This document shows positions 1-64,000 of a stretch of DNA of 64,000 nt, piece by piece (positions within the stretch are counted from its first letter, which is position 1; the number at the start of each line of letters is the position of its first letter). The stretch is from positions 124,001-188,000 of IMG/VR virus record IMGVR_UViG_3300020810_001156; one strand, written 5' to 3'. The translations under genes and the position numbers were made by a program. The notes beneath the pieces were generated by a model. It was not told the DNA's origin, did no database searches, and was given only the letters and a program-made list of their open reading frames with translations.

Positions 1-1
1 A

Positions 2-1297
2 GCATCTACCGAAGTATCCGCATCGTTTGACTTGTTGAGAAAGAACAAACCATTTATCGCTGAAGAAACAATTCAGTATGTATCTTCTTCTTGGAGTGGT
101 GTTTACTATGATGAAGCTAAATGTAGAAGAGATACTGGATTCATAGTAGATGCAGCAGCAACCGATTTATTGTATGGTGGTAACGAAAGAAGTGTTATCG
201 CTGGTAATTACTACTTCAAATACCCATCATCGGCAACTGAAAGAGGTGTACCTTCGGTGGTATCTCAATTAGACCCAACAACTACTGGTATCAAATATGC
301 TAGTGGATTGGCTCAAAATGTGATTCAAAATATTGAATGGAACGAACCATCAGCATCGGTATTAGTTGCGGCTGATTTATTGGTGAATAACAAAACATTT
401 ATTCAAAAAGAAACTATCGCATTTTTATCTTCATCTTGGAGTGAGTTCGCTTACAATGATGTAAGTTGTAGTAGAGATTTGGGTTACATCATAGATGCGG
501 TTAGAACTGATTTGGTATATGGTGGTAACGAAAGAAGTATCCAAGCGGCTACATTCTATTACTATATTCCTTCAGTAGCAATTACTGAACAAAAACCCCA
601 AACAATCGATGGTATTGATTTCGCAAAAGGAATGGCTGAAAAAGTTATTAAGCAAGACCAATTAACATTCGCTAGTTTGAATAGAAGAAATGGTTACAAT
701 GAATTAAGAGCAGCGAAGAAATATTTACAATCATCGGCAATTTCATATACTGAAGCAGCATTCCCAGGTTTTGAATATAACGAAGAAAAATGTTATAGAG
801 ATACTGGATTTATTTTAGATGCTATTTCAACTGATTTACTATATGGTGGTAATGAGAGAAGTATTGAAGCTGCAAAATCTTACTACAATGGTGTTTATGG
901 TGATGCTAGTGTAGTGATAAACGAACAAAAGAAAGAAACGGCAGAAACAAATAGATATTTAAGAACTTTATTCCAAAAAGTTGCTAGAAATGCACCATTG
1001 GAATTATTTGGTTCACTAATTATTACTACTGGACATGATTTCTCATATGCTGGTTCTGGTGTAACTTATAAAGCATTACCTCCTAACCAAGGTGGTAATG
1101 GAGTTCCAGACCCAGATAAAGAAATTGTTGAATTGGGTGGAGGTAGAGTATTCTTCACTGCGGGTAACGAACTTGGTGACTTTAAGATTGGTACGGGACT
1201 TGTAATTAATCAGGCAACTGGTACATTACAGGGTAGAACATTCTCTCGTTCATTATTCTCATTAGTTACACCATTCTCTCTCGCTCTGGAAGGGTAA
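2..1297 (+). CDS. 5'-truncated virion structural protein with ~110-aa helical repeats (CxRDxG...D..YGGNERS)
   Basis: Frame is open from position 2, upstream of the called TTG at 32. Three copies of K/SCxRD(T/L)G(F/Y)I.DA..TDL.YGGNERS. C-terminus GHDFSY.GSG...GDFKIG resembles large T4-like virion proteins. Confidence 0.7.
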   Translation, partial: ASTEVSASFDLLRKNKPFIAEETIQYVSSSWSGVYYDEAKCRRDTGFIVDAAATDLLYGGNERSVIAGNYYFKYPSSATERGVPSVVSQLDPTTTGIKYASGLAQNVIQNIEWNEPSASVLVAADLLVNNKTFIQKETIAFLSSSWSEFAYNDVSCSRDLGYIIDAVRTDLVYGGNERSIQAATFYYYIPSVAITEQKPQTIDGIDFAKGMAEKVIKQDQLTFASLNRRNGYNELRAAKKYLQSSAISYTEAAFPGFEYNEEKCYRDTGFILDAISTDLLYGGNERSIEAAKSYYNGVYGDASVVINEQKKETAETNRYLRTLFQKVARNAPLELFGSLIITTGHDFSYAGSGVTYKALPPNQGGNGVPDPDKEIVELGGGRVFFTAGNELGDFKIGTGLVINQATGTLQGRTFSRSLFSLVTPFSLALEG

Positions 1298-1311
1298 TAA
1301 ATTAAAGTTGA

Positions 1312-1320
1312 ATATTTATA
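1312..1320 (+). promoter_or_regulatory. putative late promoter ATATTTATA (representative copy)
   Basis: Same or one-off motif at 17377, 29702, 30348, 32736, 33339, 34360, 43160, 45311, 47076 and 51910, each intergenic and upstream of a gene. Confidence 0.6.
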
Positions 1321-1339
1321 TAAGATAAAGTGAAAAAAC

Positions 1340-2203
1340 ATGGCAGATGAATTAATTCCATTAAACGCATTTAAATCAGTAGTTGCAACTTTGACTGGTG
1401 AGGAAGACCAGGTGTATAAAGCACCTACTGGTGTTTCTACTATTATATTATCGGCTCAAATTACAAACAATGGTACACAAACCCAAGAAGTTGTAATTAA
1501 GTTAGCACCAAACAGAATTTTACCAGTTCCACAAGTTGCTGGAATTGCAAATTCAGGAAGTTTCTTCTCATCATCAGCATTAATAGTTGAAAATAAAAAT
1601 TTCCTTAAAAAAGAAGTAGCTGCTTACACTAGATTCAATAATAATCTTCAAGAAATTCCATTTGGATTTTCATCATCAAGATATGAAGAATATGTTGAAA
1701 CCGCTGTAAACGCTGTAACATTTGATATAATTAATAGTGGTAGTACAATTAGAACCAATAAAGCGGCACTATCTTTTTATGATAAAGATGGTGTATTATT
1801 GATTCCATCAAATCAAATTACAGCATCAATAAATGCAATATCGTACACAAATACACTTGCTCAGAAAATTATTCTAAATGAATCAGTAACGGGTTCTGAT
1901 GATGTAGATAGATTATATCAATCAAGCGTAACACAATCAATTAATACTAATTTAATAGCTGAAAGTGGTTCATCAAATATTATAAGAGAACTATTTACTG
2001 TAATATCTGGAGCAATTCAAGACCCAGTAACGGAAACACAAACTCCAGTAGAGTTTGTAACTAATTTTCCGATACCAACAGGTGATTCATTTTCCCCTGT
2101 TGTGGCTGGTAAATTAGTATTGGAGGAAGATTATGGACTGGTTTTTTCTGGTTCTACTGATTTAAGTGTGGTTCTATCTATATTAGAAACCGCTAATGAA
2201 TAA
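1340..2203 (+). CDS. virion adaptor protein: beta-sandwich split by a degenerate helical repeat
   Basis: N- and C-termini resemble ORF 17738..18070. The middle (LIVENKNFLKKEVAAY...NAVTFDI) is a degenerate copy of the upstream repeat. Confidence 0.6.
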   Translation: MADELIPLNAFKSVVATLTGEEDQVYKAPTGVSTIILSAQITNNGTQTQEVVIKLAPNRILPVPQVAGIANSGSFFSSSALIVENKNFLKKEVAAYTRFNNNLQEIPFGFSSSRYEEYVETAVNAVTFDIINSGSTIRTNKAALSFYDKDGVLLIPSNQITASINAISYTNTLAQKIILNESVTGSDDVDRLYQSSVTQSINTNLIAESGSSNIIRELFTVISGAIQDPVTETQTPVEFVTNFPIPTGDSFSPVVAGKLVLEEDYGLVFSGSTDLSVVLSILETANE

Positions 2204-2218
2204 AAATAAGAGTTGTAA

Positions 2219-5200
2219 ATGGGTCAATTACTAAGTGGTAAAGTAAAAGTAACTCGTCCGCAGGACGTATCGCTGGATAGGTATCAGTATTTATCCCTTT
2301 CAGAAGCCGAGCCTAATTTGGGGGTTCCTGAAAGTGGTAGTATTAGTTCTGGTTCTTTTGCATTAGTTGCATCGGATGATGCTGGTAATAGACTATTTGT
2401 TACTAAAATTCAATTAGAAGAGTTTAGTGGTTCATTTAGTGGTTCATTTCAAGGTGATGGTTCACAATTAACAAATTTACCCTTAGTAGAAGATGCTAGT
2501 AGATTAATATCAGGTTCTGCATCGGCATCAATTTCTCCACAAACTGGATTCTTAGTTAACACATCTGGTTCATTTGATGGTGGATTGACTGTTGATGGTA
2601 ATGGTAGATTTACTGGTGATTTAGTTGTTGATAATAAAATTGTAGCAAGAGAAATTTTAGTTGAATTTATTTCTTCATCTATATTTTTCTCATCTGGTTC
2701 AAATAAATTTGGTGATGAACTAACCGATAGACAAGAATTTACAGGTTCGGTTGAAATAACTGGTTCACTAACTACCGATGGTGTTGTTGAAATACCATTT
2801 GATAGCGCGGGATTCTTTAGTGGTAGTGGTGAGGGATTAACTAACATTCCTCGTTCAGCACTTACAGAAGATGCATTAGTAACCAATAAAATTACTTCAG
2901 GTTCAGTAACCGCTTCGGTTGACCCACAAAGAGGATTTATATTAGAAGATACTGAAGGTGATGTTAAAGCAGAATTTAGTGGTTCTGTATTTGTAAGTAG
3001 TTCAGTATCTGCATCTATCTTTAGTGGTAGTGGTGCTGGATTATTTGATATACCTCGTTCTGCTCTTACTGAAGATGCATTAGTAACAAATAAAATAACA
3101 AGTGGTAGTGTAACCGCATCTGTTTCACCCGATGAAGGATTTAAAGTAGAATCATTAGAAAGTGGTTCTCAGATAACTGGTTCAATTAAAGTTAGTGGTA
3201 GTATAACCTTAGCAGATGGTGAATCTTATTCTGGTAGTGGTGCTAATTTATTCGATATTCCATTATCTGCATTATCAACAGAAACATTAATAGCAACATC
3301 TTTAGAAAGTGGTAGTGTAACCGCATCGGTTTCACCCGATGAAGGATTTAAAGTAGAATCATTAGAAAGTGGTTCTCAAATCACGGGTTCAATTAGAATT
3401 AGTGGTAGTATTACATTATCCGATGGAGAAACATATTCTGGTAGTGGTGCTGATTTATTTGATATACCTCGTTCTGCTCTTACTGAAGATGCATTAGTAA
3501 CAAATCAAATTACATCTGGTTCTGTAACCGCATCTGTTTCACCTCAAGGATTCTTTAAAGTGGAATCAACTGGTTCGGTAAAAACTGAATTAAGTGGTTC
3601 ACTTTTTGTAAGTGGTGGTATTTCTGGTTCGTTCTTTTCTGGTAGTGGTGCTGGTTTATTTGATATTCCATTATCTGCATTAGCTGAAGAGGTTGTAGCT
3701 GCAACAAAAATACAAGATGGTAATGTAACAGCCTCAGTTGATGAACAAAATGGTTTTATAGTAATATCTGAAGCAAGTGGTTCACAATTTACAGGTTCTT
3801 TATTTGTAAGTGGTGGAGTTACATTAGAAGATGGAATATACACTGGTGATGGTAGTGGATTATTTAATATTCCGATATCTAACTTAGCTGGTGATTCACC
3901 AAGAATTGCTAGTGGTTCAGCAACAGCATCAGTTGACCCAGAGGATGGTTTTAAATTCTTTGGAGCAGATAGAGCAGAATTTAGTTCTTCATTATTTGTA
4001 TCTGAATCAATTGAAGCAAAGGAAATTAGTGGTTCGTTTAGTGGTAGTGGTGCTAACTTATTCGATATTCCAGAATCAGCACTTTCTTTTGAAATAAGTA
4101 AAATTACTTCTGGTTCAGTAACCGCATCCGTTGATGCTGAAGATGGTTTTGTTGTAACTTCAATCGCTAGTGGTTCAACATTCTTTGGAGAGGTTAGAGT
4201 AGAAAGCGGTTCATCATATAGTGGTAGTGGTGCTAAACTATTTGATATTCCAGTAGCTGCTATTGTAGATTTAGATACTTCATTAATATTTAGTGGTTCA
4301 ATTACCGCATCTACAAACCCAGAAGATGGATTTGTAGTAACTTCGATAGAAAGTGGTTCAACATTCTTCGGTGATGTAAAACTATCTTCAGGTTCAGTAT
4401 TTAGTGGTAGTGGTAGGGATTTATTTGATATACCAAGAAGTGCACTAACAGAAGATGCATTACTTTCATCATTTATAGCTAGTGGTTCGGTAACGGCATC
4501 AGTATCCCCAGTATTTGGATTTAGATTAGAAGGTACTAATAGAGCAGAATTTAGTTCTTCGGTGTTTGTAGAAAGTGGAGTTTCTGCATCGGTATTTAGT
4601 GGTAGTGGTGCTGGGTTAACTGATATACCGGAATCAGCTTTAGCATTTGATATTAATAAAATTAGTAGTGGTTCTGCAACTGCATCAATTTCACCAAATG
4701 AAGGATTTGTAGTTAATACATTCTCAAAATTTGAATTCCCAGTATCAGCATCTATGTTTAGTGGTAGTGGTGCTGGATTATTTGATATTCCACAATCAGC
4801 ATTAACTGAAGAAGCATTTAGAATTGCAAGTGGTTCAGCAACTGCATCCGTTTCTCCAAACTTAGGATTTGTAGTTAATACATCTTCATTATTTGAGCAA
4901 GATGTTAGAATAGATAGTGATTTGGTTGTAACGGGTAGAATTACAACAAACGAATTATATACAAACTTTATTTCATCATCGATTGTTTATTCATCTGGTT
5001 CAAATATATTTGGTGATTCAGCTGAAGATAAACAAACATTAATTGGTGAAACTGAGATTGTTGGTAATGTAACCGCAAGTGGAATTATAAGTTCATCATT
5101 TGAAGGTGATGGTAGTAGATTATTCAATATACCATTAAACGCATTATCAGAAGAAGCATTTAGAATTGCTAGTGGTTCAGTATCGGCTTCATTATTATAC

Positions 5201-8200
5201 AAATCAGGTTCAGATGAACCAAGTCTTTTTAGAGTAGAAGATACAACTAGAAAAGAAATACGAACTGAATTAAGTGGTTCTCTTGGAGTAAGTGGTAGTT
5301 TATCCGCATCTATGTTTAGTGGTAGTGGTGAAGGTTTATTTGATATTCCTCGTTCAGCATTAGCACCAGATGCATTATTATCAAATTTAATAGCAACTGG
5401 TTCAATTACTGCTTCTCTTAATCCAAATGGTGGAATGAATGTAAATACATTCACAACAATCACTGGTGGATTATTTGTAAAAGCAGAACAAACTCCAGGT
5501 CAAGCTGAAGTATCACTTATAGAATTGGGTGATACTACTAGAATTAGTGGGTCATTATTTATTTCAGAATCAGTAACCGCATCACTATTTCAGGGTGATG
5601 GTAGTGGTTTATTTAATATTCCGGCCGCACAACTTTCTGGTGATTCACCAAGAATAGCATCTGGTTCGGCAACCGCATCGATTTCACCTAACTTAGGATT
5701 CCAAGTAAATGTACCAGCAACATTTGATAGTAGTATTTCTGCATCAACTACGATATTTGCTAAAGATGTTGAAGTTACTGATGATGTAACCGCTGATAGA
5801 TTCATTGGTAATGAAGTTAGTGGCGCATTTAGTGGTAGTGGTAGAGATTTATTTGATATTCCTCGTTCAGCATTAACTGAAGATGCATTACTTACAAATA
5901 ATATTACAAGTGGTTCTATTACTGCATCGGTGATAGTAGTACCGCCTGAATCTGGTAGTAACATATTTAGAGTAGAAGATTCTACTGGAACTACCAAATC
6001 AGAATTTAGTGGTTCTGTATTTGTTTCAGAATCAATTACTTCTAAATTTTTCATTGGTGATGGTTCTCAATTAACAAATGTACAAGCTGAAGAATCTCCT
6101 GTAATTGCTAGTGGTTCTGCTACGGCATCGGTTGAAAGTGGAGAGTTCTTTATCGTAAATGCTGGTAGTGGTTCTCAATTTACAAGTAGTATTGATATAA
6201 CTGGTTCTGTAGTAATTTCAAATGATTTAACTGCTAGTAAGATTAATGTAGATGAGTTAGATGCTACGATTATCACTTCAGAAGAATTTACTGGTTCATT
6301 TTCTGGTTCATTTGCTGGTGATGGTTCACAACTTAATAATATTCCATTTACATCTCTTAGTGGGGATGCACCTAGAATCGGTAGTGGTTCGGTAACCGCA
6401 TCAACTGACCCAGATAGAGGATTTGTTGTAGAATCTTTAGATAGTGGTTCATTATTCACTGGTTCACTTTTCGTAAGTGGAAATGTTCAAATAAACGATG
6501 GTATTTTTAAAGGTGATGGTGCTGGATTATTTAATATTCCTCAATCGGCATTAGCAGAAGATTCTCCAAGAATTGCTAGTGGTTCTGTAACTGCGTCTGT
6601 ATCACCTAATTTAGGATTTGTAGTTAATACTTCTGGTTCGATTCAAGGTGATTTAACAATTGATAATGATTTATATGTAAGTGGGGCTATAAATGCTAGA
6701 GAGTTAAATGTAACATTTATAGATTCGGTTGTAATTACATCTTCTGGTTCAAATACATTTGGAAATAGTTTAGATAATAGACAAGAATTTACAGGTTCAG
6801 TATTTGTAACTAATTCATTAGATGTAGATGGTGTTATAACTGGTGATGGTAGTGGTTTATTCAACATTCCACAATCGGCACTTACTGAAGAAGCATTTAG
6901 AATTGCTAGTGGTAGCGTTTCTGCTTCAGTAACACCTGAAAGAGGATTCTTTGTAGAATCTACTGAAAGTGGTTCTGAATTTACGGGTTCAGTTAAAATT
7001 AGTGGAAGTTTAGATGTAAATGAAGGATTTAAAGTTGGTACTGATATTACTGCAAGTGAAGGTACGGTATCGGCATCATTCTTTGTGGGTGATGGTTCTC
7101 AATTAACCAACTTACCTGCGGCTGAGTTCGCTGAGGAAGCTAAGAGAATAGCTAGTGGTTCTGCTACTGCATCCATTTCACCCAACTTAGGGTTTGTAGT
7201 CAATACAACAACTAACTTAGAGGATGATGTAAGAATAACAGGTAGTTTCATAGTATCATCATCAAACGGATTTGTTGATACTGGTTCAATAAATACAACA
7301 TTTAATGTTATCAATGAGGGTTCATCCGCATATAGATTTAGTGGTGGTGTAGTTGGTGATAACCCAACAATTACAATTGTAAGAGGATTAACTTATACAT
7401 TCAATGTAAATGCACCTTCACATCCATTCTATATAAAAACTCAAAATTCCGATGGAACTGAATTTGAATATAGTGGTAGTGTAATAACAAATAATGGTAC
7501 TGAAAATGGTACTATAACTTGGATAGTTTCTGGTTCCGCTCCAAATACACTTTATTATAATTGTGAAAATCACCTTGCAATGGCTGGTGAATTCAATATA
7601 GTTGATGAAATACCACTATACGGACAAATTGATTTAATTGGTGATACTGAGGTAGTTGGTAATCTAAATATAACAGGTAGTACATTTGTAACTGGTAATT
7701 TAGATGTATCCAACACTATAACAGCTAATGAGGTAAGTGCTAGTAAATTCTTAGGAGACTTTAGTGGTTCATTTAGTGGAAGTGGTAGAGATTTATTTAA
7801 TATTCCACTTTCAGCACTTGCTGAGGATGTACTTCCTCGTTCATTTATCGCAAGTGGTTCAGTAACCGCATCGGTTTCACCAAATAATGGATTTGAAGTA
7901 AACTCATCAGCATCAATTGAAGGTAACTTAAAAGTTATTGGTGATACTTTCGTAACTGGTGGATTGGTGATTTCATCATCAATTACTGAAGTAGAGGCTG
8001 TATCTCAATCATTCTATATAACATTTAACGCTGATAGTTCATCATACTTGGTGGATAGTGTAGAAGAACCAACTTTAACGCTGGTAAGAGGTATTGAATA
8101 CACATTCAATGTAAATACACCAAATTACAACTTCTACTTAAAAACAAACAATACAACTGGTAGTGGTGATTTATTCTCAACTGGTGTAACCAATAATGGT

Positions 8201-11200
8201 GAGGATAGTGGTTCAATCGTATTTACAGTTCCTCAATCAGCTCCTGGTACACTTTACTATATTTCTGAAGAATCTTCTTCATTAAGTGGTAGTATTAGAG
8301 TTGCTGATAATCTTAATATAAATGAAAGAATTGCATTTGAAGGTAAGACTGAAGTTAGTGGTAATTTAGATGTATCACAAACTATTATCGCAAATGATGG
8401 TTCTATAACAAACGATTTAATTGTTGGTGATACAACAACTACTGAAAAATTAGTAGCAAATCATATCACAGCATCTTCAATTACCGCATCTTATTTAGAT
8501 TTCATTAATTTTGATAATGGAATTCAGAGTGTAGCTGGTAGATTGAAGTGGAACGAAACCGATGGTACTCTTGATTTAGGAATGAAGGGCAATGAAGCTA
8601 CACTTCAATTAGGACAAGAATTATATTATCCGCCTGTTGTAAACAAAGATGGTAATAATCTAATCAATGGTACTTTAGTAATGGTTGACCCAGCTCAACC
8701 AGCACAAGGTAATAGAATTAGAGTAATAAAATCAGTAACCGATGGAACTTACGCTGAGGATTTATTAGTTGGTATTCTTACCGAACCTATCGATAATAAT
8801 CAAGAAGGATTTGTAACTTGGTTTGGATATGTAAGAGGAGTTCAGATAAACGCATTAGAATCGGGTTCTTTAAAAGATAGTGGTTCAGTTTGGGCAGAGG
8901 GTGATATTCTTTATGGAGACCCTCAAAGACCAGGTGGTTTAACAAATGTTCAACCTGAAGCTCCAAACTTAAAATCATCTATCGCTGTAGTTACTGCTAA
9001 GAATGGTAACAATGTAACATTATTGGTAAGACCTCATTTGGGAGACCACTTATATGATTTACATGATGTACAAATTACTACATCTGATGCTATATTGGTT
9101 GATAGTGGTTCAATTAAATCCGATGATGGTGATTTATTAGTTTGGAATAGTGGTTCTCAAAGATGGGAAAATACAAGAGAAAATTTAGAACTTAGTGGTT
9201 CATTCTCTGGTTCATTTGCTGGTGATGGTTCTCAATTAACCAACATTTCATTAGCAAACTTATCATTTGATGTAAATAGATTAGTAACCGGTTCAGTAAC
9301 GGCATCGGTATCTAACGATGGTAAATTTGTAGTAGAATCTACTGGTTCTGTTAGAACCGAACTTAGTGGTTCGTTATTTGTTTCTGAATCAATAGAAATT
9401 GGTGGTATCTATACTGGTGATGGTTCCGGTCTTACAAATATCTCACTTGCTAACTTAGCATTTGATGTAGCACAAATCGTAACTGGTTCGGTAACTGCAT
9501 CTACAAATGAAGATGGTAGATTCATTGTTGAGGACCCGTTTGGTGGAGTTAAATCTGAGTTTAGTGGTTCGGTTGAAATATCGCAATCCCTAAATGTAGG
9601 TGGTGTAATTAGTGGTGATGGTAGTGGTTTAACAAATATTTCAATCGCTAACTTAGCATTTGATGCTGATAGAATTGCTACGGGTTCTGTAACTGCATCT
9701 ATTGATGAAAGTGGGTTCTTTAGAGTATTCTCTACATCATCTGTAAAATCAGAATTTAGTGGTTCGGTATTTATATCAGAATCAATATCAGCATCTCTAT
9801 TTGTAGGTGATGGTGGTGGATTATTTAACATTCCAGCGGAAGCACTTCAAGACTTAGAATTGGATAGAATCAAATCTGGTTCTGGTGAAGCTGTGATTGA
9901 CCCAAATCAATTAACTGTAAATGTTCCATTATCGGCATCTCTATTCAGAGGTGATGGTGGTGGATTATTCAATATCCCAGCGGAATCGTTGACAGATTTA
10001 GAATTAGATTTAATTACTTCTGGTTCAACATTCGCACAAGTAAGTGATAACAACGGATTTGTAGTATTTGCACCTGAGAGTGGTTCACAATTAACTGGTT
10101 CATTATTCGTAAGTGGGGCAATCTCACTAATTAGTGGTTCATCATTTAGTGGTAGTGGTAGAAATCTATTTGATATTCCAGCGGATGCAATCTTTGATTT
10201 AGACCAAACTAGAATTACTTCTGGTTCGGTAACGGCATCTGTATCACCTGTTCAAGGTTTCGTAGTAAACACTTCGGCATCTATTGAGGGTGATTTGACA
10301 GTTCAAAATGATATTACAGTAAACGATATTACTGCAAACGATATTACCGCAAGTGTATTTAGAGGTGGTTTACTTTCTGGTTCATTTGAGGGAGCATATA
10401 GAGGTGAGGGTGATGCTGAAGATAGAGAAATTCTAATATTTGATGCGGCATCAAACAAATTTGTACCTGTACCTGAATCTACTCCAACTACAACCGAACC
10501 ATTCTCAAATGCTACTGAAGTAACTATTGTTCATAACTTTGATGTAGCATATCCAATAGTACAGGTTTATGAAACTGGTTCAAATGGAATGATTATTCCT
10601 TTAGCTATTGAATCTATTGATAATAATACTGTTAAAGTTAAGTTTAGTGGATTAACAAGTGGACAAATCGTTGTTGGTAGTGGTGGTTCTAAAATTAGTG
10701 GAGCAATAAGTGGTGATAATGTAATAGGAACAGTTAGTTCAGCATCATATGCTATATTCGCTGAAACTGCTGGAACTGCATCTTCGGTAGCTGGATTAGA
10801 TTCAGCATCATTAGCAGCACTACAAGATTTAGAAAACTTTGTAAGAAACGAACAAACGGCATCAATGACCGTTCTTTCTTCTTCATTCGCAATTACAGCA
10901 TCTTACGCTGAAAATGCTGAAGTTAGTGTTGATTTAAGTGAATACATACAAAATAGCCAAACCTCTTCAATGAGTGTGGCTACATCATCATATTCATTAT
11001 TTGCAGTAACCGCTTCATACGCATTAAATGCTGGTGCTGGTGGTGGTGGAACTGATTTATACATATTTGAAACTGGTTCAGTAGTAAATGGATTAGTAGG
11101 AAATATGAACTTTACTGGTTCTGGTGTTAGTGTAACACCTTCTGGTTCAGATGGAGTATTGGTAGAAGTATTAAGTAACTCTACTGGTGATGGATTCCCA

Positions 11201-14200
11201 TTCTCAGGAAAAGCTGAATTAAGTGGTAGTTTAAATGTAACTGGAAGTTTAGTTGTAACTGGTAGTGTATTCTTAGATTTAGAAACTGGTAGTTCCAATG
11301 ATTTAGTAATCTATGATACAACTAATAAAAAATTACAAACTAAGAGTATAGCTGAAGTAGCTGGTACTTCTGGTACAACAGGTACTGCTGGTACATCTGG
11401 TACTGCTGGAACAACTGGTTCATCAGGTACAACTGGTTCTTCTGGTACATCTGGTATAGATGGTACTTCTGGAACATCAGGTACTGATGGAACTTCAGGT
11501 AGTTCTGGTACAACTGGTTCTTCTGGTACAACTGGTTCAGCGGGGACATCTGGTTCTTCTGGAACCTCAGGTTCAGATGGTACTTCTGGTTCTTCTGGAA
11601 CTTCGGGTTCATCTGGTTCAAGTGGAAGTAGTGGTACTACTGGTAGTAGTGGTACAACTGGTTCAGCGGGGACATCTGGTTCTTCTGGAACTTCTGGGAC
11701 AAGTGGAAGTAGTGGTACTTCTGGTTCAACTGGTACTGCTGGAACATCGGGTACTTCTGGGACAAGTGGAAGTAGTGGTTCAAGTGGAACATCTGGTATC
11801 GAAGGTGGTGGAATGTTTGTGGTTAGAAGTAATGGGTTTGTATATAATATAGATGGTACTTCTGGAGATTTCCCAACCCTAACAGTGGTAAGAGGGGAAT
11901 TATTCTACTTTGATGTAAGTAATGTAAGTTCATCGCATCCATTCGCATTGAGATTGGCAGATGGTAATACATCAGCAGTTCCGGGTACTACAAACAATGA
12001 CCCAACAAACGGAAATCATAGTACAAATGTATTAATAAAATATAGAGTACCTGAAAATGCACCTGATAGTATAGTTTATCAATGTGCTATTCATTCATCA
12101 ATGATTGGTACTATTGAGATAGTAGATAAAAATGGTTCTTCTGGTACATCGGCAACTTCTGGTACTTCTGGAACAAGCGGAACATCAGGAACATCAGGTA
12201 CTTCTGGTACTGATGGTTCGACCGGGTCTGCTGGTACATCTGGTACTGCTGGAACAACTGGTTCATCAGGTACAACTGGTTCATTTGGTACATCGGGTAG
12301 TAGTGGAACACGTGGTACATCGGGAACATCTGGTACTGATGGTTCTACTGGTTCAGCGGGTTCTACTGGTTCAGCTGGTTCATCGGGTACAACTGGTTCA
12401 ACAGGTACTTCGGGCTCTTCTGGTTCAAGTGGTACTTCTGGAACTTCAGGTACCGATGGTTCAACTGGTAGTGGGGGTACATCTGGTTCTTCTGGTTCAG
12501 CTGGAACTTCTGGAACAAGTGGTACATCCGGCTCAGCTGGTACATCAGGTACTTCTGGTTCTGCTGGTACATCGGGTAGTAGTGGAAGTAGTGGTTCAAC
12601 TGGTTCAAGTGGTACAACTGGTTCAGAGGGAACTTCAGGTTCTTCGGGTACATCTGGAACTTCTGGTTCATCGGGCTCAAGTGGAAGTAGTGGAAGTAGT
12701 GGTTCGACAGGTTCGGCTGGTACAAGTGGTATAGGTACTGATGGAACTTCGGGTTCTTCTGGTACAAATGGAACATCAGGTAGTAGTGGTACATCTTCAA
12801 CTTCTGGAACTTCGGGTTCAACGGGTTCAAGTGGTACAACTGGTTCTGAAGGAACAAGTGGAACTTCGGGCACATCAGGCACTGCTGGTACTTCTGGTTC
12901 TTCTTCAACTTCTGGTACAAGCGGAAGTAGTGGAACTTCAGCAACTTCTGGAACAAGCGGTACAAGTGGTACAAGTGGAACATCTGGTAGTGATGGTTCG
13001 ACAGGTTCTGCTGGTTCTGCTGGTTCATCGGGTTCATCTGGAACAAGCGGTAGTAGTGGTACAAGTGGGGCACAAGGTACAAGCGGTTCTGCTGGTACAA
13101 GTGGTTCAAGTGGTACATCTGGTGAGCAAGGAACTTCGGGTTCAGCTGGTACGTCTGGTTCTACTGGTTCAGCTGGTACAACAGGTTCTGCTGGTAGTAC
13201 TGGTTCAGCTGGTACTTCTGGAACAAGTGGTACTTCTGGTTCTGATGGTACATCTGGAACGAGTGGCTTAGATGGAACTGCTGGTACAAGTGGTAGTAGT
13301 GGAACTTCAGGTTCAACTGGTTCTGCTGGTACATCTGGAACTTCAGGAACAAATGGAACATCAGGTACTTCTGGTACTGATGGTACATCGGGAACTTCTG
13401 GAACAACAGGTTCAGCTGGTTCATCGGGTACATCAGGTTCATCTGGTGAGAGTGGAAGTAGTGGAACATCTGGTACTGATGGAAGTAGTGGAACTTCCGG
13501 CTCCGATGGAACATCGGGTACAACCGGAACTGCGGGTACGTCTGGTAGTGGAGGAACAACAGGTTCAGCTGGAACTTCTGGAACAAGCGCAACTTCAGGA
13601 ACTTCTGGAACAAGTGGTACATCTGGCTCATCAGGTTCAGCTGGTTCAGCTGGTTCAACTGGAACTGCTGGTAGTGGAGGTACATCAGGTACATCAGCTG
13701 AAGGTAGTAGTGGAACAAGTGGTACAACTGGAACTGGCGGAACAAGTGGTACAACAGGTAGTGGAGGAACTTCTGGAACTTCGGGTTCAGCAGGTTCAAC
13801 TGGAACGGGTGGTACATCAGGTACATCAGCTGAGGGGACTTCAGGTTCAGCGGGTACATCTGGTACAAATGGAACAAGTGGAACTTCAGGTACGGATGGA
13901 ACTTCTGGTTCAACTGGAACTGCTGGTAGTGGTGGTTCTTCTGGTACATCAGCTGAAGGAAGTAGTGGTACATCTGGAACATCTGGAATCAATGGAACAA
14001 GTGGTAGTGCTGGTACATCAGGTTCTTCATCAACTTCTGGAACATCTGGAACGAGTGGTTTAGATGGAACATTCTTTGGTAGTAGTGGAACAAGTGGTAC
14101 GGGCGGTTCAGCTGGTACATCAGGAGCTGGTACTGATGGTTCAGCGGGTACATCAGGTTCTTCTGGAACGAGTGGTTTAGATGGTACTTTCTTTGGTAGT

Positions 14201-15991
14201 AGTGGAACAAGCGGAACTTCAGCAACATCTGGCTCATCTGGTTCATCAGGAACATCTGGTTTAACTGGAACTTCTGGTAGTACAGGTTCATCGGGTACAT
14301 CAGCTGAAGGTACTTCAGGTTCTTCTGGTACAAGTGGTGCTGGGACATCTGGAACATCTGGAATCAATGGAACAAGCGGTTCAACTGGAACTGCTGGTAC
14401 TTCTGGATTAGATGGTACTTTCTTTGGTAGTAGTGGAACAACAGGTACTGGGGGTACTTCTGGTACTTCTGGAGCTGGTACTTCTGGTACTTCTGGTTTT
14501 GATGGTATAAATGGTACAGCTGGCACAAGCGGTGTTGATGGTACATTTTTTGGTACTAGTGGTACAACTGGTACATCAGGTTCTTCTGGTTCGACTGGTA
14601 CATCAGGTACAAGTGGTTTAGGTTCATCGGGTACTTCTGGTTTAGATGGCACTTTCTTCGGTTCAGCAGGTACTTCTGGTACATCTGGTGCTGGTACAAG
14701 CGGAAGTAGTGGTACAACTGGTACTTCGGGTTCTTCTGGTTTAGATGGAACTAACTTTGGTTCAGCTGGTACATCAGGTACTTCTGGTTCAACTGGAACT
14801 TCAGGTTCGGCTGGTACTTCTGGTTCGACTGGTACATCAGGTACAAGTGGTTTAGATGGAACTAACTTTGGTTCATCAGGTACTTCTGGTGTAACTGGTA
14901 CTTCTGGAACAACAGGTACTGATGGTTCATCTGGAACTTCTGGTTCTTCTGGTTTAGATGGTACAAATTTTGGTTCGGCAGGTTCATCAGGTACTTCTGG
15001 TATAACTGGTTCTTCAGGAACATCTGGTTCTGGTACTTCGGGTACTTCTGGATTGGGTACTAATGGTACATCAGGTACATCAGCTGAAGGTAGTAGTGGT
15101 TCTTCGGGTACATCAGGAGCTGGTACAGATGGTTCTGCTGGTAGTACTGGTTCAGCTGGTACTTCTGGAACAAGTGGTACTTCTGGTTTAAATGGAACAT
15201 TCTTCGGAAGTAGTGGTACATCGGCAACTTCTGGAACAACAGGTACTGATGGTTCATCTGGAACTGCTGGTTCTTCTGGTACAAGTGGATTAAATGGAAC
15301 ATTCTTCGGAAGTAGTGGTTCATCGGGTACAACTGGAACTGGTGGTACTTCGGGTGTAAGTGGTTCAGATGGAACATCTGGACTTGGTAGCAGTGGTACA
15401 TCGGGTACTTCTGCGATAGGTTCATCTGGAACTGGTGGTACATCGGGTACTTCTGGAGTTGATGCAACCGGAACCGCTGGTACATCGGGTACTTCTGGAG
15501 CTGGTACTTCTGGTACTTCTGGATTACTTGAGTTAAATGGTGTAACACCAAATGGTGTAATTACCTATAATGGTACTGGAAATGAAGCAACTGTTGAGAG
15601 TAATCTTATTTATGATGGAGTTACATTAGAAGTACCACAAATATCAGGTTCAGTTTATATTGAATCAAAAATCTTTATTGAACTTTATAAAGATTTAGGA
15701 GCTGGTGCCAATGTAACAATCGATTTAGAACAAGGAAATAACTTCGAATATGAAGTAAATAATAACTGTACATTTACATTCTCAAACCCACCAGGAAATC
15801 CAAAAGCATTTGGATTCACATTGGTGATAGAAAATGGTGGAGCATTTACAGTAAGTTGGCCAACTGGAGTATTGTGGGCAAATGGTAACGCACCAACGCT
15901 AACAACATCTGGTAAAGATATCTTAGTATTCTATACTTATGATACGGGAACAACTTATTATGGTTTCCTAAGTGCAGCAAATATGAGTTAA
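2219..15991 (+). CDS. giant fibre protein (4590 aa): ~70-aa SGS repeats, 3 cupredoxin-like domains, Gly-X-Y tract, C-terminal tail-fibre domain
   Basis: Many copies of FSGSG.GLFDIP.SAL...I.SGSVTASV.P..GF; HPF...Y.C..H..M.G motifs; GTS/GSS triplets; C-terminal FTFSNPP...VSWP..V.W..G.APTLT..G.DILVF. Confidence 0.85.
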   Translation: MGQLLSGKVKVTRPQDVSLDRYQYLSLSEAEPNLGVPESGSISSGSFALVASDDAGNRLFVTKIQLEEFSGSFSGSFQGDGSQLTNLPLVEDASRLISGSASASISPQTGFLVNTSGSFDGGLTVDGNGRFTGDLVVDNKIVAREILVEFISSSIFFSSGSNKFGDELTDRQEFTGSVEITGSLTTDGVVEIPFDSAGFFSGSGEGLTNIPRSALTEDALVTNKITSGSVTASVDPQRGFILEDTEGDVKAEFSGSVFVSSSVSASIFSGSGAGLFDIPRSALTEDALVTNKITSGSVTASVSPDEGFKVESLESGSQITGSIKVSGSITLADGESYSGSGANLFDIPLSALSTETLIATSLESGSVTASVSPDEGFKVESLESGSQITGSIRISGSITLSDGETYSGSGADLFDIPRSALTEDALVTNQITSGSVTASVSPQGFFKVESTGSVKTELSGSLFVSGGISGSFFSGSGAGLFDIPLSALAEEVVAATKIQDGNVTASVDEQNGFIVISEASGSQFTGSLFVSGGVTLEDGIYTGDGSGLFNIPISNLAGDSPRIASGSATASVDPEDGFKFFGADRAEFSSSLFVSESIEAKEISGSFSGSGANLFDIPESALSFEISKITSGSVTASVDAEDGFVVTSIASGSTFFGEVRVESGSSYSGSGAKLFDIPVAAIVDLDTSLIFSGSITASTNPEDGFVVTSIESGSTFFGDVKLSSGSVFSGSGRDLFDIPRSALTEDALLSSFIASGSVTASVSPVFGFRLEGTNRAEFSSSVFVESGVSASVFSGSGAGLTDIPESALAFDINKISSGSATASISPNEGFVVNTFSKFEFPVSASMFSGSGAGLFDIPQSALTEEAFRIASGSATASVSPNLGFVVNTSSLFEQDVRIDSDLVVTGRITTNELYTNFISSSIVYSSGSNIFGDSAEDKQTLIGETEIVGNVTASGIISSSFEGDGSRLFNIPLNALSEEAFRIASGSVSASLLYKSGSDEPSLFRVEDTTRKEIRTELSGSLGVSGSLSASMFSGSGEGLFDIPRSALAPDALLSNLIATGSITASLNPNGGMNVNTFTTITGGLFVKAEQTPGQAEVSLIELGDTTRISGSLFISESVTASLFQGDGSGLFNIPAAQLSGDSPRIASGSATASISPNLGFQVNVPATFDSSISASTTIFAKDVEVTDDVTADRFIGNEVSGAFSGSGRDLFDIPRSALTEDALLTNNITSGSITASVIVVPPESGSNIFRVEDSTGTTKSEFSGSVFVSESITSKFFIGDGSQLTNVQAEESPVIASGSATASVESGEFFIVNAGSGSQFTSSIDITGSVVISNDLTASKINVDELDATIITSEEFTGSFSGSFAGDGSQLNNIPFTSLSGDAPRIGSGSVTASTDPDRGFVVESLDSGSLFTGSLFVSGNVQINDGIFKGDGAGLFNIPQSALAEDSPRIASGSVTASVSPNLGFVVNTSGSIQGDLTIDNDLYVSGAINARELNVTFIDSVVITSSGSNTFGNSLDNRQEFTGSVFVTNSLDVDGVITGDGSGLFNIPQSALTEEAFRIASGSVSASVTPERGFFVESTESGSEFTGSVKISGSLDVNEGFKVGTDITASEGTVSASFFVGDGSQLTNLPAAEFAEEAKRIASGSATASISPNLGFVVNTTTNLEDDVRITGSFIVSSSNGFVDTGSINTTFNVINEGSSAYRFSGGVVGDNPTITIVRGLTYTFNVNAPSHPFYIKTQNSDGTEFEYSGSVITNNGTENGTITWIVSGSAPNTLYYNCENHLAMAGEFNIVDEIPLYGQIDLIGDTEVVGNLNITGSTFVTGNLDVSNTITANEVSASKFLGDFSGSFSGSGRDLFNIPLSALAEDVLPRSFIASGSVTASVSPNNGFEVNSSASIEGNLKVIGDTFVTGGLVISSSITEVEAVSQSFYITFNADSSSYLVDSVEEPTLTLVRGIEYTFNVNTPNYNFYLKTNNTTGSGDLFSTGVTNNGEDSGSIVFTVPQSAPGTLYYISEESSSLSGSIRVADNLNINERIAFEGKTEVSGNLDVSQTIIANDGSITNDLIVGDTTTTEKLVANHITASSITASYLDFINFDNGIQSVAGRLKWNETDGTLDLGMKGNEATLQLGQELYYPPVVNKDGNNLINGTLVMVDPAQPAQGNRIRVIKSVTDGTYAEDLLVGILTEPIDNNQEGFVTWFGYVRGVQINALESGSLKDSGSVWAEGDILYGDPQRPGGLTNVQPEAPNLKSSIAVVTAKNGNNVTLLVRPHLGDHLYDLHDVQITTSDAILVDSGSIKSDDGDLLVWNSGSQRWENTRENLELSGSFSGSFAGDGSQLTNISLANLSFDVNRLVTGSVTASVSNDGKFVVESTGSVRTELSGSLFVSESIEIGGIYTGDGSGLTNISLANLAFDVAQIVTGSVTASTNEDGRFIVEDPFGGVKSEFSGSVEISQSLNVGGVISGDGSGLTNISIANLAFDADRIATGSVTASIDESGFFRVFSTSSVKSEFSGSVFISESISASLFVGDGGGLFNIPAEALQDLELDRIKSGSGEAVIDPNQLTVNVPLSASLFRGDGGGLFNIPAESLTDLELDLITSGSTFAQVSDNNGFVVFAPESGSQLTGSLFVSGAISLISGSSFSGSGRNLFDIPADAIFDLDQTRITSGSVTASVSPVQGFVVNTSASIEGDLTVQNDITVNDITANDITASVFRGGLLSGSFEGAYRGEGDAEDREILIFDAASNKFVPVPESTPTTTEPFSNATEVTIVHNFDVAYPIVQVYETGSNGMIIPLAIESIDNNTVKVKFSGLTSGQIVVGSGGSKISGAISGDNVIGTVSSASYAIFAETAGTASSVAGLDSASLAALQDLENFVRNEQTASMTVLSSSFAITASYAENAEVSVDLSEYIQNSQTSSMSVATSSYSLFAVTASYALNAGAGGGGTDLYIFETGSVVNGLVGNMNFTGSGVSVTPSGSDGVLVEVLSNSTGDGFPFSGKAELSGSLNVTGSLVVTGSVFLDLETGSSNDLVIYDTTNKKLQTKSIAEVAGTSGTTGTAGTSGTAGTTGSSGTTGSSGTSGIDGTSGTSGTDGTSGSSGTTGSSGTTGSAGTSGSSGTSGSDGTSGSSGTSGSSGSSGSSGTTGSSGTTGSAGTSGSSGTSGTSGSSGTSGSTGTAGTSGTSGTSGSSGSSGTSGIEGGGMFVVRSNGFVYNIDGTSGDFPTLTVVRGELFYFDVSNVSSSHPFALRLADGNTSAVPGTTNNDPTNGNHSTNVLIKYRVPENAPDSIVYQCAIHSSMIGTIEIVDKNGSSGTSATSGTSGTSGTSGTSGTSGTDGSTGSAGTSGTAGTTGSSGTTGSFGTSGSSGTRGTSGTSGTDGSTGSAGSTGSAGSSGTTGSTGTSGSSGSSGTSGTSGTDGSTGSGGTSGSSGSAGTSGTSGTSGSAGTSGTSGSAGTSGSSGSSGSTGSSGTTGSEGTSGSSGTSGTSGSSGSSGSSGSSGSTGSAGTSGIGTDGTSGSSGTNGTSGSSGTSSTSGTSGSTGSSGTTGSEGTSGTSGTSGTAGTSGSSSTSGTSGSSGTSATSGTSGTSGTSGTSGSDGSTGSAGSAGSSGSSGTSGSSGTSGAQGTSGSAGTSGSSGTSGEQGTSGSAGTSGSTGSAGTTGSAGSTGSAGTSGTSGTSGSDGTSGTSGLDGTAGTSGSSGTSGSTGSAGTSGTSGTNGTSGTSGTDGTSGTSGTTGSAGSSGTSGSSGESGSSGTSGTDGSSGTSGSDGTSGTTGTAGTSGSGGTTGSAGTSGTSATSGTSGTSGTSGSSGSAGSAGSTGTAGSGGTSGTSAEGSSGTSGTTGTGGTSGTTGSGGTSGTSGSAGSTGTGGTSGTSAEGTSGSAGTSGTNGTSGTSGTDGTSGSTGTAGSGGSSGTSAEGSSGTSGTSGINGTSGSAGTSGSSSTSGTSGTSGLDGTFFGSSGTSGTGGSAGTSGAGTDGSAGTSGSSGTSGLDGTFFGSSGTSGTSATSGSSGSSGTSGLTGTSGSTGSSGTSAEGTSGSSGTSGAGTSGTSGINGTSGSTGTAGTSGLDGTFFGSSGTTGTGGTSGTSGAGTSGTSGFDGINGTAGTSGVDGTFFGTSGTTGTSGSSGSTGTSGTSGLGSSGTSGLDGTFFGSAGTSGTSGAGTSGSSGTTGTSGSSGLDGTNFGSAGTSGTSGSTGTSGSAGTSGSTGTSGTSGLDGTNFGSSGTSGVTGTSGTTGTDGSSGTSGSSGLDGTNFGSAGSSGTSGITGSSGTSGSGTSGTSGLGTNGTSGTSAEGSSGSSGTSGAGTDGSAGSTGSAGTSGTSGTSGLNGTFFGSSGTSATSGTTGTDGSSGTAGSSGTSGLNGTFFGSSGSSGTTGTGGTSGVSGSDGTSGLGSSGTSGTSAIGSSGTGGTSGTSGVDATGTAGTSGTSGAGTSGTSGLLELNGVTPNGVITYNGTGNEATVESNLIYDGVTLEVPQISGSVYIESKIFIELYKDLGAGANVTIDLEQGNNFEYEVNNNCTFTFSNPPGNPKAFGFTLVIENGGAFTVSWPTGVLWANGNAPTLTTSGKDILVFYTYDTGTTYYGFLSAANMS
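11363..15520 (+). repeat. Gly-X-Y (GTS/GSS/GSA/GTT) coding repeat, interrupted by a globular domain at ~11810-12130
   Basis: 9-nt periodic GGN-(A/T)CN-(TCN/AGY) pattern, visible in the translation. Confidence 0.95.
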
Positions 15992-16007
15992 CAAATAGTT
16001 ATATAAA

Positions 16008-16889
16008 ATGGGAATAGCAAGAAGATTAACAAGTGTAACAGGAGGAGAATTGGAATCATTTATTTTTAGAATAGTAACAACTTCGGCAAATCAAACATAT
16101 GAATTGCCTATCGCCGATTATGGGAGTAATACACCTAATTTTACAGTAAATTGGGATGATGGTACTGATAATGTAATACAATCTTCATCTGATGTGAATA
16201 AATTACATACTTTTAGTTCAGCCGGTACTTATGATATTGAATTAAATGGAACTGTACCTTCTTTTAAGGTAGATAACAATTCCTTATATAGAAGTTTATA
16301 TACAGCGGTTATTTCTTGGGGTCAATGCTCATTTAGAACTATAAACTTTCATGGTTGTAATAATTTAACATCATTACCAACTACTGATTTTGAAGGATTA
16401 AGTACTATATTTAATTTGGATAACTTTTTAAGAAGTAGTGGTATAACAACACTACCAACTGGTTTATTAGATTATATGGTAAATGTAACATCTTTGGTAG
16501 ATAGTTTTTCGTTTATGCAAATATCATCAATTCCAAGTGGATTTTTTGATAGTTGTACTCAAATAACATCATTCAACTCCACATTTAACCAATGTTTTAG
16601 TTTAAGTGCTATTCCATCTGGGTTATTTGATAATAATACAAATGTAACCAACTTTTCATCAACATTTAAAAGTTGTACATCAATTGGTTCAATCCCAACG
16701 GGATTATTCGATAATTGCACATCAGTTACAACATTTTTCTCAGTATTTAGAATGCCAACAACTTCTAATTCATTAGTTGGAAATGCTCCAGAACTTTGGA
16801 CTAGAAATCCAGTTCCGTTGGGATTATATGCATTTAGAAATGCAACGGGATTAAGTAATTACGCATCAATACCAGCAAATTGGAAATAA
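16008..16889 (+). CDS. BspA/LRR_5-type leucine-rich-repeat protein, putative fibre-tip adhesin
   Basis: Repeats IPSGLFDNNTNVTNFSSTFKSCTSI; PKD-like N-terminus (VNWDDG...HTFSSAGTYDI); lies directly after the fibre gene. Confidence 0.7.
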   Translation: MGIARRLTSVTGGELESFIFRIVTTSANQTYELPIADYGSNTPNFTVNWDDGTDNVIQSSSDVNKLHTFSSAGTYDIELNGTVPSFKVDNNSLYRSLYTAVISWGQCSFRTINFHGCNNLTSLPTTDFEGLSTIFNLDNFLRSSGITTLPTGLLDYMVNVTSLVDSFSFMQISSIPSGFFDSCTQITSFNSTFNQCFSLSAIPSGLFDNNTNVTNFSSTFKSCTSIGSIPTGLFDNCTSVTTFFSVFRMPTTSNSLVGNAPELWTRNPVPLGLYAFRNATGLSNYASIPANWK

Positions 16890-16901
16890 AAATATAAAGT
16901 T

Positions 16902-17360
16902 ATGTATATAAAAGTAAGCGGTTCAGAAATAACATATCCATACACCTTAGATAATTTAAGGAATGATAATACTAATGTTAGTTTTCCAAAAAACTTAACA
17001 AATGATATATTGGCATCTTTTCACACATATCCAATAATATATGTGGCTGTTGATATTGATTCCGATTATGAAAAAAATTATGTTGAAGGTACTCCAATTC
17101 AAAGCGGTTCTGTTTATGTTCAGAATTGGATAACTTCTTCGGCATCTGTTGAAGAAATTGCACAAAGAAAAGAAGAAAAGTGGACAGAAATTAGAGAAAT
17201 ACGAAATAATTTATTAAGTGAATGTGATTGGACACAAATGAATGATACTCCAATTAGTGGTTCTAAATTAACTGAATGGCAAACATACAGACAATCATTA
17301 AGAGATATTACATCCCAATCAAATCCATTTGAAATAACTTGGCCCACTAAGCCGGAGTAG
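16902..17360 (+). CDS. tail fibre assembly chaperone-like protein
   Basis: C-terminal W..IR..RN.LL.ECDWTQ..D...WQTYRQSLRDI...WPTKP signature. Confidence 0.8.
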   Translation: MYIKVSGSEITYPYTLDNLRNDNTNVSFPKNLTNDILASFHTYPIIYVAVDIDSDYEKNYVEGTPIQSGSVYVQNWITSSASVEEIAQRKEEKWTEIREIRNNLLSECDWTQMNDTPISGSKLTEWQTYRQSLRDITSQSNPFEITWPTKPE

Positions 17361-17408
17361 TAAACAAAAATTAGTTATATTTATACCTATAACCAATGGA
17401 TTAGATAA

Positions 17409-17726
17409 ATGAGAATAGATTCACCCATTTTTTCAGGTTCGATTGAACAATCGTTATCAGCATACGCTGATTTAAGTGGTTCGTTTACTGGTTCCTTTAC
17501 TGGTTCCTTTACTGGAGATATATCGGTAACTGAAGCAGAGTTTGATAGATTGATTGTAAACGATACAATTACAATTGGTGAAGAAAATACAAGTGGTACG
17601 TCTGTAATTGTTTCTCAATCCATTCAAGTTAGTGGTTCTGTTAACATTGGACCTGATGATTCGTTCAATGTTGATGGAGTAAATGTTTTAGATTCAGCAA
17701 TCGCTTTTGCAATTGCTTTGGGATAA
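17409..17726 (+). CDS. small virion connector protein
   Basis: SGSFTGSFTGSFTG repeat; C-terminal AIAFAIALG typical of small phage fibre connectors. Confidence 0.55.
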   Translation: MRIDSPIFSGSIEQSLSAYADLSGSFTGSFTGSFTGDISVTEAEFDRLIVNDTITIGEENTSGTSVIVSQSIQVSGSVNIGPDDSFNVDGVNVLDSAIAFAIALG

Positions 17727-17737
17727 AGGAATAAAAT

Positions 17738-18070
17738 ATGGCAAATACATTTAAAAATAGTATTAAAGGACCCGCTGGAACAGGCGGTTTATCAGTTTAT
17801 ACCTGTCCTGCTGCAACTTCGGCAACTGTGATTGGTGTAAATGTGGCAAATATAGTATCACAAAATATTAATGTAGATGTTCAGATAACTGATAACTCTG
17901 CATCGGTAACTAAATATTTATTAAAAGGTGCTGTAATTCCACAAGGTTCTTCAACAATATTGGTTGGTGGGGAGCAAAAAGTAGTATTAGAAGCAAACGA
18001 TTCAATAACTGTAACATCTTCGGTGAATTCATCGGCAGATGTTGTAGTATCAGTATTAGAAATTACATAA
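17738..18070 (+). CDS. small virion adaptor protein (~110 aa beta-sandwich)
   Basis: MANTFK...VYT.P...KVVLE.ND...DVVVSVLEIT family; precedes the giant fibre. Confidence 0.65.
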   Translation: MANTFKNSIKGPAGTGGLSVYTCPAATSATVIGVNVANIVSQNINVDVQITDNSASVTKYLLKGAVIPQGSSTILVGGEQKVVLEANDSITVTSSVNSSADVVVSVLEIT

Positions 18071-18081
18071 AGTAATAATGT

Positions 18082-21000
18082 ATGAGCTATAAAGGTATAG
18101 ACCCAAATGGTATAAATCAGATTTCACAATCCTTAGTTTCACTTTATGTGAATGGGGAAAGGCAAATTGATATATCTACTGAAAATGTTGATATAATCAA
18201 TGACCTTAATGTTCAAGGTAGTGTATCTGCATCCATATTTAGTGGTAGTGGTGAGGAATTATTTAACATACCACCAACGGCTCTTACAACCGATGCTCAA
18301 AATCAAATATTTAGTGGTTCCGCAACAGCATCAATTTCACCTAATAAGGGATTTAAAGTAAATGTAGATACATCTATTAGTGGTGCATTAAATGTATCCG
18401 AATCTTTAACTGTTGGTGGAGTAATTAGTGGTGATGGTAGTGGAATTACAAATATTAATGCGGATTCCATTGGTGATATTGATAAATTAAAATCAGGTTC
18501 AGCTGAAGCTGTGATTTCACCAAATTTAGGATTTGAAATTAATGTAGATACTGAAATAAGTGGTACATTAGATATTAGTGGTTCGTTAAGAACAGATGAT
18601 ACTTTAAAAGTAGATAAATCTGCGGATATTGGTACTGATTTAGATGTTGGTAACAATGTAACAATAGGAAATGATTTAACGGTAGCAGGTAAAATTACTT
18701 CTACCGAACTTCATACAACATACTTATCATCTTCAGTAGTTTATGCTACTGGTTCAAACAAATTTGGTGATGGTGCTTCTGATAAGCAAGAGTTCACTGG
18801 TTCGGTTGGTATAAAGGGTGATTTAAGTGTTGATGGTAATATAGATTTTAGTGGAAACTTAACTGCAGATGATTTACCAACAGGTACTTCTTCTGAAGTT
18901 GTAGTTTTCGATACAACAACAGGTACATTCCAAAGAAAGTTTAACGCATCATCTTCTGGTACATCAGGTACCTCTGGTTCATCAGGTTCATCTGGTTCTG
19001 GTGGTACATCTGGTTCTGGTGGTACTTCGGGAACTTCGGGTTCTGGTGGTTCTTCTGGAACAAGCGGAAGTGGTGGTTCATCTGGAACATCTGGTTCTGG
19101 TGGTTCAAGTGGTACAAGCGGAAGTGGAGGTTCTTCTGGTACATCTGGTAGTGGAGGAACATCTGGTAGTGGAGGTTCATCTGGAACATCTGGTTCTGGT
19201 GGAACAAGTGGAACTTCTGGAAGTGGAGGTAGTTCAGGTACATCCGGCTCTGGTGGCTCAAGCGGTACATCAGGTAGTGGTGGTTCATCTGGAACAACTG
19301 GTTCATCAGGTACATCTGGTAGTGGTGGAACAAGTGGAGAAGATGGTACAAGTGGTACGGGAGGTTCTTCTGGTACAGGAGGTTCTTCTGGTACGGGAGG
19401 TTCAGCTGGTACATCGGGTAGTGCTGGTACTTCAGCAACTGCTGGAACGGCTGGTACATCGGGTTCAAGTGGTTCGAGTGGTACAACTGGTTCTGCTGGT
19501 ACATCAGGTTCTGGTGGAACAAGTGGTACATCAGGTAGTGGTGGTTCATCAGGAACTTCAGCATCTTCTGGTACGGGTGGTACATCGGGTAGTGGAGGAA
19601 CAAGTGGAACTTCTGGAAGTGGAGGTTCATCTGGAACAAGTGGTAGTGCAGGTTCAACGGGTTCAGCTGGTTCAAGTGGAACTGGTGGTTCTTCTGGTAG
19701 TGGTGGAAGTTCTGGGACAGCAGGAAGTGGAGGTTCGTCTGGAACAAGTGGTTCTGGTGGTACTTCTGGTACAACAGGTTCATCTGGGACAGGAGGTTCA
19801 GCAGGTACATCTGGAAGTGGGGGAACATCCGGCTCTGGTGGAACAAGTGGTAGTGGAGGTTCATCTGGAACATCAGGTAGTGGTGGTTCGAGTGGTATAA
19901 CTGGAGCAGGTGGTTCAGCTGGTACAAGTGGTAGTGGAGGAACTTCAGGTTCTTCGGGTACATCTGGTGATGATGGTACAAGTGGTAGTGGGGGAACATC
20001 TGGTTCGGGTGGTTCGTCTGGTACTTCAGCATCTTCTGGTACTGGTGGTACAGCTGGTACTTCTGGTAGTGGTGGTTCATCTGGTACAAGCGGTTCGGGT
20101 GGTACATCAGGTACTTCTGCAACCTCTGGTAGTGGTGGTTCTGCTGGTACTTCTGGCAGTGGTGGTTCTTCTGGAACATCTGGTAGTGGTGGTTCATCTG
20201 GTACAAGTGGTGAACAAGGAACTTCAGGTAGTGATGGTACATCTGGTAGTGGAGGAACATCTGGTAGTGGTGGAACTTCGGGCTCTGGTGGTTCAAGTGG
20301 TACAAGCGGTTCGGGTGGTACATCTGCAACTGCTGGTAGTGGGGGTACTTCTGGTAGCGGAGGTAGTTCGGGTACATCTGGTAGTGGAGGTTCTTCGGGA
20401 ACTGCTGGTAGCGGAGGTAGTTCGGGTACATCTGGTAGTGGAGGTTCTTCGGGAACTGCTGGTAGTGGAGGAACTTCGGGTTCTGGGGGTTCATCTGGAA
20501 CAAGCGGAAGTGGAGGAACTTCAGGTTCTGCTGGTTCTTCTGGAACACTTTCTCTAACTGGCAATACTGATAATGGTGTAATTACACTTAATGGTTCAGC
20601 ACCAAATGCAACTGTTGAATCAAATCTTACTTTTGATGGTACAACTCTTAATGTACAAGGTAACTTAACAGTAACAGGTACAACAACAACTGTTAATACT
20701 GAAACCATTAATTTAGCAGATAATATTATACTTCTTAACTCAAATGAGACTGGTACTCCTTCACAAAATGCTGGTATTGAGATTGAAAGAGGAACTGCTT
20801 CTAACAAACAATTTATTTGGAACGAATCTTCTGATAGATGGGTAGCCGATTCAAACTTACAAACTTCTGGTAATTTATATTCAACAGGTGGACAATTATT
20901 CTTAAATGAAACTGCTGGTGCAATAACCAAAATTACTAATGAAAATAATCTATCAATTTATTCAGACCACTTAGTAAACTTCTTAGAGAGTGATGCGAGT

Positions 21001-24000
21001 AGTACTAAAGCAGTATTTGGATTAAATGGTGGTAACTTTAGTTTTAATACGGGAACATTAAATACATCATATACGATGTATGTAAATGGTACATTCTTTG
21101 CAAATACAGTAAATACTGGACAAGGGAATACTGAGGTTTATTTAATGAACCAAAATGTTCGTACAACTGATACTCCTAAATTTGCTAACTTACAATTATC
21201 ATCAAACAATACACCTACAATTTACTTTAATGGTACATCTGATGGTGGTGATGGTGCAAGTTCTGATATGGCTATCCAAGCTACACCAGAAGGTTTAAAC
21301 TTTATTGAGCCGGAGCAAAGTAATAGAATTCAGTTCCAAATTTTAGATGATACAGGTGTAAATGCACCATATGGTTATCAATTAAATGGTACAACTGTAA
21401 TTGATACATCTCGTAACTTAGTAAACATTGGTACAATTAATACTGGACAGGGTGCAACTGAGGTTTATTTAATGAACCAAAATGTTAGAAGTTCAGATTC
21501 ACCCACATTTAACAGATTAACTTTATCACAAGCAACTGGAACGGCTCCTTTGACCGTTTCATCTACAACATTAGTATCAAACCTTAATGCTGATTTATTG
21601 GATGGACAACATGGTTCTTACTACGCTATATATGACCACATTCGTTCATTAGGAACAAGAGCATTTACTAATGGTTCAAATCCAAATATAACAACTGCTC
21701 AAGTAATTTCCGAAATGGAAAGTGATGGGGCATTTGATTCATATACTTCGGTATTCAAAACTTCTTGGAGTTATGCTGGAAATTACAACTTAACTGATGC
21801 TGGTAGGTTTACCGAAACGGCAGGTTCTTCTTGGATAACTTGGACTGATAACTCATCAGATTCTACAAGAGGTAATATTACAGCATTAGCAATTGCACCA
21901 AATACAGGTGGTTCTGCTGGTAGAGTATTCATTTACAACGACCAAGGTAGTAGTTATGCACCCGGTTGGAGAGAAGTTTGGACTTCACTTTCTGATGGTG
22001 CTGGTTCTGGATTGGATGCTGACCTTTGGGATGGGTATCAATTCTCAGATTATTTAAACCAAGCGGTAAAAACAAATAGTACTCCAACATTTAGTGGTGT
22101 TTATACTTCTAACATTGGTATCAATGATAGTGGATTTGATGTTTACATTAACTTTAGTGATGCTAATCCAACATTCAGAGGACAAGGACATGGTGGGCAG
22201 TTTACCTTCTATGGTGATAAAGACCAAAACGCTTCGATTCTTTACTTAGGTTCGATTGATGCAGCTAAAATCGTAGATGCTGGTGTAGCAATGTATGCAC
22301 CAATTTACTATGATTCGAATGATGATAATTATTATGTAAATCCTGCAGGAACTTCGAACTTAAATGGATTGACTGTTAATGGTGAAATCAATGGTTCTAT
22401 TGATGCAGCAACAAGATTATCATCAAATACTGGTACTGAATCAGATAGTTTCCAATATTGGAACACAATCAATAACTCAACTCTTAATCCTGATACCAAT
22501 TGGTGGTATGGGATGAGATTAGGACACGGAAACGCATCAACTTATTATAGTGCAACACTAGCAATCAGTTTCTTCTCAGATGATATGAGATTTAGAAGAT
22601 TGCAAGCTGGGACATATCAAACTTGGAGAACAATCGGACACGATGGAAATATTCCATATGCGTTCAGAATGAATCAAGATGTTCGTACAACCGATTCACC
22701 AACATTTGCTGGGTTAAACTTAGGAAATGGTAATTTAAATACTGTTGAAAACATTTATTTAGATAATGCTATTATTAGTCAAGGTGATACTAATACTTAC
22801 ATCCAATTCCACGCTGGAGACCAATTTAGAGTTGTAACTGGTGGTTCGGAACGGTTAGAAGTAAACAATAGTACTACTACATTAGCTACTAACCTACAAA
22901 TCAATAGTCATGCTATTGATATGGATTTAAATAATGTAGCTGATAACGCTATTTCTCTTAGAGAAGTTCGGAATAGTACATGGCCATTTGTCTTTGTAAC
23001 GAATGGTGTTGGTAACGATAACTCATCTGGATTCTGGGTAGGTAGTAATGGTTACCCTGATATGAGATTGAGAAGAAATGATGGTACGGTAAGAGCATTA
23101 ATCTCATCTTGGGAAAGAAGTTATGTAAGTAATGGATTCAGTATATCAGGTGGTACACTTGATATGAACAACAATGATATAGTTGGTGTAGACCAAATCA
23201 TTCATGAAGGTGATTCCGATACTTACATTCAATTCCATGCATCCAACGAATGGAGAGTTGTAACTGGCGGTGGCGAAAGATTAGAAGTAAATAATACAAA
23301 TACAACAATTCAAAATAACTTAATTGTTAATGGTAATGTTACCTATAATGGTGGGGTTAATTTGGGTGATGATTACACTATTGGTAAGTTTACTTATGTT
23401 TCAATTGGTGATTTAGGTGCTAGTGGAACGCAAGCTCGTACATTTGAAATTGCTAGATTAGCAATGGATTACAACGATTGGAACGATGCTGGTACATTCG
23501 AAGTAGAATTACATGAAGATTACTATGGTAGAGGTGATAGAAAAACTTATACTGTTTGGTGGGGATACTATAATGCTTGGCAAGTATATCTAACCGATAG
23601 TAGAGTTTGGGCTGATAATAGAATGCAGGTGAGAATCGGTTCACCAGTAACTATTAGTGGTGATATCAGATATGTTCCTGTTTATGTAGATGTTAGATAC
23701 TACGGACAGGTTGATGTAATGATTAAAACCAATAAGACAGTACAATATACCGATAATACTCCATCAGGCGGACAAGCTTACATTAACAAATCACCTGGCG
23801 CAACTAATATCTCAGATTTCACACCGGATTCTGAAGTATTCCCAACCGCAAATAGTGGACAGATTGCAGTACCGAGAGTTAGATTCACATCTACTTCGGT
23901 TGGTGCTTGGAATGTATTTAACTATGGTGGTGCAGTAGGTAGTGGTAATTTCCAAGATTGGACAAACTCTGCTGGTGAGATGAATTATATTCAGGTCAAT

Positions 24001-27000
24001 AACTTGGCCTCTGGATTCTCAAATCATCCAACTGGTGTGTACACTTATGGTGGTGTTCTTAGTTTGAGAGGTGCAAATCATTCATTCCAATTATACGCAG
24101 CACATACTGGTGATTTAGCATACAAAACTCAATGGAATAACGATAACTATTCTGGTTGGAGAAGAATTTTAGATTCTACAAACTATCCATACGCTGCAAA
24201 TATGAACCAATATGTTCGTACAACGGATAGTGTAACATTTAACGAAATTTATAACAATGGTTGGTTTAGAAACAACCAAAGTGGTGAAGGTTTATATAAC
24301 CAAGCAACTGGAGCACATTGGGTTTCAGATGCAGATGCATCTTGGACTGCTAGAGATTCAGCATCTTCTATAAGAATTAGAATGAAAACTAATGGAAGTT
24401 CCGAAAGAGGTTCTTTCTACGCAAATAGTTCTAATCAAATTGGTATTTTAGATGCTGGTGGAAGTTGGGCAATCAGACACCAAAATGATTATGGTACTCA
24501 GTTCTATACCGATGGTACAACTGAAGAATTTAGAATTGGTAGAGATACTGTAAGTGGTAACTATGGTACTGTCCAAACTCGGACTACTAGAGGTGGTTGG
24601 GGTGGATACTCAATCAATGGTGGTTGGGTGTTTATGCACGACCATTCAAATGCAGCTGGTATCTACAACGATTACGAAAATGAGTGGGCTATCTTAATGT
24701 ATAGAAACTCATATGTTCGATTACATTTTAATGGTGCTGGTAAATTAGAAACTACCAATACGGGTATTAGTGTAACTGGTAATGTTGTTGGTACGGGTAC
24801 ATTAGATATGGATTCAAAATACCACATCTTAGGTGTATCAAACAATTGGGATGCAGTTGGACAATATGCACAAACAAACCTACACTTCCAAGGACATCAA
24901 ATGTTCTGGATTGGAGCGGGTAATGGTACTTGGTTTACTGGAACGGCTAACCAAAAATCACAAGCATCTGGTTTAGCAGCTGATGCGAATTACGCACATG
25001 ACCTTTTAATTACAACTATGTATTCTGATGCTAGTTATGATAGGGGTATTACTTTTGCGGTATCAAATAACAATGATGAGAATAGTGGTTGGAGATTAGG
25101 TAAATGGCATAGTGGTGATGCACGGGATGCATCGAAATTAGTAGTTGATGGTGGTTTATTTGTTAAAGGTGGTTACACCGATGAATACGATTACTACGCA
25201 AATGATTACTCATCATATTATTCAGCTCCAGCTGGACAACCGCATTGGGGTGGAGATAGTGGATACTTTAATAGACCTTCTGCAACATTCTCAACTGCAA
25301 TTCAAATTCAAAGTGGTAATGGTGGTACAAATTCACGTCATCCACAAATTCAATTCCACCAATATGGTTATGGTGGACCTGTAATCGAATATGATGGGCC
25401 AGAAGATATACTTAAATTTAGAGGAAATAGTAGTAGATTAGATTGGGTACAGTTTGATACTTCTGGTGTAAGTGATGGTTTAAGAATTAACTATGACCAG
25501 ATTTACTCTTATAATAGACCACTTCACTTAAACCACTCAGCAAATCAAAACATTTATATGGTTTGTGCTAGTGGCGGTAATGTGGGTATTGGGCATGATA
25601 CTGCTTCACAACGATTAGATGTAAATGGTTCGGTTATTATCCGTACTGATTTATATATGGATAATGGTAGAATCTACGATGTAGAGGATATCTTCTTAAA
25701 TGACCGGATTTACCACGATTCAGATACCAATACTTACATCCAATTCCATGCAAATGACCAATGGAGAGTTGTAACTGGTGGTGGTGAAAGATTAGAAGTA
25801 AACAATGGTACAACTACTGTACAAAACAACTTATATGTAAATGGTAACCGAAACCGAATAGGTAATGGTAACGATGATAGAACTCACATCAACGATATGT
25901 TATATGTGGGTGCTACTGATAGTGGTGATTCTCACTTATACTTTGGTGAGGGTGGTTATCATGCTATTTCATATGGTGCACATTGGTATTGGGATAGTGG
26001 ATACACTTTCTCTTGGTATATGAGAAACAACAACTCAGATACCTTAATGATGAGATACATTACCAATAACAATGGATATGTTTATTGGTATCGTCATTTC
26101 CATATGAACAACTATGATATCAACTATGTAAACCAATTACACTTTAACGCTGGTGTTAGATTCTATGATGATTCTAATAACAATTACCTAAATTTCCAAG
26201 CCGATGATACAAACGGACCAACTGGTATTCGATTCAGAGATGGAAATGGTACACAATATGGATATGTGTATGGTGATGGTGATGGTGCAAACTTCGGTTT
26301 ATTAAATCGGGATGGACAATGGGCAGTTAGAACAACTAATGTACAAACATCAATGTATTACGATGGTGCTGAGAAAATCTACACTCGTTCAGATGGTGTT
26401 TATGTAAATGGAAATATTTTTGCATCAAGATTCTATGATACCAATACATCTTACTACTTAGACCCTGCTTCTACTTCTTACTTAAATGATGTTAGAGTAA
26501 ACATTCTTTATGATAGAGGAGCAACTGGATATTATTGGCATGGTGGTTCTACTTCTCGTATGTACGCAGCTGAATTCATCAATAGAGTTGTAATTGGTGG
26601 TAGATTTGACTACAACGCATATAACTCAGTAGGTTCTACGAGATTACATTTTGGTGGTGGTAACTCAGATGCAAATGCTAACTACTATATTGGTACAAAT
26701 TTAGAAAACTATGGTGGTAACTACACTAAGTTAGATTTAAGATGGCATACTGGTATCCGTATGGGTGCACAACCTGGTTATGGTGGTATCAGAATGTACA
26801 ACAATGAAGATTTATCAACAATGTTATTCTCAGTTGGTAGAAGTTCTCAAGACGTTGAAGTTACTTACAACCTAAGAGTTGGTGGACAGAAAGCAATTAA
26901 CTCTCGTAACCATCATGTTGGTTCATTTACTAACTTAGCAACCGCTGAAGATTGGGCAGTAAGTTCAACTGGTAATGGTGCAGCTGCATTGGGTGGAACA

Positions 27001-29682
27001 TTCTCAAACAATGGAGCATCCAATGAAAACTCAATCATACAAGATTATGACCCTTGGGGTAGACCGGCTATTGTTTGGAGAGCATTAAATAATGATGCTG
27101 GTTCGAACTCCGATGGTGGTTGGAACAAAACTGTATCAAACTTAGATGGTAACAAATCATATATGTGGGTAACATATGTGAAGCGTGTTGGTTCAAATAC
27201 ATCTGGTACATTCTATTTAGGTTGTAGTGGTGGAGAAACACTTAATATGAGTGGTTCAGCTAATGGTAACCCATATTTTACGGCATTTGGAATTAGTGGA
27301 TTACCACAAGATGTTTGGTGTTTAGTAGTTGGTATAGTACATGCAAACAATCACCCATCTACTAGTAGTAGTGGAAAAGGTGGTGTTTGGAGATTGGATA
27401 CTGGTGAAAAAATTCGGGGTTGTACTGATTATAAAATGAGGTACACTGGTACGAGAAACCAAACTCATAGAACTTATTTATATTATTCAACAAATCCTGC
27501 TGCACAATTAAAATGGTGGGGACCTGGTGTATATGAAATTAATGGTAACGAACCATCTATTGAAACATTAACTGGTAATAGAGCAAATGATGGTAATGGT
27601 TTAACATTTAATAACGCATCTCAAATTATAATGCCCGCATATGGTGGAGGTACGGTAAGATTTAGAACCAACACACATTGGGATAGTAGAACTGGTATTG
27701 ACTTTATCGGAACGGGTACTGATGAATTCAGAATGAGTTCGGATAGTGGTAACTTGAATTTGAGAGTGGATGGTTGGATGTACAACTATGATGTAACTTA
27801 CTCTCCTCGTTACTATGACCAAAACAGTACATCATATTACGCAGACCCTGCTTCTACATCGTACTTCAACGATATGAGGGCAAATATCTACTATGATAGA
27901 GATAATACCTCATATTACGCTAACCCTGGTCAAACATCGTACTTCAACGATATTAGAACTAATATCATTTACGATAGAGAGAATACTGCATACTACTTCG
28001 GTAGTGGACAGGGTGATGCTCGTATGAATACTGCTAGAGCGTGGAACTTCTACGCTGATGATTGGTTCAGAAACTATAATCAATATGAAGGTTTATACAA
28101 CCAAGCAACTGCTAACCATTGGTATGCAGATGGTACATATTGGAGTATTGGTGAAAGTGATAACGCTAAAGGTATTAGAATTAGAGATGGACACCAAGGT
28201 ACTATTAGAGGTTATTTCTACGCAGAAGATAACAATACTATTGGTATCTTAGATTCTGATGGAAACTGGGCAGTAAGAGTAGTTAGAGATTCGTATGTAG
28301 AACTTAGAGACAATAATGAAGTTACCTTCAGAGCTGGGCAAGGTGGTGTAGATGGAAACTATGGTACTGTTCAAACTCATGGTGGAGGTAAAGGTGGTTG
28401 GGAAGGATACTCAATCAATGGTAGATATGTATTCATGTCTGCTGATTCTTCTGGTGCTGGTATCTTCAACGATATTGATAACGAGTGGATGGCTTATTTC
28501 AATAGAAATGGTAGTACCGAACTAATGTGGAATGGTGCTAGACAAATGAATACCGATTCTTATGGTATCTATGTAAGAGACCAAGTAAGAGCACAAGTTT
28601 ACTATGACCACGATACTGGATACTATGGTAACTTTAATTCTACTTCTAGATTTAATGCAACCGTAACCAATACTTCATACTTTGGTTCAGATACAAATAA
28701 GGGTAGAGCACAGGGTTATGGGACTTATTCATCGTCTATGCATAAAATTGCATATATGTCCTTTGACTGGAACGCTCAATACGATTACTACTACTATCAC
28801 GGATTAGCATCTACTGATATCAATGGTAACTTTAGTGATTCAATGTCATTAAACTCATTTAATGATGTTAATATTAGATTAGATAGTAACAATAATAATA
28901 CTAACTCTTATCTAAGAATACATGATAATGGTGCTGGTAATTCTATGAACGTAGCATATATTGGACGGGAAAATGGAAATGCAATAGCATACTTCTACAA
29001 TAGAGTATATGGTGCTATCTACTATGATAGAAATGATGGTAATTACTATGTAGACCCGAATGGGACATCTCAACTGAATCGGATTGATATCAATTCGCAA
29101 ATTAGGCATAGAGGTGATACCAATACATATATGCAGTTCCATGCATCTGACCAATGGAGAGTTGTAACTGGTGGTTCGGAAAGATTAGAGGTAAACAACT
29201 CACAAATCTACGCTACTCGAGTATTTAGATGTACGCAAGATATTATAGCATACTACTCAGATGAAAGATTAAAAGATAAGAAAGGTAAAATTGGAAATGC
29301 ACTTTCTAAGATTCTTTCATTAGATGGTTTCTACTACGAAACTAATGATTTAGCAAAAAAAGTTGGATTTACCGAAGAAGGATTACAAGTAGGTTTATCA
29401 GCACAACAGGTTAGAGATGTTGTACCTGAGGTTGTTCACTTAGCACCATTTGATTCCGATTACGATGAAAATGGAAATCTATATTCTAAATCTGGTGAAG
29501 ATTACTTAACAATAAAATACGATAGATTAATTCCTTTAGTAATTGAAGGTATTAAAGACCAGCATAAGATTGTAAGTTGGAACAACACCAAAATGAAAGA
29601 ATTAGAAGGTATTATTGAAAAACAACAATCTGAAATTGAAGAATTAAAAAAATTAGTAAAACAATTAATTAATAAAGGTTAA
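18082..29682 (+). CDS. giant tail fibre (3866 aa) with Gly-X-Y tract and C-terminal peptidase S74 intramolecular chaperone
   Basis: C-terminal YSDERLK...GLSAQQV..VVPEVV...YDRLIPLVIEGIK plus coiled coil; repeated NQ.VRTTD.P.F and DT.TYIQFHA.DQWRVVTGG.ERLEVNN modules. Confidence 0.9.
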   Translation: MSYKGIDPNGINQISQSLVSLYVNGERQIDISTENVDIINDLNVQGSVSASIFSGSGEELFNIPPTALTTDAQNQIFSGSATASISPNKGFKVNVDTSISGALNVSESLTVGGVISGDGSGITNINADSIGDIDKLKSGSAEAVISPNLGFEINVDTEISGTLDISGSLRTDDTLKVDKSADIGTDLDVGNNVTIGNDLTVAGKITSTELHTTYLSSSVVYATGSNKFGDGASDKQEFTGSVGIKGDLSVDGNIDFSGNLTADDLPTGTSSEVVVFDTTTGTFQRKFNASSSGTSGTSGSSGSSGSGGTSGSGGTSGTSGSGGSSGTSGSGGSSGTSGSGGSSGTSGSGGSSGTSGSGGTSGSGGSSGTSGSGGTSGTSGSGGSSGTSGSGGSSGTSGSGGSSGTTGSSGTSGSGGTSGEDGTSGTGGSSGTGGSSGTGGSAGTSGSAGTSATAGTAGTSGSSGSSGTTGSAGTSGSGGTSGTSGSGGSSGTSASSGTGGTSGSGGTSGTSGSGGSSGTSGSAGSTGSAGSSGTGGSSGSGGSSGTAGSGGSSGTSGSGGTSGTTGSSGTGGSAGTSGSGGTSGSGGTSGSGGSSGTSGSGGSSGITGAGGSAGTSGSGGTSGSSGTSGDDGTSGSGGTSGSGGSSGTSASSGTGGTAGTSGSGGSSGTSGSGGTSGTSATSGSGGSAGTSGSGGSSGTSGSGGSSGTSGEQGTSGSDGTSGSGGTSGSGGTSGSGGSSGTSGSGGTSATAGSGGTSGSGGSSGTSGSGGSSGTAGSGGSSGTSGSGGSSGTAGSGGTSGSGGSSGTSGSGGTSGSAGSSGTLSLTGNTDNGVITLNGSAPNATVESNLTFDGTTLNVQGNLTVTGTTTTVNTETINLADNIILLNSNETGTPSQNAGIEIERGTASNKQFIWNESSDRWVADSNLQTSGNLYSTGGQLFLNETAGAITKITNENNLSIYSDHLVNFLESDASSTKAVFGLNGGNFSFNTGTLNTSYTMYVNGTFFANTVNTGQGNTEVYLMNQNVRTTDTPKFANLQLSSNNTPTIYFNGTSDGGDGASSDMAIQATPEGLNFIEPEQSNRIQFQILDDTGVNAPYGYQLNGTTVIDTSRNLVNIGTINTGQGATEVYLMNQNVRSSDSPTFNRLTLSQATGTAPLTVSSTTLVSNLNADLLDGQHGSYYAIYDHIRSLGTRAFTNGSNPNITTAQVISEMESDGAFDSYTSVFKTSWSYAGNYNLTDAGRFTETAGSSWITWTDNSSDSTRGNITALAIAPNTGGSAGRVFIYNDQGSSYAPGWREVWTSLSDGAGSGLDADLWDGYQFSDYLNQAVKTNSTPTFSGVYTSNIGINDSGFDVYINFSDANPTFRGQGHGGQFTFYGDKDQNASILYLGSIDAAKIVDAGVAMYAPIYYDSNDDNYYVNPAGTSNLNGLTVNGEINGSIDAATRLSSNTGTESDSFQYWNTINNSTLNPDTNWWYGMRLGHGNASTYYSATLAISFFSDDMRFRRLQAGTYQTWRTIGHDGNIPYAFRMNQDVRTTDSPTFAGLNLGNGNLNTVENIYLDNAIISQGDTNTYIQFHAGDQFRVVTGGSERLEVNNSTTTLATNLQINSHAIDMDLNNVADNAISLREVRNSTWPFVFVTNGVGNDNSSGFWVGSNGYPDMRLRRNDGTVRALISSWERSYVSNGFSISGGTLDMNNNDIVGVDQIIHEGDSDTYIQFHASNEWRVVTGGGERLEVNNTNTTIQNNLIVNGNVTYNGGVNLGDDYTIGKFTYVSIGDLGASGTQARTFEIARLAMDYNDWNDAGTFEVELHEDYYGRGDRKTYTVWWGYYNAWQVYLTDSRVWADNRMQVRIGSPVTISGDIRYVPVYVDVRYYGQVDVMIKTNKTVQYTDNTPSGGQAYINKSPGATNISDFTPDSEVFPTANSGQIAVPRVRFTSTSVGAWNVFNYGGAVGSGNFQDWTNSAGEMNYIQVNNLASGFSNHPTGVYTYGGVLSLRGANHSFQLYAAHTGDLAYKTQWNNDNYSGWRRILDSTNYPYAANMNQYVRTTDSVTFNEIYNNGWFRNNQSGEGLYNQATGAHWVSDADASWTARDSASSIRIRMKTNGSSERGSFYANSSNQIGILDAGGSWAIRHQNDYGTQFYTDGTTEEFRIGRDTVSGNYGTVQTRTTRGGWGGYSINGGWVFMHDHSNAAGIYNDYENEWAILMYRNSYVRLHFNGAGKLETTNTGISVTGNVVGTGTLDMDSKYHILGVSNNWDAVGQYAQTNLHFQGHQMFWIGAGNGTWFTGTANQKSQASGLAADANYAHDLLITTMYSDASYDRGITFAVSNNNDENSGWRLGKWHSGDARDASKLVVDGGLFVKGGYTDEYDYYANDYSSYYSAPAGQPHWGGDSGYFNRPSATFSTAIQIQSGNGGTNSRHPQIQFHQYGYGGPVIEYDGPEDILKFRGNSSRLDWVQFDTSGVSDGLRINYDQIYSYNRPLHLNHSANQNIYMVCASGGNVGIGHDTASQRLDVNGSVIIRTDLYMDNGRIYDVEDIFLNDRIYHDSDTNTYIQFHANDQWRVVTGGGERLEVNNGTTTVQNNLYVNGNRNRIGNGNDDRTHINDMLYVGATDSGDSHLYFGEGGYHAISYGAHWYWDSGYTFSWYMRNNNSDTLMMRYITNNNGYVYWYRHFHMNNYDINYVNQLHFNAGVRFYDDSNNNYLNFQADDTNGPTGIRFRDGNGTQYGYVYGDGDGANFGLLNRDGQWAVRTTNVQTSMYYDGAEKIYTRSDGVYVNGNIFASRFYDTNTSYYLDPASTSYLNDVRVNILYDRGATGYYWHGGSTSRMYAAEFINRVVIGGRFDYNAYNSVGSTRLHFGGGNSDANANYYIGTNLENYGGNYTKLDLRWHTGIRMGAQPGYGGIRMYNNEDLSTMLFSVGRSSQDVEVTYNLRVGGQKAINSRNHHVGSFTNLATAEDWAVSSTGNGAAALGGTFSNNGASNENSIIQDYDPWGRPAIVWRALNNDAGSNSDGGWNKTVSNLDGNKSYMWVTYVKRVGSNTSGTFYLGCSGGETLNMSGSANGNPYFTAFGISGLPQDVWCLVVGIVHANNHPSTSSSGKGGVWRLDTGEKIRGCTDYKMRYTGTRNQTHRTYLYYSTNPAAQLKWWGPGVYEINGNEPSIETLTGNRANDGNGLTFNNASQIIMPAYGGGTVRFRTNTHWDSRTGIDFIGTGTDEFRMSSDSGNLNLRVDGWMYNYDVTYSPRYYDQNSTSYYADPASTSYFNDMRANIYYDRDNTSYYANPGQTSYFNDIRTNIIYDRENTAYYFGSGQGDARMNTARAWNFYADDWFRNYNQYEGLYNQATANHWYADGTYWSIGESDNAKGIRIRDGHQGTIRGYFYAEDNNTIGILDSDGNWAVRVVRDSYVELRDNNEVTFRAGQGGVDGNYGTVQTHGGGKGGWEGYSINGRYVFMSADSSGAGIFNDIDNEWMAYFNRNGSTELMWNGARQMNTDSYGIYVRDQVRAQVYYDHDTGYYGNFNSTSRFNATVTNTSYFGSDTNKGRAQGYGTYSSSMHKIAYMSFDWNAQYDYYYYHGLASTDINGNFSDSMSLNSFNDVNIRLDSNNNNTNSYLRIHDNGAGNSMNVAYIGRENGNAIAYFYNRVYGAIYYDRNDGNYYVDPNGTSQLNRIDINSQIRHRGDTNTYMQFHASDQWRVVTGGSERLEVNNSQIYATRVFRCTQDIIAYYSDERLKDKKGKIGNALSKILSLDGFYYETNDLAKKVGFTEEGLQVGLSAQQVRDVVPEVVHLAPFDSDYDENGNLYSKSGEDYLTIKYDRLIPLVIEGIKDQHKIVSWNNTKMKELEGIIEKQQSEIEELKKLVKQLINKG
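18950..20545 (+). repeat. Gly-X-Y (GTS/GSG/GSS) coding repeat, ~530 aa
   Basis: Continuous triplet periodicity in the translation. Confidence 0.95.
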
Positions 29683-29732
29683 TCTTTTTACTAATATAGT
29701 TATATTTATAAACATAAAGTAAAAAAAACAAA

Positions 29733-30254
29733 ATGGCTTTAGAAATACAAAAACAAATAGGTACAAGTAGAGGTATCACTTCTGAAGGATATGTAAGAAT
29801 AGAATCTTTTGAATTTAGAAAATCAAATGGTACATTAAGAGTATATCCCACATTATATCTAAATGAAGGAGCTGCTTCTAGTGCTTCTAGAGATTTATTT
29901 GATGAACATTCACCTGCTATGTTAGTTGAAGAATGGGAAGCAAAGAGTTATGAGGTAAAAGAGGTGTATAGTTTTCATTTAACAGAATCTCAAGTTAGAA
30001 GTAGAGAATTTTTAAGAGTAGAAACTGTATCTTCATCTGTAGAACAAATGGTTCCAGACCCAGAAGACCCTGAGAATATGATTACTCAATCTTCTTGGAC
30101 ATACGATACTGTAAATGTTAGTGGTAGTGAAGAATATACAGCAGATGTAATCACAACTAATGCATTAACCGGCTCATCTATTTATGATTTTGCATATCCA
30201 TTATTAAAAACAGAACTAAAAGAAGTTTTTGGTGATGTTATTGTGAATGTGTAG
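29733..30254 (+). CDS. hypothetical fibre-associated protein
   Basis: Full ORF with ATATTTATA motif upstream; follows the fibre gene. Confidence 0.55.
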   Translation: MALEIQKQIGTSRGITSEGYVRIESFEFRKSNGTLRVYPTLYLNEGAASSASRDLFDEHSPAMLVEEWEAKSYEVKEVYSFHLTESQVRSREFLRVETVSSSVEQMVPDPEDPENMITQSSWTYDTVNVSGSEEYTADVITTNALTGSSIYDFAYPLLKTELKEVFGDVIVNV

Positions 30255-30405
30255 TTAAAATCTTAAATTCATAATAACCTATGTACAATTTAAGTTTGAT
30301 TGTATGTGGTTAATAGAAATGAAATTTATCTTTTGGAGATTTTCGTTATATTTATATGTGTATTTGATTTATTTATCAAAATAAACTTATTGGAGAAATA
30401 AAATT

Positions 30406-32715
30406 ATGGCAGAAAGAATAGTATCACCTGGAGTATTTACGAGAGAAAATGACCTTTCGTTCTTAGCGCAGGGAGTAGGAGAAATCGGAGCAGCGTTTGT
30501 AGGACCTTTTAAACAAGGACCAGCGTTTGTTCCAACGATTGTAAGAACACAATCAGAATTTGAAGATAAGTTCGGAACACCTGATGGAACTTATTATACA
30601 GAGTACGCAGTACAAAACTATCTTAGAGAAGCTGGAACAGCAACAGTTGTTAGAGTTTTGGGTAAAACTGGCGCTGATGCTGGTTATTCTCAAGTAACAC
30701 CTGTTGGTTTAGTAGCTAGTGGTTCTGATGGTAGTCAAACACTTATTGCAACATTACATAATACTGTAAATGGTGATGACGAAGTAGGATTTGGTCCTTT
30801 TACTGTATCCCCATCATTAACTACATCTGGTTCATTTGTGGTAAGTGGTAGTGGATTAAGTAACATATCATCTTCACTATTATCATCAGCTGGTAATGAT
30901 GTAACTGATGTATTTGGTTCTGACCCATTAGGTTCTAAAGAAGCTTATGTGTATTCTTACTTTAAAAATGCAGTAAATAGTATTAACTTAGAAGTTGCTA
31001 ATGGTGAGGCAGTTACTGCTGAAGTACTTCCAACTCAAAACTTTACTTATGAAGCAAGTTGGGCATCTACACCATTTGTTAAATCACAACTAATCTCAGG
31101 TGTAAGAAGTGATTTATTTAAATTCCATACATTAGGATATGGAACAAATGAAAACTCCAGATTCAAAATTTCAATCTCCAATGTGAAAGCTGCCGGTGAA
31201 GATGGAGGTACTGATTATTCAGTATTCACAGTAATTATTCGTTCATTCTCTGATACGGATAAAAGACCTGTTGTATTAGAAACATTTAGTAATGTAAACT
31301 TAGACCCAGCATCACCAAACTTTATCGCTAGAAGAATCGGTGATAGATATTTAACTATCGATTCAAATGGTAAGATTACTGAAAATGGTGATTGGGTAAA
31401 CAATTCAAAATATATTAGAGTACAAGTAGCAGCTCAGGGTTCATATCCTGTATCTGCTGCACCATTCGGACATGGAGCATACTCTAACCCAATTAAAGCA
31501 ACCGATGAAACTATCGTTCCAGCAGTTGTTTACCAAACCGGTTCAGTAGTAAATACTGCTGGTAACCCAACATATTTTGCTGGTTTCGATTTCGAAACAG
31601 TTGGTGTAAAATATGATAACAACAATTATATCAAACCTTTACCTGAAAGTGTAGGAGTTGGTTCGAATGTTGATTTCGGATTCGATTCTCAACTTTCTTA
31701 TGTAATGAGTGGTTCTGATTCATCTGATATGGTGAAGAGACAATTTTCAATTGCATTCCAAGGTGGATTTGATGGACAATCACCTGCAACTAATATCAAC
31801 TTAGGTTCTGATATGAGTGCTGGTAATTCGCAAGGACTTGATTTATCATCAACTACGGCTGGTGGTTACCTATCATACTCTAAAGGTTTGAACGCAATTT
31901 CAAACGCTGATGAGTGGGATATCAATATGTTAGTAACTCCTGGTGTTGTAAGAACATTACACCCAGCAGTTGTTAGTAAGGCAATTGATGTTGTTGAAGC
32001 TAGAGCAGATGCATTTTACATCGCTGATTTCGCTGATGCTAGTTCAACAATTTCTGATGTAACAACTCAGGCAAACGCAGTAGATTCTAACTATGTTGGA
32101 ACTTACTATCCTTGGGTTAAGACAGTAGATACAAACACTAATAAATTAGTAAGTGTTCCACCTTCAGTATTATTACCTGCTGTGTACGCAGCAAATGACG
32201 CTATCGCAGCTGAATGGTTCGCACCTGCTGGTTTAAATAGAGGTGGTATCATAGGAGCAGCATCAGTATTGAATAGATTAACTCATTCTGAAAGAGATAC
32301 TTTATATGAAAACAAAGTAAACCCAATCGCAGCATTCCCTGGACAAGGTATTGTGGCATTCGGACAGAAAACATTGCAAGATAGAGCATCAGCATTAGAT
32401 AGAATCAATGTTAGAAGATTATTAATCAATGTTAAGAAATTTGTAGCATCTACATCTCGATTCTTAGTATTCGAACAAAATACGGCATCGACTAGAGGTA
32501 GATTTATCAACACTGTACAACCTTACTTAGAAGGTATCCAACAAAGACAAGGACTGTACGCATTTAAAGTAGTTATGGATGAGACTAACAACACACCTGA
32601 TGTGGTTGATAGAAACATTTTAGCTGGACAGATATTCCTACAACCTGCTAAGACCGCTGAATTCATTGTAATTGATTTCAACATCTTACCAACGGGAGCA
32701 TCGTTCTCAGCATAA
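30406..32715 (+). CDS. contractile tail sheath protein (gp18-like)
   Basis: MAERIVSPGVFTREND start; WFAPAGLNRG; LYENKVNPI; FGQKTLQ...ALDRINVRRL; KTAEFI.IDF. Confidence 0.97.
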   Translation: MAERIVSPGVFTRENDLSFLAQGVGEIGAAFVGPFKQGPAFVPTIVRTQSEFEDKFGTPDGTYYTEYAVQNYLREAGTATVVRVLGKTGADAGYSQVTPVGLVASGSDGSQTLIATLHNTVNGDDEVGFGPFTVSPSLTTSGSFVVSGSGLSNISSSLLSSAGNDVTDVFGSDPLGSKEAYVYSYFKNAVNSINLEVANGEAVTAEVLPTQNFTYEASWASTPFVKSQLISGVRSDLFKFHTLGYGTNENSRFKISISNVKAAGEDGGTDYSVFTVIIRSFSDTDKRPVVLETFSNVNLDPASPNFIARRIGDRYLTIDSNGKITENGDWVNNSKYIRVQVAAQGSYPVSAAPFGHGAYSNPIKATDETIVPAVVYQTGSVVNTAGNPTYFAGFDFETVGVKYDNNNYIKPLPESVGVGSNVDFGFDSQLSYVMSGSDSSDMVKRQFSIAFQGGFDGQSPATNINLGSDMSAGNSQGLDLSSTTAGGYLSYSKGLNAISNADEWDINMLVTPGVVRTLHPAVVSKAIDVVEARADAFYIADFADASSTISDVTTQANAVDSNYVGTYYPWVKTVDTNTNKLVSVPPSVLLPAVYAANDAIAAEWFAPAGLNRGGIIGAASVLNRLTHSERDTLYENKVNPIAAFPGQGIVAFGQKTLQDRASALDRINVRRLLINVKKFVASTSRFLVFEQNTASTRGRFINTVQPYLEGIQQRQGLYAFKVVMDETNNTPDVVDRNILAGQIFLQPAKTAEFIVIDFNILPTGASFSA

Positions 32716-32766
32716 AACAAAAAAATGAATAACTAATATTTATTAGTATAAAAGGGAAATAAAAAA

Positions 32767-33255
32767 ATGGCAGAAGTATTAGAATTTAACGAAATGTTCT
32801 TCACCAACTTCGAACCGAAGATGAAGAATCGCTATATTATGGAGATTGATGGTATTCAATCATACTTAATTAAAACAGCAGCGAGACCATCTATCAATTT
32901 CGAAACTGTGAAGTTAGACCACATTAACACTTATAGAAAATTACAAGGTAAGGGTGAGTGGCAAGATATCACAATCACATTATATGACCCAATCGTTCCA
33001 AGTGGAGCACAACAAGTGATGGAATGGGTGAGATTAGGATATGAATCTTTAACTGGTAGAAAAGGATACGCAGATTTCTACAAAAAAGATATCGATTTCT
33101 ATATGTTAGGACCTGTTGGTGATAAAATTGAACAATGGAAACTAAAAGGTGCATTCATTCAAGCAGCTAATTTCAATGATTTAGATTTCTCATCTAATGA
33201 CCCTGCCGATATTGAATTAACGCTTTCGTATGATTACGCAATATTAGAATTTTAA
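32767..33255 (+). CDS. tail tube protein (gp19-like)
   Basis: Follows the sheath; 162 aa with EPK..NRY, W.DITITLYD, W.LKGAFI, LTLSYDYA. Confidence 0.92.
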   Translation: MAEVLEFNEMFFTNFEPKMKNRYIMEIDGIQSYLIKTAARPSINFETVKLDHINTYRKLQGKGEWQDITITLYDPIVPSGAQQVMEWVRLGYESLTGRKGYADFYKKDIDFYMLGPVGDKIEQWKLKGAFIQAANFNDLDFSSNDPADIELTLSYDYAILEF

Positions 33256-33286
33256 GATATTATCCACTACTATCTATAAATTGAAG

Positions 33287-33313
33287 AAGGTTCTCTTAGT
33301 GAGAACCTTTTTT
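33287..33313 (+). terminator. Rho-independent terminator after tail tube gene
   Basis: AAGGTTCTC-TTAGT-GAGAACCTT perfect stem followed by a T run. Confidence 0.85.
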
Positions 33314-33371
33314 CGTTTTACAACTTTTTTATTTTGATATACTTATATATACAAACAAATAAAGGTTAATT

Positions 33372-34145
33372 ATGAGCGAAAATAAATTTGATTTCCCAAC
33401 TGAGGTAGTGGATTTACCATCAAAGGGATTAGTTTATCCAGAAGGACATCCTTTAAGAAAAGGAAACATTGAGATTAAATATATGACAGCAAGAGAAGAA
33501 GATATTCTTGCATCACAATCTCTAATTAAAAAGGGGGTAGTTTTAGATAAACTATTTGAATCAGTAGTAGTAGAGCCAGATGTTGATATCAATGATATCT
33601 TTATTGGTGATAAAAACGCTATTCTTTTAGCAACCAGAGTAATGGGTTATGGTGCTGATTATAAAGTAGAAGTAACTGACCCATCTACATTAGAACCACA
33701 AACAGTAACTATTGATTTATCTAAAGTAAAAACCAAAGATTTTGATGAAAAAATCTTAAATGGTGATAATTTGTATAAATTTACTTTACCTAAAAGTGGA
33801 ACTGAATTAGAATTTAAACTTCTTACACATGGTGATGAAATTGAAATCACAAAAGAAAATCAAGCATTGGTTAGATTGTACAAAGGTAAAGGTGATACTT
33901 CATTCGATGTAACTACTCGTTTGAAATATATGATTCAATCGGTAGATGGTAATCAAGATAGAGGATATATTACTAAGTGGGTTCAAAATTCATTCTTAGC
34001 ATTAGATACAAAAGCATTCAGAAAATTTGTTAGAGAGTTAAGTCCTGATATGGATTTAACATTCAACTTTGTTTCAGAGTTGACGGGTGAAGAGGAGGCA
34101 CTCGATATCCCGTTTGGGGTATCGTTTTTTTACCCTTCCGAATGA
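33372..34145 (+). CDS. baseplate hub assembly / tail chaperone (gp26-like)
   Basis: LPSKG..YP, KYMTAREEDIL, GDKNAILLA.R..GYG motifs; lies between tube and tape measure. Confidence 0.8.
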   Translation: MSENKFDFPTEVVDLPSKGLVYPEGHPLRKGNIEIKYMTAREEDILASQSLIKKGVVLDKLFESVVVEPDVDINDIFIGDKNAILLATRVMGYGADYKVEVTDPSTLEPQTVTIDLSKVKTKDFDEKILNGDNLYKFTLPKSGTELEFKLLTHGDEIEITKENQALVRLYKGKGDTSFDVTTRLKYMIQSVDGNQDRGYITKWVQNSFLALDTKAFRKFVRELSPDMDLTFNFVSELTGEEEALDIPFGVSFFYPSE

Positions 34146-34338
34146 TTATAGTATCCAACTTCATAACCAAATTTGGGAGTTGGTTAACTTTGGTAATGGA
34201 TTTACTTGGAGAGATGTTTACTTCATGCCAATCCAATGGAGAAAGTTTTACTTTAAGAAATTGGTCGATTTAAAAAAGAAGGAAGCAGACGAATACAAAA
34301 AAGCAGAACGTAAATCAAAAGTAAGGGTTAGGAAATAA
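34087..34338 (+). CDS. gp51-like chaperone C-terminal part, probably expressed by +1 frameshift from the upstream gene
   Basis: QIWELV..G.GFTW.DVY.MPI.WRKFY pattern; overlaps the upstream ORF at a T7 run; only a GTG start buried in the upstream CDS. Confidence 0.7.
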   Translation: MKRRHSISRLGYRFFTLPNDYSIQLHNQIWELVNFGNGFTWRDVYFMPIQWRKFYFKKLVDLKKKEADEYKKAERKSKVRVRK

Positions 34339-34354
34339 TCCTTACTTTTTTTTT
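34321..34354 (+). terminator. Rho-independent terminator
   Basis: GTAAGGGTTA-GGAAA-TAATCCTTAC stem (one G-U pair) plus T9. Confidence 0.85.
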
Positions 34355-34396
34355 ATCCAATATTTATAGATGTATAAAACTATAAAGAGATTACCT

Positions 34397-34606
34397 ATGT
34401 CAAAAGAAAAAACAAACGAAGGATTATTTGGGGCAGCCAAAAAATTCTCTGATGCATTTTTTGATGGTTTGAAAACTAATGCAGTTAATAAAGCATTAAA
34501 ACAAGCCGAAAAGAACAAAAAAGTTCCATCTCCTATTATTAAAAAAATGAAACAAATCGATAAACTAGCTAAAGAGCTAGAAGATGATTTAAAGTACTAT
34601 TCATAA
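34397..34606 (+). CDS. small basic hypothetical protein (start probably 34397, MSKEK)
   Basis: ATATTTATA at 34360-34368 abuts the ATG at 34370, which favours the next ATG. Confidence 0.5.
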   Translation: MSKEKTNEGLFGAAKKFSDAFFDGLKTNAVNKALKQAEKNKKVPSPIIKKMKQIDKLAKELEDDLKYYS

Positions 34607-34618
34607 TAATATCTCAGT

Positions 34619-37225
34619 ATGGCTAGCAGAGACGAATTACAAATTTTACAACAACTAAGAAGAGAGTCAAAAGCTTATCTTGATGAACTTTTAGCGGGTA
34701 AAACTGCTGAAGGGCGCATTGATGCAAAAAAACTTCCGGAATATAAAGCCCAGCTAGCAAAATTAAAAGAGATAAATGAACAAATAAAAGAAATACAAGC
34801 CAATCACAAAATTGTAGTAGATAGTTTAATTCAACAAGAATCAAAACTAAAAGGATTAACTGGTATTCAAGCATCTTTAGTTAATTTAGATAGAGATAGG
34901 TTAAAAATACAACAAGGTCTTAAAGGGCCTACGCAAGATGCGATAAATTCAATTGCATCATTGAATCAGGATTTGTTATCAATGTCAGCTGAAGATTCTG
35001 TTGCACGAGAACTTCAAGAAAAATCTATAAATGAACAAATTGCAGCTTTAAGGAAAAAAGGAACTGTTAGTGAAGAGATTCTAAATAATTTAGAACAACA
35101 AAGAGATGTTGCCCTCAAAATGTCTGGATTGACTGAAAAACAGAAAAAATTCTTAAATAAACAATTAGAAGTATATGATGGTATAAAAGATACCATTGGT
35201 GGAATATTAGAAACTGCATCATTACTTACATCAACTGTTGGTGGAGTATTAGGTAGTGCTTTAATTGGTGCTGGTGTTGCTGGTAAAAAATTATTGAAAA
35301 CTTCATATGAATTGGGTGGTTCTCTAACTTCTACCTCTAATATAGCAACCACATTATTTGGGACAGTGTTCCCAGACGCAGTTGGTGTTACTAAATCTCT
35401 TTCAAAAGAATTTGGTGGATTAAGTGATGTATCATTAAAAACACAATTCAGAACTAACGTAATAGCTAAGAACTTAGGTATTAGTGCTGGTGAAGCGGCA
35501 TCTTTAACAGGTTCGTTTGCTCGTTTAAATGATGGTTCTGCCGAAACTGCACAAAACTTAATTCAACAAACCCAGAATTTAGCACAACAAAATGGATTAG
35601 TTCCTGCCGATGTAATGGCTGATGTAGCCGCATCTGCTGAAGAGTTTGCACTCTATGGTAAGGCTGGTGGTACGAATATAGCTGAAGCTGCTGTTGCTGC
35701 TGGTAAGTTAGGTGTTAGTATGAAAACCCTTAGTGGTATCACCGATAACCTATTAGATTTTGAATCATCGATAAACGCCGAATTAGAATTAGGTGCAATG
35801 TTAGGTAAGAATATCAACTTAGATAGAGCCAGAGCATTAGCATACGAAGGAGATATAGGTGGTTCAGTAAGAGAAACACTTTCCGCATTGGGTGGTATTG
35901 AGGAATTCAATAAAATGGATTATTTCCAAAAGAAACAAACCGCAGCACTATTAGGCGTATCGGTGGAAGAATTCCAAAAGATGGCTGATAATGCTGATAA
36001 ATTGGATAAAAACGGCCAGATAACCTTATCTACTTATGATAAATTAACAAACACTGCTAAAGCATTTGGTTCGCAAATTTTGAGTGGTGTACAAGGTTTA
36101 GGTAGTGTGGCAGTTGCTGCTGGGCAGATGGGATTCAATTTAAAGGATGGTTTAAAATCCATGAAAGGAATGGGTGGGTTAACCGGAAAACTTAAAGGAT
36201 TATTGGGTAAAGATGCATTATCAAAAGCAAGAAAGAACTTATCAGATAAACAAATAGCAGCTGGATTTGGGGGTAAGAAAGCCAAAGATATGTTAGCAGC
36301 TAAAACACCAAAAGTACCAGAAACTTCAGTTAGTGATAATTTAAATAAAACCGCAGGTAGTAAAGGACCTAAAGCTAGTAATTTACTAAAAGGTGCTGCT
36401 GCTATCCTTATTCTAGCAGCTGCATTATTCGTTGCTGCTAAAGCATTCCAAGAATTCGGTTCAGTAACATGGCCTGCTGTTGGGATGGGATTAGCTAGTT
36501 TAGTTGGTTTAGCTGCAATTGCTTATGTGTTAGGAAAAGCTCAAGGTGAAATGATTAAGGGTGCAATTGCTGTGGCTATTTTAGGAGCTGCACTTATTCC
36601 ATTCGCATTCTCAATGAGTTTAATTGCTGGATTGGATATTGGTTCAGTAATGGCAGCAGCGGCAGGATTGGTAGTATTCTCAGCAGCTGTGTTCGGACTT
36701 GGTGCATTAATGATGACTGGTGTAGGGGCATTTATATTTGGTGCTGGATTAGCTGCATTAGCTGGATTGGGTGTATCTATGATGGTATTGGGTGCTGGTT
36801 TATTAGTTGCAGCAGCTGGATTCCAAGCAATTGGAGGTTCGATGGGAAGTGTGGTATCACTTATATCTCAAGTTAAAGATGTTTTAGGTGGTATGTTCCA
36901 ATATATCGCACCTATTGCCGCATTAGCATTGGCATTGGTTGGATTAGCTGGTGCATTAACACTGGTTGGTGTAGCTGGTATTGCTGCTCTACCAGGTCTG
37001 ATGGCAGTTGCTGCTGTTGGAACAATCGCAATGGGAGTTGGTTCTCTATTAGGATTTGGTGGAGATGAAGGTGGAGGTTCTGATTCTGATTTAATAACTG
37101 AAATTAGAGGATTGAGAGAAGATTTAAACAATGGTAAAGTTGCAGTTTACTTAGATGGGCAGAAAGTAACTGCTGGAGTTTCAAGAGTAGTAAGTAGAGT
37201 GGGAAGTAATTCTTACGCAACATAA
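34619..37225 (+). CDS. tape measure protein
   Basis: Ala/Gly-rich helical protein; NLLDFESSI.AELE...INLDRAR; long hydrophobic C-terminal segments; ends VYLDGQKV. Confidence 0.88.
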   Translation: MASRDELQILQQLRRESKAYLDELLAGKTAEGRIDAKKLPEYKAQLAKLKEINEQIKEIQANHKIVVDSLIQQESKLKGLTGIQASLVNLDRDRLKIQQGLKGPTQDAINSIASLNQDLLSMSAEDSVARELQEKSINEQIAALRKKGTVSEEILNNLEQQRDVALKMSGLTEKQKKFLNKQLEVYDGIKDTIGGILETASLLTSTVGGVLGSALIGAGVAGKKLLKTSYELGGSLTSTSNIATTLFGTVFPDAVGVTKSLSKEFGGLSDVSLKTQFRTNVIAKNLGISAGEAASLTGSFARLNDGSAETAQNLIQQTQNLAQQNGLVPADVMADVAASAEEFALYGKAGGTNIAEAAVAAGKLGVSMKTLSGITDNLLDFESSINAELELGAMLGKNINLDRARALAYEGDIGGSVRETLSALGGIEEFNKMDYFQKKQTAALLGVSVEEFQKMADNADKLDKNGQITLSTYDKLTNTAKAFGSQILSGVQGLGSVAVAAGQMGFNLKDGLKSMKGMGGLTGKLKGLLGKDALSKARKNLSDKQIAAGFGGKKAKDMLAAKTPKVPETSVSDNLNKTAGSKGPKASNLLKGAAAILILAAALFVAAKAFQEFGSVTWPAVGMGLASLVGLAAIAYVLGKAQGEMIKGAIAVAILGAALIPFAFSMSLIAGLDIGSVMAAAAGLVVFSAAVFGLGALMMTGVGAFIFGAGLAALAGLGVSMMVLGAGLLVAAAGFQAIGGSMGSVVSLISQVKDVLGGMFQYIAPIAALALALVGLAGALTLVGVAGIAALPGLMAVAAVGTIAMGVGSLLGFGGDEGGGSDSDLITEIRGLREDLNNGKVAVYLDGQKVTAGVSRVVSRVGSNSYAT

Positions 37226-37231
37226 TATATT

Positions 37232-38965
37232 ATGCCAACATTAGAAGAATTATTTAAAAGTAAACAATTACCCTCTCAGGGCGGAAAAACTGCTGAGGAA
37301 GCTTATGCTATTAGAGATAGTAAGGATATACGAATATCTTCATCAAATCCATTAGTGAATGTAACTGGTATGTTATTGGCTAGGGGTGCTAGAAAGTTGT
37401 TAGGAATTAGAACTGATGAATCTTTAGTAGAACAAGAAGTAACTGGTTTAAGAGTTATTAGATTTGGTTCGATACCTATGATATATGGTTCGGATACACC
37501 AAGAATAACTTTAAGAACAACCGATTCGATTTCAAAAATGAAAGCAGAGACATCTGGAGAAATAACAGGTGCTACTGGTTTAATGGCTAAGATAGGAAGT
37601 GCGGCATCAAGTGTAAAAAGTGCATTAGGATTACCAACCAAAGCAATTCCAACATTTGTAGTAAATGGATTGGAAAGTGAAAGAATTGGTGAAACTCAAA
37701 AAAGAATGAGCCAATTACAAAAGATTTTAAAATCAGCAGAAGGAACAGCTGCAGGAAAACTTTTAGGATTTATTGGTGAAAATGCTGGAGGTGGTACACC
37801 AGATGCTATTGGTAGAAATTTAGTGGGTGGTGCTATAAGTGCTGGTAAGCAAGAATTAGGTAAAAAACTATTTGGAAGTAGAGGTGGTAGTTCTTTGGGA
37901 TTAGCAACGGGTAGAATACCAAGTGGAATTACACCAACCCCATCTAACGAATTTCCAACTTTATATACTGATAAAAGTTTAAGAAATTGGGGTAAATTTG
38001 GATTTAATTATGGTTCGTTAGAACCAACTACTGGTGCTCAAAGATTAAAAGAAGATAAAAAGGGAAATAGGTATAGTAAAACTATCATCAAAGAAGGTAA
38101 TGATAAAAATGATTTATCTTATAAACAAGAAGTTGAAAATGTACCAACTATTAAATTTAGTGCTGAACCTGAAAGAGCAAGTAAATTTTCAAATGTAACT
38201 AAAAACCCAAATTATAAAGATGTATCTACGGAAAACTTCTTAGAAACAAAAAGAGGAATGTACACCATTAGTGATAAAGTAAATATGAGTGGTGTGTATG
38301 CTGGTGAGGGTGATGATGAATTAGATGCATTAGATTTCGTAACTCTTAAATTTACTTCATTAGGTACAGTTAGTGGAGCATTACGTTCAGCAAATTTTAG
38401 AGCAACTATTAGTGGATTAACTGAAACCTTTTCTCCCTCTTGGAGTGGACAAAAATTTATTGGAAACCCATTTAGTTATTATACATACGATGGAATAGAA
38501 CGAAGTGTTTCTTTTAATTTTAAAACATATTCTTTAAACGCAGCAGAACATAAAAAGGCTTGGGATAAACTTAACTTTTTATCTGGATTAACTTATCCAG
38601 CTGATTATTATGGAAACTCCGCTATAAAATCACCACTTATAATGTTTACATTGGGTGATATGTATAATAAAAAGGCAGGTTTTATAGAATCTCTTTCATA
38701 TACTATTGATGATACTACACCTTGGCAAGTGATGAGTGAGGAAAATACTCATTTAAATAATACAGCTCAAATTACAAGTCAACTATTATATGGTAAACCA
38801 AACGGAATACCCCAAAACCCACAAAATAATGAAATAGATATGACTGGTTATAGATTACCTACAATTGTTGATGTGGCTATTACCATTAAATTTGTTGAAA
38901 ATAGAAAAGAAACTGGTACTGAAGATGGTAATAGAAAACTTTATACATTTACATCACAAACATAA
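37232..38965 (+). CDS. baseplate tube initiator (gp48/gp54-like)
   Basis: C-terminal tube-fold region FRATISGLTETFSPSW...YTYDGIERSVSFNF...PLIMFTLGD; follows the tape measure. Confidence 0.7.
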   Translation: MPTLEELFKSKQLPSQGGKTAEEAYAIRDSKDIRISSSNPLVNVTGMLLARGARKLLGIRTDESLVEQEVTGLRVIRFGSIPMIYGSDTPRITLRTTDSISKMKAETSGEITGATGLMAKIGSAASSVKSALGLPTKAIPTFVVNGLESERIGETQKRMSQLQKILKSAEGTAAGKLLGFIGENAGGGTPDAIGRNLVGGAISAGKQELGKKLFGSRGGSSLGLATGRIPSGITPTPSNEFPTLYTDKSLRNWGKFGFNYGSLEPTTGAQRLKEDKKGNRYSKTIIKEGNDKNDLSYKQEVENVPTIKFSAEPERASKFSNVTKNPNYKDVSTENFLETKRGMYTISDKVNMSGVYAGEGDDELDALDFVTLKFTSLGTVSGALRSANFRATISGLTETFSPSWSGQKFIGNPFSYYTYDGIERSVSFNFKTYSLNAAEHKKAWDKLNFLSGLTYPADYYGNSAIKSPLIMFTLGDMYNKKAGFIESLSYTIDDTTPWQVMSEENTHLNNTAQITSQLLYGKPNGIPQNPQNNEIDMTGYRLPTIVDVAITIKFVENRKETGTEDGNRKLYTFTSQT

Positions 38966-38971
38966 TAAACT

Positions 38972-39262
38972 ATGGCAAGTAGATATCAAAATAACGAAGT
39001 TAAAAAAATAGGAGATGGTAGAATAGTATATCGTTCTAAAATATATCCTCAAATACCATTGAGAGATGATGATATTATAGTAGCATCTGAGACTGGTGAT
39101 AGATTGGATACAATTGCTTATCACTATTATGGTGATGCATCCCTTTGGTGGATTATCGCAGCTGCCAATAACATTCACAATGCACCATTTGGTTTAAAAG
39201 ATGGTACGATTTTAAGAATACCACAAAACTTTATAGAGATAAACAATCAATTTAAAAAATAA
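38972..39262 (+). CDS. LysM-like baseplate protein (gp53/gpX-like)
   Basis: GDRLDTIAYHYYGDASLWWIIAAAN...G..LRIP. Confidence 0.88.
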   Translation: MASRYQNNEVKKIGDGRIVYRSKIYPQIPLRDDDIIVASETGDRLDTIAYHYYGDASLWWIIAAANNIHNAPFGLKDGTILRIPQNFIEINNQFKK

Positions 39263-39267
39263 GTTAT

Positions 39268-41484
39268 ATGTCATTTCCGAATTTCTCAAATATTCAGGAT
39301 TTTGTTAGAAGTACTTTATTAAAAAGAGTAGGCAATACTGAATTATTATCAAAACTAAATCCATTTGTAAGATTGGTTTCTGGTGGTGGGGGTGGATTAG
39401 TTTTAGATTCAAATCCAGATAATAATTTGTTTAGAGCAGCTGGTAGAACATATGGTTCATCTACACAAGCTGGTAGAATAGGTACAACTTGGGGTGGTGC
39501 TGATATAAATCCCTCTGCTGGACAAGGTTATAGACCTTCTCCAATTGTAACCTCATTAGAAGTGGATGAGGGTTCTGGTAATTTGAGTAGAAAAGCAAGT
39601 TTTTCTATAACTTGTTTTACTAAAGAACAAATGGAAGTGTTAACTAGATACTTTTTAGAACCTGGTATGAGTGTGTTTATAGAATGGGGCTGGAATACAT
39701 CAAATGGTGTTAGTGGATTAACACCATTAAATGCATCTGCAATATCTAAATTTCAAAATTCATCAAATACTAATAATGTAAGGAGTAATACTGGTGGTGA
39801 ATATGATAATTACTTGGGATTTTCAACTGGTGGTGGTGTTTCTTTAGATGGTGATAAATGGACAATAAATGTAAATTGTACAGGATATACGGAATTACCA
39901 ACATATTTACTTACTACCGAAACCGGTGAACAAAAACTAAACGAATCAAAAAAATTAACATCAGCTGAACCATTTGGTTTAAATTTTATTGATTCTAAAA
40001 ATAGTAGTTTGGGTGATGAACGTTTTATGAAAATGTTTAATGAATTACCACAAACAAGACAAACTTTAGCAGTAAAGGGATTACGAAGTAAGTTTGCAGC
40101 AGATGATACTTATTTAATAAATTTTGATGATGAGGTTATTGAAGAATTAAATGATGAATCTGATGGATTTACTATTCCTGGTCTTGGTTGGGAAGTTACA
40201 CAAGGAAAAATGACAATTGATGGAAAAAAAGTCAAATTTCCAACGGGTACAAAAATAACTGGAGATGAAAGATTTATACGATTTGATGGTATGATGGATA
40301 TCATATATGAAATTGGTATTTCTGGTTATACTTTACCTGATGGTACTGAAATAACTTTTGAAATTGATTATAAAGATACTGCATGTTTAGCGTTTGAAAA
40401 AATATATAGTACTGACCCATCTAAATTATTTATACCAAATCCACAATCACCTAAATTTAATTTAGCTGCTATTAGTGCTGATAAAGGATTACCATCAATT
40501 GAAGAAATTAGAAATGCCGGTACAGTAAACAATTCACCACTTAATAAAATTAAATTTCCAAACCCAAACAATTATTCATTTACACCTTCGGATGGAGGAA
40601 AGGTAGTGACCAAAGACCCTAATCAATGGGGATACTTAAAAGATTTGTATGTTAACTTTGATTTTTTTAAAGGTATATTAGATACTAAACAATTTTATCT
40701 AAAAGATGCTCTTTATCAAATTTTAAATGGAATATCATCAGCTGTAAATGGTATGTGGGATTTTCAAATACAAGAATCAGAAGTAACATCTGGCAAGAAA
40801 AAAGTAAACAAATTAAAAATATTTGAAATGAATCTTATATCGAATGGAAAACAAACTCCTGCATATACATTTGAAATGATAGGAGCAGATTCGGTATTTA
40901 TTGATGCTAGTTTAGATTTGGATATTAGTGGTGCTAAAATGAATCAAGTTATAGGTTCAAAATTAGGAGCAGATTTAAATGGTGATTCTAAAAAAGTATC
41001 ATTATTTTCTAAAGGGAATGTACTTAATGACCAATTAGGTGTAAAATTAAAAAGAAAAAATACAAACAAAAACGACCCTAAGACTCAAACTGAGCAAGAT
41101 AAAAAAGATATAGCAGAAGCTAATTTAAATATTATGTTAGGTAAAGCTCGTTTTTATCCAAAGGTTGAAATAAATGATAAATCTAGTATGAGTCAAGACC
41201 TTTATGATTTGTGTTATTTGGGGGCTTATAAAGATGCTGGTATATTTACCGCACTAAAAACAGGAAATGATGAAGATGCTTCATCCGCAACTCCTTTAAT
41301 GCCAATTAACTTCACTTTTAAGGTTCATGGTGTTAGTGGTATAAGAAGAGGTGATATGTTTAAAGTAAATGGAGTACCATCTGTATATAATGATGGATTT
41401 TTTCAAGTATTAAGTGTTAAACATAGTATTGAGGGTATGATGTGGACAACCGAAGTAAGTGGTGGATATAGAAATAATAAATAA
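39268..41484 (+). CDS. baseplate hub protein (gp27/gpD-like)
   Basis: Follows the LysM gene; FLEPG.SVFIEWGW; C-terminal G.SGI..GD.F......FQV..VKH.I....WTT. Confidence 0.7.
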   Translation: MSFPNFSNIQDFVRSTLLKRVGNTELLSKLNPFVRLVSGGGGGLVLDSNPDNNLFRAAGRTYGSSTQAGRIGTTWGGADINPSAGQGYRPSPIVTSLEVDEGSGNLSRKASFSITCFTKEQMEVLTRYFLEPGMSVFIEWGWNTSNGVSGLTPLNASAISKFQNSSNTNNVRSNTGGEYDNYLGFSTGGGVSLDGDKWTINVNCTGYTELPTYLLTTETGEQKLNESKKLTSAEPFGLNFIDSKNSSLGDERFMKMFNELPQTRQTLAVKGLRSKFAADDTYLINFDDEVIEELNDESDGFTIPGLGWEVTQGKMTIDGKKVKFPTGTKITGDERFIRFDGMMDIIYEIGISGYTLPDGTEITFEIDYKDTACLAFEKIYSTDPSKLFIPNPQSPKFNLAAISADKGLPSIEEIRNAGTVNNSPLNKIKFPNPNNYSFTPSDGGKVVTKDPNQWGYLKDLYVNFDFFKGILDTKQFYLKDALYQILNGISSAVNGMWDFQIQESEVTSGKKKVNKLKIFEMNLISNGKQTPAYTFEMIGADSVFIDASLDLDISGAKMNQVIGSKLGADLNGDSKKVSLFSKGNVLNDQLGVKLKRKNTNKNDPKTQTEQDKKDIAEANLNIMLGKARFYPKVEINDKSSMSQDLYDLCYLGAYKDAGIFTALKTGNDEDASSATPLMPINFTFKVHGVSGIRRGDMFKVNGVPSVYNDGFFQVLSVKHSIEGMMWTTEVSGGYRNNK

Positions 41485-41486
41485 TT

Positions 41487-41840
41487 ATGAATATAGATAG
41501 ATATAAGGAAATAGCTCATTTGGGTTCTGAGTTTAATCAGACAAACATAGTAGCATATATACCTAAACCAATTGATATTGATTATAATCGAGGATATATT
41601 ACTAGATACTTTATTCAAAAATCAAATGACCCATCTTCCGTAATATACGAAATTAGAAAAAAATCTACCTCTAAGTTTTCTACTAATTCATTTTATAATG
41701 TAGTTTCATTAGATTGGAGAATTAAAGGAAGTCCATCCGAAGTAAAGAAATCAAATTCGGCATCTGTAAGAATAGCATCTCAATCAATGAGAAATATTCA
41801 ACTATATCTTCCCAACCTTTTACAATTTCATAAGAAATAA
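41487..41840 (+). CDS. conserved baseplate-associated hypothetical protein
   Basis: P...DY.RG.I.RYF...L.W.I.G motif; end of tail module. Confidence 0.55.
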   Translation: MNIDRYKEIAHLGSEFNQTNIVAYIPKPIDIDYNRGYITRYFIQKSNDPSSVIYEIRKKSTSKFSTNSFYNVVSLDWRIKGSPSEVKKSNSASVRIASQSMRNIQLYLPNLLQFHKK

Positions 41841-41872
41841 TTTGGATAATTAAAATATTTTTCTTATATTTG
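41841..41872 (+). promoter_or_regulatory. Bacteroidota-type -33/-7 promoter
   Basis: TTTG-N20-TATATTTG, ending 4 nt before ATG 41877. Confidence 0.8.
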
Positions 41873-41876
41873 TTGG

Positions 41877-43160
41877 ATGATTGTAGTAGAGTCTAACAAA
41901 GAGAAGGAAGAATTTATCAAAAGATGGGAATCTGAACCATCTATTGTAGTTCCCATATGGTGTGATTTAGAAAAACACCCGATGAACAATGAACTTGCGT
42001 TTTTGTTCGTTATGATTGGAAAATCCACCTTTATCCTCATATATAATCATATTGATGGGAAATCCCATCATTTAGACCTTTCCAAATCTACACAACCAAA
42101 ATGGGTGTGGAATAAAAAGGGCTTATTACAAAGTGGTACAAATATACAAAATATTTTTGATATATCCAATTATTACTTCTTTGAAAAGAATCAAACTATA
42201 CCCGATGAGGTACAAAATCAACCATTTATATCACATTATACCCGAATGGGTATAAGAGATGGTTTGGGAAAGATAGCACCTTTGATGAAGTGGGGAGAGT
42301 ACTTAAAATCATTTGTTGATAATATAAGTAGTACTATTCCTCCTCCCGATTTATCTCCTAAAAGTTGGATTGATGACACGATGATTCCTCTTTTATCTCA
42401 GATTGAACGATATGGTGTTCGGGTCGATGGGAGAAAATTTTTTGATAGATATCCACAAGCCACTAAACATTTAAACAACAATATCGTATATACCGAATAT
42501 AACCCATATACCATTACATCCCGTCCTTCCAACCGATTTGGGGGAATCAACTTCTCTGCTTTAAATAAAAAGGATGGTACGAGAGAAGTGTTTATTCCCA
42601 AAGATGGGCACATATTCCTACAAATGGATTATGATGCCTATCACCCCCGAATCATCGGTAAGTTGATTGATTACGATTTACCCAATACTTCCGTTCACCA
42701 ATGGTTAGCGGACCAATATGGAGTTCCATACGATGAATCTAAGGGAATCACATTCCAACTCCTTTATGGTGGGATACCCGAAGAGTTCGACTCTATTCCT
42801 TATTATAAGAAGGTTAGAGAGTACATCGATGTAATGTGGAGTAAGGCATCGGAAATGGGTTATGTATCGACTTACAACCGAAATATACCTCTCTCATCGA
42901 TAGAAGATTCAAATCCTCAAAAAGTATTCAACTATTTATTACAAGCAACTGAAACTGAGTTGAATATGAAAACAATCCAAAAAGTGTTGGAGTTTATTCA
43001 ACAAACCGATATTGAGTTGACCTTATATACTTATGATTCATTCTTATTCTCTTATCCATTAGATACTCCTAAAGAACACGCTCTAAAATTGAAACAAATA
43101 GTAGAGAGTAATGGTTTCCCTATAAAAGCTAGTTGGGGAACGGATTACTCAAAACTTTAA
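41877..43160 (+). CDS. reduced family-A polymerase-like protein
   Basis: TSRPSN, motif A DYDAYHPR, motif B KGITFQLLYG, NYLLQATE, motif C YTYDSFLF; only 427 aa. Confidence 0.8.
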   Translation: MIVVESNKEKEEFIKRWESEPSIVVPIWCDLEKHPMNNELAFLFVMIGKSTFILIYNHIDGKSHHLDLSKSTQPKWVWNKKGLLQSGTNIQNIFDISNYYFFEKNQTIPDEVQNQPFISHYTRMGIRDGLGKIAPLMKWGEYLKSFVDNISSTIPPPDLSPKSWIDDTMIPLLSQIERYGVRVDGRKFFDRYPQATKHLNNNIVYTEYNPYTITSRPSNRFGGINFSALNKKDGTREVFIPKDGHIFLQMDYDAYHPRIIGKLIDYDLPNTSVHQWLADQYGVPYDESKGITFQLLYGGIPEEFDSIPYYKKVREYIDVMWSKASEMGYVSTYNRNIPLSSIEDSNPQKVFNYLLQATETELNMKTIQKVLEFIQQTDIELTLYTYDSFLFSYPLDTPKEHALKLKQIVESNGFPIKASWGTDYSKL

Positions 43161-43188
43161 TATTTATATGATATAGGAAGATTTAAGT

Positions 43189-45285
43189 ATGAATTACTTT
43201 AAAGAATTTATAAACGATTTATTAACGGAAGTTTCGTATAGAACGGAAGGAGGTATTGTAGACCTGAAAAAATCAGAACACCTTACTATCTTATCTGAAG
43301 TATTGGATGAGTTGGGATTATCGGAAATTAAAGGTGAATTATTCCAAACCCTTTTTGAAGCCGAAACAAAATCTGATGAAGATAAAAAATACAAAGGTAT
43401 TGGTGGACAACCACCTGCTTATGTAAAATCTGGAGATTACCAAAAATGGCAATCAAATCCAGACGGATTTACAGGTCCTAAATTTAGCAAAACTGAAACT
43501 GGTAAGTATGTTCAGATTGGTAATGGTGAAGATGGAGAAGGTGGTGAAGAATCAAAATCAAAAATCTTTCAACAAAATTATGATGCACCCGATATAGATA
43601 AAGAAGAAGATAAACCAACCGAAGAAAATAAATTAGATAAAATTTCAGAAGAAAATACAAAAACTCAAAGTGATTTCATTCAAAATGGATTCAAAGCTGG
43701 AGCAGCTCCAGGTAATGCTGGTTCTATGTATAATGAAATTATGAGTTGTAAAGTTTCTGAATTCTTTTTAAATAATCCAAATGCAACTGAAGAACAAGCA
43801 TATAATCACTTAGTCCAATTAGAAGCTGGTGGTGAGTTAGCTCAACAAAATAATAAATCAAAAAATAGACCAGGTAGAATTACTTCTAATGATACAAAAG
43901 AATATGAGGGTAGTGGTGATTCAAATGAGTTGATTTCAAAAAGATTAATAGCAGTTCGTTCAGCTAAAAGAAAAGCTAAAAAAGTTGAAATAGCAAATGA
44001 ACGATTGGGATGGGAGAATACCAAAACTTTAAACTTCTTTGGTGATACTAAAGGATTAAAAGCAATGGGTGGTGTTGTAGAAAATTCTAATGGTATTGTT
44101 GACCAACGAGGAAATCCAATATCAAAAGAGGAAGCATTGGAATTGATTGCTACATCTGGTGGTGGAGAAAATCCATCTGATACTGGAACTGTAATTGTTA
44201 ACAATAGTAATGGTGTAGTTACTTTGTTATTCCATTCTGATAAAGATTCAACCGCTGCATTGATTGCACAGTCTACATTTGGGGCAGAAATAGAGCAAGG
44301 TGAAAAAAGTATAGACAAATTAGTATCAGATAAAAAACTAACACCAGAGCAAGCAAAAACTATAAAAACAACTAGAAGTGCATATGGTAGAAGAGTTGAA
44401 GAAACTGAAAACAAATTGAATGATGTAACATCAACTCCTGCTAAATTCTTAAAAGAGGGTATTGGGAATACAATCCAATCATCACAAGCGGTAAATCTCC
44501 TAAAGAACGCATCGGCTGGAGCAGACCCAGAGAAATATTGGAAATCTCAAGTTCAAAAAAGATTCTCAAATCCAAATTTATTGTTACCACCAAAAGATGG
44601 TGAACCAAGAAAAAGAGTATCTGATTACTTACCTGAAGGTGTAACCGAACCAAATGATGAACAAATGGTGGAAGCTTATATCAATTGGTGTTCGGATGAG
44701 AGTTGGGGTAAATCTGAAGAATCACTTCCAAAGAACGACCAAAAGTTAATTAATGATTTAAACACTAACTTTGGTGGACCGGATGTATTACAAGAAATTG
44801 ATAAAATCAGAAGAGAAACTATTGAAATTCAAGAACAAATGATTGATGAGTTAGATACTCAACATCAAATTGAAATTGATGGTAAATCAATCGGATTGGG
44901 TACTTATATAGAAGCTCAAAATATTTGGGAAAAAGGACACTTTACCGCAATCAACGCCGATAACGGTGTATTTAAGTATGATGGTATGTTTGAGGTAAAT
45001 AATGGTGGTGTACCAATCGGACCAGAGGAGTTAAAAGGTTGTGCAAATATTGAAGATGAGAATGATTTCATCTCTCACTTTGAAGTGGGAACTGCTGAAG
45101 AAGTTGAAGGAAAGAGTGGTGGTGTAACTGGTTCTAAAAAGTTAGTTTACGCTATTTCTAAAAAAGGTAAACGAATTCCAATTATGGAAAAAAGACAGCG
45201 TTCTAAGAATGGTATTTTGGGAAGATTGAACTCTGTATATGGTTGGAGTAGGGAAATGCAACAATGCTTTGATTCAAAGGGATAA
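43189..45285 (+). CDS. large hypothetical protein, possibly internal virion protein
   Basis: Late-type motif upstream; N-terminal L-x-E-rich segment followed by an acidic linker. Confidence 0.5.
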   Translation: MNYFKEFINDLLTEVSYRTEGGIVDLKKSEHLTILSEVLDELGLSEIKGELFQTLFEAETKSDEDKKYKGIGGQPPAYVKSGDYQKWQSNPDGFTGPKFSKTETGKYVQIGNGEDGEGGEESKSKIFQQNYDAPDIDKEEDKPTEENKLDKISEENTKTQSDFIQNGFKAGAAPGNAGSMYNEIMSCKVSEFFLNNPNATEEQAYNHLVQLEAGGELAQQNNKSKNRPGRITSNDTKEYEGSGDSNELISKRLIAVRSAKRKAKKVEIANERLGWENTKTLNFFGDTKGLKAMGGVVENSNGIVDQRGNPISKEEALELIATSGGGENPSDTGTVIVNNSNGVVTLLFHSDKDSTAALIAQSTFGAEIEQGEKSIDKLVSDKKLTPEQAKTIKTTRSAYGRRVEETENKLNDVTSTPAKFLKEGIGNTIQSSQAVNLLKNASAGADPEKYWKSQVQKRFSNPNLLLPPKDGEPRKRVSDYLPEGVTEPNDEQMVEAYINWCSDESWGKSEESLPKNDQKLINDLNTNFGGPDVLQEIDKIRRETIEIQEQMIDELDTQHQIEIDGKSIGLGTYIEAQNIWEKGHFTAINADNGVFKYDGMFEVNNGGVPIGPEELKGCANIEDENDFISHFEVGTAEEVEGKSGGVTGSKKLVYAISKKGKRIPIMEKRQRSKNGILGRLNSVYGWSREMQQCFDSKG

Positions 45286-45347
45286 TAATTACCCCCAAAA
45301 AAATAATCTGATATTTATAGGTGATTGATTAATAGAGAAAAAAATAT

Positions 45348-45749
45348 ATGAAAACACAATTATTGTGTACATTTACTTCAAAGGATGGGTTACAAAAGAC
45401 TCTGCAAGATATCAGAGAAACTTATGTGATAGTGTATAACTATATCTATATTTTACAGAATAAATCAAACTTAGATGAACTTTACGTTACCTATAATATT
45501 AATACGGAGTTCAAACCACCACAACCTTTAGAAGATACAATACTAATACACAGAAAAAAAGAATCAAATACTCTATACACCATCAACGCACTAAATCAAT
45601 TAGTGAGAGAAGAAAATGGTGGGGTATTGGATAAGACATTCGTAATAGATTGGCAAAAATTTAGAAATTCAATAATACTTACAAATACTGAGGGTACGAA
45701 ACGTATTCAGACTCGTATCTTTGAGGTTATAGAATTTAATCAAAACTAA
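45348..45749 (+). CDS. conserved hypothetical protein
   Basis: Full ORF (MKTQLLCTFT...HRKKESNTLYTINALN) with ATATTTATA upstream. Confidence 0.6.
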   Translation: MKTQLLCTFTSKDGLQKTLQDIRETYVIVYNYIYILQNKSNLDELYVTYNINTEFKPPQPLEDTILIHRKKESNTLYTINALNQLVREENGGVLDKTFVIDWQKFRNSIILTNTEGTKRIQTRIFEVIEFNQN

Positions 45750-45759
45750 AATAAAAAAT

Positions 45760-46671
45760 ATGCTATTAAAAGTAGGTTCAAGAGGTGAAGATGTAAAAGC
45801 AGTTCAAGAATTCTTAGGTCTTGGTGCTGATGGAATCTTCGGAAAAGGTACGGAACAAGCCGTAAAAGATTTTCAATCCTTAAATGGATTAACTGCCGAT
45901 GGTTTAGTTGGAAAAGGAACTTGGGCAGCAATGGGATTAAACGATACTGATGCAACTGGACAAGAAGAATCAGATGCACCAGATATCTATTCAAAGAATA
46001 AAGTAACTAAGGGTGATTTAGAGTATGTAGAATACTTTATGCCCGAAGATGAGTACAAACATGGACCTGTAAACTACGAATATCTTTTCTTACACCACAC
46101 CGCTGGATGGCATAATCCTTATAAGTGTGTTGAGTATTGGGATATGGATAATGGTACTATTGCAACTGAATGGGTAATGGGTGGACCATCGGTAAAAGGA
46201 AACGATGATAAATACGATGGTGAATTACTACAATGTTTCCCAGAAGGTAACTACGCATGGCACTTAGGTAAAAATGGTTCACAACATATGCACGTGCATT
46301 CAGTAGGTATTGAAATTTGTAACTTTGGATATGTAGTAGATGGAAAAACTTATGCTGGTACTCAAGTAGCAGATTCACAAATTGTAACTCTAAAAGAAGA
46401 ATTTAGAGGACACAAAACTTGGCATAGATATTCTGATAAACAAATCGAACAATTAGAAAAGTGGATGAAGTTTATTGGAGAAAGGGATGGAATTGATATC
46501 AGAGCTGGATTACCTGCTTTAATCAAAGAAAAAGGTGCAGCTGCATTTGAGTTCAATGAAGATGCTTACTATGGTAAAGTAAAAGGTGTGTGGACTCACA
46601 CTAATACTCGTAAAGATAAATTTGATTTGTTCCCACAACAAGAGTTGTTGGATATGTTAGTATCTTTGTAA
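45760..46671 (+). CDS. endolysin: peptidoglycan-binding domain + N-acetylmuramoyl-L-alanine amidase
   Basis: L..GSRGEDVK..Q..LG...DG.FG..T..AVK.FQ...GL.ADG.VG; amidase motifs LHHTAG, SVGIEI, WTH...RKDKFD. Confidence 0.9.
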   Translation: MLLKVGSRGEDVKAVQEFLGLGADGIFGKGTEQAVKDFQSLNGLTADGLVGKGTWAAMGLNDTDATGQEESDAPDIYSKNKVTKGDLEYVEYFMPEDEYKHGPVNYEYLFLHHTAGWHNPYKCVEYWDMDNGTIATEWVMGGPSVKGNDDKYDGELLQCFPEGNYAWHLGKNGSQHMHVHSVGIEICNFGYVVDGKTYAGTQVADSQIVTLKEEFRGHKTWHRYSDKQIEQLEKWMKFIGERDGIDIRAGLPALIKEKGAAAFEFNEDAYYGKVKGVWTHTNTRKDKFDLFPQQELLDMLVSL

Positions 46672-46672
46672 A

Positions 46673-46906
46673 ATGGCAAGTATAGTATATAGATTGGTAA
46701 ACACTGGTTTAGCTGGTGAACCAGAACACATAGCACTTCAATCATTGGATAACCGATTAATGTTAGAAATATCTGATATTGATAAGGTTATGGAGGATGG
46801 ACTCAGAGAATGGGATTCTGCTTTAGACTATGATAGAATGTTAAAAACTCCTAATCATCGGTTTAATATACACACCATTAATGGTGAAATTATACTAGAG
46901 CTATAA
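46673..46906 (+). CDS. hypothetical protein
   Basis: 77-aa ORF directly after the endolysin. Confidence 0.5.
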   Translation: MASIVYRLVNTGLAGEPEHIALQSLDNRLMLEISDIDKVMEDGLREWDSALDYDRMLKTPNHRFNIHTINGEIILEL

Positions 46907-46921
46907 AAAAATCAAAATAAA

Positions 46922-47032
46922 TTTGGTAATCTCAAAATAATTCCTTATATTTGTATCAACAAATGAGGAAAATTAACATTTCAAAAAAAATTAAAAAAGA
47001 TTTGGAATTGTTAAAAACTTTTCGTATATTTG
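46922..47032 (+). promoter_or_regulatory. two tandem Bacteroidota-type promoters upstream of SSB
   Basis: TTTG-N20-TATATTTG at 46922-46953 and 47001-47032. Confidence 0.8.
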
Positions 47033-47149
47033 TATAAATATATCTTCAAAATTCCACTTAAAACCAGGTATTTTGATATTTATATAAGGTGTAGGAAAGA
47101 CACCATAATAAAACCAATAAAACAATTAAAACTTTAAAATTTAAAAATT

Positions 47150-47974
47150 ATGGCACTAGATTTAAGCGCAATCAGAGGTAGACTGAACAAACTACAAAAC
47201 ACTTCAAACAGAACATCAAATCTGTGGAAACCCACACCGGGTAAACATCAAGTCAGAATCGTTCCTTACAAATTTTCTCCTGAAAATCCTTTCATTGAAC
47301 TATTCTTCCATTACAACATCAACAACAAAACGTACTTGTCTCCAAGTTCATTTGGTAGACCAGACCCAATCGTTGAGTTTGCTGAAAAGTTGAAAAGAAT
47401 GGGTGATAAAGAAGATTGGAAAGCAGCGAAGAAAATGGAGCCAAAATTAAGAACTTTTGTACCTGTACTCGTAAGAGGAGAGGAATCAGAAGGTGTTAAG
47501 TTTTGGGGATTCGGCAAAACTGTTTATCAGGAAATCTTAGGTTACATTGCTGACCCAGACTATGGTGATATTACTGACCCTAATAATGGTAGAGATATTA
47601 CTATTGAGTATGTATCAGCTGAAGATGCAGGAACTTCTTATCCTGTAACTACTATCCGTGTTAAACCAAATGTAACTCCATTGGCAGAGGGTGATACTAA
47701 CATCCAAAACTTTATGGAATCTCAAAGTAACATTACTGATATCTATTCAGAGTTATCTTATGATGAATTAAAATCAGTATTAGAAGGTTGGTTAAATCCA
47801 ACTGCTGAAGAAGGTGAAGAGAGTGTTTCTCAACAAACTCTATCAACTCCATCAGCACCTAAAACTGAAGCTACTACGGCACCAGCTGCAGCACCTTCAA
47901 ATGAGGTAACTACTGAAGAGAAAAAGAAAATGGATGATGTTGCATCAGCATTTGATGATTTATTTAACGGATAA
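47150..47974 (+). CDS. single-stranded DNA-binding protein (gp32-like)
   Basis: LWKP..G...VRIVP, GVKFWGFGKTVY, YGDITDP..GRD; acidic tail AFDDLF. Confidence 0.9.
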   Translation: MALDLSAIRGRLNKLQNTSNRTSNLWKPTPGKHQVRIVPYKFSPENPFIELFFHYNINNKTYLSPSSFGRPDPIVEFAEKLKRMGDKEDWKAAKKMEPKLRTFVPVLVRGEESEGVKFWGFGKTVYQEILGYIADPDYGDITDPNNGRDITIEYVSAEDAGTSYPVTTIRVKPNVTPLAEGDTNIQNFMESQSNITDIYSELSYDELKSVLEGWLNPTAEEGEESVSQQTLSTPSAPKTEATTAPAAAPSNEVTTEEKKKMDDVASAFDDLFNG

Positions 47975-47984
47975 TTTACACTAA

Positions 47985-49103
47985 ATGGCAAAAAAAGAAA
48001 TGGACTTAGCGGCGGAACTAGCTTCCGAGCTAAACAAAACAAACAAAGACCAGAAGGTTGCCTTCTTCTTAGGAGAGGATGATGCACCCACAAATGTGGA
48101 TGGATGGATATCAACTGGCTGTGCTATGTTAGATGTTGCCATTTCGAATCGCCCTTATGGTGGACTTCCTGTTGGTAGAATTACCGAAGTAACTGGTTTA
48201 GAACAAAGTGGAAAATCATTAGTATCTGCACACCTCCTTGCTGAAACACAAAGGCAAGGTGGTGTTGCGGTTCTAATTGATACTGAAACTGCGGTAAGTA
48301 GAGAATTCTTAGAAGCAATTGGTGTAGATGTAGCAAAACTACTTTATGTATCAGCTGATTCAGTAGAACAAATTTTCGAATTTACTGAAACAATCATTGA
48401 AAAGGTAAGAACCACACAAAAGGATAAGTTAGTAACAATCGTAGTAGATTCAGTTGCTGCAGCTTCAACTAAGAATGAGTTGGCAGCTGATTATGGTAAA
48501 GATGGATACGCTACTGATAAAGCTATTATTATCTCAAAGGCGATGAGAAAAATTACCAATTTAATTGGTAGGCAAAAAATCACCTTAGTATTCACTAATC
48601 AATTAAGACAGAAAATGAACGCTATGTTTGGTGACCCGTGGACTACTTCTGGAGGAAAAGCTCTTGCATTCCATGCATCAGTTAGACTTCGTTTGAAGAA
48701 TATGGGACAAATCAAACAAAAAGTCAATGGGCAAGATAAAACCATTGGTATGAAAGTTAGATGTCAGGTTATCAAAAACCGAATGGGACCACCACTTCGA
48801 GCAGCTGATTTCGAAATATTCTTTGATAGAGGAATCGATAACTTCGGTTCTTGGTTAGGAGTAATGAAGGAAAATAAGTTGGTGAAGCAGGCTGGTGCAT
48901 GGTACACTTACATTGATACGGAAACTGGAGAGGAAATTAAATTCCAATCCAAAGATTTCATTGATTTGATGGAAGAAAGAGAAGATGTTAAAGAACAAAT
49001 CTACAAAAAGATTTGCGAAGCAACTATCTTACAATACAAATCAGATTCTAAAGATATCGAAGCACATGAGTTAGATACTGAGGGAGCTGAGGTGGTAGAA
49101 TAA
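47985..49103 (+). CDS. recA: RecA/UvsX-like recombinase
   Basis: GGLPVGRITE.TGLEQSGKS Walker A; IVVDSVAA; FTNQLR; TTSGGKALAFHASVRL; KNRMGPP. Confidence 0.93.
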   Translation: MAKKEMDLAAELASELNKTNKDQKVAFFLGEDDAPTNVDGWISTGCAMLDVAISNRPYGGLPVGRITEVTGLEQSGKSLVSAHLLAETQRQGGVAVLIDTETAVSREFLEAIGVDVAKLLYVSADSVEQIFEFTETIIEKVRTTQKDKLVTIVVDSVAAASTKNELAADYGKDGYATDKAIIISKAMRKITNLIGRQKITLVFTNQLRQKMNAMFGDPWTTSGGKALAFHASVRLRLKNMGQIKQKVNGQDKTIGMKVRCQVIKNRMGPPLRAADFEIFFDRGIDNFGSWLGVMKENKLVKQAGAWYTYIDTETGEEIKFQSKDFIDLMEEREDVKEQIYKKICEATILQYKSDSKDIEAHELDTEGAEVVE

Positions 49104-49119
49104 AAAGTAATAATAAGTT

Positions 49120-49365
49120 ATGAGTAAATTAAAAGAAATGTTACAAGCATCTGCGAAAGCAGATAGAGCTAAAGCACTCCTTACTTTGGAGTTGTTGGAG
49201 AACAAAGCAGTGGGTATTGGAGACCACTCAACTGAGGATTTTTATAAAAACGCAGAAGAGGCATTATCCAAACTATGTGATGCAGAAGATAGATTACAAA
49301 CTATCGATAATTATTTCGGTGAAGGTATTCACAATTATTTTTCTGATTCAACAACAACTACATAA
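49120..49365 (+). CDS. hypothetical protein
   Basis: 81 aa, VGIGDH motif; coupled to the next gene by a TAATG overlap. Confidence 0.6.
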   Translation: MSKLKEMLQASAKADRAKALLTLELLENKAVGIGDHSTEDFYKNAEEALSKLCDAEDRLQTIDNYFGEGIHNYFSDSTTTT

Positions 49366-50411
49366 TGAAAGACCTCTATAAAAACATTCTAAACGAAGTT
49401 GAGCAGGAACGAGAAACGAATCACCTTCGTGAGAGAAATAGTAGAGTTCTGATTATTGATGGACTAAACACCTTCATCCGAAGTTGGACAACCAACCCCA
49501 CAATGAATGAGGATGGTGACCATACGGGTGGGGTGATTGGCTCCCTCAAATCTATTGGATACCAAATTAGAGAATTTAATCCAACCCGATGTATCGTAAC
49601 CTTTGATGGTAAAGATGGTTCTCAATCCAGAAAGAAAATCCACGAAGGATATAAAGCTGGTAGAGAAAAGAACCGATTTAGAGTAAACCGTCAATATCAA
49701 GGTATGATGGATGAGGAAGAGGAAAGATTATCTATGAAACAACAATTCATTTGGTTAAATGATATTTTAGATTATCTACCTGTTCAGACTATGATTTATG
49801 ATGGAATTGAAGCAGATGATACAATAGCATATCTAACTAAACACAATGAATCGGATTTAGGTAATGAAGTTGTTATTGTTTCAACTGATAAAGATTTTCT
49901 TCAGTTAGTTTCTGATAAAGTAAAAGTATTTTCACCTACTAAAAAGAAATTATACGATAGACAGATGGTGTTTGATGAGTATGGAATTTGGCCTGAGAAT
50001 CTTTTATTATATAGAACATTGGATGGTGATAAATCAGATAACATACCAGGCATCAAAGGATGTGGTATTAAAACTCTTTTAAAGAGGTTTCCTGAACTTT
50101 CTGAGGATAGATTGATAACACATGAGGAGTTCTTCCAATTGTGTGAAGATAAGCAAGGTAAAATCAAATTATATGATGATATCTTAAAAGCAAAAGACCA
50201 ACTTCTTATGAATAAGAGGTTAATGGAGTTAGATGAACCCCATATCCCAACAAATCAGAAGTTAAAAATCTTAGATAGATTTAATGAAGATGATGTTGAA
50301 TTTAAGAAATTAGATTTTCTTAGAGTTGGACAAAAATACAAAATTCTCCAAAATTGGAGAGATATAAATGATTGGTTACATTCAACCTTTCAAAATATTA
50401 TTACAAAATAA
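49365..50411 (+). CDS. 5'-3' exonuclease / RNase H (FEN-like)
   Basis: IIDGLN, FDG, YKAGR, EADD, STDKDFLQL, GDKSDNIPGIKG.G.KT. Confidence 0.93.
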   Translation: MKDLYKNILNEVEQERETNHLRERNSRVLIIDGLNTFIRSWTTNPTMNEDGDHTGGVIGSLKSIGYQIREFNPTRCIVTFDGKDGSQSRKKIHEGYKAGREKNRFRVNRQYQGMMDEEEERLSMKQQFIWLNDILDYLPVQTMIYDGIEADDTIAYLTKHNESDLGNEVVIVSTDKDFLQLVSDKVKVFSPTKKKLYDRQMVFDEYGIWPENLLLYRTLDGDKSDNIPGIKGCGIKTLLKRFPELSEDRLITHEEFFQLCEDKQGKIKLYDDILKAKDQLLMNKRLMELDEPHIPTNQKLKILDRFNEDDVEFKKLDFLRVGQKYKILQNWRDINDWLHSTFQNIITK

Positions 50412-50412
50412 T

Positions 50413-50443
50413 TTTGATATATCACAAATTTTTCTTATATTTG
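50413..50443 (+). promoter_or_regulatory. Bacteroidota-type promoter upstream of helicase
   Basis: TTTG-N19-TATATTTG. Confidence 0.7.
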
Positions 50444-50468
50444 TGAAATCAAATTAGGTTATAGGTAA

Positions 50469-51827
50469 ATGCAAAATATAGATACTCTTTCAAAATACGG
50501 ACAATCCTTTCAAACGAAGGTACTTTCTTCTTTGATTACGGATGTTCGTTTATTGGATACTCTTAGTGAGATTATACATCCAAAGTTTTTTGAAGCTGAG
50601 GCTAATAAATGGATAGCAGAGGAGATTGTTTCATATTACGATGAATTTAAGAAATCTCCAACATTAGACGTTTTTAAATCCGAAGTTTCGAAGTTAGATG
50701 ATAGAGGGTTTCAGAAAAGTGTAGTAGAGCAATTAAAATTAGTTTTTACCAAAGTTGGTGATTCTGATTTGGATTATGTAAAGAAAGAGTTTTCTTCATT
50801 TTGCATCAACCAAAACCTAAAACAAGCTATTGTTAGTTCAGTTGATTTACTAAAAGCTGGTAACTATGATAGAATCAAAGATTTAGTAGATAAAGCAATG
50901 AAGGTAGGAGTGGATTCAGATATGGGACACGATTACCTTTTAGATTTTGAAGAAAGAACTAACGAAGTTGATAGAAGTACAGTTCCAACTGGTTGGGATT
51001 GTATTAATGAATTGATGGATGGTGGTTTGGGACCTGGCGAATTAGGAGTAGCAGTAGCACCTTCTGGTGTTGGTAAAACTTGGGTACTATGTGCAATCGG
51101 AGCAGCAGCTGTTAAGAGAGGATTAAATGTAGTACATTACTCTTTGGAATTATCAGAACATTATGTGGGACAGAGATACGATACTGTATTTACACAAATC
51201 CCATCAGCAGATGTGAAAGATAAGAAAGAAGAAGTAAAAGAGAAAATCAATAGATTGAGTGGAAAACTTCTTATTAAGTATTTCCCACCAAAAGGTATAT
51301 CTGCTAAAAAATTAGAATCCCATATTGAGAAGATGACAGCAGCAGGAAATAAACCTGATTTGATAATTATTGATTATGCTGATTTGTTATTATCTCACAC
51401 TAATAAATCCGATTCAACCTATGGTGAGCAAGGTGGTGTTTACATTGAGTTGAGAGGTATTAGTGGTGAATTGGGTATTCCTATTTGGACAGCATCCCAA
51501 ACCAATCGTTCAGCAATTGATTCTGAAGTTATTGAAGCGGATAAGGTAGCAGATTCCTACGCTAAGGTAATGAACGCTGATTTCATTATGAGTATCAGTA
51601 GAAAGAGTAAGGATAAATTGAACAATACTGCAAGATTCCATATTATGAAAAACCGATTTGGACCCGATGGAATTACTTTCCCATCTAAGATGGATACCAA
51701 TACTGGATTCATTGAGGTTTATGATGGCAATTCATCAGATGGAATTATTACACAAAAAGAATCTGCAAATGGAGAACAAATGGAGAAAAAGTTACTTCAT
51801 AAAAAGTATGTTGAAAACTTTGGGTAA
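50469..51827 (+). CDS. replicative DnaB/gp41-like helicase
   Basis: GGLGPGEL...APSGVGKT, YSLEL, IIDYADL, WTASQ.NR, KNRFG. Confidence 0.93.
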   Translation: MQNIDTLSKYGQSFQTKVLSSLITDVRLLDTLSEIIHPKFFEAEANKWIAEEIVSYYDEFKKSPTLDVFKSEVSKLDDRGFQKSVVEQLKLVFTKVGDSDLDYVKKEFSSFCINQNLKQAIVSSVDLLKAGNYDRIKDLVDKAMKVGVDSDMGHDYLLDFEERTNEVDRSTVPTGWDCINELMDGGLGPGELGVAVAPSGVGKTWVLCAIGAAAVKRGLNVVHYSLELSEHYVGQRYDTVFTQIPSADVKDKKEEVKEKINRLSGKLLIKYFPPKGISAKKLESHIEKMTAAGNKPDLIIIDYADLLLSHTNKSDSTYGEQGGVYIELRGISGELGIPIWTASQTNRSAIDSEVIEADKVADSYAKVMNADFIMSISRKSKDKLNNTARFHIMKNRFGPDGITFPSKMDTNTGFIEVYDGNSSDGIITQKESANGEQMEKKLLHKKYVENFG

Positions 51828-51921
51828 CTATCAAAATTTGTACAAAATATCAAAAAACAAAAAAGTAAGAAATTTAATATTGGAACTTAATTTTTTTTCA
51901 ATATATACAATAGTTATAATC

Positions 51922-51953
51922 ACCGAGCAGCAATCGAAGGTGTTCGGTTTTTT
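51922..51953 (+). terminator. hairpin + U-tract (terminator or attenuator)
   Basis: ACCGAGCA...TGTTCGGT stem followed by TTTTT. Confidence 0.55.
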
Positions 51954-51982
51954 AATTTAATTAATTTATAAATATATTATCT

Positions 51983-52153
51983 ATGGCAACATCACAAGAA
52001 TTATTCGAACAAATCAAAGAACTCTTCGTTGAGTTTGAAGAAAATCACACTGCAACTACTAAAGCAGGTAAATCAAGAGCTAGAAAGGCAATTGGTGAAA
52101 TTAAAAAATTAGTAACCGATTACAGAAAAGCTTCTGTTGAAGAAAATAAATAA
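51983..52153 (+). CDS. histone H1-like Hc1-family protein (56 aa; not in ORF track)
   Basis: Translated by hand: MATSQELFEQIKELFVEFEENHTATTKAGKSRARKAIGEIKKLVTDYRKASVEENK, matching the Hc1-like KA...RARK...E..KL...(Y/F)RK.S pattern. Confidence 0.8.
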   Translation: MATSQELFEQIKELFVEFEENHTATTKAGKSRARKAIGEIKKLVTDYRKASVEENK

Positions 52154-52158
52154 TCGTA

Positions 52159-52569
52159 ATGGATGTAATTGAGTATCTCCAACATTGTGTCAAAACCGAT
52201 ATAGCACCTTCTCCAATACATGGAATTGGTACATTCGCTTTAAGAGATATTGAAGTTGGTGAATCTCTTTTTGAAGTGTGGAAAGGTGATACTCGAATTT
52301 ATACCATTGAAAGGGATAAATTTGAGGAATTACCCCACTACACTAAAAAATTAATCTTAAAAGGGTATCTTAATAAACCCGAATACCCAGTTTATTGGTT
52401 TAGATTATTTAACGATTGTTATTGGAATTTGGCTAATCCAATAATGCATACAAACACAGCCGAAAAAAATGGTAACTTCGATTCAATCACTAAAAAAGTT
52501 ATCAAGCCAATCAAAGTTGGTGAAGAAATTTTAGGAACCTACAATTTAAACGATACAATATTAAAATGA
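52159..52569 (+). CDS. SET-domain protein (putative lysine methyltransferase)
   Basis: SPIHGIGTFALRDI..GE and I..GEEILGTY motifs; the NHS motif appears degenerate (HTNTA). Confidence 0.8.
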   Translation: MDVIEYLQHCVKTDIAPSPIHGIGTFALRDIEVGESLFEVWKGDTRIYTIERDKFEELPHYTKKLILKGYLNKPEYPVYWFRLFNDCYWNLANPIMHTNTAEKNGNFDSITKKVIKPIKVGEEILGTYNLNDTILK

Positions 52570-52877
52570 CATTTGATGAATTGATTGAAAACATCACCCA
52601 ATGGGCTGATGACAAGGGGATACTTGTTCCTGATAATGCTCCAAAACAATCTATGAAGATTATGGAGGAGTTAGGTGAAACAATGGGAGCAATCCTAAAA
52701 GGAAAAAAGACTGATGAAGTTATCGATGGTATCGGTGATATATTAGTTACAGTTATTATTTTAGCAAAACAATTAGGTTTAGAACCTACCGAATGTTTGG
52801 AATCAGCTTGGAATGAAATCAAAGATAGGAAGGGAAAGACCGTAAATGGTACATTTATCAAAGAAGAAGAACTATGA
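52566..52877 (+). CDS. MazG-like nucleotide pyrophosphohydrolase
   Basis: WADDKGI...Q.MK.MEELGE...DGIGDILVT...AWNEIKDRKG...NGTF.KE. Confidence 0.85.
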   Translation: MTFDELIENITQWADDKGILVPDNAPKQSMKIMEELGETMGAILKGKKTDEVIDGIGDILVTVIILAKQLGLEPTECLESAWNEIKDRKGKTVNGTFIKEEEL

Positions 52878-54154
52878 GTATATTTGTAGATACTACAGCG
52901 GAAGATGTTCACTTCGTAACTAAACGAGGTGGAGAAAAAGAGAGTTTTAAATTAGAAAAAATTCAAAATTCTATCCTAAAGGCAATGGAATCCATTGATA
53001 GGGTAGATGAGGAAGTAGCAGAAAAGGTTGCAAGAACTGTGGAAAGAAGTTTGTTTAAATACGAACACATCACTACTGTAACAGTAGATGAAATTGGTGA
53101 TGTTGTAGAAAACAAACTTATGGATGTTGGATTAAACAATGTAGCAAAAGAATACATTCTATATCGCTCAAAAAACAAACCAAACATCTTTAAGAAAAGA
53201 GTAAATCTTAAACCTTACGAATATCCACAATTAGTGGAGTATGTTGATGCTATTAGACACTCTTATTGGGTTCATACTGAGTTCAACTTCACATCAGATA
53301 TCCAAGACTTTAAAGTACATCTGAGTGAAAAGGAAAGAACCGCAGTAGAAAGAGCTATGTTAGCAATATCCCAAATTGAAATCGCTGTAAAAACCTTTTG
53401 GGGAGATATCTACAAAAAAATGCCAAAACCTGAGATTGGAAATGTTGGAGCAACTTTCGCTGAATCGGAAGTTAGACATGCTGATGCATATTCAAACCTA
53501 ATTCAGGTTTTAGGATTAAACAATGAGTTTGAAAACTTAATGGAAGTACCTGCGATTCGTAGAAGAATCAAATATTTAGAGAAATCTATTAGTGGAGCTC
53601 GTTCTATTGAAAATAGAGATTACTTTGAATCAGTAATACTTTTCTCTATGTTTATTGAGAATGTATCACTATTTTCACAATTCTTAGTGATGTTATCATT
53701 TAACAAACATAAGAATGTATTGAAAGGTATTAGTAACGCTGTTGAAGCAACATCAAAAGAAGAAAACATTCATGCTGAATTTGGATTTGATTTGGTTAAC
53801 ACAATCAAAGCTGAGAATCCTGATTGGTGGACTGATGATTTAGTTGAAGATATTATTGATGCAACTTTAGATGCATACGATGCTGAGGCTGAAATCGTAG
53901 ATTGGATGTTTGAAAAAGGAGATTTAGATTTCCTAACCAAAGAACAAACCTTAGAATTTATTAAAGATAGATTCAACAGGTCATTAAAATCAATTGGTAT
54001 CGATAGTGTTTTCAGTATTGATGAATCTTTATTAGAAACAACTGAGTGGTTTGATGATGAAATCCTTACCACAAAACATACCGATTTCTTTAACAAAAGA
54101 AGTATAAATTATAGTAAAAAACAAAAATCGATTACAGAAGACGATTTATTTTAA
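52874..54154 (+). CDS. nrdB: ribonucleotide reductase beta subunit with N-terminal ATP-cone
   Basis: VTKRGG...F..EKI...I.KA...VE..LM...VAKEYILYR ATP-cone; ferritin-like E..EVRH..Y...EE..H; DFF near C-terminus. Confidence 0.92.
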   Translation: MSIFVDTTAEDVHFVTKRGGEKESFKLEKIQNSILKAMESIDRVDEEVAEKVARTVERSLFKYEHITTVTVDEIGDVVENKLMDVGLNNVAKEYILYRSKNKPNIFKKRVNLKPYEYPQLVEYVDAIRHSYWVHTEFNFTSDIQDFKVHLSEKERTAVERAMLAISQIEIAVKTFWGDIYKKMPKPEIGNVGATFAESEVRHADAYSNLIQVLGLNNEFENLMEVPAIRRRIKYLEKSISGARSIENRDYFESVILFSMFIENVSLFSQFLVMLSFNKHKNVLKGISNAVEATSKEENIHAEFGFDLVNTIKAENPDWWTDDLVEDIIDATLDAYDAEAEIVDWMFEKGDLDFLTKEQTLEFIKDRFNRSLKSIGIDSVFSIDESLLETTEWFDDEILTTKHTDFFNKRSINYSKKQKSITEDDLF

Positions 54155-54166
54155 GAAGTTACAATT

Positions 54167-55873
54167 ATGAGCGATAGAAAATTATTTGATTGGATTAACG
54201 AAGAATCCGTTACCTTTTTAAGAAGGGGGTATTTAAGTGAAGGTGAAGAACCTTTAGATAGAATTAAAACAATTGCAAACCATGCAGAAAAACTATTAGA
54301 AATCGAAGGATTTGCTGATAAGTTTATTGATTATATGGGTAGAGGGTGGTATTCACTTTCATCACCTGTATGGGCAAACTTTGGTAAGAAAAGAGGTTTA
54401 CCAGTTTCTTGTTTTGGTTCTAATATTGGTGATAACATTGAATCAATTCTATATACTCAAGCTGAAGTTGGTGAAATGAGTAAAATGGGAGGCGGAACTT
54501 CTGGTTACTTTGGTAACATCAGAGGTAGAGGTGCTGAAATTACTGATAATGGACATGCACCTGGCGCTGTTCACTTTATGAATCTCTTTCAAAGTGTAGT
54601 AGATAATATTTCACAAGGTTCAACTCGTAGAGGTAGATTCTCACCATACTTACCAATCGAACATCCAGATATTATGGAGTTCTTAGAAATTGGAACTGAA
54701 GGTGCAACTATCCAAGACCTTACACATGCGGTAACTGTTTCTGATGAGTTTATGGAAGAAATGATTGCTGGTGATACTGAAAAAAGAGCTGCTTGGGCAA
54801 AAGTAATCCAACGAAGAGGTGAAATCGGATATCCATATATTATGTTCTCAGATACGATGAACAAAAATACTGTGGATGTTTATAAAGATAAAAACGCTAA
54901 AATCTATAACTCTAATCTATGTTCTGAAATCGCTCTTCATAACTCAGAGGAAGAATCATTTGTTTGTGTACTTTCATCTATGAATGTTCTACACTATGAT
55001 GAGTGGAAGGATACTGATGCAGTTGAAACGATGACTTACTTCTTAGATGCGGTTGTAACCGAATTCCTTACTAAGATTGAAGCTATTAGAGATAATGGTA
55101 CAATTGAAGGTAAAAGAGCATTCTTCTACTTAGAAAAAGCATACAACTTCGCTAAAAGACAAAGAGCATTAGGTTTAGGTGTTTTAGGATGGCACTCATT
55201 TATTCAATCAAAAGGATTACCATTTGATAGTAGAGATGCGGCAAGATTAAATGTTGAAGTATTTAAACTAATCAAAGAAAAATCATATAAAGCATCCGAA
55301 GAGATGGCTGAAAAATATGGTGAACCTGAATACCTCAAAGGATATGGTAGAAGAAATGTAACTTTGAACGCTATTGCACCTACCACATCTTCAGCATTTA
55401 TCTTAGGACAGGTATCACAATCAATTGAACCAATTTGGTCAAATTGTTATGTAAAAGATGTTGCTAAAATGAAAGTAACAATCAAAAACCCAATCTTAGA
55501 AAAATTACTTGAGGAGTTGGGTAAAAATGATAAAGAAACTTGGAATAGTATTAAACAAAATGATGGTTCGGTTCAGCATTTAGAGTTCTTAACTCCTATA
55601 CAAAAAGAGGTATTCAGAACTTTTGCTGAAATCAATCAATCTACTATTATTAACCAAGCAGCAATCAGACAGGATTACATTGACCAATCACAATCTTTGA
55701 ATCTAATGATTGCACCTGATATGCCAACTAAGGATGTAAACAAACTCCTTATTGATGCATGGAAGTTAGGAGTTAAAACACTTTACTACCAACACTCAAT
55801 GAATTCAGCACAAGCTTTCGCTAGAAAGAAACTTGGATTGAATGATTTACATTGTGTTGCTTGTGAGGGATAA
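54167..55873 (+). CDS. nrdA: ribonucleotide reductase alpha subunit (short, no ATP-cone)
   Basis: PVSCF, SNLCSEI, IAPTTSS, DQSQSLN, KTLYY, C-terminal CVACEG. Confidence 0.95.
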   Translation: MSDRKLFDWINEESVTFLRRGYLSEGEEPLDRIKTIANHAEKLLEIEGFADKFIDYMGRGWYSLSSPVWANFGKKRGLPVSCFGSNIGDNIESILYTQAEVGEMSKMGGGTSGYFGNIRGRGAEITDNGHAPGAVHFMNLFQSVVDNISQGSTRRGRFSPYLPIEHPDIMEFLEIGTEGATIQDLTHAVTVSDEFMEEMIAGDTEKRAAWAKVIQRRGEIGYPYIMFSDTMNKNTVDVYKDKNAKIYNSNLCSEIALHNSEEESFVCVLSSMNVLHYDEWKDTDAVETMTYFLDAVVTEFLTKIEAIRDNGTIEGKRAFFYLEKAYNFAKRQRALGLGVLGWHSFIQSKGLPFDSRDAARLNVEVFKLIKEKSYKASEEMAEKYGEPEYLKGYGRRNVTLNAIAPTTSSAFILGQVSQSIEPIWSNCYVKDVAKMKVTIKNPILEKLLEELGKNDKETWNSIKQNDGSVQHLEFLTPIQKEVFRTFAEINQSTIINQAAIRQDYIDQSQSLNLMIAPDMPTKDVNKLLIDAWKLGVKTLYYQHSMNSAQAFARKKLGLNDLHCVACEG

Positions 55874-55898
55874 TATTAAACATTAAATTATAAAAGCT

Positions 55899-56162
55899 AT
55901 GATAGAAATTAAAAAATTCGAAGCAGATTGGTGTGGTCCTTGTAGGATGTTAAAACCAACATTTGAAAAATTAGAAGAATCATTTGGAAATTCCGTAAAA
56001 TTTTCGTATATTAACGTGGATGAAAACCAAGATGAAGCAGCTAAGTATTCAGTTCGTTCAATTCCAACCGTTGTTATTGAAAAAAACGGAGAATTGGTAG
56101 AAAGATTTACAGGTGCACAATCGGAGTTAGCATATAAGAATGCGCTAAACGAAGTTTTATAA
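55899..56162 (+). CDS. thioredoxin
   Basis: WCGPC active site; SIPT cis-Pro loop. Confidence 0.93.
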   Translation: MIEIKKFEADWCGPCRMLKPTFEKLEESFGNSVKFSYINVDENQDEAAKYSVRSIPTVVIEKNGELVERFTGAQSELAYKNALNEVL

Positions 56163-56165
56163 GGA

Positions 56166-56369
56166 ATGCCAATACTAAGAGGACAGACTCATCCTTCTGC
56201 AAAATTAACGGATGAGCAGGTTATACAAATAAGAAGGTTATGGAAAATGGGACACCGAAATGTAAGAGTGATAGCTCGAAACAATAAGGTATCCCCAGCC
56301 AATATCATTAAGATTGTCAAAAATAAAACTTGGACACACCTAAATGAATTTTGGTCTGGTAGTTTATGA
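56166..56369 (+). CDS. small HTH DNA-binding protein
   Basis: G..HP.AKLT..QV..IR...IA....VS...I..I...KTW.H, resembling the HTH tail of HNH endonucleases but standalone. Confidence 0.7.
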   Translation: MPILRGQTHPSAKLTDEQVIQIRRLWKMGHRNVRVIARNNKVSPANIIKIVKNKTWTHLNEFWSGSL

Positions 56370-57133
56370 AAGAGGAGAAAACATATTGTGATACTTCTAA
56401 ACTTTCCATTCGTCTTATAACCAAATCGGTAGCGAAGGATATCATTGTTAACAACCATTATAGTGGATTGTGGACAAAGGTATCTTACGCAATTGGTTTA
56501 TTTACCTCTGATGTAGAAGAACATCCTTTTTTTGATAATGTAGAAGATAAACTAATTGGAGTAGCTTGTTATGGAGACCCAATTGGTAGAAGTGCTGGAC
56601 AATCAATATCCCCTTTATTGGAAAGAACTGAAGTATTAGAACTAACTCGATTATTCGTATTCGATGGATATGGTTCTAATATAGAGAGTTGGTTCTTAGG
56701 TCAAACTTTTGATTGGTTAAGAGAGAATGTACCACAAATAAAAGCACTTATTTCATATTCAGACCCTAAAGAAGGGCATTGTGGTACAATTTACCAAGCA
56801 ACTAATTGGTTGTATCAAGGTAACAAACTAAGATTCAATGATAGTTGGGATTTCAGATGGGAAGCAGGTGGTGATTGGCACCACGGAAGAACTTCTTATG
56901 TGAAATTTGGAACAAATGACCCCAAAGAAATACAAAAAATGATATCATCTACTTTTTGGATAAAGAAAAATCCAAGAAAACATAGATATGTGTACATTTT
57001 AGCCAAAGGTGGTGAAAGAAGGAAGTTGTTAAACAATATTAAACATCCAACCTTCCCCTATCCTAAAGAAAATGAACAATTTGTGGAAGAAATTCATAGA
57101 ATGGACCCGATAAATTTGGAAATTACAAAATAA
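56366..57133 (+). CDS. Mom-like GNAT DNA-modification enzyme (copy 1)
   Basis: I...HYS, LIGVA.YG.P, VLELTRL, N.ESWFL, LISYSDP..GH.GTIYQATNW.Y.G, KHRYVY. Confidence 0.82.
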   Translation: MKEEKTYCDTSKLSIRLITKSVAKDIIVNNHYSGLWTKVSYAIGLFTSDVEEHPFFDNVEDKLIGVACYGDPIGRSAGQSISPLLERTEVLELTRLFVFDGYGSNIESWFLGQTFDWLRENVPQIKALISYSDPKEGHCGTIYQATNWLYQGNKLRFNDSWDFRWEAGGDWHHGRTSYVKFGTNDPKEIQKMISSTFWIKKNPRKHRYVYILAKGGERRKLLNNIKHPTFPYPKENEQFVEEIHRMDPINLEITK

Positions 57134-57146
57134 TTTAGTATATTTG
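57115..57146 (+). promoter_or_regulatory. Bacteroidota-type promoter
   Basis: TTTG-N20-TATATTTG. Confidence 0.75.
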
Positions 57147-57163
57147 TAAAAATTAGTAGTATT

Positions 57164-57322
57164 ATGACTGAATCAGAAGAAATTGAAGAAATCTTAATGG
57201 AATCATCATCTTATGGATTAAGAATAGAAGTAATGAAAACTGCTTCTGAAATTATGGGAAGTAATCCCAAAATGAGAAAAGTAGATGCATACCAACAAGC
57301 TTTCAACGAATGGGTAAAGTAG
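57164..57322 (+). CDS. small hypothetical protein (52 aa; not in ORF track)
   Basis: MTESEEIEEILMESSSYGLRIEVMKTASEIMGSNPKMRKVDAYQQAFNEWVK; sits 17 nt after the promoter and overlaps the next start. Confidence 0.65.
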   Translation: MTESEEIEEILMESSSYGLRIEVMKTASEIMGSNPKMRKVDAYQQAFNEWVK

Positions 57323-58116
57323 AAGGAAAGAAATATTGTGATGCTAGTAAAGTAAGTATTGCACCAATAGCTAAATCTATCGCTAAAGATATGATTATCA
57401 AAAAGCATTACACTCATGCTTGGACTGCATGTAGGTACGCTTTAGGTATCTATCATCAAATGGATGAAAAAGATATCTTTGGTAATGATAAAAAGTTGGT
57501 AGGAGTAGCTGTATATGGATTCCCAGTAGGAGCAAAAGCATCCACCTCAGTTTGTGAGGGATTAACAAAAGATAACATCTTAGAACTTACTCGATTGTAT
57601 GTTGATGATGGGTATGGTTCAAACATTGAGAGTTGTGCATTAGGTAAAACCTTCCAATGGTTAAAGGATAACGATACCAACATCAAAGTTCTTCTATCTT
57701 ATGCTAATAATGGACAAGGGCACTTAGGTGGGATTTACAAAGCAACCAATTGGATTTATCAGGGATTGAATACTGATATCGCTCTGATGCCAAATTGGGG
57801 TATTTCACTATCTAATGACCCATACGATTGGATTCACTCTCGAACTGTATTCAACAATTGGGGAAGTGGTAACTTAGAACATCTCAAAAAAGAAATCGGA
57901 AAAGAGGGATATAAAGAATTTTGGAGAAGAGAAGAACCTCCAAAACATAGATACATTCAGATTCTTGCTCAAAATAAAAAAGAGAAAAAGGATTTGATGA
58001 AAAGGTTGAAGCATGAGATTCGACCTTATCCAAAAGAGTTGAATGATTATAATACTGAAGTAGTACATCATTTAACCTATCCACCAGAGGAAAGTAACGA
58101 AATAAATTTTTGGTAA
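57310..58116 (+). CDS. Mom-like GNAT DNA-modification enzyme (copy 2)
   Basis: KKHYTH, LVGVAVYG.P, ILELTRL, LLSYA...GH.GGIYKATNW.YQG, KHRYIQ; clear paralogue of 56366..57133. Confidence 0.82.
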   Translation: MGKVEGKKYCDASKVSIAPIAKSIAKDMIIKKHYTHAWTACRYALGIYHQMDEKDIFGNDKKLVGVAVYGFPVGAKASTSVCEGLTKDNILELTRLYVDDGYGSNIESCALGKTFQWLKDNDTNIKVLLSYANNGQGHLGGIYKATNWIYQGLNTDIALMPNWGISLSNDPYDWIHSRTVFNNWGSGNLEHLKKEIGKEGYKEFWRREEPPKHRYIQILAQNKKEKKDLMKRLKHEIRPYPKELNDYNTEVVHHLTYPPEESNEINFW

Positions 58117-58133
58117 AAAAAAGTGAAAAAATA

Positions 58134-58165
58134 TTTGGATAATTAAAAAATTATTCTTATATTAG
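58134..58165 (+). promoter_or_regulatory. Bacteroidota-type promoter (variant -7 element)
   Basis: TTTG-N20-TATATTAG; spacer nearly identical to the 63649 copy. Confidence 0.7.
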
Positions 58166-58222
58166 TATCATAAAATTGAGCGGGGATGTTCCCCAAATGT
58201 TAAAACCCTAAAACAATAAGTT

Positions 58223-59983
58223 ATGGATTTTCCAAAAGTTACTAAAAAACAATTTAAAGAATTGATATCAAATATTAGAGATACCTATTTGGATTGGTGT
58301 GTTCATAATAACGAAACACACTTTGATGGTTGTACCATTACATGGGGAGATTTAAAAATGTATCCCAAAAAATATCAAGGTGAATTGGAAGTTGGTGATA
58401 TACAAAACTCTCAATCAAATAGAGACCCATCTATATTAGATACATCTAAAAAATTACCTAAAAAATTATCTTACGCACTTCGTATTATGGGTGGTAATTC
58501 ATCTTTCAACTTCTTACCATTGGGTATGTTAGATGATACTATCGCTCTACAAGCAGAAGATAGAGGGCATGAGGGTACTATATTGTTCTTTCACTATGAA
58601 AAGTCTTGGTCAAAATCAATATGGAAAAAAGTACAAAGACAATTAGATTCTGAACTACCTGAAGATGATAGAACAGCTAGCACTAAATTGATTGCAGAAA
58701 ATTTAAGTAATAAATTAAAAGATAAAAAAATAACTGAATTATCTTTATCTGAGGTAATACCATCATCGGTATGTAAGAAGCAATCAAATACCAATATTCC
58801 GATTCAAATAAAAGTATATCCAAATCGTGCAATGCATCGTAGAGAAATATTGGGCATCAATAATAGTGAGGATTCTTGGACAACTCACCAAAAGGGAATG
58901 TTATCAGCGGAGATAAAATTAGATGATAAATATGGTGTTGGTAATGATTATATGGATACTATCTATTCACTGGTAGAGGGAGATGAACTATTTCAGGGTG
59001 AAAAAACTATGTTTAGCCGCCATAACAAAGTAGGGGATAAGATGGAACGATTTGAAGAAGAAATCATTATGTTATGGAATAGTTCTAGGAAAACTAGAAC
59101 AGGTGGTATTTTGGATATTTATCGTGGATTTGATTGTTCAGCTGAAAAGAGAAGAATAAAGCAGTATGAGGATTATGTAATAGCTACTAATAAAACTGAT
59201 GCTGAAAATGAAGCTAGTGTTGGTAAAGAATTTCTTAATTGGATATCTGAATGTGTAGATATTAATACATTTGAAAATAACATAGAGCAGGTTATTAATA
59301 AGCATAATGGTTCATCAACTACCAACATCAATGATTTATCTATGACTAAAGTGGATTCTGCACTAATGATAGCTCATTTGATTGATAATTATATAAAATT
59401 ATCATCATCCAATCCAACGAAGGAAACGGTATTAAATGTAACTGGTTATGTGTTACAAATGGCTTCTGATTTAATATTGGAATCAAAAGTACAAAACGCT
59501 TTAATTAAAGCTGGTACTGGTGCCAATGGGAGATATAACAAATTCTATTCAATATTGGAAGAAGAGCTTAAAAAATTACCTTATGAAACTATTAGTGATG
59601 TAAAGAGTACTTTGATTTCTATGGCTAAACAATCATTAGATACCTCACTAAATCCAAATGGTGATATTTCTATGATTGACCGTAATAATGGTTCTAAATC
59701 TGAATTTAAAATAGTAACAATTAATATATCAAATGGTGTTGGGTTTGATAAAGGACATAAAAACTCTGGAAAAGATGGTAAAGATATTTCTAATTTCTTC
59801 CTACAATTTTCAGGTGATAATAGATTTCATTCAAACAAACGAAACTTTATTCCATCGGAATACTCTTTGGAATATCTAAACTCCATTAAACAATTTATGA
59901 ATACGCATGATTTAATGATGGATGATGATTGGCAAGAGGCATATCAAAACACTCGTAAATTTGTTAATAGTGTTTGGAAATAA
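58223..59983 (+). CDS. hypothetical protein with possible C-terminal HNH-like nuclease motif
   Basis: FDKGH...G.....NFFLQ...DNRFHSNK resembles HNH/DUF1524. Confidence 0.45.
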   Translation: MDFPKVTKKQFKELISNIRDTYLDWCVHNNETHFDGCTITWGDLKMYPKKYQGELEVGDIQNSQSNRDPSILDTSKKLPKKLSYALRIMGGNSSFNFLPLGMLDDTIALQAEDRGHEGTILFFHYEKSWSKSIWKKVQRQLDSELPEDDRTASTKLIAENLSNKLKDKKITELSLSEVIPSSVCKKQSNTNIPIQIKVYPNRAMHRREILGINNSEDSWTTHQKGMLSAEIKLDDKYGVGNDYMDTIYSLVEGDELFQGEKTMFSRHNKVGDKMERFEEEIIMLWNSSRKTRTGGILDIYRGFDCSAEKRRIKQYEDYVIATNKTDAENEASVGKEFLNWISECVDINTFENNIEQVINKHNGSSTTNINDLSMTKVDSALMIAHLIDNYIKLSSSNPTKETVLNVTGYVLQMASDLILESKVQNALIKAGTGANGRYNKFYSILEEELKKLPYETISDVKSTLISMAKQSLDTSLNPNGDISMIDRNNGSKSEFKIVTINISNGVGFDKGHKNSGKDGKDISNFFLQFSGDNRFHSNKRNFIPSEYSLEYLNSIKQFMNTHDLMMDDDWQEAYQNTRKFVNSVWK

Positions 59984-59995
59984 TTAAAATAAAAT

Positions 59996-61126
59996 ATGAG
60001 AGTATTAGTAATACCTAATTATACAAATTTTGGACAAGTAAAGGATATCAATAGGGATTCGTTCCTATTGGTATTCAAGTCCTTTTTAGATAACACACAA
60101 ATTGGAAAGGAGTGGGAGTGGGTCTTACCATATCCAGGTGGTGGAATGCACAATCATCCAGGTATTATAAACACTTTCGAATATCCGAATGTAACGATGT
60201 TACAAATGGACCCGATAGATTGTTTTCCAGCTAAGATGAGGGTTGATTATCCTCACAAATTTTTTGAGAAGGTTATTGAGAAATATGAAGGAAAATTTAA
60301 TCTCGTTTGGAGCCATTTACCTGAGTGGACAAATTTATTTAAGATATCAAGAATCTACAATAAATTACAACCTATAATTGGCTACTGCCATTGGAGCGAA
60401 ATACCCGAAAATGGTGCTAGAACGGAAAACTCATTTTGGACAAACATTAGAGGTATTTTACAAATGGAAGTTTGTGGTGTAAACTCTGAATATCAAAAAA
60501 GTGTTATTCTTAAAAACGCAGCTTTAGATTTCCAACCACATATTGTTGAAAAGTTGGATAAGATTATTCAACCTTGGTATTTAGGATGTGATACAGCTAC
60601 TCCTTCAAATGGATATGATGATAAAACAATCGTATTCAATCATAGAGAAGGTGTTTATACTGGTTCTAAATGGTTCTTTGAAACTATGGATGAGTTGTGG
60701 AAAGAAAGGCAGGATTTCAAAGTTTATACTACTTTGAAAGAAATGGGTAAACCTTATACAAAGTATATTGGAGCAGCTGATAGAAAAGTGTACCTAAGTC
60801 AATTATCAAAAGCACATTTTGGTGTTGGTACTTTCCAAGGTTATTCAGCTTGGAGTATGAGTACAACTGATGGATTTTCAGTAGGTGTACCATATTTACT
60901 ACCAAATGGTTTTTGTTATCCTGAAATGGTAGGTGATGATTATCCACTTCTTTATAATGGTAAGAAAGAATTTAAAGAAATGGTAATAAAGTTATTAGAT
61001 GGTGATATTCCAAGACCTGATGTAACTCACCTTGCTCAATCTCTCCTATGGGAATCACAAATTGAGAAATATTGGAATGTTGAGAAAAATTTTATTGGTA
61101 ACCTAAGAAAAGAATTTAACGATTAA
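59996..61126 (+). CDS. GT-B fold glycosyltransferase
   Basis: MRVLVI start; IVFNHR; WSMSTTDG..VGVPYLLP...YPEM donor-binding region. Confidence 0.8.
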   Translation: MRVLVIPNYTNFGQVKDINRDSFLLVFKSFLDNTQIGKEWEWVLPYPGGGMHNHPGIINTFEYPNVTMLQMDPIDCFPAKMRVDYPHKFFEKVIEKYEGKFNLVWSHLPEWTNLFKISRIYNKLQPIIGYCHWSEIPENGARTENSFWTNIRGILQMEVCGVNSEYQKSVILKNAALDFQPHIVEKLDKIIQPWYLGCDTATPSNGYDDKTIVFNHREGVYTGSKWFFETMDELWKERQDFKVYTTLKEMGKPYTKYIGAADRKVYLSQLSKAHFGVGTFQGYSAWSMSTTDGFSVGVPYLLPNGFCYPEMVGDDYPLLYNGKKEFKEMVIKLLDGDIPRPDVTHLAQSLLWESQIEKYWNVEKNFIGNLRKEFND

Positions 61127-63648
61127 TGTACCAAAACTGCTACTACCAAAGAGAAAAGAATCTCGTTCATATTTGGGATGATAAAAAAGGATACTTCAAT
61201 TTTCCTTATACTCGATACGCATACGAAAAGGCTGATAGAGGTGAGTTTACAACTCTTTATGGAGATAAAGTAACCAAAATCTACAAATTCACAAAAGATG
61301 ACCCAAATCTTTTCGAATCAGATGTACCTGAAACTACGAGAGTTTTGGTAGATACTTATACTGATTCGGATTTACCATCAGAAGGACACACTATTCTTAC
61401 TTATGATATTGAGTGTGAGATGGAGAGCGGTTTACCAAATCCAGAAGAAGCAGAGAATGAATTAACTTCAATCGCACTACATGATTCAGTAACCAATCAA
61501 TATTGGGTTTTGGTTATGGATAAAAGTGGTGATATGTTGGAAAGAAAAACTGATAAAGCAATTGTGATTCCATTTAAGCAGGAAGAACAAATGTTATTAA
61601 AGTTTTTAGAGTTATATGAGATGATTAATCCATCGATTGTAACTGGTTGGAATATTGATTACTTCGATACACCAATGTTATACAATCGTATCAAACGATT
61701 GTTGGGTAAAAGAGCCGCAAATCGCTTATCACCTATTGGTGAGTGTTTTTGGTCTCCTTATCGTAAAAGATTCTTTATGGCTGGTGTATCGTACTTAGAT
61801 TACTTAGCATTATACAAAAACTTCACATACTCGGAATTAGATTCTTATAGATTAGATTCCATTTCTATGAGAGAGTTGAATAGAAAAAAGATTGAATATG
61901 ATGGAAACTTAGACCAATTATTCAGAGATGATATTGAGAAGTTTATAGAGTATAACTTAGTGGATGTTGAACTTGTAGTAGAATTAGATAACAAACTTCA
62001 GTTCATTGATACCGCTCGAGGTATTTGTCACGCTGGGCATGTACCTTACGAAGATTTCGTTTATTCTTCAAAGTATTTGGAAGGAGCACTTTTATGTTAC
62101 CTAAAAAGAAAGGGTATTGTTGCACCTAACAAACCAGCTGATAGAAGAGAACGAATGGAAGCTCTTAAAGAGAATAAAGAAGAGAAGTTTATCGGAGCAT
62201 ATGTAAAAGCACCAATTGTTGGTAAATATGATTGGATATATGATTTGGATTTAACTTCCCTATATCCATCTATTATTATGACTATCAATATTTCACCTGA
62301 AACTAAGATGGGTAAAATTGAAGATTGGAGTGCTGAGGATTATGTTAAAGATAAAAGGGATAGTTGGGTTATCAATGGTGATACAATCACACAAGAAAAT
62401 CTAAAAAAGTTTTTTGAAAGAAGTAAGTTTTCAGTTGCATCAAATGGTGTTCTTTATAGAACGGATAAAGTGGGTTGTATTCCTGATATTTTGGACTTGT
62501 GGTTCTCTCAGAGGGTTGAGTTCAAAAACAAAATGAAAGAATATGGAAACAGTGGAGAAAAAGAAAAATACGAATGGTATAAGAAACGTCAGTTGGTTCA
62601 GAAAATTCTACTTAATTCTTTATATGGTGTGCTTGGCCTTCCTGCCTTTAGGTTCTATGATGTTGATAATGCTACCGCTGTTACCACAACGGGACAGACA
62701 GTTATTAAATCAACTGCGGATATGGCTAACATCAAATACAATAAGGAGCTTGGTACTCCTAATGCTGACTCTAATATATACATTGATACTGATTCTGTAT
62801 TTTTCTCAGCAGCTCCACTTTTAGACCATAGGATTCCAAATTGGAAAGATAATGAGCAAGATACTATTGCTGGATTCGTAAATGATATTGCAGGTGAAAT
62901 GCAAGATTATCTAAATGATTTTTATGATATTCTTGCTGAAAAAGTATTCAATGTAGATAAGGATAAACATCGATTTGAGATTAAGAAAGAATATGTTTCT
63001 AAATCAGGTATTTGGATTGCTAAGAAACGATATGCACAATGGATTATTTCCGATAATGGTGTACCTGTTGATAAGTTGGATGTAAAAGGATTAGATGTTG
63101 TTCGTTCATCATATCCAGCAGCATTTAGAAAGTTTATGAGTGAGGTTCTGATTGAAATCCTTAGAGGTGATACTGAAGAACAACTTACGAATAAAGTGTA
63201 TGATTTTAAAAAGAATCTACCAAATATGGATGTGGTGAAGATTGCAAAAGCTGGAGCTGTGAAAAACTTATCAAAGTATATGCCAAAGAAAAAGAATCAA
63301 ACAGCTATGTTCCAATTTCCATCTGGTTGTCCGGCGCATGTTAAAGCAGCAATTGCATATAATCAATTACTAAAACACTTTGGGGTGGAAAATCAATACG
63401 AACCCCTAAAGGATGGTGATAAGATTAAGTGGGTTTATCTAAAACAAAATCCATATGGGTTGGATGGTGTAGCTATGAATGGTTACAATGACCCACCTCA
63501 GATTATGGAACTGATTAACACTTATATCAATCACGATAAAATCTTCGAAAGAGAACTTCTAAAAAAATTAGAAGATTTCTACGGAGCATTAGATTGGGGA
63601 GAAGTTTTATCCTCAACAAAAACAGCTGAGAAATTTTTCTCATTTTAA
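61126..63648 (+). CDS. family B DNA polymerase (gp43-like)
   Basis: YDIE, TGWNIDYFD, YN..D exonuclease motifs; DLTSLYPSII, KILLNSLYG, YIDTDS, KKRY. Confidence 0.97.
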   Translation: MYQNCYYQREKNLVHIWDDKKGYFNFPYTRYAYEKADRGEFTTLYGDKVTKIYKFTKDDPNLFESDVPETTRVLVDTYTDSDLPSEGHTILTYDIECEMESGLPNPEEAENELTSIALHDSVTNQYWVLVMDKSGDMLERKTDKAIVIPFKQEEQMLLKFLELYEMINPSIVTGWNIDYFDTPMLYNRIKRLLGKRAANRLSPIGECFWSPYRKRFFMAGVSYLDYLALYKNFTYSELDSYRLDSISMRELNRKKIEYDGNLDQLFRDDIEKFIEYNLVDVELVVELDNKLQFIDTARGICHAGHVPYEDFVYSSKYLEGALLCYLKRKGIVAPNKPADRRERMEALKENKEEKFIGAYVKAPIVGKYDWIYDLDLTSLYPSIIMTINISPETKMGKIEDWSAEDYVKDKRDSWVINGDTITQENLKKFFERSKFSVASNGVLYRTDKVGCIPDILDLWFSQRVEFKNKMKEYGNSGEKEKYEWYKKRQLVQKILLNSLYGVLGLPAFRFYDVDNATAVTTTGQTVIKSTADMANIKYNKELGTPNADSNIYIDTDSVFFSAAPLLDHRIPNWKDNEQDTIAGFVNDIAGEMQDYLNDFYDILAEKVFNVDKDKHRFEIKKEYVSKSGIWIAKKRYAQWIISDNGVPVDKLDVKGLDVVRSSYPAAFRKFMSEVLIEILRGDTEEQLTNKVYDFKKNLPNMDVVKIAKAGAVKNLSKYMPKKKNQTAMFQFPSGCPAHVKAAIAYNQLLKHFGVENQYEPLKDGDKIKWVYLKQNPYGLDGVAMNGYNDPPQIMELINTYINHDKIFERELLKKLEDFYGALDWGEVLSSTKTAEKFFSF

Positions 63649-63680
63649 TTTGGATAATTAAAAAATTATTCGTATATTTG
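63649..63680 (+). promoter_or_regulatory. Bacteroidota-type promoter
   Basis: TTTG-N20-TATATTTG. Confidence 0.8.
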
Positions 63681-63712
63681 TAACACTTAAAAATAAATCT
63701 TAAAAGTAAATT

Positions 63713-64000
63713 ATGGAAAAAGTAAAATTCGATGGTTTCATCAATCGATACAATCTCGGTGGAGAGGTTGAATCAGTAATGGTAAAATCAGAAGGTTCTG
63801 ACCTTTCAGTTAGAATGATTTCTGATGACAAAACTCTTTTAGGGGATGTAACTTCAGCTAATACTGATTTCCCAAATGGGGAATTTGGTATTTATACTAC
63901 ATCTCAGTTGAAAGGGTTATTGAGTGTGTTAGATAACACTATTGAAGTAGAAGAAGTAACTGGAGCACTAAAGTTCTCTGATAAGGGAACAAAGATGCAG
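63713..64000 (+). CDS. sliding clamp (gp45-like), 3'-truncated; not in ORF track
   Basis: MEKVKFDGFINRYNLGGEVESV...FPNGEFGIYTTSQLKGLL; the EFGIY...L motif and position after PolB. Confidence 0.7.
   Translation, partial: MEKVKFDGFINRYNLGGEVESVMVKSEGSDLSVRMISDDKTLLGDVTSANTDFPNGEFGIYTTSQLKGLLSVLDNTIEVEEVTGALKFSDKGTKMQ

What the first reader, a model, noticed from the sequence alone, without database searches (positions are those of the whole stretch)
100..900. Virion repeats resembling the phycobiliprotein bilin-attachment helix (C-x-R-D)
Seen: three ~110-aa repeats, each with KCRRDTGFIVDA.., SCSRDLGYIIDA.. or KCYRDTGFILDA.. followed by L.YGG; the Cys is invariant and is the only Cys per repeat. 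Established: the phycocyanin alpha chromophore site reads approximately KCARDIGYYLR...GG, with the Cys attached to bilin and Arg/Asp contacting it. Inference: a globin/phycobiliprotein-like fold on the virion that may bind a tetrapyrrole, for photoprotection or light sensing. The similarity could be convergent.
Basis: inference. Interest (0 to 1): 0.6.

Follow-up and report, generated by a model that had tools for sequence, protein, structure and literature searches.

The report
Phycobiliprotein-like repeats in a phage protein
A giant structural protein of an uncultured marine phage carries 24 copies of a small domain that has the fold and the pigment-attachment site (Cys-x-Arg-Asp) of cyanobacterial light-harvesting phycobiliproteins, so phage particles may carry bound bilin pigments, which nobody has tested.

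Summary
The three repeats (window 26-1009) are the last of 24 repeats of about 108 aa in a 4828-aa ORF that starts 13 kb upstream of the window. Each repeat has one Cys, always in C-x-R-D; these are 24 of the protein's 26 Cys.

An AlphaFold model of one repeat (pLDDT 84.5) superposes on phycobiliprotein residues 41-147 at 2.0-2.3 A over 96-97 of 105 residues (Z about 10). The six best of 48,161 PDB representatives are all bilin-binding globins. A profile search of PDB sequences returns only phycocyanin alpha, aligned Cys-to-Cys84. Profile-profile comparison gives P = 2e-7; controls give P >= 0.13.

Across 1586 repeat copies in 150 diverse proteins, C, R and D are 95-98% conserved. A degenerate copy in the next gene has lost all three. 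Among 50,697 phage records the domain occurs only in cyanophages. This genome also encodes overlapping haem oxygenase and bilin reductase genes.

Fold and site homology are well supported. Bilin binding, virion location and any light-related role are inferred. I found no prior description.

The parts
1..1297 (+). 3' end (last 431 codons plus stop) of a 4828-aa giant ORF, G000 110811-125297, with 24 phycobiliprotein-like repeats
   Evidence: PHROG matches to giant tail fibre and virion structural families.
26..340 (+). Repeat 22 of 24: compact globin domain (helices equivalent to phycobiliprotein B, E, F and G). This is the copy that was modelled.
122..124 (+). Cys codon of K-C-R-R-D, aligned to phycobiliprotein Cys84 (the bilin thioether site)
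371..685 (+). Repeat 23 of 24
467..469 (+). Cys codon of S-C-S-R-D
695..1009 (+). Repeat 24 of 24 (the most divergent of the three)
791..793 (+). Cys codon of K-C-Y-R-D
1013..1294 (+). Conserved C-terminal domain of about 94 aa that ends 134 of 151 repeat-bearing proteins (150 representatives plus the query); fold unresolved
   Evidence: The AF2 model is poor (pLDDT 47).
1340..2203 (+). Neighbouring 287-aa ORF. It holds one degenerate copy of the same globin domain (window 1580-1888) in which the triad is replaced: C to Y, R to E, D to Y.
   Evidence: family HMM E = 5e-12. The ORF is conserved next to the giant gene in related contigs.

Best explanation
Each repeat of about 108 aa is a diverged, trimmed member of the bilin-binding globin superfamily (phycobiliproteins and BBAGs). 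It keeps helices B, E, F and G and the C-x-R-D chromophore site on helix E. It has lost the N-terminal X-Y hairpin and the residues that phycobiliproteins use to form alpha-beta dimers. Twenty-four such domains are strung along a giant phage structural protein, probably associated with the baseplate or fibres.

The most likely working model has three steps. In the infected cell each domain takes up a linear tetrapyrrole. The bilin could come from the phage's own haem oxygenase and ferredoxin-dependent bilin reductase, or from the host. It binds covalently through the Cys, with Asp holding the pyrrole nitrogens and Arg and Lys holding the propionates. The released particle would then carry an array of bilins.

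Shown here: the repeats, the fold match, the site alignment, the conservation, the distribution and the bilin genes in the genome. Inferred: homology rather than convergence, bilin loading, virion location, and any function such as light-gated adsorption or photoprotection.
For: Fold:
- The AF2 model has pLDDT 84.5 and pTM 0.77.
- An exhaustive structural search of 48,161 PDB representatives puts six bilin-binding globins on top: photocobilin Z 10.8, far-red allophycocyanin 9.6, ApcE bilin domain 9.0, and others.
- In the second-look search, 88 chains score Z >= 8 and every one of the 50 entries listed is a phycobiliprotein or a biliprotein derived from one. The best reach rmsd 2.0-2.2 A over 96-97 of 105 residues, model 1-105 on chain 41-147.
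- The Foldseek list is also dominated by phycobiliproteins.

Site:
- A profile of the 24 repeats searched against 177,635 PDB sequences returns only two hits. Both are phycocyanin alpha, aligned C33 = C84 (E = 0.43).
- hhalign of 400 family members against CpcA gives P = 3.5e-7.
- Against a broad phycobiliprotein alignment it gives P = 2.2e-7 over 92 columns. It also aligns K32 = K83, R35 = R86, D36 = D87, Y28 = Y74 and the [YF]-P of helix B.
- Reversed and shuffled controls give P >= 0.13.

Selection:
- In 1586 repeat copies from 150 proteins that are at most 50% identical to each other, C is 95%, R 95% and D 98% conserved.
- The neighbouring gene's copy of the domain has lost C, R and D together yet still matches the family. 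The triad is therefore not needed for the family's sequence signature, and by inference not for the fold.

Context:
- Among 50,697 phage records, all 180 with a match are cyanophages (179 named as such) or one marine single-cell virus. They include P-HM2 gp7 and two giant S-PM2 proteins.
- The genome has an overlapping haem oxygenase and bilin reductase gene pair.
- In related contigs the repeats (3 of 3) and the reductase (2 of 2) are present wherever the contig covers that side. Five contigs of the sister clade, and the nearest isolate Mel-JY01, show no match for either.

Precedent:
- C-x-R-D is the recognised bilin-attachment motif of phycobiliproteins and of BBAG-1 and BBAG-3, which self-attach bilins without lyases (PMC10151467).
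Against: - No chromophore was or could be tested here.
- When the 10 motif columns are masked, the profile-profile score becomes non-significant (P = 0.19). Sequence homology therefore rests on the motif, supported by the fold.
- Pfam PF00502 does not detect the repeats.
- The tool's own caveat is that Z below about 13 for helical domains can reflect a common arrangement.
- The domain lacks helices X, Y and H.
- It has its own near-invariant residues, D47 (99%) and Y63 (98%), that phycobiliproteins lack. These could serve another ligand or a purely structural contact.
- The bilin genes lie 118 kb from the repeat gene.
- Pelagibacter phage Mosig has the same HO-reductase cassette but no repeat. 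S-PM2 has repeats without a reductase hit. The two features are therefore not obligately linked.
- No CpeT-type lyase is present in this genome.
- Pigmented cyanophage particles have not been reported, as far as I know (own knowledge).
Confidence: 0.55

Rival explanations
1. The domain is a chromophore-free structural relic. It descends from a bilin-binding globin but now serves only as a rigid spacer in a long fibre. C-x-R-D is kept for folding, helix capping or contacts between repeats.
For: - Tandem arrays in giant fibre-like proteins are typical of structural spacer domains.
- The family-specific invariant residues D47 and Y63 are not bilin-site residues.
- The dimerisation elements of phycobiliproteins are lost.
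- Photocobilin homologues show that this fold can lose bilin affinity (PMC10979010).
Against: - A lone, 95%-conserved Cys in each of about 1586 copies is hard to explain structurally for a domain destined for an oxidising environment.
- The adjacent paralogue still matches the family HMM without C, R or D.
- Precisely the chromophore-contact residues (K, C, R, D) are retained, while the interface positions (R93, Y97) are replaced.
Confidence: 0.22
2. The conserved Cys, Arg and Asp, with D47 and Y63, form a site for something other than a bilin. Candidates are a metal ion, a host-surface ligand, or covalent cross-links (disulfide or thioether) between fibre subunits.
For: - D42, D47 and N53 form an acidic, highly conserved patch absent from phycobiliproteins.
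- Phage fibre proteins often use metal sites or covalent cross-links (own knowledge).
Against: - No His or second Cys is conserved.
- The motif, its helix position and its flanking K and G-[YF] match the bilin site specifically.
- The family is confined to phages of bilin-making hosts or to phages with their own bilin genes.
Confidence: 0.13
3. The resemblance is convergent or chance. The domain is an unrelated four-helix domain that happens to resemble the globin core and to carry a short similar motif.
For: - Sequence similarity outside the motif is not significant.
- The PDB hit has E = 0.43 and the Foldseek hits E = 0.4-2.
- Helical folds give middling Z scores easily (note).
- The ESM Atlas searches did not return phycobiliproteins.
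Against: - Three independent lines point to the same family: a sequence profile search of all PDB, a structure-only search of 48,161 chains, and profile-profile alignment with controls.
- All three give the same residue register.
- 92% of the model superposes at about 2 A.
- The ungapped counts of the structural alignment agree with the hhalign alignment.
Confidence: 0.1

Closest known systems
Phycobiliproteins, especially C-phycocyanin alpha (CpcA; Pfam PF00502)
   Same: - Globin-like helices B, E, F and G superpose at about 2 A.
- K-C-x-R-D-x-G-[YF] lies on helix E in the same register, with G-G 18 residues after the Cys.
- The [YF]-P at the end of helix B and a Tyr in the B-E loop also align.
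   Different: - The repeat is 105-108 aa rather than 160-177 aa.
- It has no X-Y hairpin and no helix H.
- The B-E loop is 11 residues shorter and the F-G loop is longer.
- Positions R93 and Y97 are replaced by D42 and T46; the adjacent D47 is a family-specific invariant.
- It is not recognised by PF00502.
- It occurs as 24 tandem copies inside a phage structural protein rather than as a free subunit of an antenna.
BBAGs (bilin biosynthesis-associated globins; Rockwell, Martin and Lagarias 2023, PMC10151467)
   Same: - They are phycobiliprotein paralogues outside the antenna.
- BBAG-1 and BBAG-3 carry C-x-R-D and self-attach bilins without lyases.
- They are associated with haem oxygenase and bilin reductase genes.
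- Their functions are unknown.
   Different: - BBAGs are single-domain cellular proteins encoded next to the bilin genes.
- Here the domains are repeated in a virus structural protein, 118 kb from the bilin genes.
- No BBAG sequence was compared directly.
Photocobilin / photoglobin bilin-binding domain (PDB 8j2y, 8j2w)
   Same: - It is the best structural match (Z 10.8, rmsd 2.5 A over 93 residues).
- It is also a compact five-helix globin without the X-Y hairpin.
- It is embedded in a larger protein and binds biliverdin through a key Asp.
   Different: - Photocobilins lack the Cys and bind the bilin non-covalently and flipped.
- They are fused to a B12-binding module.
- No B12 domain is detected here.
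ApcE (core-membrane linker) phycobiliprotein-like domain
   Same: It is a phycobiliprotein-type domain embedded in a large multidomain protein (Z 9.0). ApcE attaches its bilin autocatalytically (own knowledge).
   Different: ApcE has a single copy, keeps the N-terminal helices, and is a cellular antenna component.
Giant baseplate and fibre proteins of T4-like cyanophages (PHROGs 4527, 5342, 701; P-HM2 gp7; S-PM2 'short tail fiber' giant ORF)
   Same: - They share the repeat family and the C-terminal domain.
   Different: - The isolates have 2-9 detectable copies per genome, against 24 in one protein here.
- Those proteins carry only generic structural labels (tail fibre, structural protein, baseplate wedge) in the records seen. 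I found no published description of the repeat as globin-like or phycobiliprotein-like.

Membership tests
Phycobiliprotein (PF00502) | Globin-like core with helices B, E, F and G enclosing the Cys84 bilin | tested here: met
   VIA Z 8.6-10.2, rmsd 2.0-2.9 A over 94-97 of 105 residues, model 1-105 on chain 41-147. The model is a prediction (pLDDT 84.5).
Phycobiliprotein (PF00502) | C-x-R-D bilin-attachment motif on helix E | tested here: met
   Present in 24 of 24 repeats. It is aligned to C84, R86 and D87 by hmmsearch and hhalign. C, R and D are 95-98% conserved in 1586 copies.
Phycobiliprotein (PF00502) | N-terminal X-Y helical hairpin and the conserved R93/Y97 interface that build the alpha-beta monomer | tested here: not met
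   Alignments start at phycobiliprotein residue 41-44. The 108-aa period leaves no room for the hairpin. Positions 93 and 97 are D and T in the repeat. The role of these residues is from own knowledge.
Phycobiliprotein (PF00502) | Significant match to the family's curated sequence model | tested here: not met
   No PF00502 hit for the protein, a single repeat or the genome.
Phycobiliprotein (PF00502) | Covalently bound bilin; assembly into trimeric discs | not testable with these tools
   This needs expression, spectroscopy or mass spectrometry.
Bilin-binding globin superfamily (phycobiliproteins + BBAGs + photoglobins) | Shared compact globin fold, with the closest structural neighbours being bilin binders | tested here: met
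   The top six of 48,161 chains are all bilin-binding globins. RsbR and sensor globins follow at lower Z.
Bilin-binding globin superfamily (phycobiliproteins + BBAGs + photoglobins) | Association with haem oxygenase and ferredoxin-dependent bilin reductase genes | tested here: inconclusive
   Both genes are in the same genome but 118 kb away. They co-occur at clade level. Mosig has the cassette without repeats.
Bilin-binding globin superfamily (phycobiliproteins + BBAGs + photoglobins) | Bilin binding, self-catalysed or lyase-assisted | not testable with these tools
Photocobilin | Fusion to a B12-binding domain; no Cys at the bilin site | tested here: not met
   No B12-binding family was detected. 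The Cys is present here. Photocobilins lack it.
Cyanophage giant virion (baseplate/fibre) proteins | Sequence membership in PHROG tail-fibre and virion-structural families, and a shared C-terminal domain | tested here: met
   phrog_4527 E = 3.5e-226, phrog_5342 E = 5e-173, phrog_701 E = 1.8e-57. The C-terminal domain is shared by 134 of 151 proteins. The gene lies in a structural module with a tail sheath gene.
Cyanophage giant virion (baseplate/fibre) proteins | Physical presence in purified particles | not tested
   Virion proteomes exist for S-PM2, Syn9 and S-SM1 (PMC3037559). I did not trace the repeat proteins in their tables, and none exists for this uncultured phage.

The most novel reading that the evidence does not exclude
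The phage particle carries its own bilin-based photoreceptor or light shield. Arrays of bilin-loaded globin domains on baseplate or fibre proteins would change conformation or reactivity in light. That would explain the light-dependent adsorption of cyanomyoviruses such as S-PM2 and P-HM2. It would also mean that phage bilin genes (ho1, pebS/pcyA/pcyX-type reductases, cpeT) exist at least partly to chromophorylate the phage's own structural protein rather than the host antenna.
Probability: 0.15. Interest if true: 0.95.

Novelty: new variant of a known kind. Interest (0 to 1): 0.85.

Why it matters
Two questions in cyanophage biology have been open for 15-20 years.

1. Why do phages carry bilin-synthesis genes and a CpeT-like protein? 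Their role is called 'a mystery' and 'unresolved' in PMC3037559. The purpose of the HO-reductase cassette in phages of non-phototrophs is also unknown (PMC11480375).

2. What makes adsorption of some cyanomyoviruses light-dependent without host photosynthesis? Light-sensitive tail fibres have been proposed (PMC6628666).

A virus-encoded, phage-specific family of C-x-R-D globin domains in structural proteins supplies a concrete candidate acceptor for phage-made bilins and a candidate light-responsive element. Both ideas can be tested with standard co-expression and virion spectroscopy.

The finding would also extend the bilin-binding globin superfamily to viruses and to a tandem-array architecture. 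A minimal 105-residue bilin-binding scaffold would be of interest for fluorescent-protein engineering.

Tried and rejected
Identity of the genome:
- I first assumed it was Prochlorococcus phage P-SSM2, from its size and bilin genes. That was wrong.
- Megablast found no near-identical phage record.
- The bilin reductase is only 30% identical to its best phage match, Pelagibacter phage Mosig.
- The nearest isolate by DNA polymerase (52%) and tail sheath (46%) is Microcystis phage Mel-JY01.
- The sequence occurs in salt-marsh and marine metagenomes.

Family and database searches that gave nothing useful:
- Pfam gave nothing for the whole protein or for single parts.
- PF00502 gave nothing on the genome.
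- The ESM Atlas feature search and Atlas fold search returned no phycobiliproteins and nothing informative.
- The search for related loci with the repeat alignment failed for lack of a conserved stretch.
- The profile found nothing in 401 cyanobacterial genomes, so no cellular donor was identified.
- A search for stand-alone single-domain proteins returned only fragments from short contigs.

Genes not found in this genome:
- No CpeT.
- No psbA or psbD.

Tests of the link between bilin genes and repeats:
- Mel-JY01 has neither repeats nor a reductase hit.
- Mosig has the HO-reductase cassette but no repeat. A strict one-to-one link is therefore rejected.

Other dead ends:
- AF2 of the C-terminal domain was too poor to use (pLDDT 47).
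- The middle region of the protein (aa 3040-3430) has no PDB or Pfam match.
- My impression of cupredoxin-like segments in the neighbouring giant ORF got no sequence support.
- The phiCpeT paper (PMC5336146) is not held, so what I recall of it is unverified and not used as evidence.

Not used: complex prediction and read laying, because no claim here depended on them.
Full report
**What is in the sequence**

The finding lies in frame 2 of the + strand, in an ORF that is open at the window's 5' end. The window is bases 124001-188000 of a single-contig virus record of 252,603 bases, rated 100% complete by CheckV. In the full record the ORF runs from 110811 to 125297 and encodes 4828 residues.

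A scan for C-x-R-D finds 24 sites. Within blocks they are spaced 108-117 residues apart, and they account for 24 of the 26 cysteines in the protein. Alignment of the 24 units (A1) gives 40-61% identity to the first window repeat and ten invariant columns: Y28, C33, R35, D36, I40, D47, Y63, S68, Q81 and T85. Their Cys codons are at 122-124, 467-469 and 791-793.

**Fold**

AlphaFold2 on A1, without templates, gives a confident model: pLDDT 84.5 and pTM 0.77. It has four main helices (8-22, 30-50, 54-65, 83-100) after a short N-terminal one.

- Foldseek against the PDB gives only weak E-values (0.4-2), but the list is almost entirely phycobiliproteins.
- A structure-only search of 48,161 PDB representatives ranks six bilin-binding globins on top. 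They are photocobilin 8j2y_B (Z 10.8), far-red allophycocyanin 8or7_A (9.6), the ApcE bilin domain 4xxi_A (9.0), 8imk_G (9.0), photocobilin 8j2w_B (8.9) and phycoerythrin 5aqd_M (8.6).
- Only below these come RsbR, colicin pore domains and sensor globins.
- Re-aligning Foldseek's 470 candidates gives 88 chains at Z >= 8, and every one of the 50 entries listed is a phycobiliprotein or a biliprotein derived from one. The best superpose 96-97 of 105 residues at 2.0-2.3 A, with model 1-105 on chain 41-147.

The repeat therefore corresponds to helices B, E, F and G of a phycobiliprotein. It lacks the X-Y hairpin, most of helix A, and helix H. The tool warns that Z below about 13 is common for helical domains. 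The argument here rests on the specificity of the hit list and the coverage, not on Z alone.

**Is the Cys the phycobiliprotein Cys?**

Three sequence tests agree.

1. An HMM of A1 searched against all 177,635 distinct PDB sequences at E <= 10 returns exactly two proteins. Both are phycocyanin alpha chains, aligned so that C33 falls on Cys84 (E = 0.43).
2. I fetched real cpcA/cpcB loci and other phycobiliproteins from cyanobacterial genomes. I also built a family alignment of 400 repeats from the 150 best representative proteins. hhalign against CpcA gives probability 93% and P = 3.5e-7. Against CpcB it gives P = 8e-4.
3. Against a broad alignment (phycocyanin, phycoerythrin, allophycocyanin and others) hhalign gives P = 2.2e-7 over 92 columns, repeat 3-96 on phycobiliprotein 44-146. 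The pairs are K32 = K83, C33 = C84, R35 = R86, D36 = D87, G38 = G89, [YF]39 = Y90, G51-G52 = G102-G103, Y28 = Y74, and the [YF]-P at the end of helix B on the K-F-P of phycobiliproteins.

The gap pattern is an 11-residue deletion in the B-E loop and extra residues in the F-G loop. This reproduces the aligned-residue counts of the structural superposition.

The controls cut both ways. Reversed or column-shuffled phycobiliprotein alignments give P >= 0.13. Masking only the ten motif columns also drops the score to P = 0.19, although the alignment path stays the same. The sequence evidence is therefore essentially the motif in the right place, and the rest of the case is the fold.

**Selection on the site**

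A profile search of 1.84 billion representative proteins finds 1299 proteins at E <= 1e-3. The best 150 are mostly giant proteins with up to 35 copies each. In 1586 repeat copies from these proteins the most conserved positions are D47 (99%), D36 (98%), Y63 (98%), C33 (95%) and R35 (95%). Next come T85 (90%), Y28 (84%) and N53, G38 and D42 (78-80%).

Positions that in phycobiliproteins hold the alpha-beta interface residues R93 and Y97 (role from own knowledge) are D42 and T46 here. The adjacent D47 is a near-invariant residue with no phycobiliprotein counterpart. The chromophore-contact residues are therefore kept, while the dimerisation residues are replaced.

The next gene (window 1340-2203) contains one more copy of the domain (family HMM E = 5e-12). 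In it C, R and D are replaced by Y, E and Y, while D47 is retained. That gene is conserved beside the giant gene in related contigs. The domain can evidently persist without the triad, so the triad's conservation in the arrays points to a function. The literature names C-x-R-D as the bilin-attachment motif of phycobiliproteins and of BBAG-1 and BBAG-3, which self-assemble with bilins without lyases (PMC10151467).

**What protein and what virus**

PHROG matches are to giant 'tail fiber', 'short tail fiber' and 'virion structural protein' families. The last 94 residues form a domain that terminates 134 of 151 repeat proteins. Its fold could not be modelled. The gene sits in a structural block, next to a 4590-aa collagen-repeat ORF and upstream of a tail sheath gene.

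Among 50,697 phage records a single repeat finds 180 records. By first word of the organism name they are Synechococcus 152, Cyanophage 19, Prochlorococcus 8 and one marine single-cell virus. The matches lie in P-HM2 gp7 (baseplate wedge initiator), in two giant S-PM2 ORFs and in similar proteins. In S-PM2 one of the giant ORFs lies two genes downstream of cpeT.

The profile finds nothing in 401 cyanobacterial genomes, so the family as such is viral.

The virus itself is not a known isolate.

- It has no near-identical phage record.
- Its nearest isolate is Microcystis phage Mel-JY01, with DNA polymerase 52% and tail sheath 46% identical.
- It occurs in salt-marsh and marine metagenomes.
- It lacks psbA/psbD and CpeT.

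Its host is therefore unknown. A cyanobacterium is plausible but not shown.

**Bilin genes**

The genome encodes a 171-aa haem oxygenase whose gene overlaps that of a 223-aa ferredoxin-dependent bilin reductase. GroES and GroEL genes follow. The reductase is most like that of Pelagibacter phage Mosig (30.5%) and cyanophage PcyA (about 27%).

In IMG/VR contigs of the same clade (polymerase 74-79% identical), the three contigs that extend to the upstream side carry 10-22 repeats. The two that extend to the downstream side carry the reductase. Five long contigs of the 45-53% clade carry neither. Mel-JY01 likewise has no repeat match and does not appear among the reductase hits. This is clade-level co-occurrence, probably one evolutionary event, and only weakly supportive.

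Against a strict link, Mosig has the same cassette but no repeat. Many cyanophages with repeats have no reductase of their own.

**Mechanism proposed**

Shown:
- a phage-specific family of compact globin domains with the phycobiliprotein fold and the C-x-R-D site;
- its arrangement as arrays in giant structural proteins;
- a bilin pathway in the same genome.

Inferred:
- The domains descend from a bilin-binding globin. The motif is closest to the phycocyanin alpha type.
- They bind a bilin at the Cys in the infected cell, self-catalysed as in BBAGs or ApcE, or with host S-type lyases or phage CpeT where present.
- Particles therefore carry bilins.

What the bilins would do is open. Light-dependent adsorption is documented for S-PM2, P-HM1 and P-HM2. 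[quoted passage not shown] S-PM2 and P-HM2 carry C-x-R-D repeats. Photoprotection and a purely structural role are the alternatives.

I put about 0.85-0.9 on the fold and site homology, about 0.55 on bilin binding, and about 0.15 on a virion photoreceptor role.

**Novelty**

Full-text searches for cyanophage with globin-like or bilin, for C-x-R-D with phage, and for 'phycobiliprotein-like' with virus found no description of such domains. The nearest published idea is a suggestion that phage-made bilins might meet a BBAG or a phytochrome (PMC11480375). A separate paper reports cyanobacteriochrome-like GAF folds in a freshwater cyanophage (PMC12481020, listed, not read).

The kind of domain, a bilin-binding globin, is known. 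The viral, tandem-array, structural-protein setting is new. The library searched does not cover subscription journals.

Noticed in passing
window 1340-2203 (domain at 1580-1888): A small 287-aa ORF directly downstream of the giant gene holds one copy of the same globin domain with the C-x-R-D triad replaced (C to Y, R to E, D to Y). A 292-293-aa ORF with the same weak match follows the giant gene in two related contigs.
   Followed up: partly
window 2219-15991: A 4590-aa ORF with repeats of about 70 aa rich in S-G-S, 15 Pfam collagen stretches (E = 1e-106), and G+C rising to 0.48. Two segments (window 7346-7675 and 11861-12190) read like cupredoxin domains with an H...C-x2-H-x3-M pattern. Neither Pfam nor a PDB sequence search supports that reading.
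   Followed up: partly
window 18082-29682: A third giant ORF (3866 aa) in the same block, with a G+C-rich, strongly G-skewed start (window 18001-20000: GC 0.425, skew 0.31). It does not contain the globin repeat.
   Followed up: no
G000 243386-244557 (L171:9387-10558): A haem oxygenase (171 aa) and a ferredoxin-dependent bilin reductase (223 aa) with overlapping genes. Thymidylate synthase lies about 0.4 kb upstream, separated by a 70-aa ORF. An unassigned 99-aa ORF, GroES and GroEL follow. The reductase is only about 30% identical to its best phage match (Pelagibacter phage Mosig), which has the same overlapping cassette.
   Followed up: partly
whole genome G000: This 252.6-kb myovirus shares structural repeats with marine cyanomyoviruses. 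It has no psbA or psbD and no CpeT by Pfam search or by tblastn with cyanobacterial D1/D2 and S-PM2 CpeT. Its host is unknown, and it occurs in salt-marsh and marine metagenomes.
   Followed up: partly
L009 (G000 110811-125300), protein residues about 400-620, 960-1220, 1640-2110, 2650-2810, 3420-3540 and 3860-3980: Between the blocks of globin repeats lie runs of a second repeat of about 45 aa (I-K-V-T-x-x-x-Q-Y-I-S-S ... I-I-x-N-G). There is also an N-terminal region resembling a beta-helix (about residues 100-400) and a middle region of about 390 aa with an H-x3-H-x-H string. None has a Pfam or PDB sequence match.
   Followed up: partly
L013 (S-PM2 NC_006820.1, 165928-177267): In the RefSeq record of S-PM2 about 16 tRNA features are placed inside the 3779-aa 'short tail fiber' ORF, which also carries a tRNA-style locus tag. 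This looks like a coordinate error in the annotation. The giant ORF lies two genes downstream of cpeT.
   Followed up: no
L166 (Microcystis phage Mel-JY01, 22183-22410): The nearest isolate encodes a ribosomal protein S21 inside its head-gene block.
   Followed up: no

What the first reader, a model, noticed from the sequence alone, without database searches (positions are those of the whole stretch)
11363..20545. Very long proline-free Gly-X-Y tracts with shared flanking caps in both giant fibres
Seen: about 1270 aa (fibre 1) and 530 aa (fibre 2) of Gly-X-Y made almost entirely of Ser/Thr/Gly/Ala, without Pro. Synonymous codons are heavily scrambled, pointing to protein-level selection rather than recent slippage. 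Both tracts have homologous caps: DLETGSSNDLVIYDTT vs DLPTGTSSEVVVFDTT before, and NGVIT.NG...ATVESNL.(Y/F)DG after. Inference: either a collagen-like helix (~360 and ~150 nm at 0.286 nm/residue) that may need Ser/Thr glycosylation for stability, or a polyglycine-II bundle. The caps would be folding or trimerisation nuclei.
Basis: partly seen in the sequence, partly recalled or inferred. Interest (0 to 1): 0.6.

Follow-up and report, generated by a model that had tools for sequence, protein, structure and literature searches.

The report
Proline-free collagen-like shafts in phage fibres
Two giant tail-fibre genes of an uncultured 253-kb phage carry very long glycine-every-third-residue stretches made only of Gly, Ser, Thr and Ala. 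These are most likely thin three-chain collagen-type shafts that lack every sequence feature known to stabilise collagen, and they belong to a large, unstudied family of phage fibres.

Summary
Fibre 1 (2219-15991, 4590 aa) has 1265 aa of Gly-X-Y and fibre 2 (18082-29682, 3866 aa) has 531 aa. Neither tract has any Pro or Lys, and charge is almost absent. In fibre 2 all 177 triplets share one register, with five Gly-to-Ala changes.

Codons are as scrambled as in the rest of the genes. Orthologues differ synonymously at 33% of Gly codons, yet the Gly residue changes in under 1%, so the period is selected at protein level. Both flanking caps are homologous between the fibres.

New points:
- Fibre 1's tract is split by a cupredoxin-fold domain that keeps copper ligands.
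- Its last third has stereotyped breaks.
- The C-side cap is nearly invariant and abuts such tracts (31-568 aa) in at least 78 IMG/VR loci. It models as a trimer. It is a general fibre joint also found without tracts.
- N-side caps are of three kinds.
- The genome carries a glycosyltransferase cluster.

Best reading (about 0.6): parallel homotrimeric collagen-like shafts nucleated at the C-cap. The fold itself is not shown, because the model was not confident about the tract.

Phage collagen and a Pro-free (Gly-Ala-Ser)n helix (Bucl8) are already known, so this is a new variant of a known kind.

The parts
2219..15991 (+). Fibre 1 gene (4590 aa, P0001). It has about 28 copies of a 65-70 aa repeat, two cupredoxin-like domains, then N-cap, tract, C-cap and tip.
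11174..11362 (+). Fibre 1 N-side cap (aa 2986-3048)
   Evidence: BLASTP against the fibre 2 N-side cap: 39% identity over 72 aa, E 1e-8
11363..11812 (+). Fibre 1 tract A: 50 uninterrupted Gly-X-Y triplets with no Pro
   Evidence: best Pfam Collagen stretch
11813..12160 (+). Cupredoxin-fold domain inserted in the tract (aa 3199-3314), with His, Cys, His and Met ligands kept
   Evidence: AF2 pLDDT 96; Foldseek matches to laccase domains, cupredoxins and plastocyanin; ligand columns nearly invariant; phrog_677 E 1.6e-17
12161..13588 (+). Fibre 1 tract B (aa 3315-3790): long runs of 64 and 71 triplets, a few Gly-to-Ala/Ser replacements and one 1-residue deletion
13589..15505 (+). Fibre 1 tract C (aa 3791-4429): Gly-X-Y runs of 4-14 triplets separated by stereotyped breaks. 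These include a Phe-Phe insertion after Gly-Leu-Asp-Gly-Thr, an Ala-Glu break and Gly-Ala-Gly.
   Evidence: the same pattern appears in relative L085
15506..15634 (+). Fibre 1 C-side cap (aa 4430-4472)
   Evidence: 64% identity over 39 aa to the fibre 2 cap, E 1e-10
15635..15991 (+). Fibre 1 C-terminal tip domain, probably receptor-binding
   Evidence: phrog_7760, phrog_9017 and other tail fibre PHROGs; tips of Roseobacter, Microcystis and Synechococcus phage fibres
16902..17360 (+). Tail fibre assembly chaperone gene between the two fibres
   Evidence: Pfam Phage_tail_APC E 1.2e-18 and Caudo_TAP
18082..29682 (+). Fibre 2 gene (3866 aa, P0002)
18754..18957 (+). Fibre 2 N-side cap (aa 225-292)
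   Evidence: the same cap type occurs in 16 distinct relatives
18958..20550 (+). Fibre 2 tract (aa 293-823): 177 triplets in one register, five Gly-to-Ala changes, no Pro, and Gly at Y in 30% of triplets
20551..20655 (+). Fibre 2 C-side cap (aa 824-858)
   Evidence: nearly invariant in 78 IMG/VR loci
20542..20934 (+). Region with confident inter-chain contacts in the three-copy model (aa 821-951)
   Evidence: complex prediction: ipSAE 0.89, best control 0.00
29257..29439 (+). Intramolecular chaperone (Peptidase_S74) at the end of fibre 2
   Evidence: Pfam E 1e-8, 35.8 bits

Best explanation
The tracts are the shafts of two homotrimeric tail fibres of a jumbo myovirus. Three parallel chains, each in an extended polyproline-II-like conformation, pack around the Gly positions as in collagen.

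The nearly invariant cap that starts directly after the last triplet forms an intertwined trimer. It sets the chain register, and the helix zips from it toward the N terminus. This zipping is inferred.

The helix has no Pro and no salt bridges. Its stability must therefore come from its length, from clamping at both ends, from Ser/Thr hydroxyls and water, and possibly from O-glycosylation by the phage's own glycosyltransferases. All of this is inferred.

In fibre 1 the shaft is distal. It carries a trio of cupredoxin domains as a knob and ends in a receptor-binding tip. Its last third has regular Leu/Phe-containing breaks that could act as staples or hinges.

Scrambled codons keep the DNA from slipping or recombining, while tract length still varies between relatives.
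For: Period and register:
- Gly sits at every third residue over 50-71 triplet runs in fibre 1 and over 177 triplets in one register in fibre 2.
- In 55 distinct relatives' tracts, most of those with 120-189 triplets show no register slip. The 37 Gly replacements are all Ala or Ser.

Selection:
- Orthologues show 0-0.8% change at Gly against 19-28% at X and Y, with 33% synonymous differences at Gly codons.
- Fibre-2 indels are all multiples of 3 aa.
- Positional bias is strong. X is Thr or Ser, and Y is Ser far more often than Gly, Ala or Asp. Thr is 16-fold commoner at X than at Y.

Family and context:
- Pfam Collagen hits fibre 1 at E 1e-106.
- The C-cap abuts the tract within 0-1 residue in 78 loci.
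- The three-copy model scored ipSAE 0.89 with a best control of 0.00, at least 67% contact agreement between runs, and partner pLDDT of at least 71. The calibration for this mark was 21 of 30 solved pairs against 0 of 23 single chains.
- The fibre context is clear: an S74 chaperone, an adjacent tail-fibre assembly chaperone, a tail-fibre tip domain, and the sheath gene downstream.

Interchangeability with ordinary collagen-like tracts:
- The same cupredoxin domain, and a short sequence like the second N-side cap type, flank ordinary Pro-rich Gly-X-Y tracts in other phage fibres (L143, L148).

Precedent:
- Pro-free, uncharged (Gly-Ala-Ser)n of Bucl8 gives a triple-helix CD signal at 25 C (PMC7682875).
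- Phage collagen with a C-terminal trimerisation cap is known from EPclA (PMC3368898).
Against: - The trimer model gave confident contacts only from aa 821 on. The 57 tract residues included were not confidently placed.
- The tracts lack every stabiliser described for collagen-like helices, namely Pro/Hyp and Lys-Gly-Asp or Lys-Gly-Glu salt bridges. Gly in the Y position, seen in 30% of fibre-2 triplets, is treated as an interruption by PMC11923368.
- (Gly-Pro-Thr)10 is a random coil unless it is glycosylated (quoted in PMC11923368).
- Thr lies at X here, not at Y as in the known glycosylated-Thr collagens.
- Fibre 2 falls just under the Pfam Collagen cut-off (26.5 against 27.2 bits).
- The alignments behind favour Gly-Gly pairing by construction.
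- No virion image or protein data exist for this phage.
Confidence: 0.6

Rival explanations
1. The tracts are flexible, non-helical Ser/Thr-rich tethers. They may be heavily O-glycosylated like mucin linkers, and they simply space the fibre parts. The three-residue period would then be a legacy of 9-nt repeat expansion.
For: - The composition is typical of O-glycosylated linkers.
- A glycosyltransferase cluster lies in the genome.
- The model gave no confident contacts in the tract.
- No known triple-helix stabilisers are present.
- Tract length varies widely between relatives, from 31 to 568 aa.
Against: - A tether needs no Gly at every third residue. Yet Gly is kept in more than 99% of triplets across 55 diverged tracts, and orthologues keep it despite 33% synonymous change.
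- Single-base Gly-to-Ser or Gly-to-Ala changes would not alter the composition, but they are almost absent.
- Strict X/Y preferences and indels in whole triplets also point to a fold.
- Codons are at equilibrium, so the period is old and maintained.
Confidence: 0.2
2. The tracts form polyglycine-II-type bundles, as in snow-flea antifreeze protein or the phage S16 gp38 adhesin. Short PPII segments would fold back and stack in sheets, within or between chains, giving a shorter and thicker rod or a flat surface.
For: - Gly content is 42% in fibre 2, with Gly at Y in 30% of triplets, which is close to Gly-rich PPII bundles.
- Fibre 1 tract C has breaks every 12-40 residues that could serve as turns.
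- Such a bundle exists in a phage tail-fibre adhesin (PMC12227593).
Against: - Fibre 2 and fibre 1 tracts A and B have runs of 150-213 residues with no break or turn signal.
- Only one face of each strand is Gly in most triplets, which suits a three-strand core rather than a multi-neighbour lattice (inference).
- The fibre-1 and fibre-2 N-side caps are homologous to each other, as are the C-side caps. The C-side cap models as a trimer. This favours parallel, extended chains.
Confidence: 0.12
3. The tracts are an assembly or slippage artefact, or decaying low-complexity sequence with no role.
For: The sequences come from a metagenome-assembled, repetitive region. Many stop-free alternative frames overlap it.
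Against: - An independent metagenome contig reproduces 5001 nt with 2 mismatches and no gaps.
- The frames stay open over 13.8 and 11.6 kb.
- At least 345 related stretches exist in IMG/VR.
- Purifying selection acts on Gly.
Confidence: 0.02

Closest known systems
Prophage collagen-like tail-fibre proteins of E. coli O157:H7 (EPclA; PMC3368898) and 'bacteriophage collagen' (Smith et al. 1998, cited in PMC1079782)
   Same: - A Gly-X-Y tract inside a phage side or tail fibre.
- A homotrimer.
- A non-collagen C-terminal domain that trimerises and renucleates the helix.
- A modular domain make-up.
   Different: - EPclA's tract is short, rich in Pro at X and about 22% charged.
- The tracts here have no Pro, almost no charge, and are 5-15 times longer.
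- The caps are unrelated in sequence to PfN, PCoil and PfC. No Pfam or PDB match was found.
Bucl8 (Gly-Ala-Ser)n collagen-like domain of Burkholderia (PMC7682875)
   Same: - Pro-free, uncharged Gly-X-Y made of small residues with Ser at Y.
- The repeat number varies between strains.
- It is anchored to a trimeric domain.
- CD is consistent with a weak triple helix.
   Different: - Bucl8 has 6-38 identical triplets on an outer-membrane efflux protein.
- Here there are 177 to about 420 triplets (at least 639 in relative L087) with mixed Thr/Ser/Gly/Ala triplets, scrambled codons, embedded domains and stereotyped breaks, all in a virus fibre.
Cyanophage P-SSM2 orf028-type Gly-X-Y fibre candidates (PMC1079782)
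   Same: - A large marine or freshwater T4-like myovirus.
- A fibre-gene candidate in which nearly half the protein is Gly-X-Y, with Ser and Thr common.
   Different: That paper lists Pro among the common X/Y residues. Homology to the window's fibres was not tested here.
Thr-glycosylated collagens: BclA of Bacillus exosporium and vent-worm cuticle collagen (as cited in PMC11923368)
   Same: Hydroxyl-bearing residues replace hydroxyproline, and glycosylation is the proposed stabiliser.
   Different: Those carry Thr at the Y position, usually after Pro (Gly-Pro-Thr). Here Thr is at X, Ser is at Y and there is no Pro. Glycosylation is untested.
Polyglycine-II / PPII helical bundles (snow-flea antifreeze protein; phage S16 gp38 adhesin; PMC12227593)
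   Same: Gly-rich tripeptide periodicity and PPII strands packed through Gly faces. One example sits in a phage fibre tip.
   Different: Those are compact domains of 6-14 short strands joined by turns. These tracts run for hundreds of residues without turns and lie between a trimer-forming C-side cap and an N-side cap of untested oligomeric state.

Membership tests
Collagen-like triple-helix repeat proteins (Pfam PF01391 / IPR008160) | Gly at every third residue over 6 or more contiguous triplets | tested here: met
   Runs reach 71 triplets in fibre 1. Fibre 2 has 177 triplets in one register.
Collagen-like triple-helix repeat proteins (Pfam PF01391 / IPR008160) | Score over the Pfam Collagen gathering cut-off (27.2 bits) | tested here: inconclusive
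   Fibre 1 scores 349 bits (met). Fibre 2 scores 26.5 bits as a protein, but 30.4 bits when neighbouring hits in the frame are summed.
Collagen-like triple-helix repeat proteins (Pfam PF01391 / IPR008160) | Sequence-encoded stabilisers: Pro/Hyp at X/Y, or Lys-Gly-Asp/Glu salt bridges | tested here: not met
   Both tracts have 0 Pro, 0 Lys, 1 Arg and 1-3% Asp+Glu. The family-wide figures are Pro 0.2% and Lys 0.1%.
Collagen-like triple-helix repeat proteins (Pfam PF01391 / IPR008160) | Homotrimer with an adjacent trimerisation or nucleation domain | tested here: met
   This rests on prediction only. The three-copy model scored ipSAE 0.89 with a best control of 0.00, with contacts at aa 821-951.
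Collagen-like triple-helix repeat proteins (Pfam PF01391 / IPR008160) | Triple-helical conformation (CD maximum near 220 nm, cooperative melting, 0.29 nm rise per residue) | not testable with these tools
   The model was not confident about the tract residues 764-820.
Phage tail fibres | Fibre hallmarks: a C-terminal intramolecular chaperone, an adjacent assembly chaperone, a tip domain shared with annotated fibres, and a position in the tail gene block | tested here: met
   Peptidase_S74 lies in fibre 2. A Phage_tail_APC ORF sits at 16902-17360. Tail-fibre PHROGs match the fibre 1 tip. The sheath gene is at 30406-32715.
Polyglycine-II / PPII bundle domains | Short PPII segments of about 8-12 residues joined by turns | tested here: not met
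   Unbroken runs of 150-213 residues occur in fibre 2 and in fibre 1 tracts A and B. Fibre 1 tract C, with breaks every 12-40 residues, is inconclusive.
Thr-glycosylated collagens (BclA type) | Thr at the Y position carrying O-glycans | tested here: not met
   Thr is at X (2782 at X against 173 at Y). Glycans cannot be tested. Glycosyltransferase genes are present in the genome.
Cupredoxins (for the domain inserted in the fibre 1 tract) | Greek-key beta-sandwich with His, Cys, His and Met type-1 copper ligands | tested here: met
   AF2 gives pLDDT 96. Foldseek matches laccase domains, purple cupredoxin, plastocyanin and amicyanin at probability 0.98-1.0. H42, C91, H94 and M97 are nearly invariant in 19 sequences. 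Copper binding itself is untested.

The most novel reading that the evidence does not exclude
These tracts may form a stable three-chain helix hundreds of nanometres long with no proline, no hydroxyproline and no salt bridges. It would be held by a so-far undescribed principle. Candidates are a Ser/Thr hydroxyl-water network with Thr fixed at X, O-glycans added by the phage's own enzymes, and periodic Leu/Phe staples. That would be a third way to build collagen. The fibres would carry copper-binding cupredoxin knobs of unknown role.
Probability: 0.3. Interest if true: 0.75.

Novelty: new variant of a known kind. Interest (0 to 1): 0.52.

Why it matters
Current accounts explain the stability of collagen-like helices by imino acids, salt-bridge clamps or glycosylated Thr at Y. 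Here a large natural family of virus fibres keeps a strict Gly period over up to 190 triplets (more than 600 in one relative) with none of these in the sequence.

If the tracts are helical, they would define the minimal sequence needed for a triple helix. They would also be a natural test of what Ser/Thr, glycans and end clamps contribute, and a source of neutral, protease-poor, length-tunable rods for materials work.

For phage biology, the tracts would imply fibres of roughly 150 and 360 nm on a jumbo myovirus from an uncultured lineage. These would act as long, thin search lines for dilute hosts. The cupredoxin domains embedded in the shaft have no known role in any virion.

Tried and rejected
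Searches that found nothing useful:
- Megablast of 9000-21000 against cultured phages found no match.
- A word search for giant proteins sharing fibre 2's N-side cap found none.
- A word search with the C-cap region returned 66 giant proteins. None has a Gly-X-Y tract. Most match only the module downstream of the cap. Five protein clusters (nine of the proteins held, counting cluster members) carry a cap-like joint without a tract. These proteins are therefore not tract relatives, but they show the cap is a general joint.
- PDB sequence searches for both caps and the tip gave nothing below E 0.07.
- Pfam found nothing for the caps.

Ideas rejected:
- I guessed that the N-side cap is a second copy of the same joint module as the C-side cap. 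hhalign probabilities were 3.4% and 3.6%, so I rejected this.
- Microcystis phage Mel-JY01 is the nearest cultured relative (sheath 46%, PolB 52%). Its large ORFs next to the sheath have no Gly-X-Y.
- Phage C48C1's hit is to the downstream module only.

Inconclusive or superseded:
- I checked five relatives' records for glycosyltransferase genes. Two of five have GT2, but four of the five records are 44-67% complete (G004 is 95%) and there is no control set, so the result is inconclusive.
- The single-sequence AF2 model of the insert was poor (pLDDT 55) and was replaced by the alignment-based model.
- The trimer model gave no verdict on the tract itself.

Not run:
- The reads tools, because an independent contig already confirmed the assembly.

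Full report
**Setting.** The window is bases 124001-188000 of a 252.6-kb IMG/VR virus record rated complete. It encodes a tail sheath, RecA, DnaB, ribonucleotide reductase and a family B polymerase. The nearest cultured relative is Microcystis phage Mel-JY01, with 46% identity in the sheath and 52% in PolB. The source is therefore an uncultured jumbo myovirus distantly allied to T4-like cyanophages.

Two giant ORFs lie just upstream of the sheath gene: 2219-15991 (4590 aa, P0001) and 18082-29682 (3866 aa, P0002). They are fibres:
- P0002 ends in a Peptidase_S74 intramolecular chaperone.
- A Phage_tail_APC assembly chaperone gene lies between them at 16902-17360.
- The last 110 aa of P0001 match tail-fibre tip families.

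**The observation.** In P0001, Gly-X-Y runs from aa 3049 to 3198 (50 perfect triplets) and from 3315 to 4429, which is 1265 aa in all. In P0002 it runs from aa 293 to 823 (531 aa). Neither tract has a single Pro or Lys. Gly, Ser, Thr and Ala make up 89-98% of them.

Fibre 2 is the cleanest case. All 177 triplets are in one register, and the only departures are five triplets whose Gly is Ala.

Positions are not equivalent. X is Thr or Ser. Y is Ser far more often than Gly, Ala, Asp or Thr. Gly-Thr-Ser outnumbers Gly-Ser-Thr 148 to 22 in fibre 1 and 60 to 1 in fibre 2.

Codon use for Gly, Ser, Thr and Ala has the same entropy inside and outside the tracts. One 9-aa unit that recurs 19 times in fibre 2 is spelled 18 ways. 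Tandem Repeats Finder sees only 57-87% matching units.

The long ORFs on the minus strand and in other plus frames over the tracts are by-products of a stop-free repeat. A contig from another metagenome (L081) matches 5001 nt of the fibre 1 tract with two mismatches and no gap, so the assembly is sound.

There are three points.
- The stated range also covers the end of fibre 1, four small ORFs and the start of fibre 2.
- Fibre 1's tract is split by a 116-aa globular insert. With an alignment of 19 relatives, AF2 models it at pLDDT 96. Foldseek places it among cupredoxins, including laccase domains, a purple cupredoxin, plastocyanin and amicyanin. The type-1 copper ligands His, Cys, His and Met (spaced Cys-x2-His-x2-Met) are nearly invariant. 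In more than 40 IMG/VR relatives this domain is likewise embedded between Gly-X-Y stretches.
- The last 640 aa of fibre 1's tract are not smooth. Runs of 4-14 triplets are separated by a few recurring breaks. One is a one-residue insertion after Gly-Leu-Asp-Gly-Thr-Phe. Others are two-residue breaks such as Ala-Glu, and one-residue deletions such as Gly-Ala-Gly. These shift the register by +1 and -1. In a distant relative (L085) the +1 (Phe) and -1 (Ser-Ser) breaks alternate almost perfectly, so this architecture is conserved.

**Selection.** I compared the window's tracts with orthologues that are 75-83% identical in DNA.
- Gly positions show 0-0.8% amino-acid change but 33% synonymous differences.
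- X and Y positions change in 19-28% of cases.
- All fibre 2 indels are multiples of three residues.

These alignments favour Gly-Gly pairing by construction. The alignment-free count says the same, however. In 55 distinct relatives' tracts (about 17,000 residues), most have no register slip at all over 120-189 triplets. The 37 Gly replacements are all Ala or Ser. Pro is 0.2% and Lys 0.1%.

A linker selected only for composition would tolerate single-base Gly-to-Ser or Gly-to-Ala changes. These are almost absent. The period is therefore maintained by selection on the protein.

**The caps.** Both caps are homologous between the two fibres (E 1e-8 and 1e-10).

The C-side cap is the constant partner. 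A scan of IMG/VR found at least 345 related stretches. In the 78 loci fetched, every locus whose sequence reaches upstream of the match (76 of 78) has a Pro-poor Gly/Ser/Thr tract of 31-568 aa. The tract ends within 0-1 residue of a nearly invariant cap.

A three-copy model of P0002 aa 764-960 scored ipSAE 0.89 against a best control of 0.00. The runs agreed in at least 67% of contacts, and the partner's pLDDT was at least 71. This mark was reached by 21 of 30 solved pairs and 0 of 23 single chains in the tool's calibration, which used two copies rather than three. Confident contacts span aa 821-951, that is, the cap and what follows.

The cap is not specific to these tracts. Its profile matches, at hhalign probability 96% and E 1.3e-9, a joint module found in giant fibres that have no Gly-X-Y at all.

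The N side is variable. Relatives use at least three unrelated sequences, and tract length tracks the type, with medians of 496, 408 and 106 aa. My guess that the N-cap is another copy of the joint module was not supported.

**Which fold.** The evidence favours three parallel chains packed on their Gly faces, as in collagen:
- strict period three;
- whole-triplet indels;
- only Ala or Ser tolerated in place of Gly;
- a trimer-forming domain directly at the C-terminal end;
- the fibre context.

There is also evidence of interchangeability. In other phage fibres (L143, L148) the same cupredoxin domain, and a short sequence like the second N-cap type, flank ordinary Pro-rich Gly-X-Y tracts (E 2e-4 for a single short comparison).

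Precedents exist:
- phage collagen (Smith 1998, cited in PMC1079782);
- EPclA, with a C-terminal trimerising cap that renucleates the helix (PMC3368898);
- above all Bucl8, whose Pro-free, uncharged (Gly-Ala-Ser)19 gives a weak triple-helix CD signal at 25 C that is lost at 50 C (PMC7682875).

Against this, the model did not place the tract residues with confidence. The sequence also lacks every described stabiliser. A recent survey of 58,000 collagen-like domains finds salt-bridge triplets to be the shared clamp, treats Gly at X or Y as an interruption, and recalls that (Gly-Pro-Thr)10 folds only when glycosylated (PMC11923368). Fibre 2 has Gly at Y in 30% of its triplets.

The Thr-at-X rule is the reverse of the known glycosylated-Thr collagens. 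From memory of host-guest scales, it is also not what intrinsic propensity would choose. I leave it unexplained.

**Rivals.**
- A disordered or mucin-like tether explains the composition and the silent model, but not the conserved Gly period.
- A back-folded polyglycine-II bundle (snow-flea antifreeze protein, phage S16 gp38; PMC12227593) could fit the much-interrupted tract C of fibre 1. It does not fit 150-213-residue runs without a turn.
- An artefact is excluded.

**Glycosylation.** Starting about 4.5 kb past the window's end, the genome carries a cluster holding a GT4, three GT2s, UDP-GlcNAc 2-epimerase, a DegT aminotransferase, FkbM and SAM methyltransferases and a HAD-nucleotidyltransferase. 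This shows capacity but not a target. It could equally modify the host surface. A look at five relatives' records was inconclusive.

**Mechanism proposed, with status.**
- Shown: the period, its conservation, cap homology and cap adjacency.
- Predicted: the C-cap trimer.
- Inferred: the C-cap sets the register, and the helix zips C to N.
- Inferred: the shafts would measure about 152 nm in fibre 2, and about 43 plus 319 nm in fibre 1, at 0.286 nm per residue.
- Inferred: fibre 1's shaft is distal and presents the tip, with three cupredoxin domains as a knob. Fibre 2's shaft is proximal.
- Inferred: the Leu/Phe breaks act as hydrophobic staples or hinges.
- Inferred: scrambled codons suppress slippage.

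**Verdict.** The kind (phage collagen-like fibre) is known and a Pro-free helix has one precedent, so this is a new variant. It is notable for its extreme length, for the complete lack of known stabilisers, for the size of the uncharacterised family, and for the embedded cupredoxin domains.

Noticed in passing
window 11813-12160; also P0001 aa 1693-1798 (window 7295-7612) and aa 1929-2032 (window 8003-8314): There are three cupredoxin-fold domains in fibre 1. Two keep the His/Cys/His/Met copper ligand set and one has lost it. The same domain is embedded in Gly-X-Y tracts of more than 40 IMG/VR relatives, and it ends small Pro-rich collagen-like fibres in L143 and L148. A copper protein in a virion fibre has no obvious role.
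   Followed up: partly
G000:C1:192536-207967 (4.5-20 kb past the window end; locus L151 4536-19967): A glycan gene cluster holds a GT4, three GT2s, UDP-GlcNAc 2-epimerase, a DegT aminotransferase fragment, FkbM and SAM methyltransferases, and a HAD-nucleotidyltransferase fusion. A further GT1-family ORF of 731 aa lies at G000:C1:85576.
   Followed up: partly
window 2459-10300 (P0001 aa 81-2700): Fibre 1 has at least 28 copies of a 65-70 aa repeat, marked by Leu-Phe-Asp-Ile-Pro and Ser-Gly-Ser-Val-Thr-Ala-Ser motifs. These presumably form a beaded beta-structured shaft ahead of the Gly-X-Y part.
   Followed up: no
window 13589-15505; locus L085: Stereotyped breaks in the Gly-X-Y tract alternate a +1 shift (an extra Phe) with a -1 shift (a two-residue break). 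This restores the register every 11-13 triplets. The alternation is almost perfect in the distant relative L085.
   Followed up: partly
loci L085 and L087 (IMG/VR): Relatives of fibre 1 reach further extremes. L085 has one uninterrupted run of 216 triplets. L087 has a tract of at least 2003 aa (639 triplets) that is cut off by the contig end.
   Followed up: partly
window 20656-20934 (P0002 aa 859-951): The module after the C-cap, with Ile-Ile-Leu-Leu-Asn and Gly-Ile-Glu-Ile-Glu-Arg-Gly motifs, is shared with fibres of Synechococcus, Roseobacter, Salinibacter and Bacillus phages. It is also shared with many giant metagenomic proteins, some of which carry Pfam Mtd_N (PF18454).
   Followed up: partly
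G000:C1:188411-189628 (L151 411-1628): An ORF of 405 aa matches Pfam DruA (Druantia defence protein A) at E 6e-22. It lies in a phage genome, next to a clamp-loader-like AAA ATPase and a PD-(D/E)XK nuclease.
   Followed up: no
window 12091-14652 (-), 18741-20930 (-), and several + frame ORFs of 130-300 aa over the tracts: Long open frames overlap the tracts on both strands. They follow from the stop-free nine-base repeat and should not be called as genes.
   Followed up: yes

What the first reader, a model, noticed from the sequence alone, without database searches (positions are those of the whole stretch)
34110..34338. Probable +1 (or -2) programmed frameshift in the tail chaperone
Seen: the gp26-like ORF ends TCG TTT TTT TAC CCT TCC GAA TGA with T7 at 34125-34131. 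The +1 frame reads TTT TTT ACC CTT CCG AAT... into a gp51-like domain whose only upstream start is a GTG inside the previous CDS, and a strong terminator sits at its end. Slippage on the Phe codons would give a 253+68 = 321-aa fusion alongside the 257-aa product. Established: chaperone frameshifts before tape measure genes (lambda G/GT) are usually -1, and T4 gp26 and gp51 are separate genes. A +1 event in a T4-like myovirus would be unusual.
Basis: partly seen in the sequence, partly recalled or inferred. Interest (0 to 1): 0.7.

Follow-up and report, generated by a model that had tools for sequence, protein, structure and literature searches.

The report
Plus-one frameshift in tail chaperone gene
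A large phage makes a short and a long tail-assembly chaperone from one gene by slipping one base forward on a run of seven T's, and its relatives show that phage T4's separate gp26 and gp51 genes are the same pair.

Summary
The 257-aa gp26-like ORF (33372-34145) ends TCG TTT TTT TAC CCT TCC GAA TGA, with T7 at 34125-34131. The +1 frame stays open to 34338 and is followed by a terminator-like hairpin.

In 149 of 158 unique homologous genes a homologous extension follows in the +1 frame, never in frame 0 or -1. T7 is kept in 137 of the 149. The other 12 keep an in-frame UUU followed by C or U. Many loci have no start codon for the extension.

Natural in-frame long forms exist and read ..SFFGITPQY.., as a +1 slip predicts. 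These always sit beside a second, extension-less paralogue, which is the T4 gp26 + gp51 arrangement.

T4-like cyanophages make the same pair by a canonical -1 shift (U_UUU_UUC plus a 3' hairpin). The window's clade has a GC-rich hairpin directly 5' of the run and no 3' structure.

The predicted fold's three best PDB matches are the three solved tail assembly chaperones named in PMC9603447.

Best reading: programmed +1 ribosomal frameshifting gives a 321-aa gp51-like form beside the 257-aa form. Hairpin-driven transcriptional loss of one U is the main rival. This is a new variant of the lambda G/GT theme.

The parts
32767..33255 (+). Tail tube gene (gp19-like). It lies directly upstream; the sheath gene is at 30406-32715.
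   Evidence: Pfam PF06841 E 6e-8 and phrog_4542 E 1e-31
33372..34145 (+). gp26-like tail assembly chaperone ORF. The zero-frame product is 257 aa and ends ..GVSFFYPSE*.
   Evidence: PF12322 at 31.1 bits against a cut-off of 24.5, and phrog_150. AF2 model pLDDT 90. BFVD matches to 'baseplate hub assembly' proteins. VIA-align ranks 1-3 are 3FGX, 3KLU and 2OB9.
34093..34098 (+). AGGAGG, 27 nt before the run. It is kept at synonymous sites across the family. Its role is unexplained.
   Evidence: The codon at -30 is GAG in 92 loci and GAA in 12, against 19% GAG elsewhere. The phage's own genes do not use Shine-Dalgarno sites.
34103..34124 (+). GC-rich hairpin (9 bp, loop GUUU) that ends one base before the run. 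Candidate 5' stimulator.
   Evidence: Scored as terminator-like together with the T7. Across the family the 30 nt 5' of the run fold at -6.8 against -1.9 kcal/mol, median rank 2.8%, GC 51% against 32%. Shuffle z is -1.25.
34125..34131 (+). Slip site T7. The zero frame reads UUU UUU U.
   Evidence: T7 in 137 of 149 loci, and every locus keeps an in-frame UUU followed by C or U. The base before the run is never T, 0 of 149. The +1-frame stop lies 2 nt before the run in 16 loci, and stop0 lies 8-17 nt after it.
34132..34338 (+). +1-frame extension: 68 aa plus the TAA stop. It is helical and ends in a basic tail, and it is the counterpart of the gp51 tail. The joined product (33372-34130 plus 34132-34335) is 321 aa.
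   Evidence: The extension profile finds 1248 cluster representatives, some at the C-terminus of 293-318-aa in-frame proteins. AF2 pLDDT 83, three helices. Fusion is P0003.
34317..34349 (+). Terminator-like hairpin with a T-run, straddling the end of the extension ORF and lying before the small ORF and the tape-measure-like gene (34619-37225).
   Evidence: 14-bp stem found by the scan

Best explanation
The gene at 33372-34145 encodes the tail assembly chaperone of a 252.6-kb contractile-tailed phage. It belongs to the T4 gp26/gp51 family, PF12322.

Most ribosomes read it in frame and make a 257-aa protein. A minority slip one base forward on UUU UUU U (34125-34131), where peptidyl-tRNA-Phe, alone or together with the A-site tRNA-Phe, re-pairs with UUU in the +1 frame. 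These ribosomes read on to 34338 and make a 321-aa protein: the same N-terminal body plus a 68-aa helical tail.

A GC-rich hairpin that ends one base before the run (34103-34124) probably favours the forward slip and suppresses the backward one.

The two products would correspond to lambda gpG and gpGT and to T4 gp26 and gp51. The short, abundant form coats the tape measure. The rare long form adds a domain that recruits another tail part.

Shown here: the conserved +1 arrangement, the conserved slip site and 5' hairpin, the lack of start codons, and the natural in-frame equivalents.
Inferred: that the event is ribosomal, its efficiency, and what the tail binds.

My odds:
- A trans-frame product is made: about 0.9.
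- The event is ribosomal +1: about 0.6.
For: 1. The arrangement is universal. 149 of 158 unique homologous genes carry a homologous extension in the +1 frame, and none carry it in frame 0 or -1. This includes Bacillus phage HSE3 and Listeria phage LIS04 at 25-29% identity.

2. The slip site is under nucleotide-level selection.
- T7 in 137 of 149 loci, although TTT is only 73-77% of Phe codons elsewhere.
- The base before the run is never T.
- Flanking third positions are saturated.

3. No independent start is possible in many loci.
- 36 of 79 loci have no ATG, GTG or TTG upstream of the run in the +1 frame.
- In 16 loci a +1-frame stop lies 2 nt before the run.
- In some loci the first start codon is more than 130-220 nt downstream.

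4. Conservation periodicity switches from frame 0 to frame +1 after the run.

5. Natural in-frame long forms of 293-318 aa exist.
- They align with the predicted fusion without a gap at the junction: SFFTLPNDY against SFFGITPQY.
- In the two kinds of locus examined they sit next to a second PF12322 paralogue that ends ..FFWP..* without an extension. There the run is broken (TTC TTT T) and the +1 frame closes at once.
- The window's own genome has only one PF12322 gene.

6. The sister clade is a mirror image.
- In 67 of 67 T4-like cyanophage loci the gp51-like ORF is in the -1 frame behind U_UUU_UUC/A.
- That clade has a strong 3' hairpin and no 5' structure.
- The window's clade has the 5' hairpin and no 3' structure.
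- Experiments show that a hairpin abutting a shift site on its 5' side stimulates +1 and attenuates -1 on 70S ribosomes (PMC6321510).

7. The chaperone identity is supported.
- The gene lies between the tube gene and a tape-measure-like gene.
- The three best of 48,161 PDB chains are the three solved tail assembly chaperones named in PMC9603447.
- T4 gp26 and gp51 are called hub assembly chaperones, and gp51 is absent from virions (PMC3004832).
Against: - No protein or read-level RNA evidence was available. Only assembled contigs of metatranscriptome runs could be laid. They show U7 without indels, but they cannot show rare variants.
- The zero-frame A-site codon after the run (UAC or UGG) is not an obvious slow codon, which classical +1 sites need.
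- The hairpin plus U7 also looks like an intrinsic terminator and fits stem-loop-driven RNA polymerase slippage.
- Much of the hairpin core follows from conserved residues (I-P-x-G-V). Pair -16/-7 shows no covariation, and the composition-controlled z is modest at -1.25.
- The chaperone fold matches have low Z (4.8-6.8).
- The conserved GGAGG 27 nt upstream is not explained by this model.
Confidence: 0.6

Rival explanations
1. Programmed transcriptional realignment. The nascent hairpin at 34103-34124 forms just behind RNA polymerase while it copies the T7. [quoted passage not shown] A fraction of transcripts then carry U6. Ordinary translation of those transcripts gives the same 321-aa protein.
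For: - The hairpin plus T7 is scored as an intrinsic-terminator-like site.
- The last paired base lies 0-5 nt from the run in 126 of 149 loci.
- A homopolymer of exactly 7 is conserved, not just UUU_Y.
- There is a precedent. A stem-loop directly 5' of a slippage motif gives transcripts lacking one base in Roseiflexus IS630 (Penno 2015, as described in PMC5009743).
- The variants TTTCTTT and TTTCTAT could lose the C through a tolerated rU:dG mismatch, as T5C5 does (my inference).
Against: - Contigs from four RNA libraries cross the run with U7 and no indel, so U6 is not a major species. This test is weak.
- The sister clade uses a textbook ribosomal -1 signal (heptamer, spacer, 3' hairpin) at the same codon pair. 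That makes a ribosomal event here the simpler reading.
- The family-wide hairpin is weak for a terminator-type element (mean -6.8 kcal/mol).
- Actual termination at the run would leave the short product's mRNA without a stop codon.
Confidence: 0.25
2. -2 ribosomal frameshift on the U-run. It reaches the same frame but adds one residue, giving ..SFFFTLP.. .
For: The frame arithmetic allows it. The A-site tRNA-Phe could re-pair two bases back within the run. -2 shifts on U-rich heptamers are known (PMC3458567; the arterivirus case in PMC5009743).
Against: - In-frame long forms have two, not three, hydrophobic residues before G/T-L, and they align with the +1 product without a gap.
- The 12 loci with TTTCTTT, TTCTTTT, TTTCTAT or TTCTTTC cannot re-pair after -2.
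- There is no 3' structure to pull the mRNA back.
Confidence: 0.04
3. The extension is a separate small protein, started at GTG 34087 or by reinitiation after the TGA. There is no fusion.
For: - Gene callers annotate such ORFs: a TTG start in Mel-JY01, ATG starts in HSE3 and L003.
- 43 of 79 loci have some start codon upstream in the +1 frame.
- In cyanophages the tail ORF has its own ATG.
Against: - 36 of 79 loci have no upstream start.
- In 16 loci the frame opens only 2 nt before the run.
- In several loci the first start would remove most of the conserved domain.
- The supposed starts are not conserved in position or kind.
- The ATG of the ATGA overlap at 34142 is in the -1 frame.
- In-frame fusions exist in nature.
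- The T7 conservation would be left unexplained.
Confidence: 0.04
4. Artefact or decay: a one-base assembly error in a homopolymer, or a gene recently broken by an indel.
For: Homopolymers are error-prone in sequencing.
Against: - The same two-frame layout is found in 149 independent assemblies and in isolate genomes down to 25% identity.
- All 120 closest database proteins stop at about 257 aa.
- DNA and RNA contigs from several studies agree on T7.
Confidence: 0.01

Closest known systems
Lambda gpG/gpGT, with P2 E/E+E' and other G-T type tail assembly chaperones
   Same: - The gene lies just before the tape measure gene.
- A short product and a rarer C-terminally extended product share their N-terminus.
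- The second ORF has no start of its own.
- A conserved slippery run sits near the 3' end.
- The solved chaperones 3FGX, 3KLU and 2OB9 are the best fold matches.
   Different: - The shift is +1, not -1.
- The site is UUU_UUU_U rather than X_XXY_YYZ in the -1 register.
- The RNA stimulator candidate lies 5', not 3'.
- The body is 250 aa and seems to hold two chaperone-like modules.
- There is no detectable sequence similarity.
T4 gp26 and gp51 (hub assembly chaperones, Pfam PF12322)
   Same: - Same protein family, by Pfam, phrog_150 and predicted fold.
- gp26 ends ..KEFFELL*, at the same FF motif.
- gp51 is the body plus a ~48-aa tail.
   Different: - T4 encodes the short and long forms as two diverged, divergently transcribed genes, with no recoding.
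- T4's proteins carry Cys pairs that the window's protein lacks.
- Direct similarity of the two tails is not significant.
gp26-'gp51' of T4-like cyanophages, for example Prochlorococcus phage P-HM1
   Same: - Same family and the same FF codon pair as the shift site.
- The tail ORF follows directly.
- The tail is homologous to T4 gp51's tail and structurally like the window's extension.
   Different: - The shift is -1, on U_UUU_UUC/A.
- A strong hairpin lies about 6 nt downstream and there is none upstream.
- The records annotate these as two separate genes. I found no paper in the library that describes this frameshift.
E. coli prfB (RF2) +1 frameshift and engineered 5'-hairpin +1 stimulators
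   Same: The peptidyl-tRNA slips forward onto a matching +1 codon (CUU_U there, UUU_U here). A duplex abutting the E site on the 5' side stimulates the slip (PMC6321510).
   Different: - There is no stop or hungry codon in the A site.
- The 5' duplex is an mRNA hairpin, not Shine-Dalgarno:anti-SD pairing. This phage's genes show no SD use.
- The output is a second structural product, not autoregulation.
Roseiflexus IS630 stem-loop-mediated transcriptional slippage (Penno et al. 2015, described in PMC5009743)
   Same: A GC-rich hairpin lies directly 5' of a slippage-prone run. The outcome is loss of one base, which is equivalent to a +1 frame change.
   Different: The motif there is T5C5, in a transposase gene. 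Here there is no RNA evidence for U6.
Other +1 cases in phage structural genes: Listeria phage PSA cps/tsh, and the probable +1 chaperone shift of haloarchaeal myovirus HSTV-2 (PMC5009743)
   Same: +1 recoding gives a C-terminally extended structural or assembly protein.
   Different: PSA shifts on CCC before a stop codon or a pseudoknot. It was not tested whether HSTV-2's chaperone belongs to PF12322.

Membership tests
G/GT-type tail assembly chaperone with programmed frameshift | The gene lies between the tail tube (major tail) gene and the tape measure gene | tested here: met
   The order is sheath 30406-32715, tube 32767-33255, this gene, an 868-aa tape-measure-like gene 34619-37225. The order is the same in Mel-JY01, immuto, HSE3 and LIS04.
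G/GT-type tail assembly chaperone with programmed frameshift | An overlapping second ORF without its own start, conserved in one alternative frame | tested here: met
   149 of 158 genes have it in the +1 frame. 36 of 79 loci have no upstream start.
G/GT-type tail assembly chaperone with programmed frameshift | A -1 shift on an X_XXY_YYZ heptamer | tested here: not met
   The frame is +1. The zero frame reads UUU UUU U, and the base before the run is never U.
G/GT-type tail assembly chaperone with programmed frameshift | The fold of the solved chaperones (HK97 gp13 type) | tested here: inconclusive
   VIA-align ranks 1-3 of 48,161 chains are 3FGX (Z 6.8), 3KLU (Z 5.2) and 2OB9 (Z 4.8), each covering one half of the model. 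Foldseek finds nothing in the PDB. The Z values are below the tool's own caution level of 8.
G/GT-type tail assembly chaperone with programmed frameshift | Both products are made in a fixed ratio, bind the tape measure, and are absent from virions | not testable with these tools
   This needs protein work.
Pfam PF12322 T4_baseplate (gp26/gp51) | A profile match above the curated cut-off | tested here: met
   31.1 bits against 24.5. phrog_150 E 6.5e-11. It is the only such gene in the 252.6-kb genome.
Pfam PF12322 T4_baseplate (gp26/gp51) | The same predicted fold as family members | tested here: met
   66 BFVD matches with E<=1e-3. TM 0.78-0.82 to the SP-15 hub subunit and to an uncultured phage protein. 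Many matches are named baseplate hub assembly protein or chaperone.
Pfam PF12322 T4_baseplate (gp26/gp51) | Two Cys pairs, as in T4 gp26 and gp51 and the in-frame long forms | tested here: not met
   The window's 257-aa protein has no Cys. Four Cys columns are nearly invariant in the in-frame long forms.
Classical bacterial +1 ribosomal frameshift site (prfB type) | The P-site codon re-pairs in the +1 frame | tested here: met
   UUU_U here. All 149 loci keep UUU followed by C or U.
Classical bacterial +1 ribosomal frameshift site (prfB type) | A slowly decoded A-site codon (stop or rare codon) | tested here: inconclusive
   The A-site codon is UAC or UGG, or UUU if the first Phe codon is in the P site. 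There is no stop. The host's tRNA pool is unknown and the phage has no tRNA genes.
Classical bacterial +1 ribosomal frameshift site (prfB type) | A 5' stimulatory duplex abutting the E site | tested here: met
   The hairpin ends 0-5 nt before the run in 126 of 149 loci. Median rank is 2.8% among own-gene windows. It is absent in the -1 sister clade.
Stem-loop-mediated transcriptional slippage | Transcripts lacking one base at the motif | tested here: inconclusive
   Contigs from four RNA libraries show U7 only. Contigs drop rare variants, and no raw reads were offered.

The most novel reading that the evidence does not exclude
The GC-rich hairpin plus U7 inside the coding sequence is a terminator-like device. 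It makes RNA polymerase drop one U in a set fraction of transcripts. The long chaperone would then arise by programmed transcriptional realignment in a phage structural gene, and the same element may also trim transcription into the tape measure operon. I know of no programmed transcriptional realignment in a tail assembly chaperone. It would also be a second natural case of the Roseiflexus type of hairpin-driven deletion slippage, spread over more than a thousand sequence clusters.
Probability: 0.22. Interest if true: 0.85.

Novelty: new variant of a known kind. Interest (0 to 1): 0.72.

Why it matters
Reviews state that the G-T chaperone frameshift is conserved in long-tailed phages 'except T4' (PMC5009743). 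The role of T4 gp26 and gp51 in hub assembly has stayed vague (PMC3004832). The data here suggest one answer. gp26/gp51 proteins are the tail assembly chaperones of T4-type tails, and the short-plus-long pair is made in three ways:
- by a -1 shift in T4-like cyanophages;
- by a +1 event in a very large aquatic and Firmicute phage clade, which includes this window;
- by two duplicated genes in T4.

Two further points follow.
- The two recoding clades carry mirror-image RNA elements at the same codon pair: a 3' hairpin for -1 and a 5' hairpin for +1. This is a natural test bed for what sets the direction of a slip on a U-run.
- Thousands of database records split or miss the long form, so annotation can be corrected.

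Tried and rejected
- BLASTP of the extension against T4 gp51, and of the body against T4 gp26: nothing significant.
- hhalign of my shallow family alignments against T4-like gp51 alignments failed even for the body domain that Pfam unites. The test is therefore uninformative.
- The extension HMM against T4-type gp51 tails: no hit.
- Pfam and PHROG scans of the extension alone: nothing.
- phmmer of the fusion against PDB sequences: nothing.
- Foldseek of the body model against the PDB: nothing.
- Foldseek of the extension model against BFVD: no match with E<=1e-3, only suggestive names.
- Complex prediction of the extension with the tube protein: no answer, score 0.00. It counts neither for nor against binding.
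- RNA-library contigs: no indel at the run, but they cannot see rare variants.
- Covariation at the free pair -16/-7 of the hairpin: none beyond expectation.
- A long-range pairing of the purine-rich -40..-27 stretch with the U-run and CCUNCC: predicted in the window at -23.7 kcal/mol, but family support is only modest (duplex rank about 7%, z -1.26). Not adopted.
- A Shine-Dalgarno-type stimulator: set aside, because the phage's own genes show no SD use.
- A phage tRNA with an expanded anticodon loop: excluded, because the genome has no tRNA genes.
- The -1-frame ORF 34142-34273: its length is not conserved among relatives.
Full report
**1. The observation**

The sequence is as described.
- ORF 33372-34145 (257 aa) ends TCG TTT TTT TAC CCT TCC GAA TGA, with T7 at 34125-34131.
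- The frame one base forward reads TTT TTT ACC CTT CCG AAT GAT TAT AGT ... and stays open to the TAA at 34336-34338.
- Its only upstream start codon is GTG 34087.
- A 14-bp terminator-like hairpin (34317-34349) straddles its end.
- Reading with one base skipped at the run gives a 321-aa protein, P0003, with junction ..PFGVSFFTLPNDYSIQ...
- The gene order is sheath, gp19-like tube, this gene, a 78-aa ORF, then an 868-aa tape-measure-like protein.
- The body matches Pfam PF12322 'T4_baseplate' (31.1 bits, cut-off 24.5) and phrog_150. The extension alone matches no family.
- The window lies in a 252.6-kb phage record that holds this single PF12322 gene. The record has no tRNA genes and 33% G+C.

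**2. Conservation of the two-frame layout**

tblastn against GenBank phages found relatives in Microcystis phage Mel-JY01, Flavobacterium phage immuto, an uncultured 484-kb phage, and Bacillus, Listeria and Streptococcus phages. Two scans of IMG/VR added 160 loci.
- Of 158 unique genes, 149 carry a homologous extension directly behind in the +1 frame. None carry it in frame 0 or -1.
- The seven bases at the Phe-Phe codons are TTTTTTT in 137 loci, TTTCTTT in 7, TTCTTTT in 3, TTTCTAT in 1 and TTCTTTC in 1. Every locus therefore keeps an in-frame UUU followed by C or U.
- In the first set of 79 loci, all seven positions are T in 77-79 loci. TTT is only 73% of Phe codons elsewhere, and third positions nearby carry 0.05-0.5 bit.
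- Upstream of the run, conservation follows frame 0. From about +18 it follows frame +1. Between +7 and +17 both frames are constrained.
- The base before the run is never T (0 of 149, against a baseline of 40% T at third positions). The run is therefore held at exactly seven, and the -1 heptamer U_UUU_UUU is avoided.

**3. Not a separate gene, not an error**
- 36 of 79 loci have no ATG, GTG or TTG in the +1 frame upstream of the run.
- In 16 loci a +1-frame stop lies 2 nt before the run.
- In L040, L050, L052 and L060 the first start is more than 130-220 nt downstream.
- The zero-frame stop follows the run by 8-17 nt, so the shift window is the run itself plus a few bases.
- The 120 closest proteins in a 5.8-billion-protein collection are mostly 252-273 aa (a few of 220-238 aa) and cover 67-80% of the fusion.
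- DNA and RNA contigs from several studies agree on T7.

**4. Natural fusions and the two-gene alternative**

A profile of 49 extensions (A3) found 1248 cluster representatives (E<=1e-3) among 1.84 billion.
- Most are 60-110-aa ORFs with arbitrary called starts.
- About ten are 293-318-aa proteins with the extension at their C-terminus.
- These align with P0003 from end to end, with no gap at the junction: SFFTLPNDYSIQLH against SFFGITPQYKPAIH. This is what a net +1 shift inside the run predicts. A -2 shift would give FFF.
- In the two kinds of locus I could fetch (L101/L102 and L103), the in-frame long form sits beside a second PF12322 gene that ends ..NFFWPGLNE* or ..SFFWPDAGV* with no extension. 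There the run is broken (TTC TTT T) and the +1 frame closes after a few codons.

**5. The T4 connection**
- T4 gp26 (208 aa) and gp51 (249 aa) both match PF12322 over its full length (E 9e-64 and 4e-52). gp51 has about 48 extra C-terminal residues, and gp26 ends ..KEFFELL*.
- On phrog_150, gp26 covers positions 14-235 and gp51 covers 13-280. The window's short form covers 8-232 and the fusion covers 8-249. Four in-frame long forms run on to positions 272-280.
- Direct comparison of the extension with T4's tail is not significant.
- The bridge is the 53-aa 'gp51' of Prochlorococcus phage P-HM1. It appeared among the fold neighbours of the extension model (TM 0.80 by target), and it is plainly homologous to T4's tail: MTFYQTNFSLV.. 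against FTFYQINHTLV...

**6. A sister clade with the opposite shift**
- In P-HM1, gp26 ends GAT TTT TTC GTA TAG, and 'gp51' lies in the -1 frame, which is open from the run onward.
- Reading through by -1 gives DFFRIALFHEGIMTFYQ.., colinear with T4 gp51 DVFKLLVNPDEIFTFYQ...
- In 67 of 67 unique T4-like cyanophage loci the gp51-like ORF is in the -1 frame behind U_UUU_UUC or U_UUU_UUA. Often a -1-frame stop lies right before the run.
- The P-HM1 record annotates two separate genes.

**7. RNA context**
- In the window a 9-bp hairpin (34103-34124, loop GUUU) ends one base before the run. The scan scores it, together with the T7, as terminator-like.
- Over 149 loci the 30 nt 5' of the run fold at a mean of -6.8 kcal/mol, against -1.9 for other windows of the same genes. 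The median rank is 2.8%. G+C is 51% against 32%. The last paired base lies 0-5 nt from the run in 126 loci.
- The dinucleotide-shuffle z is -1.25, against -0.3 for controls.
- Synonymous sites contribute. The Gly codon at -9 is GGG in 65% of loci, against 5-8% elsewhere.
- The stems differ in sequence and register between subclades, including HSE3.
- No structure stands out 3' of the run (-4.3 kcal/mol, rank 0.45).
- The -1 cyanophage clade is the reverse. It has nothing 5' (-2.1, rank 0.56, no G+C rise) and a strong hairpin about 6 nt 3' of the heptamer (-11.2, median rank 0.0).
- Experiments on 70S ribosomes show that a hairpin abutting the shift site on the 5' side stimulates +1 and attenuates -1 (PMC6321510).

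**8. Mechanism**

The most economical reading is ribosomal.
- With UUU UUU in the P and A sites (or the second UUU in the P site), tRNA-Phe re-pairs perfectly one base forward. This uses exactly seven U's.
- The 5' hairpin biases the slip forward.

The same anatomy also fits stem-loop-driven RNA polymerase realignment that drops one base, as in Roseiflexus IS630 (PMC5009743).
- Contigs from four metatranscriptome libraries cross the run with U7 and no indel. U6 is therefore not a major species, but contigs cannot show a few per cent.
- I put the ribosomal event at about 0.6, the transcriptional event at about 0.25, and -2 and separate initiation at a few per cent each.
- A Shine-Dalgarno stimulator is unlikely, because the phage's 198 long ORFs show no SD enrichment (15% against a 13% background).

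**9. Function**
- The AF2 model of the body is confident (pLDDT 90, pTM 0.85).
- Foldseek finds no PDB match, but it finds many viral 'baseplate hub assembly' proteins.
- An exhaustive VIA-align search ranks 3FGX (Z 6.8, residues 1-102), 3KLU YqbN (Z 5.2, residues 130-225) and 2OB9 HK97 gp13 (Z 4.8) first, second and third of 48,161 chains. PMC9603447 calls all three tail assembly chaperones.
- The Z values are low, but the coincidence of identity is striking. It suggests two chaperone-like modules in tandem.
- The extension folds as three helices with a basic end.
- What the extension binds is unknown. By analogy with lambda gpT it would recruit a tail part.

**10. Unexplained**
- A GGAGG at about -32..-27 (window 34093-34098) is kept at synonymous sites: GAG 92 against GAA 12, where GAG is 19% of Glu codons elsewhere. 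It lies too far from the run for the known SD-type stimulators.
- A long stem that pairs the purine-rich stretch with the U-run is predicted in the window, but support across the family is only modest.

**11. Novelty**
- Chaperone frameshifts are well known, and +1 has been suspected for one haloarchaeal myovirus (PMC5009743).
- In the searched library I found nothing that links PF12322 or gp26/gp51 with G/GT-type recoding, nothing that describes this +1 site, and nothing that describes the cyanophage -1 site. Subscription journals are not covered.
- I rate it a new variant of a known kind, of real interest to phage-assembly and recoding specialists.

Noticed in passing
L086:7803-9229 (T4 genes 26 and 51): T4 gp26 and gp51 are paralogues. 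Both match PF12322 over its full length, and gp51 carries an extra ~48-aa tail. With the data here they look like a gpG/gpGT pair encoded as two genes.
   Followed up: yes
L184:9361-9557 (Prochlorococcus phage P-HM1), and L185-L264: In T4-like cyanophages the small annotated 'gp51' is only the tail. It lies in the -1 frame behind U_UUU_UUC/A at the end of gp26, with a strong hairpin (GCCCUC..GAGGGC) about 6 nt downstream. This holds in 67 of 67 unique loci. It looks like an unannotated canonical -1 frameshift.
   Followed up: yes
window 34093-34098: AGGAGG lies inside the coding sequence 27 nt before the run. It is kept at synonymous sites across the family (GAG 92 against GAA 12, baseline 19% GAG), in a phage whose genes do not use Shine-Dalgarno sites. 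Its function is unknown.
   Followed up: partly
window 34124 (the base before the run): This third codon position is never T in 149 loci (C 85, G 48, A 16; baseline 40% T). The run never becomes T8, and the -1 heptamer U_UUU_UUU never arises.
   Followed up: yes
window 34317-34349: A strong terminator-like hairpin (14 bp plus a T-run) straddles the end of the extension ORF, between the sheath-tube-chaperone genes and the tape-measure-like gene. It may set a step down in transcription.
   Followed up: no
L101:5139-6927, L102, L103:1595-3709: Some uncultured phages carry two adjacent PF12322 genes. One is short-type, ending ..FFWP..* with a broken run (TTC TTT T). The other is an in-frame long form with the extension domain.
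   Followed up: yes
whole genome G000 (252,603 bases): There are no tRNA genes, G+C is 33%, and upstream regions are A-rich with no Shine-Dalgarno enrichment (15% against a 13% background). This is the pattern of hosts such as Bacteroidota, but the host was not determined.
   Followed up: partly
L001:4746-4982, L002:4851-4961, L085:4203-4432, L084:4243-4413: GenBank records treat the extension inconsistently. Mel-JY01 gives it a TTG start inside the previous gene. Immuto calls only its last 36 codons. HSE3 starts it at an internal ATG. LIS04 leaves it unannotated. None marks a frameshift.
   Followed up: yes
window 33372-34142 compared with alignment A6: The window's chaperone has no cysteine. 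T4 gp26 and gp51 and the in-frame long forms keep two Cys pairs, which look like a zinc ribbon.
   Followed up: no
window 34142-34273: A 43-aa ORF in the -1 frame starts at the ATG of the ATGA overlap with the stop codon. Its length varies from 2 to 82 codons among relatives, so it is probably not coding.
   Followed up: partly
window 34370-34606: A small 78-aa ORF lies between the chaperone and the tape-measure-like gene. ORFs of similar size occur in Mel-JY01 and in the 484-kb uncultured phage. It has no family match.
   Followed up: no
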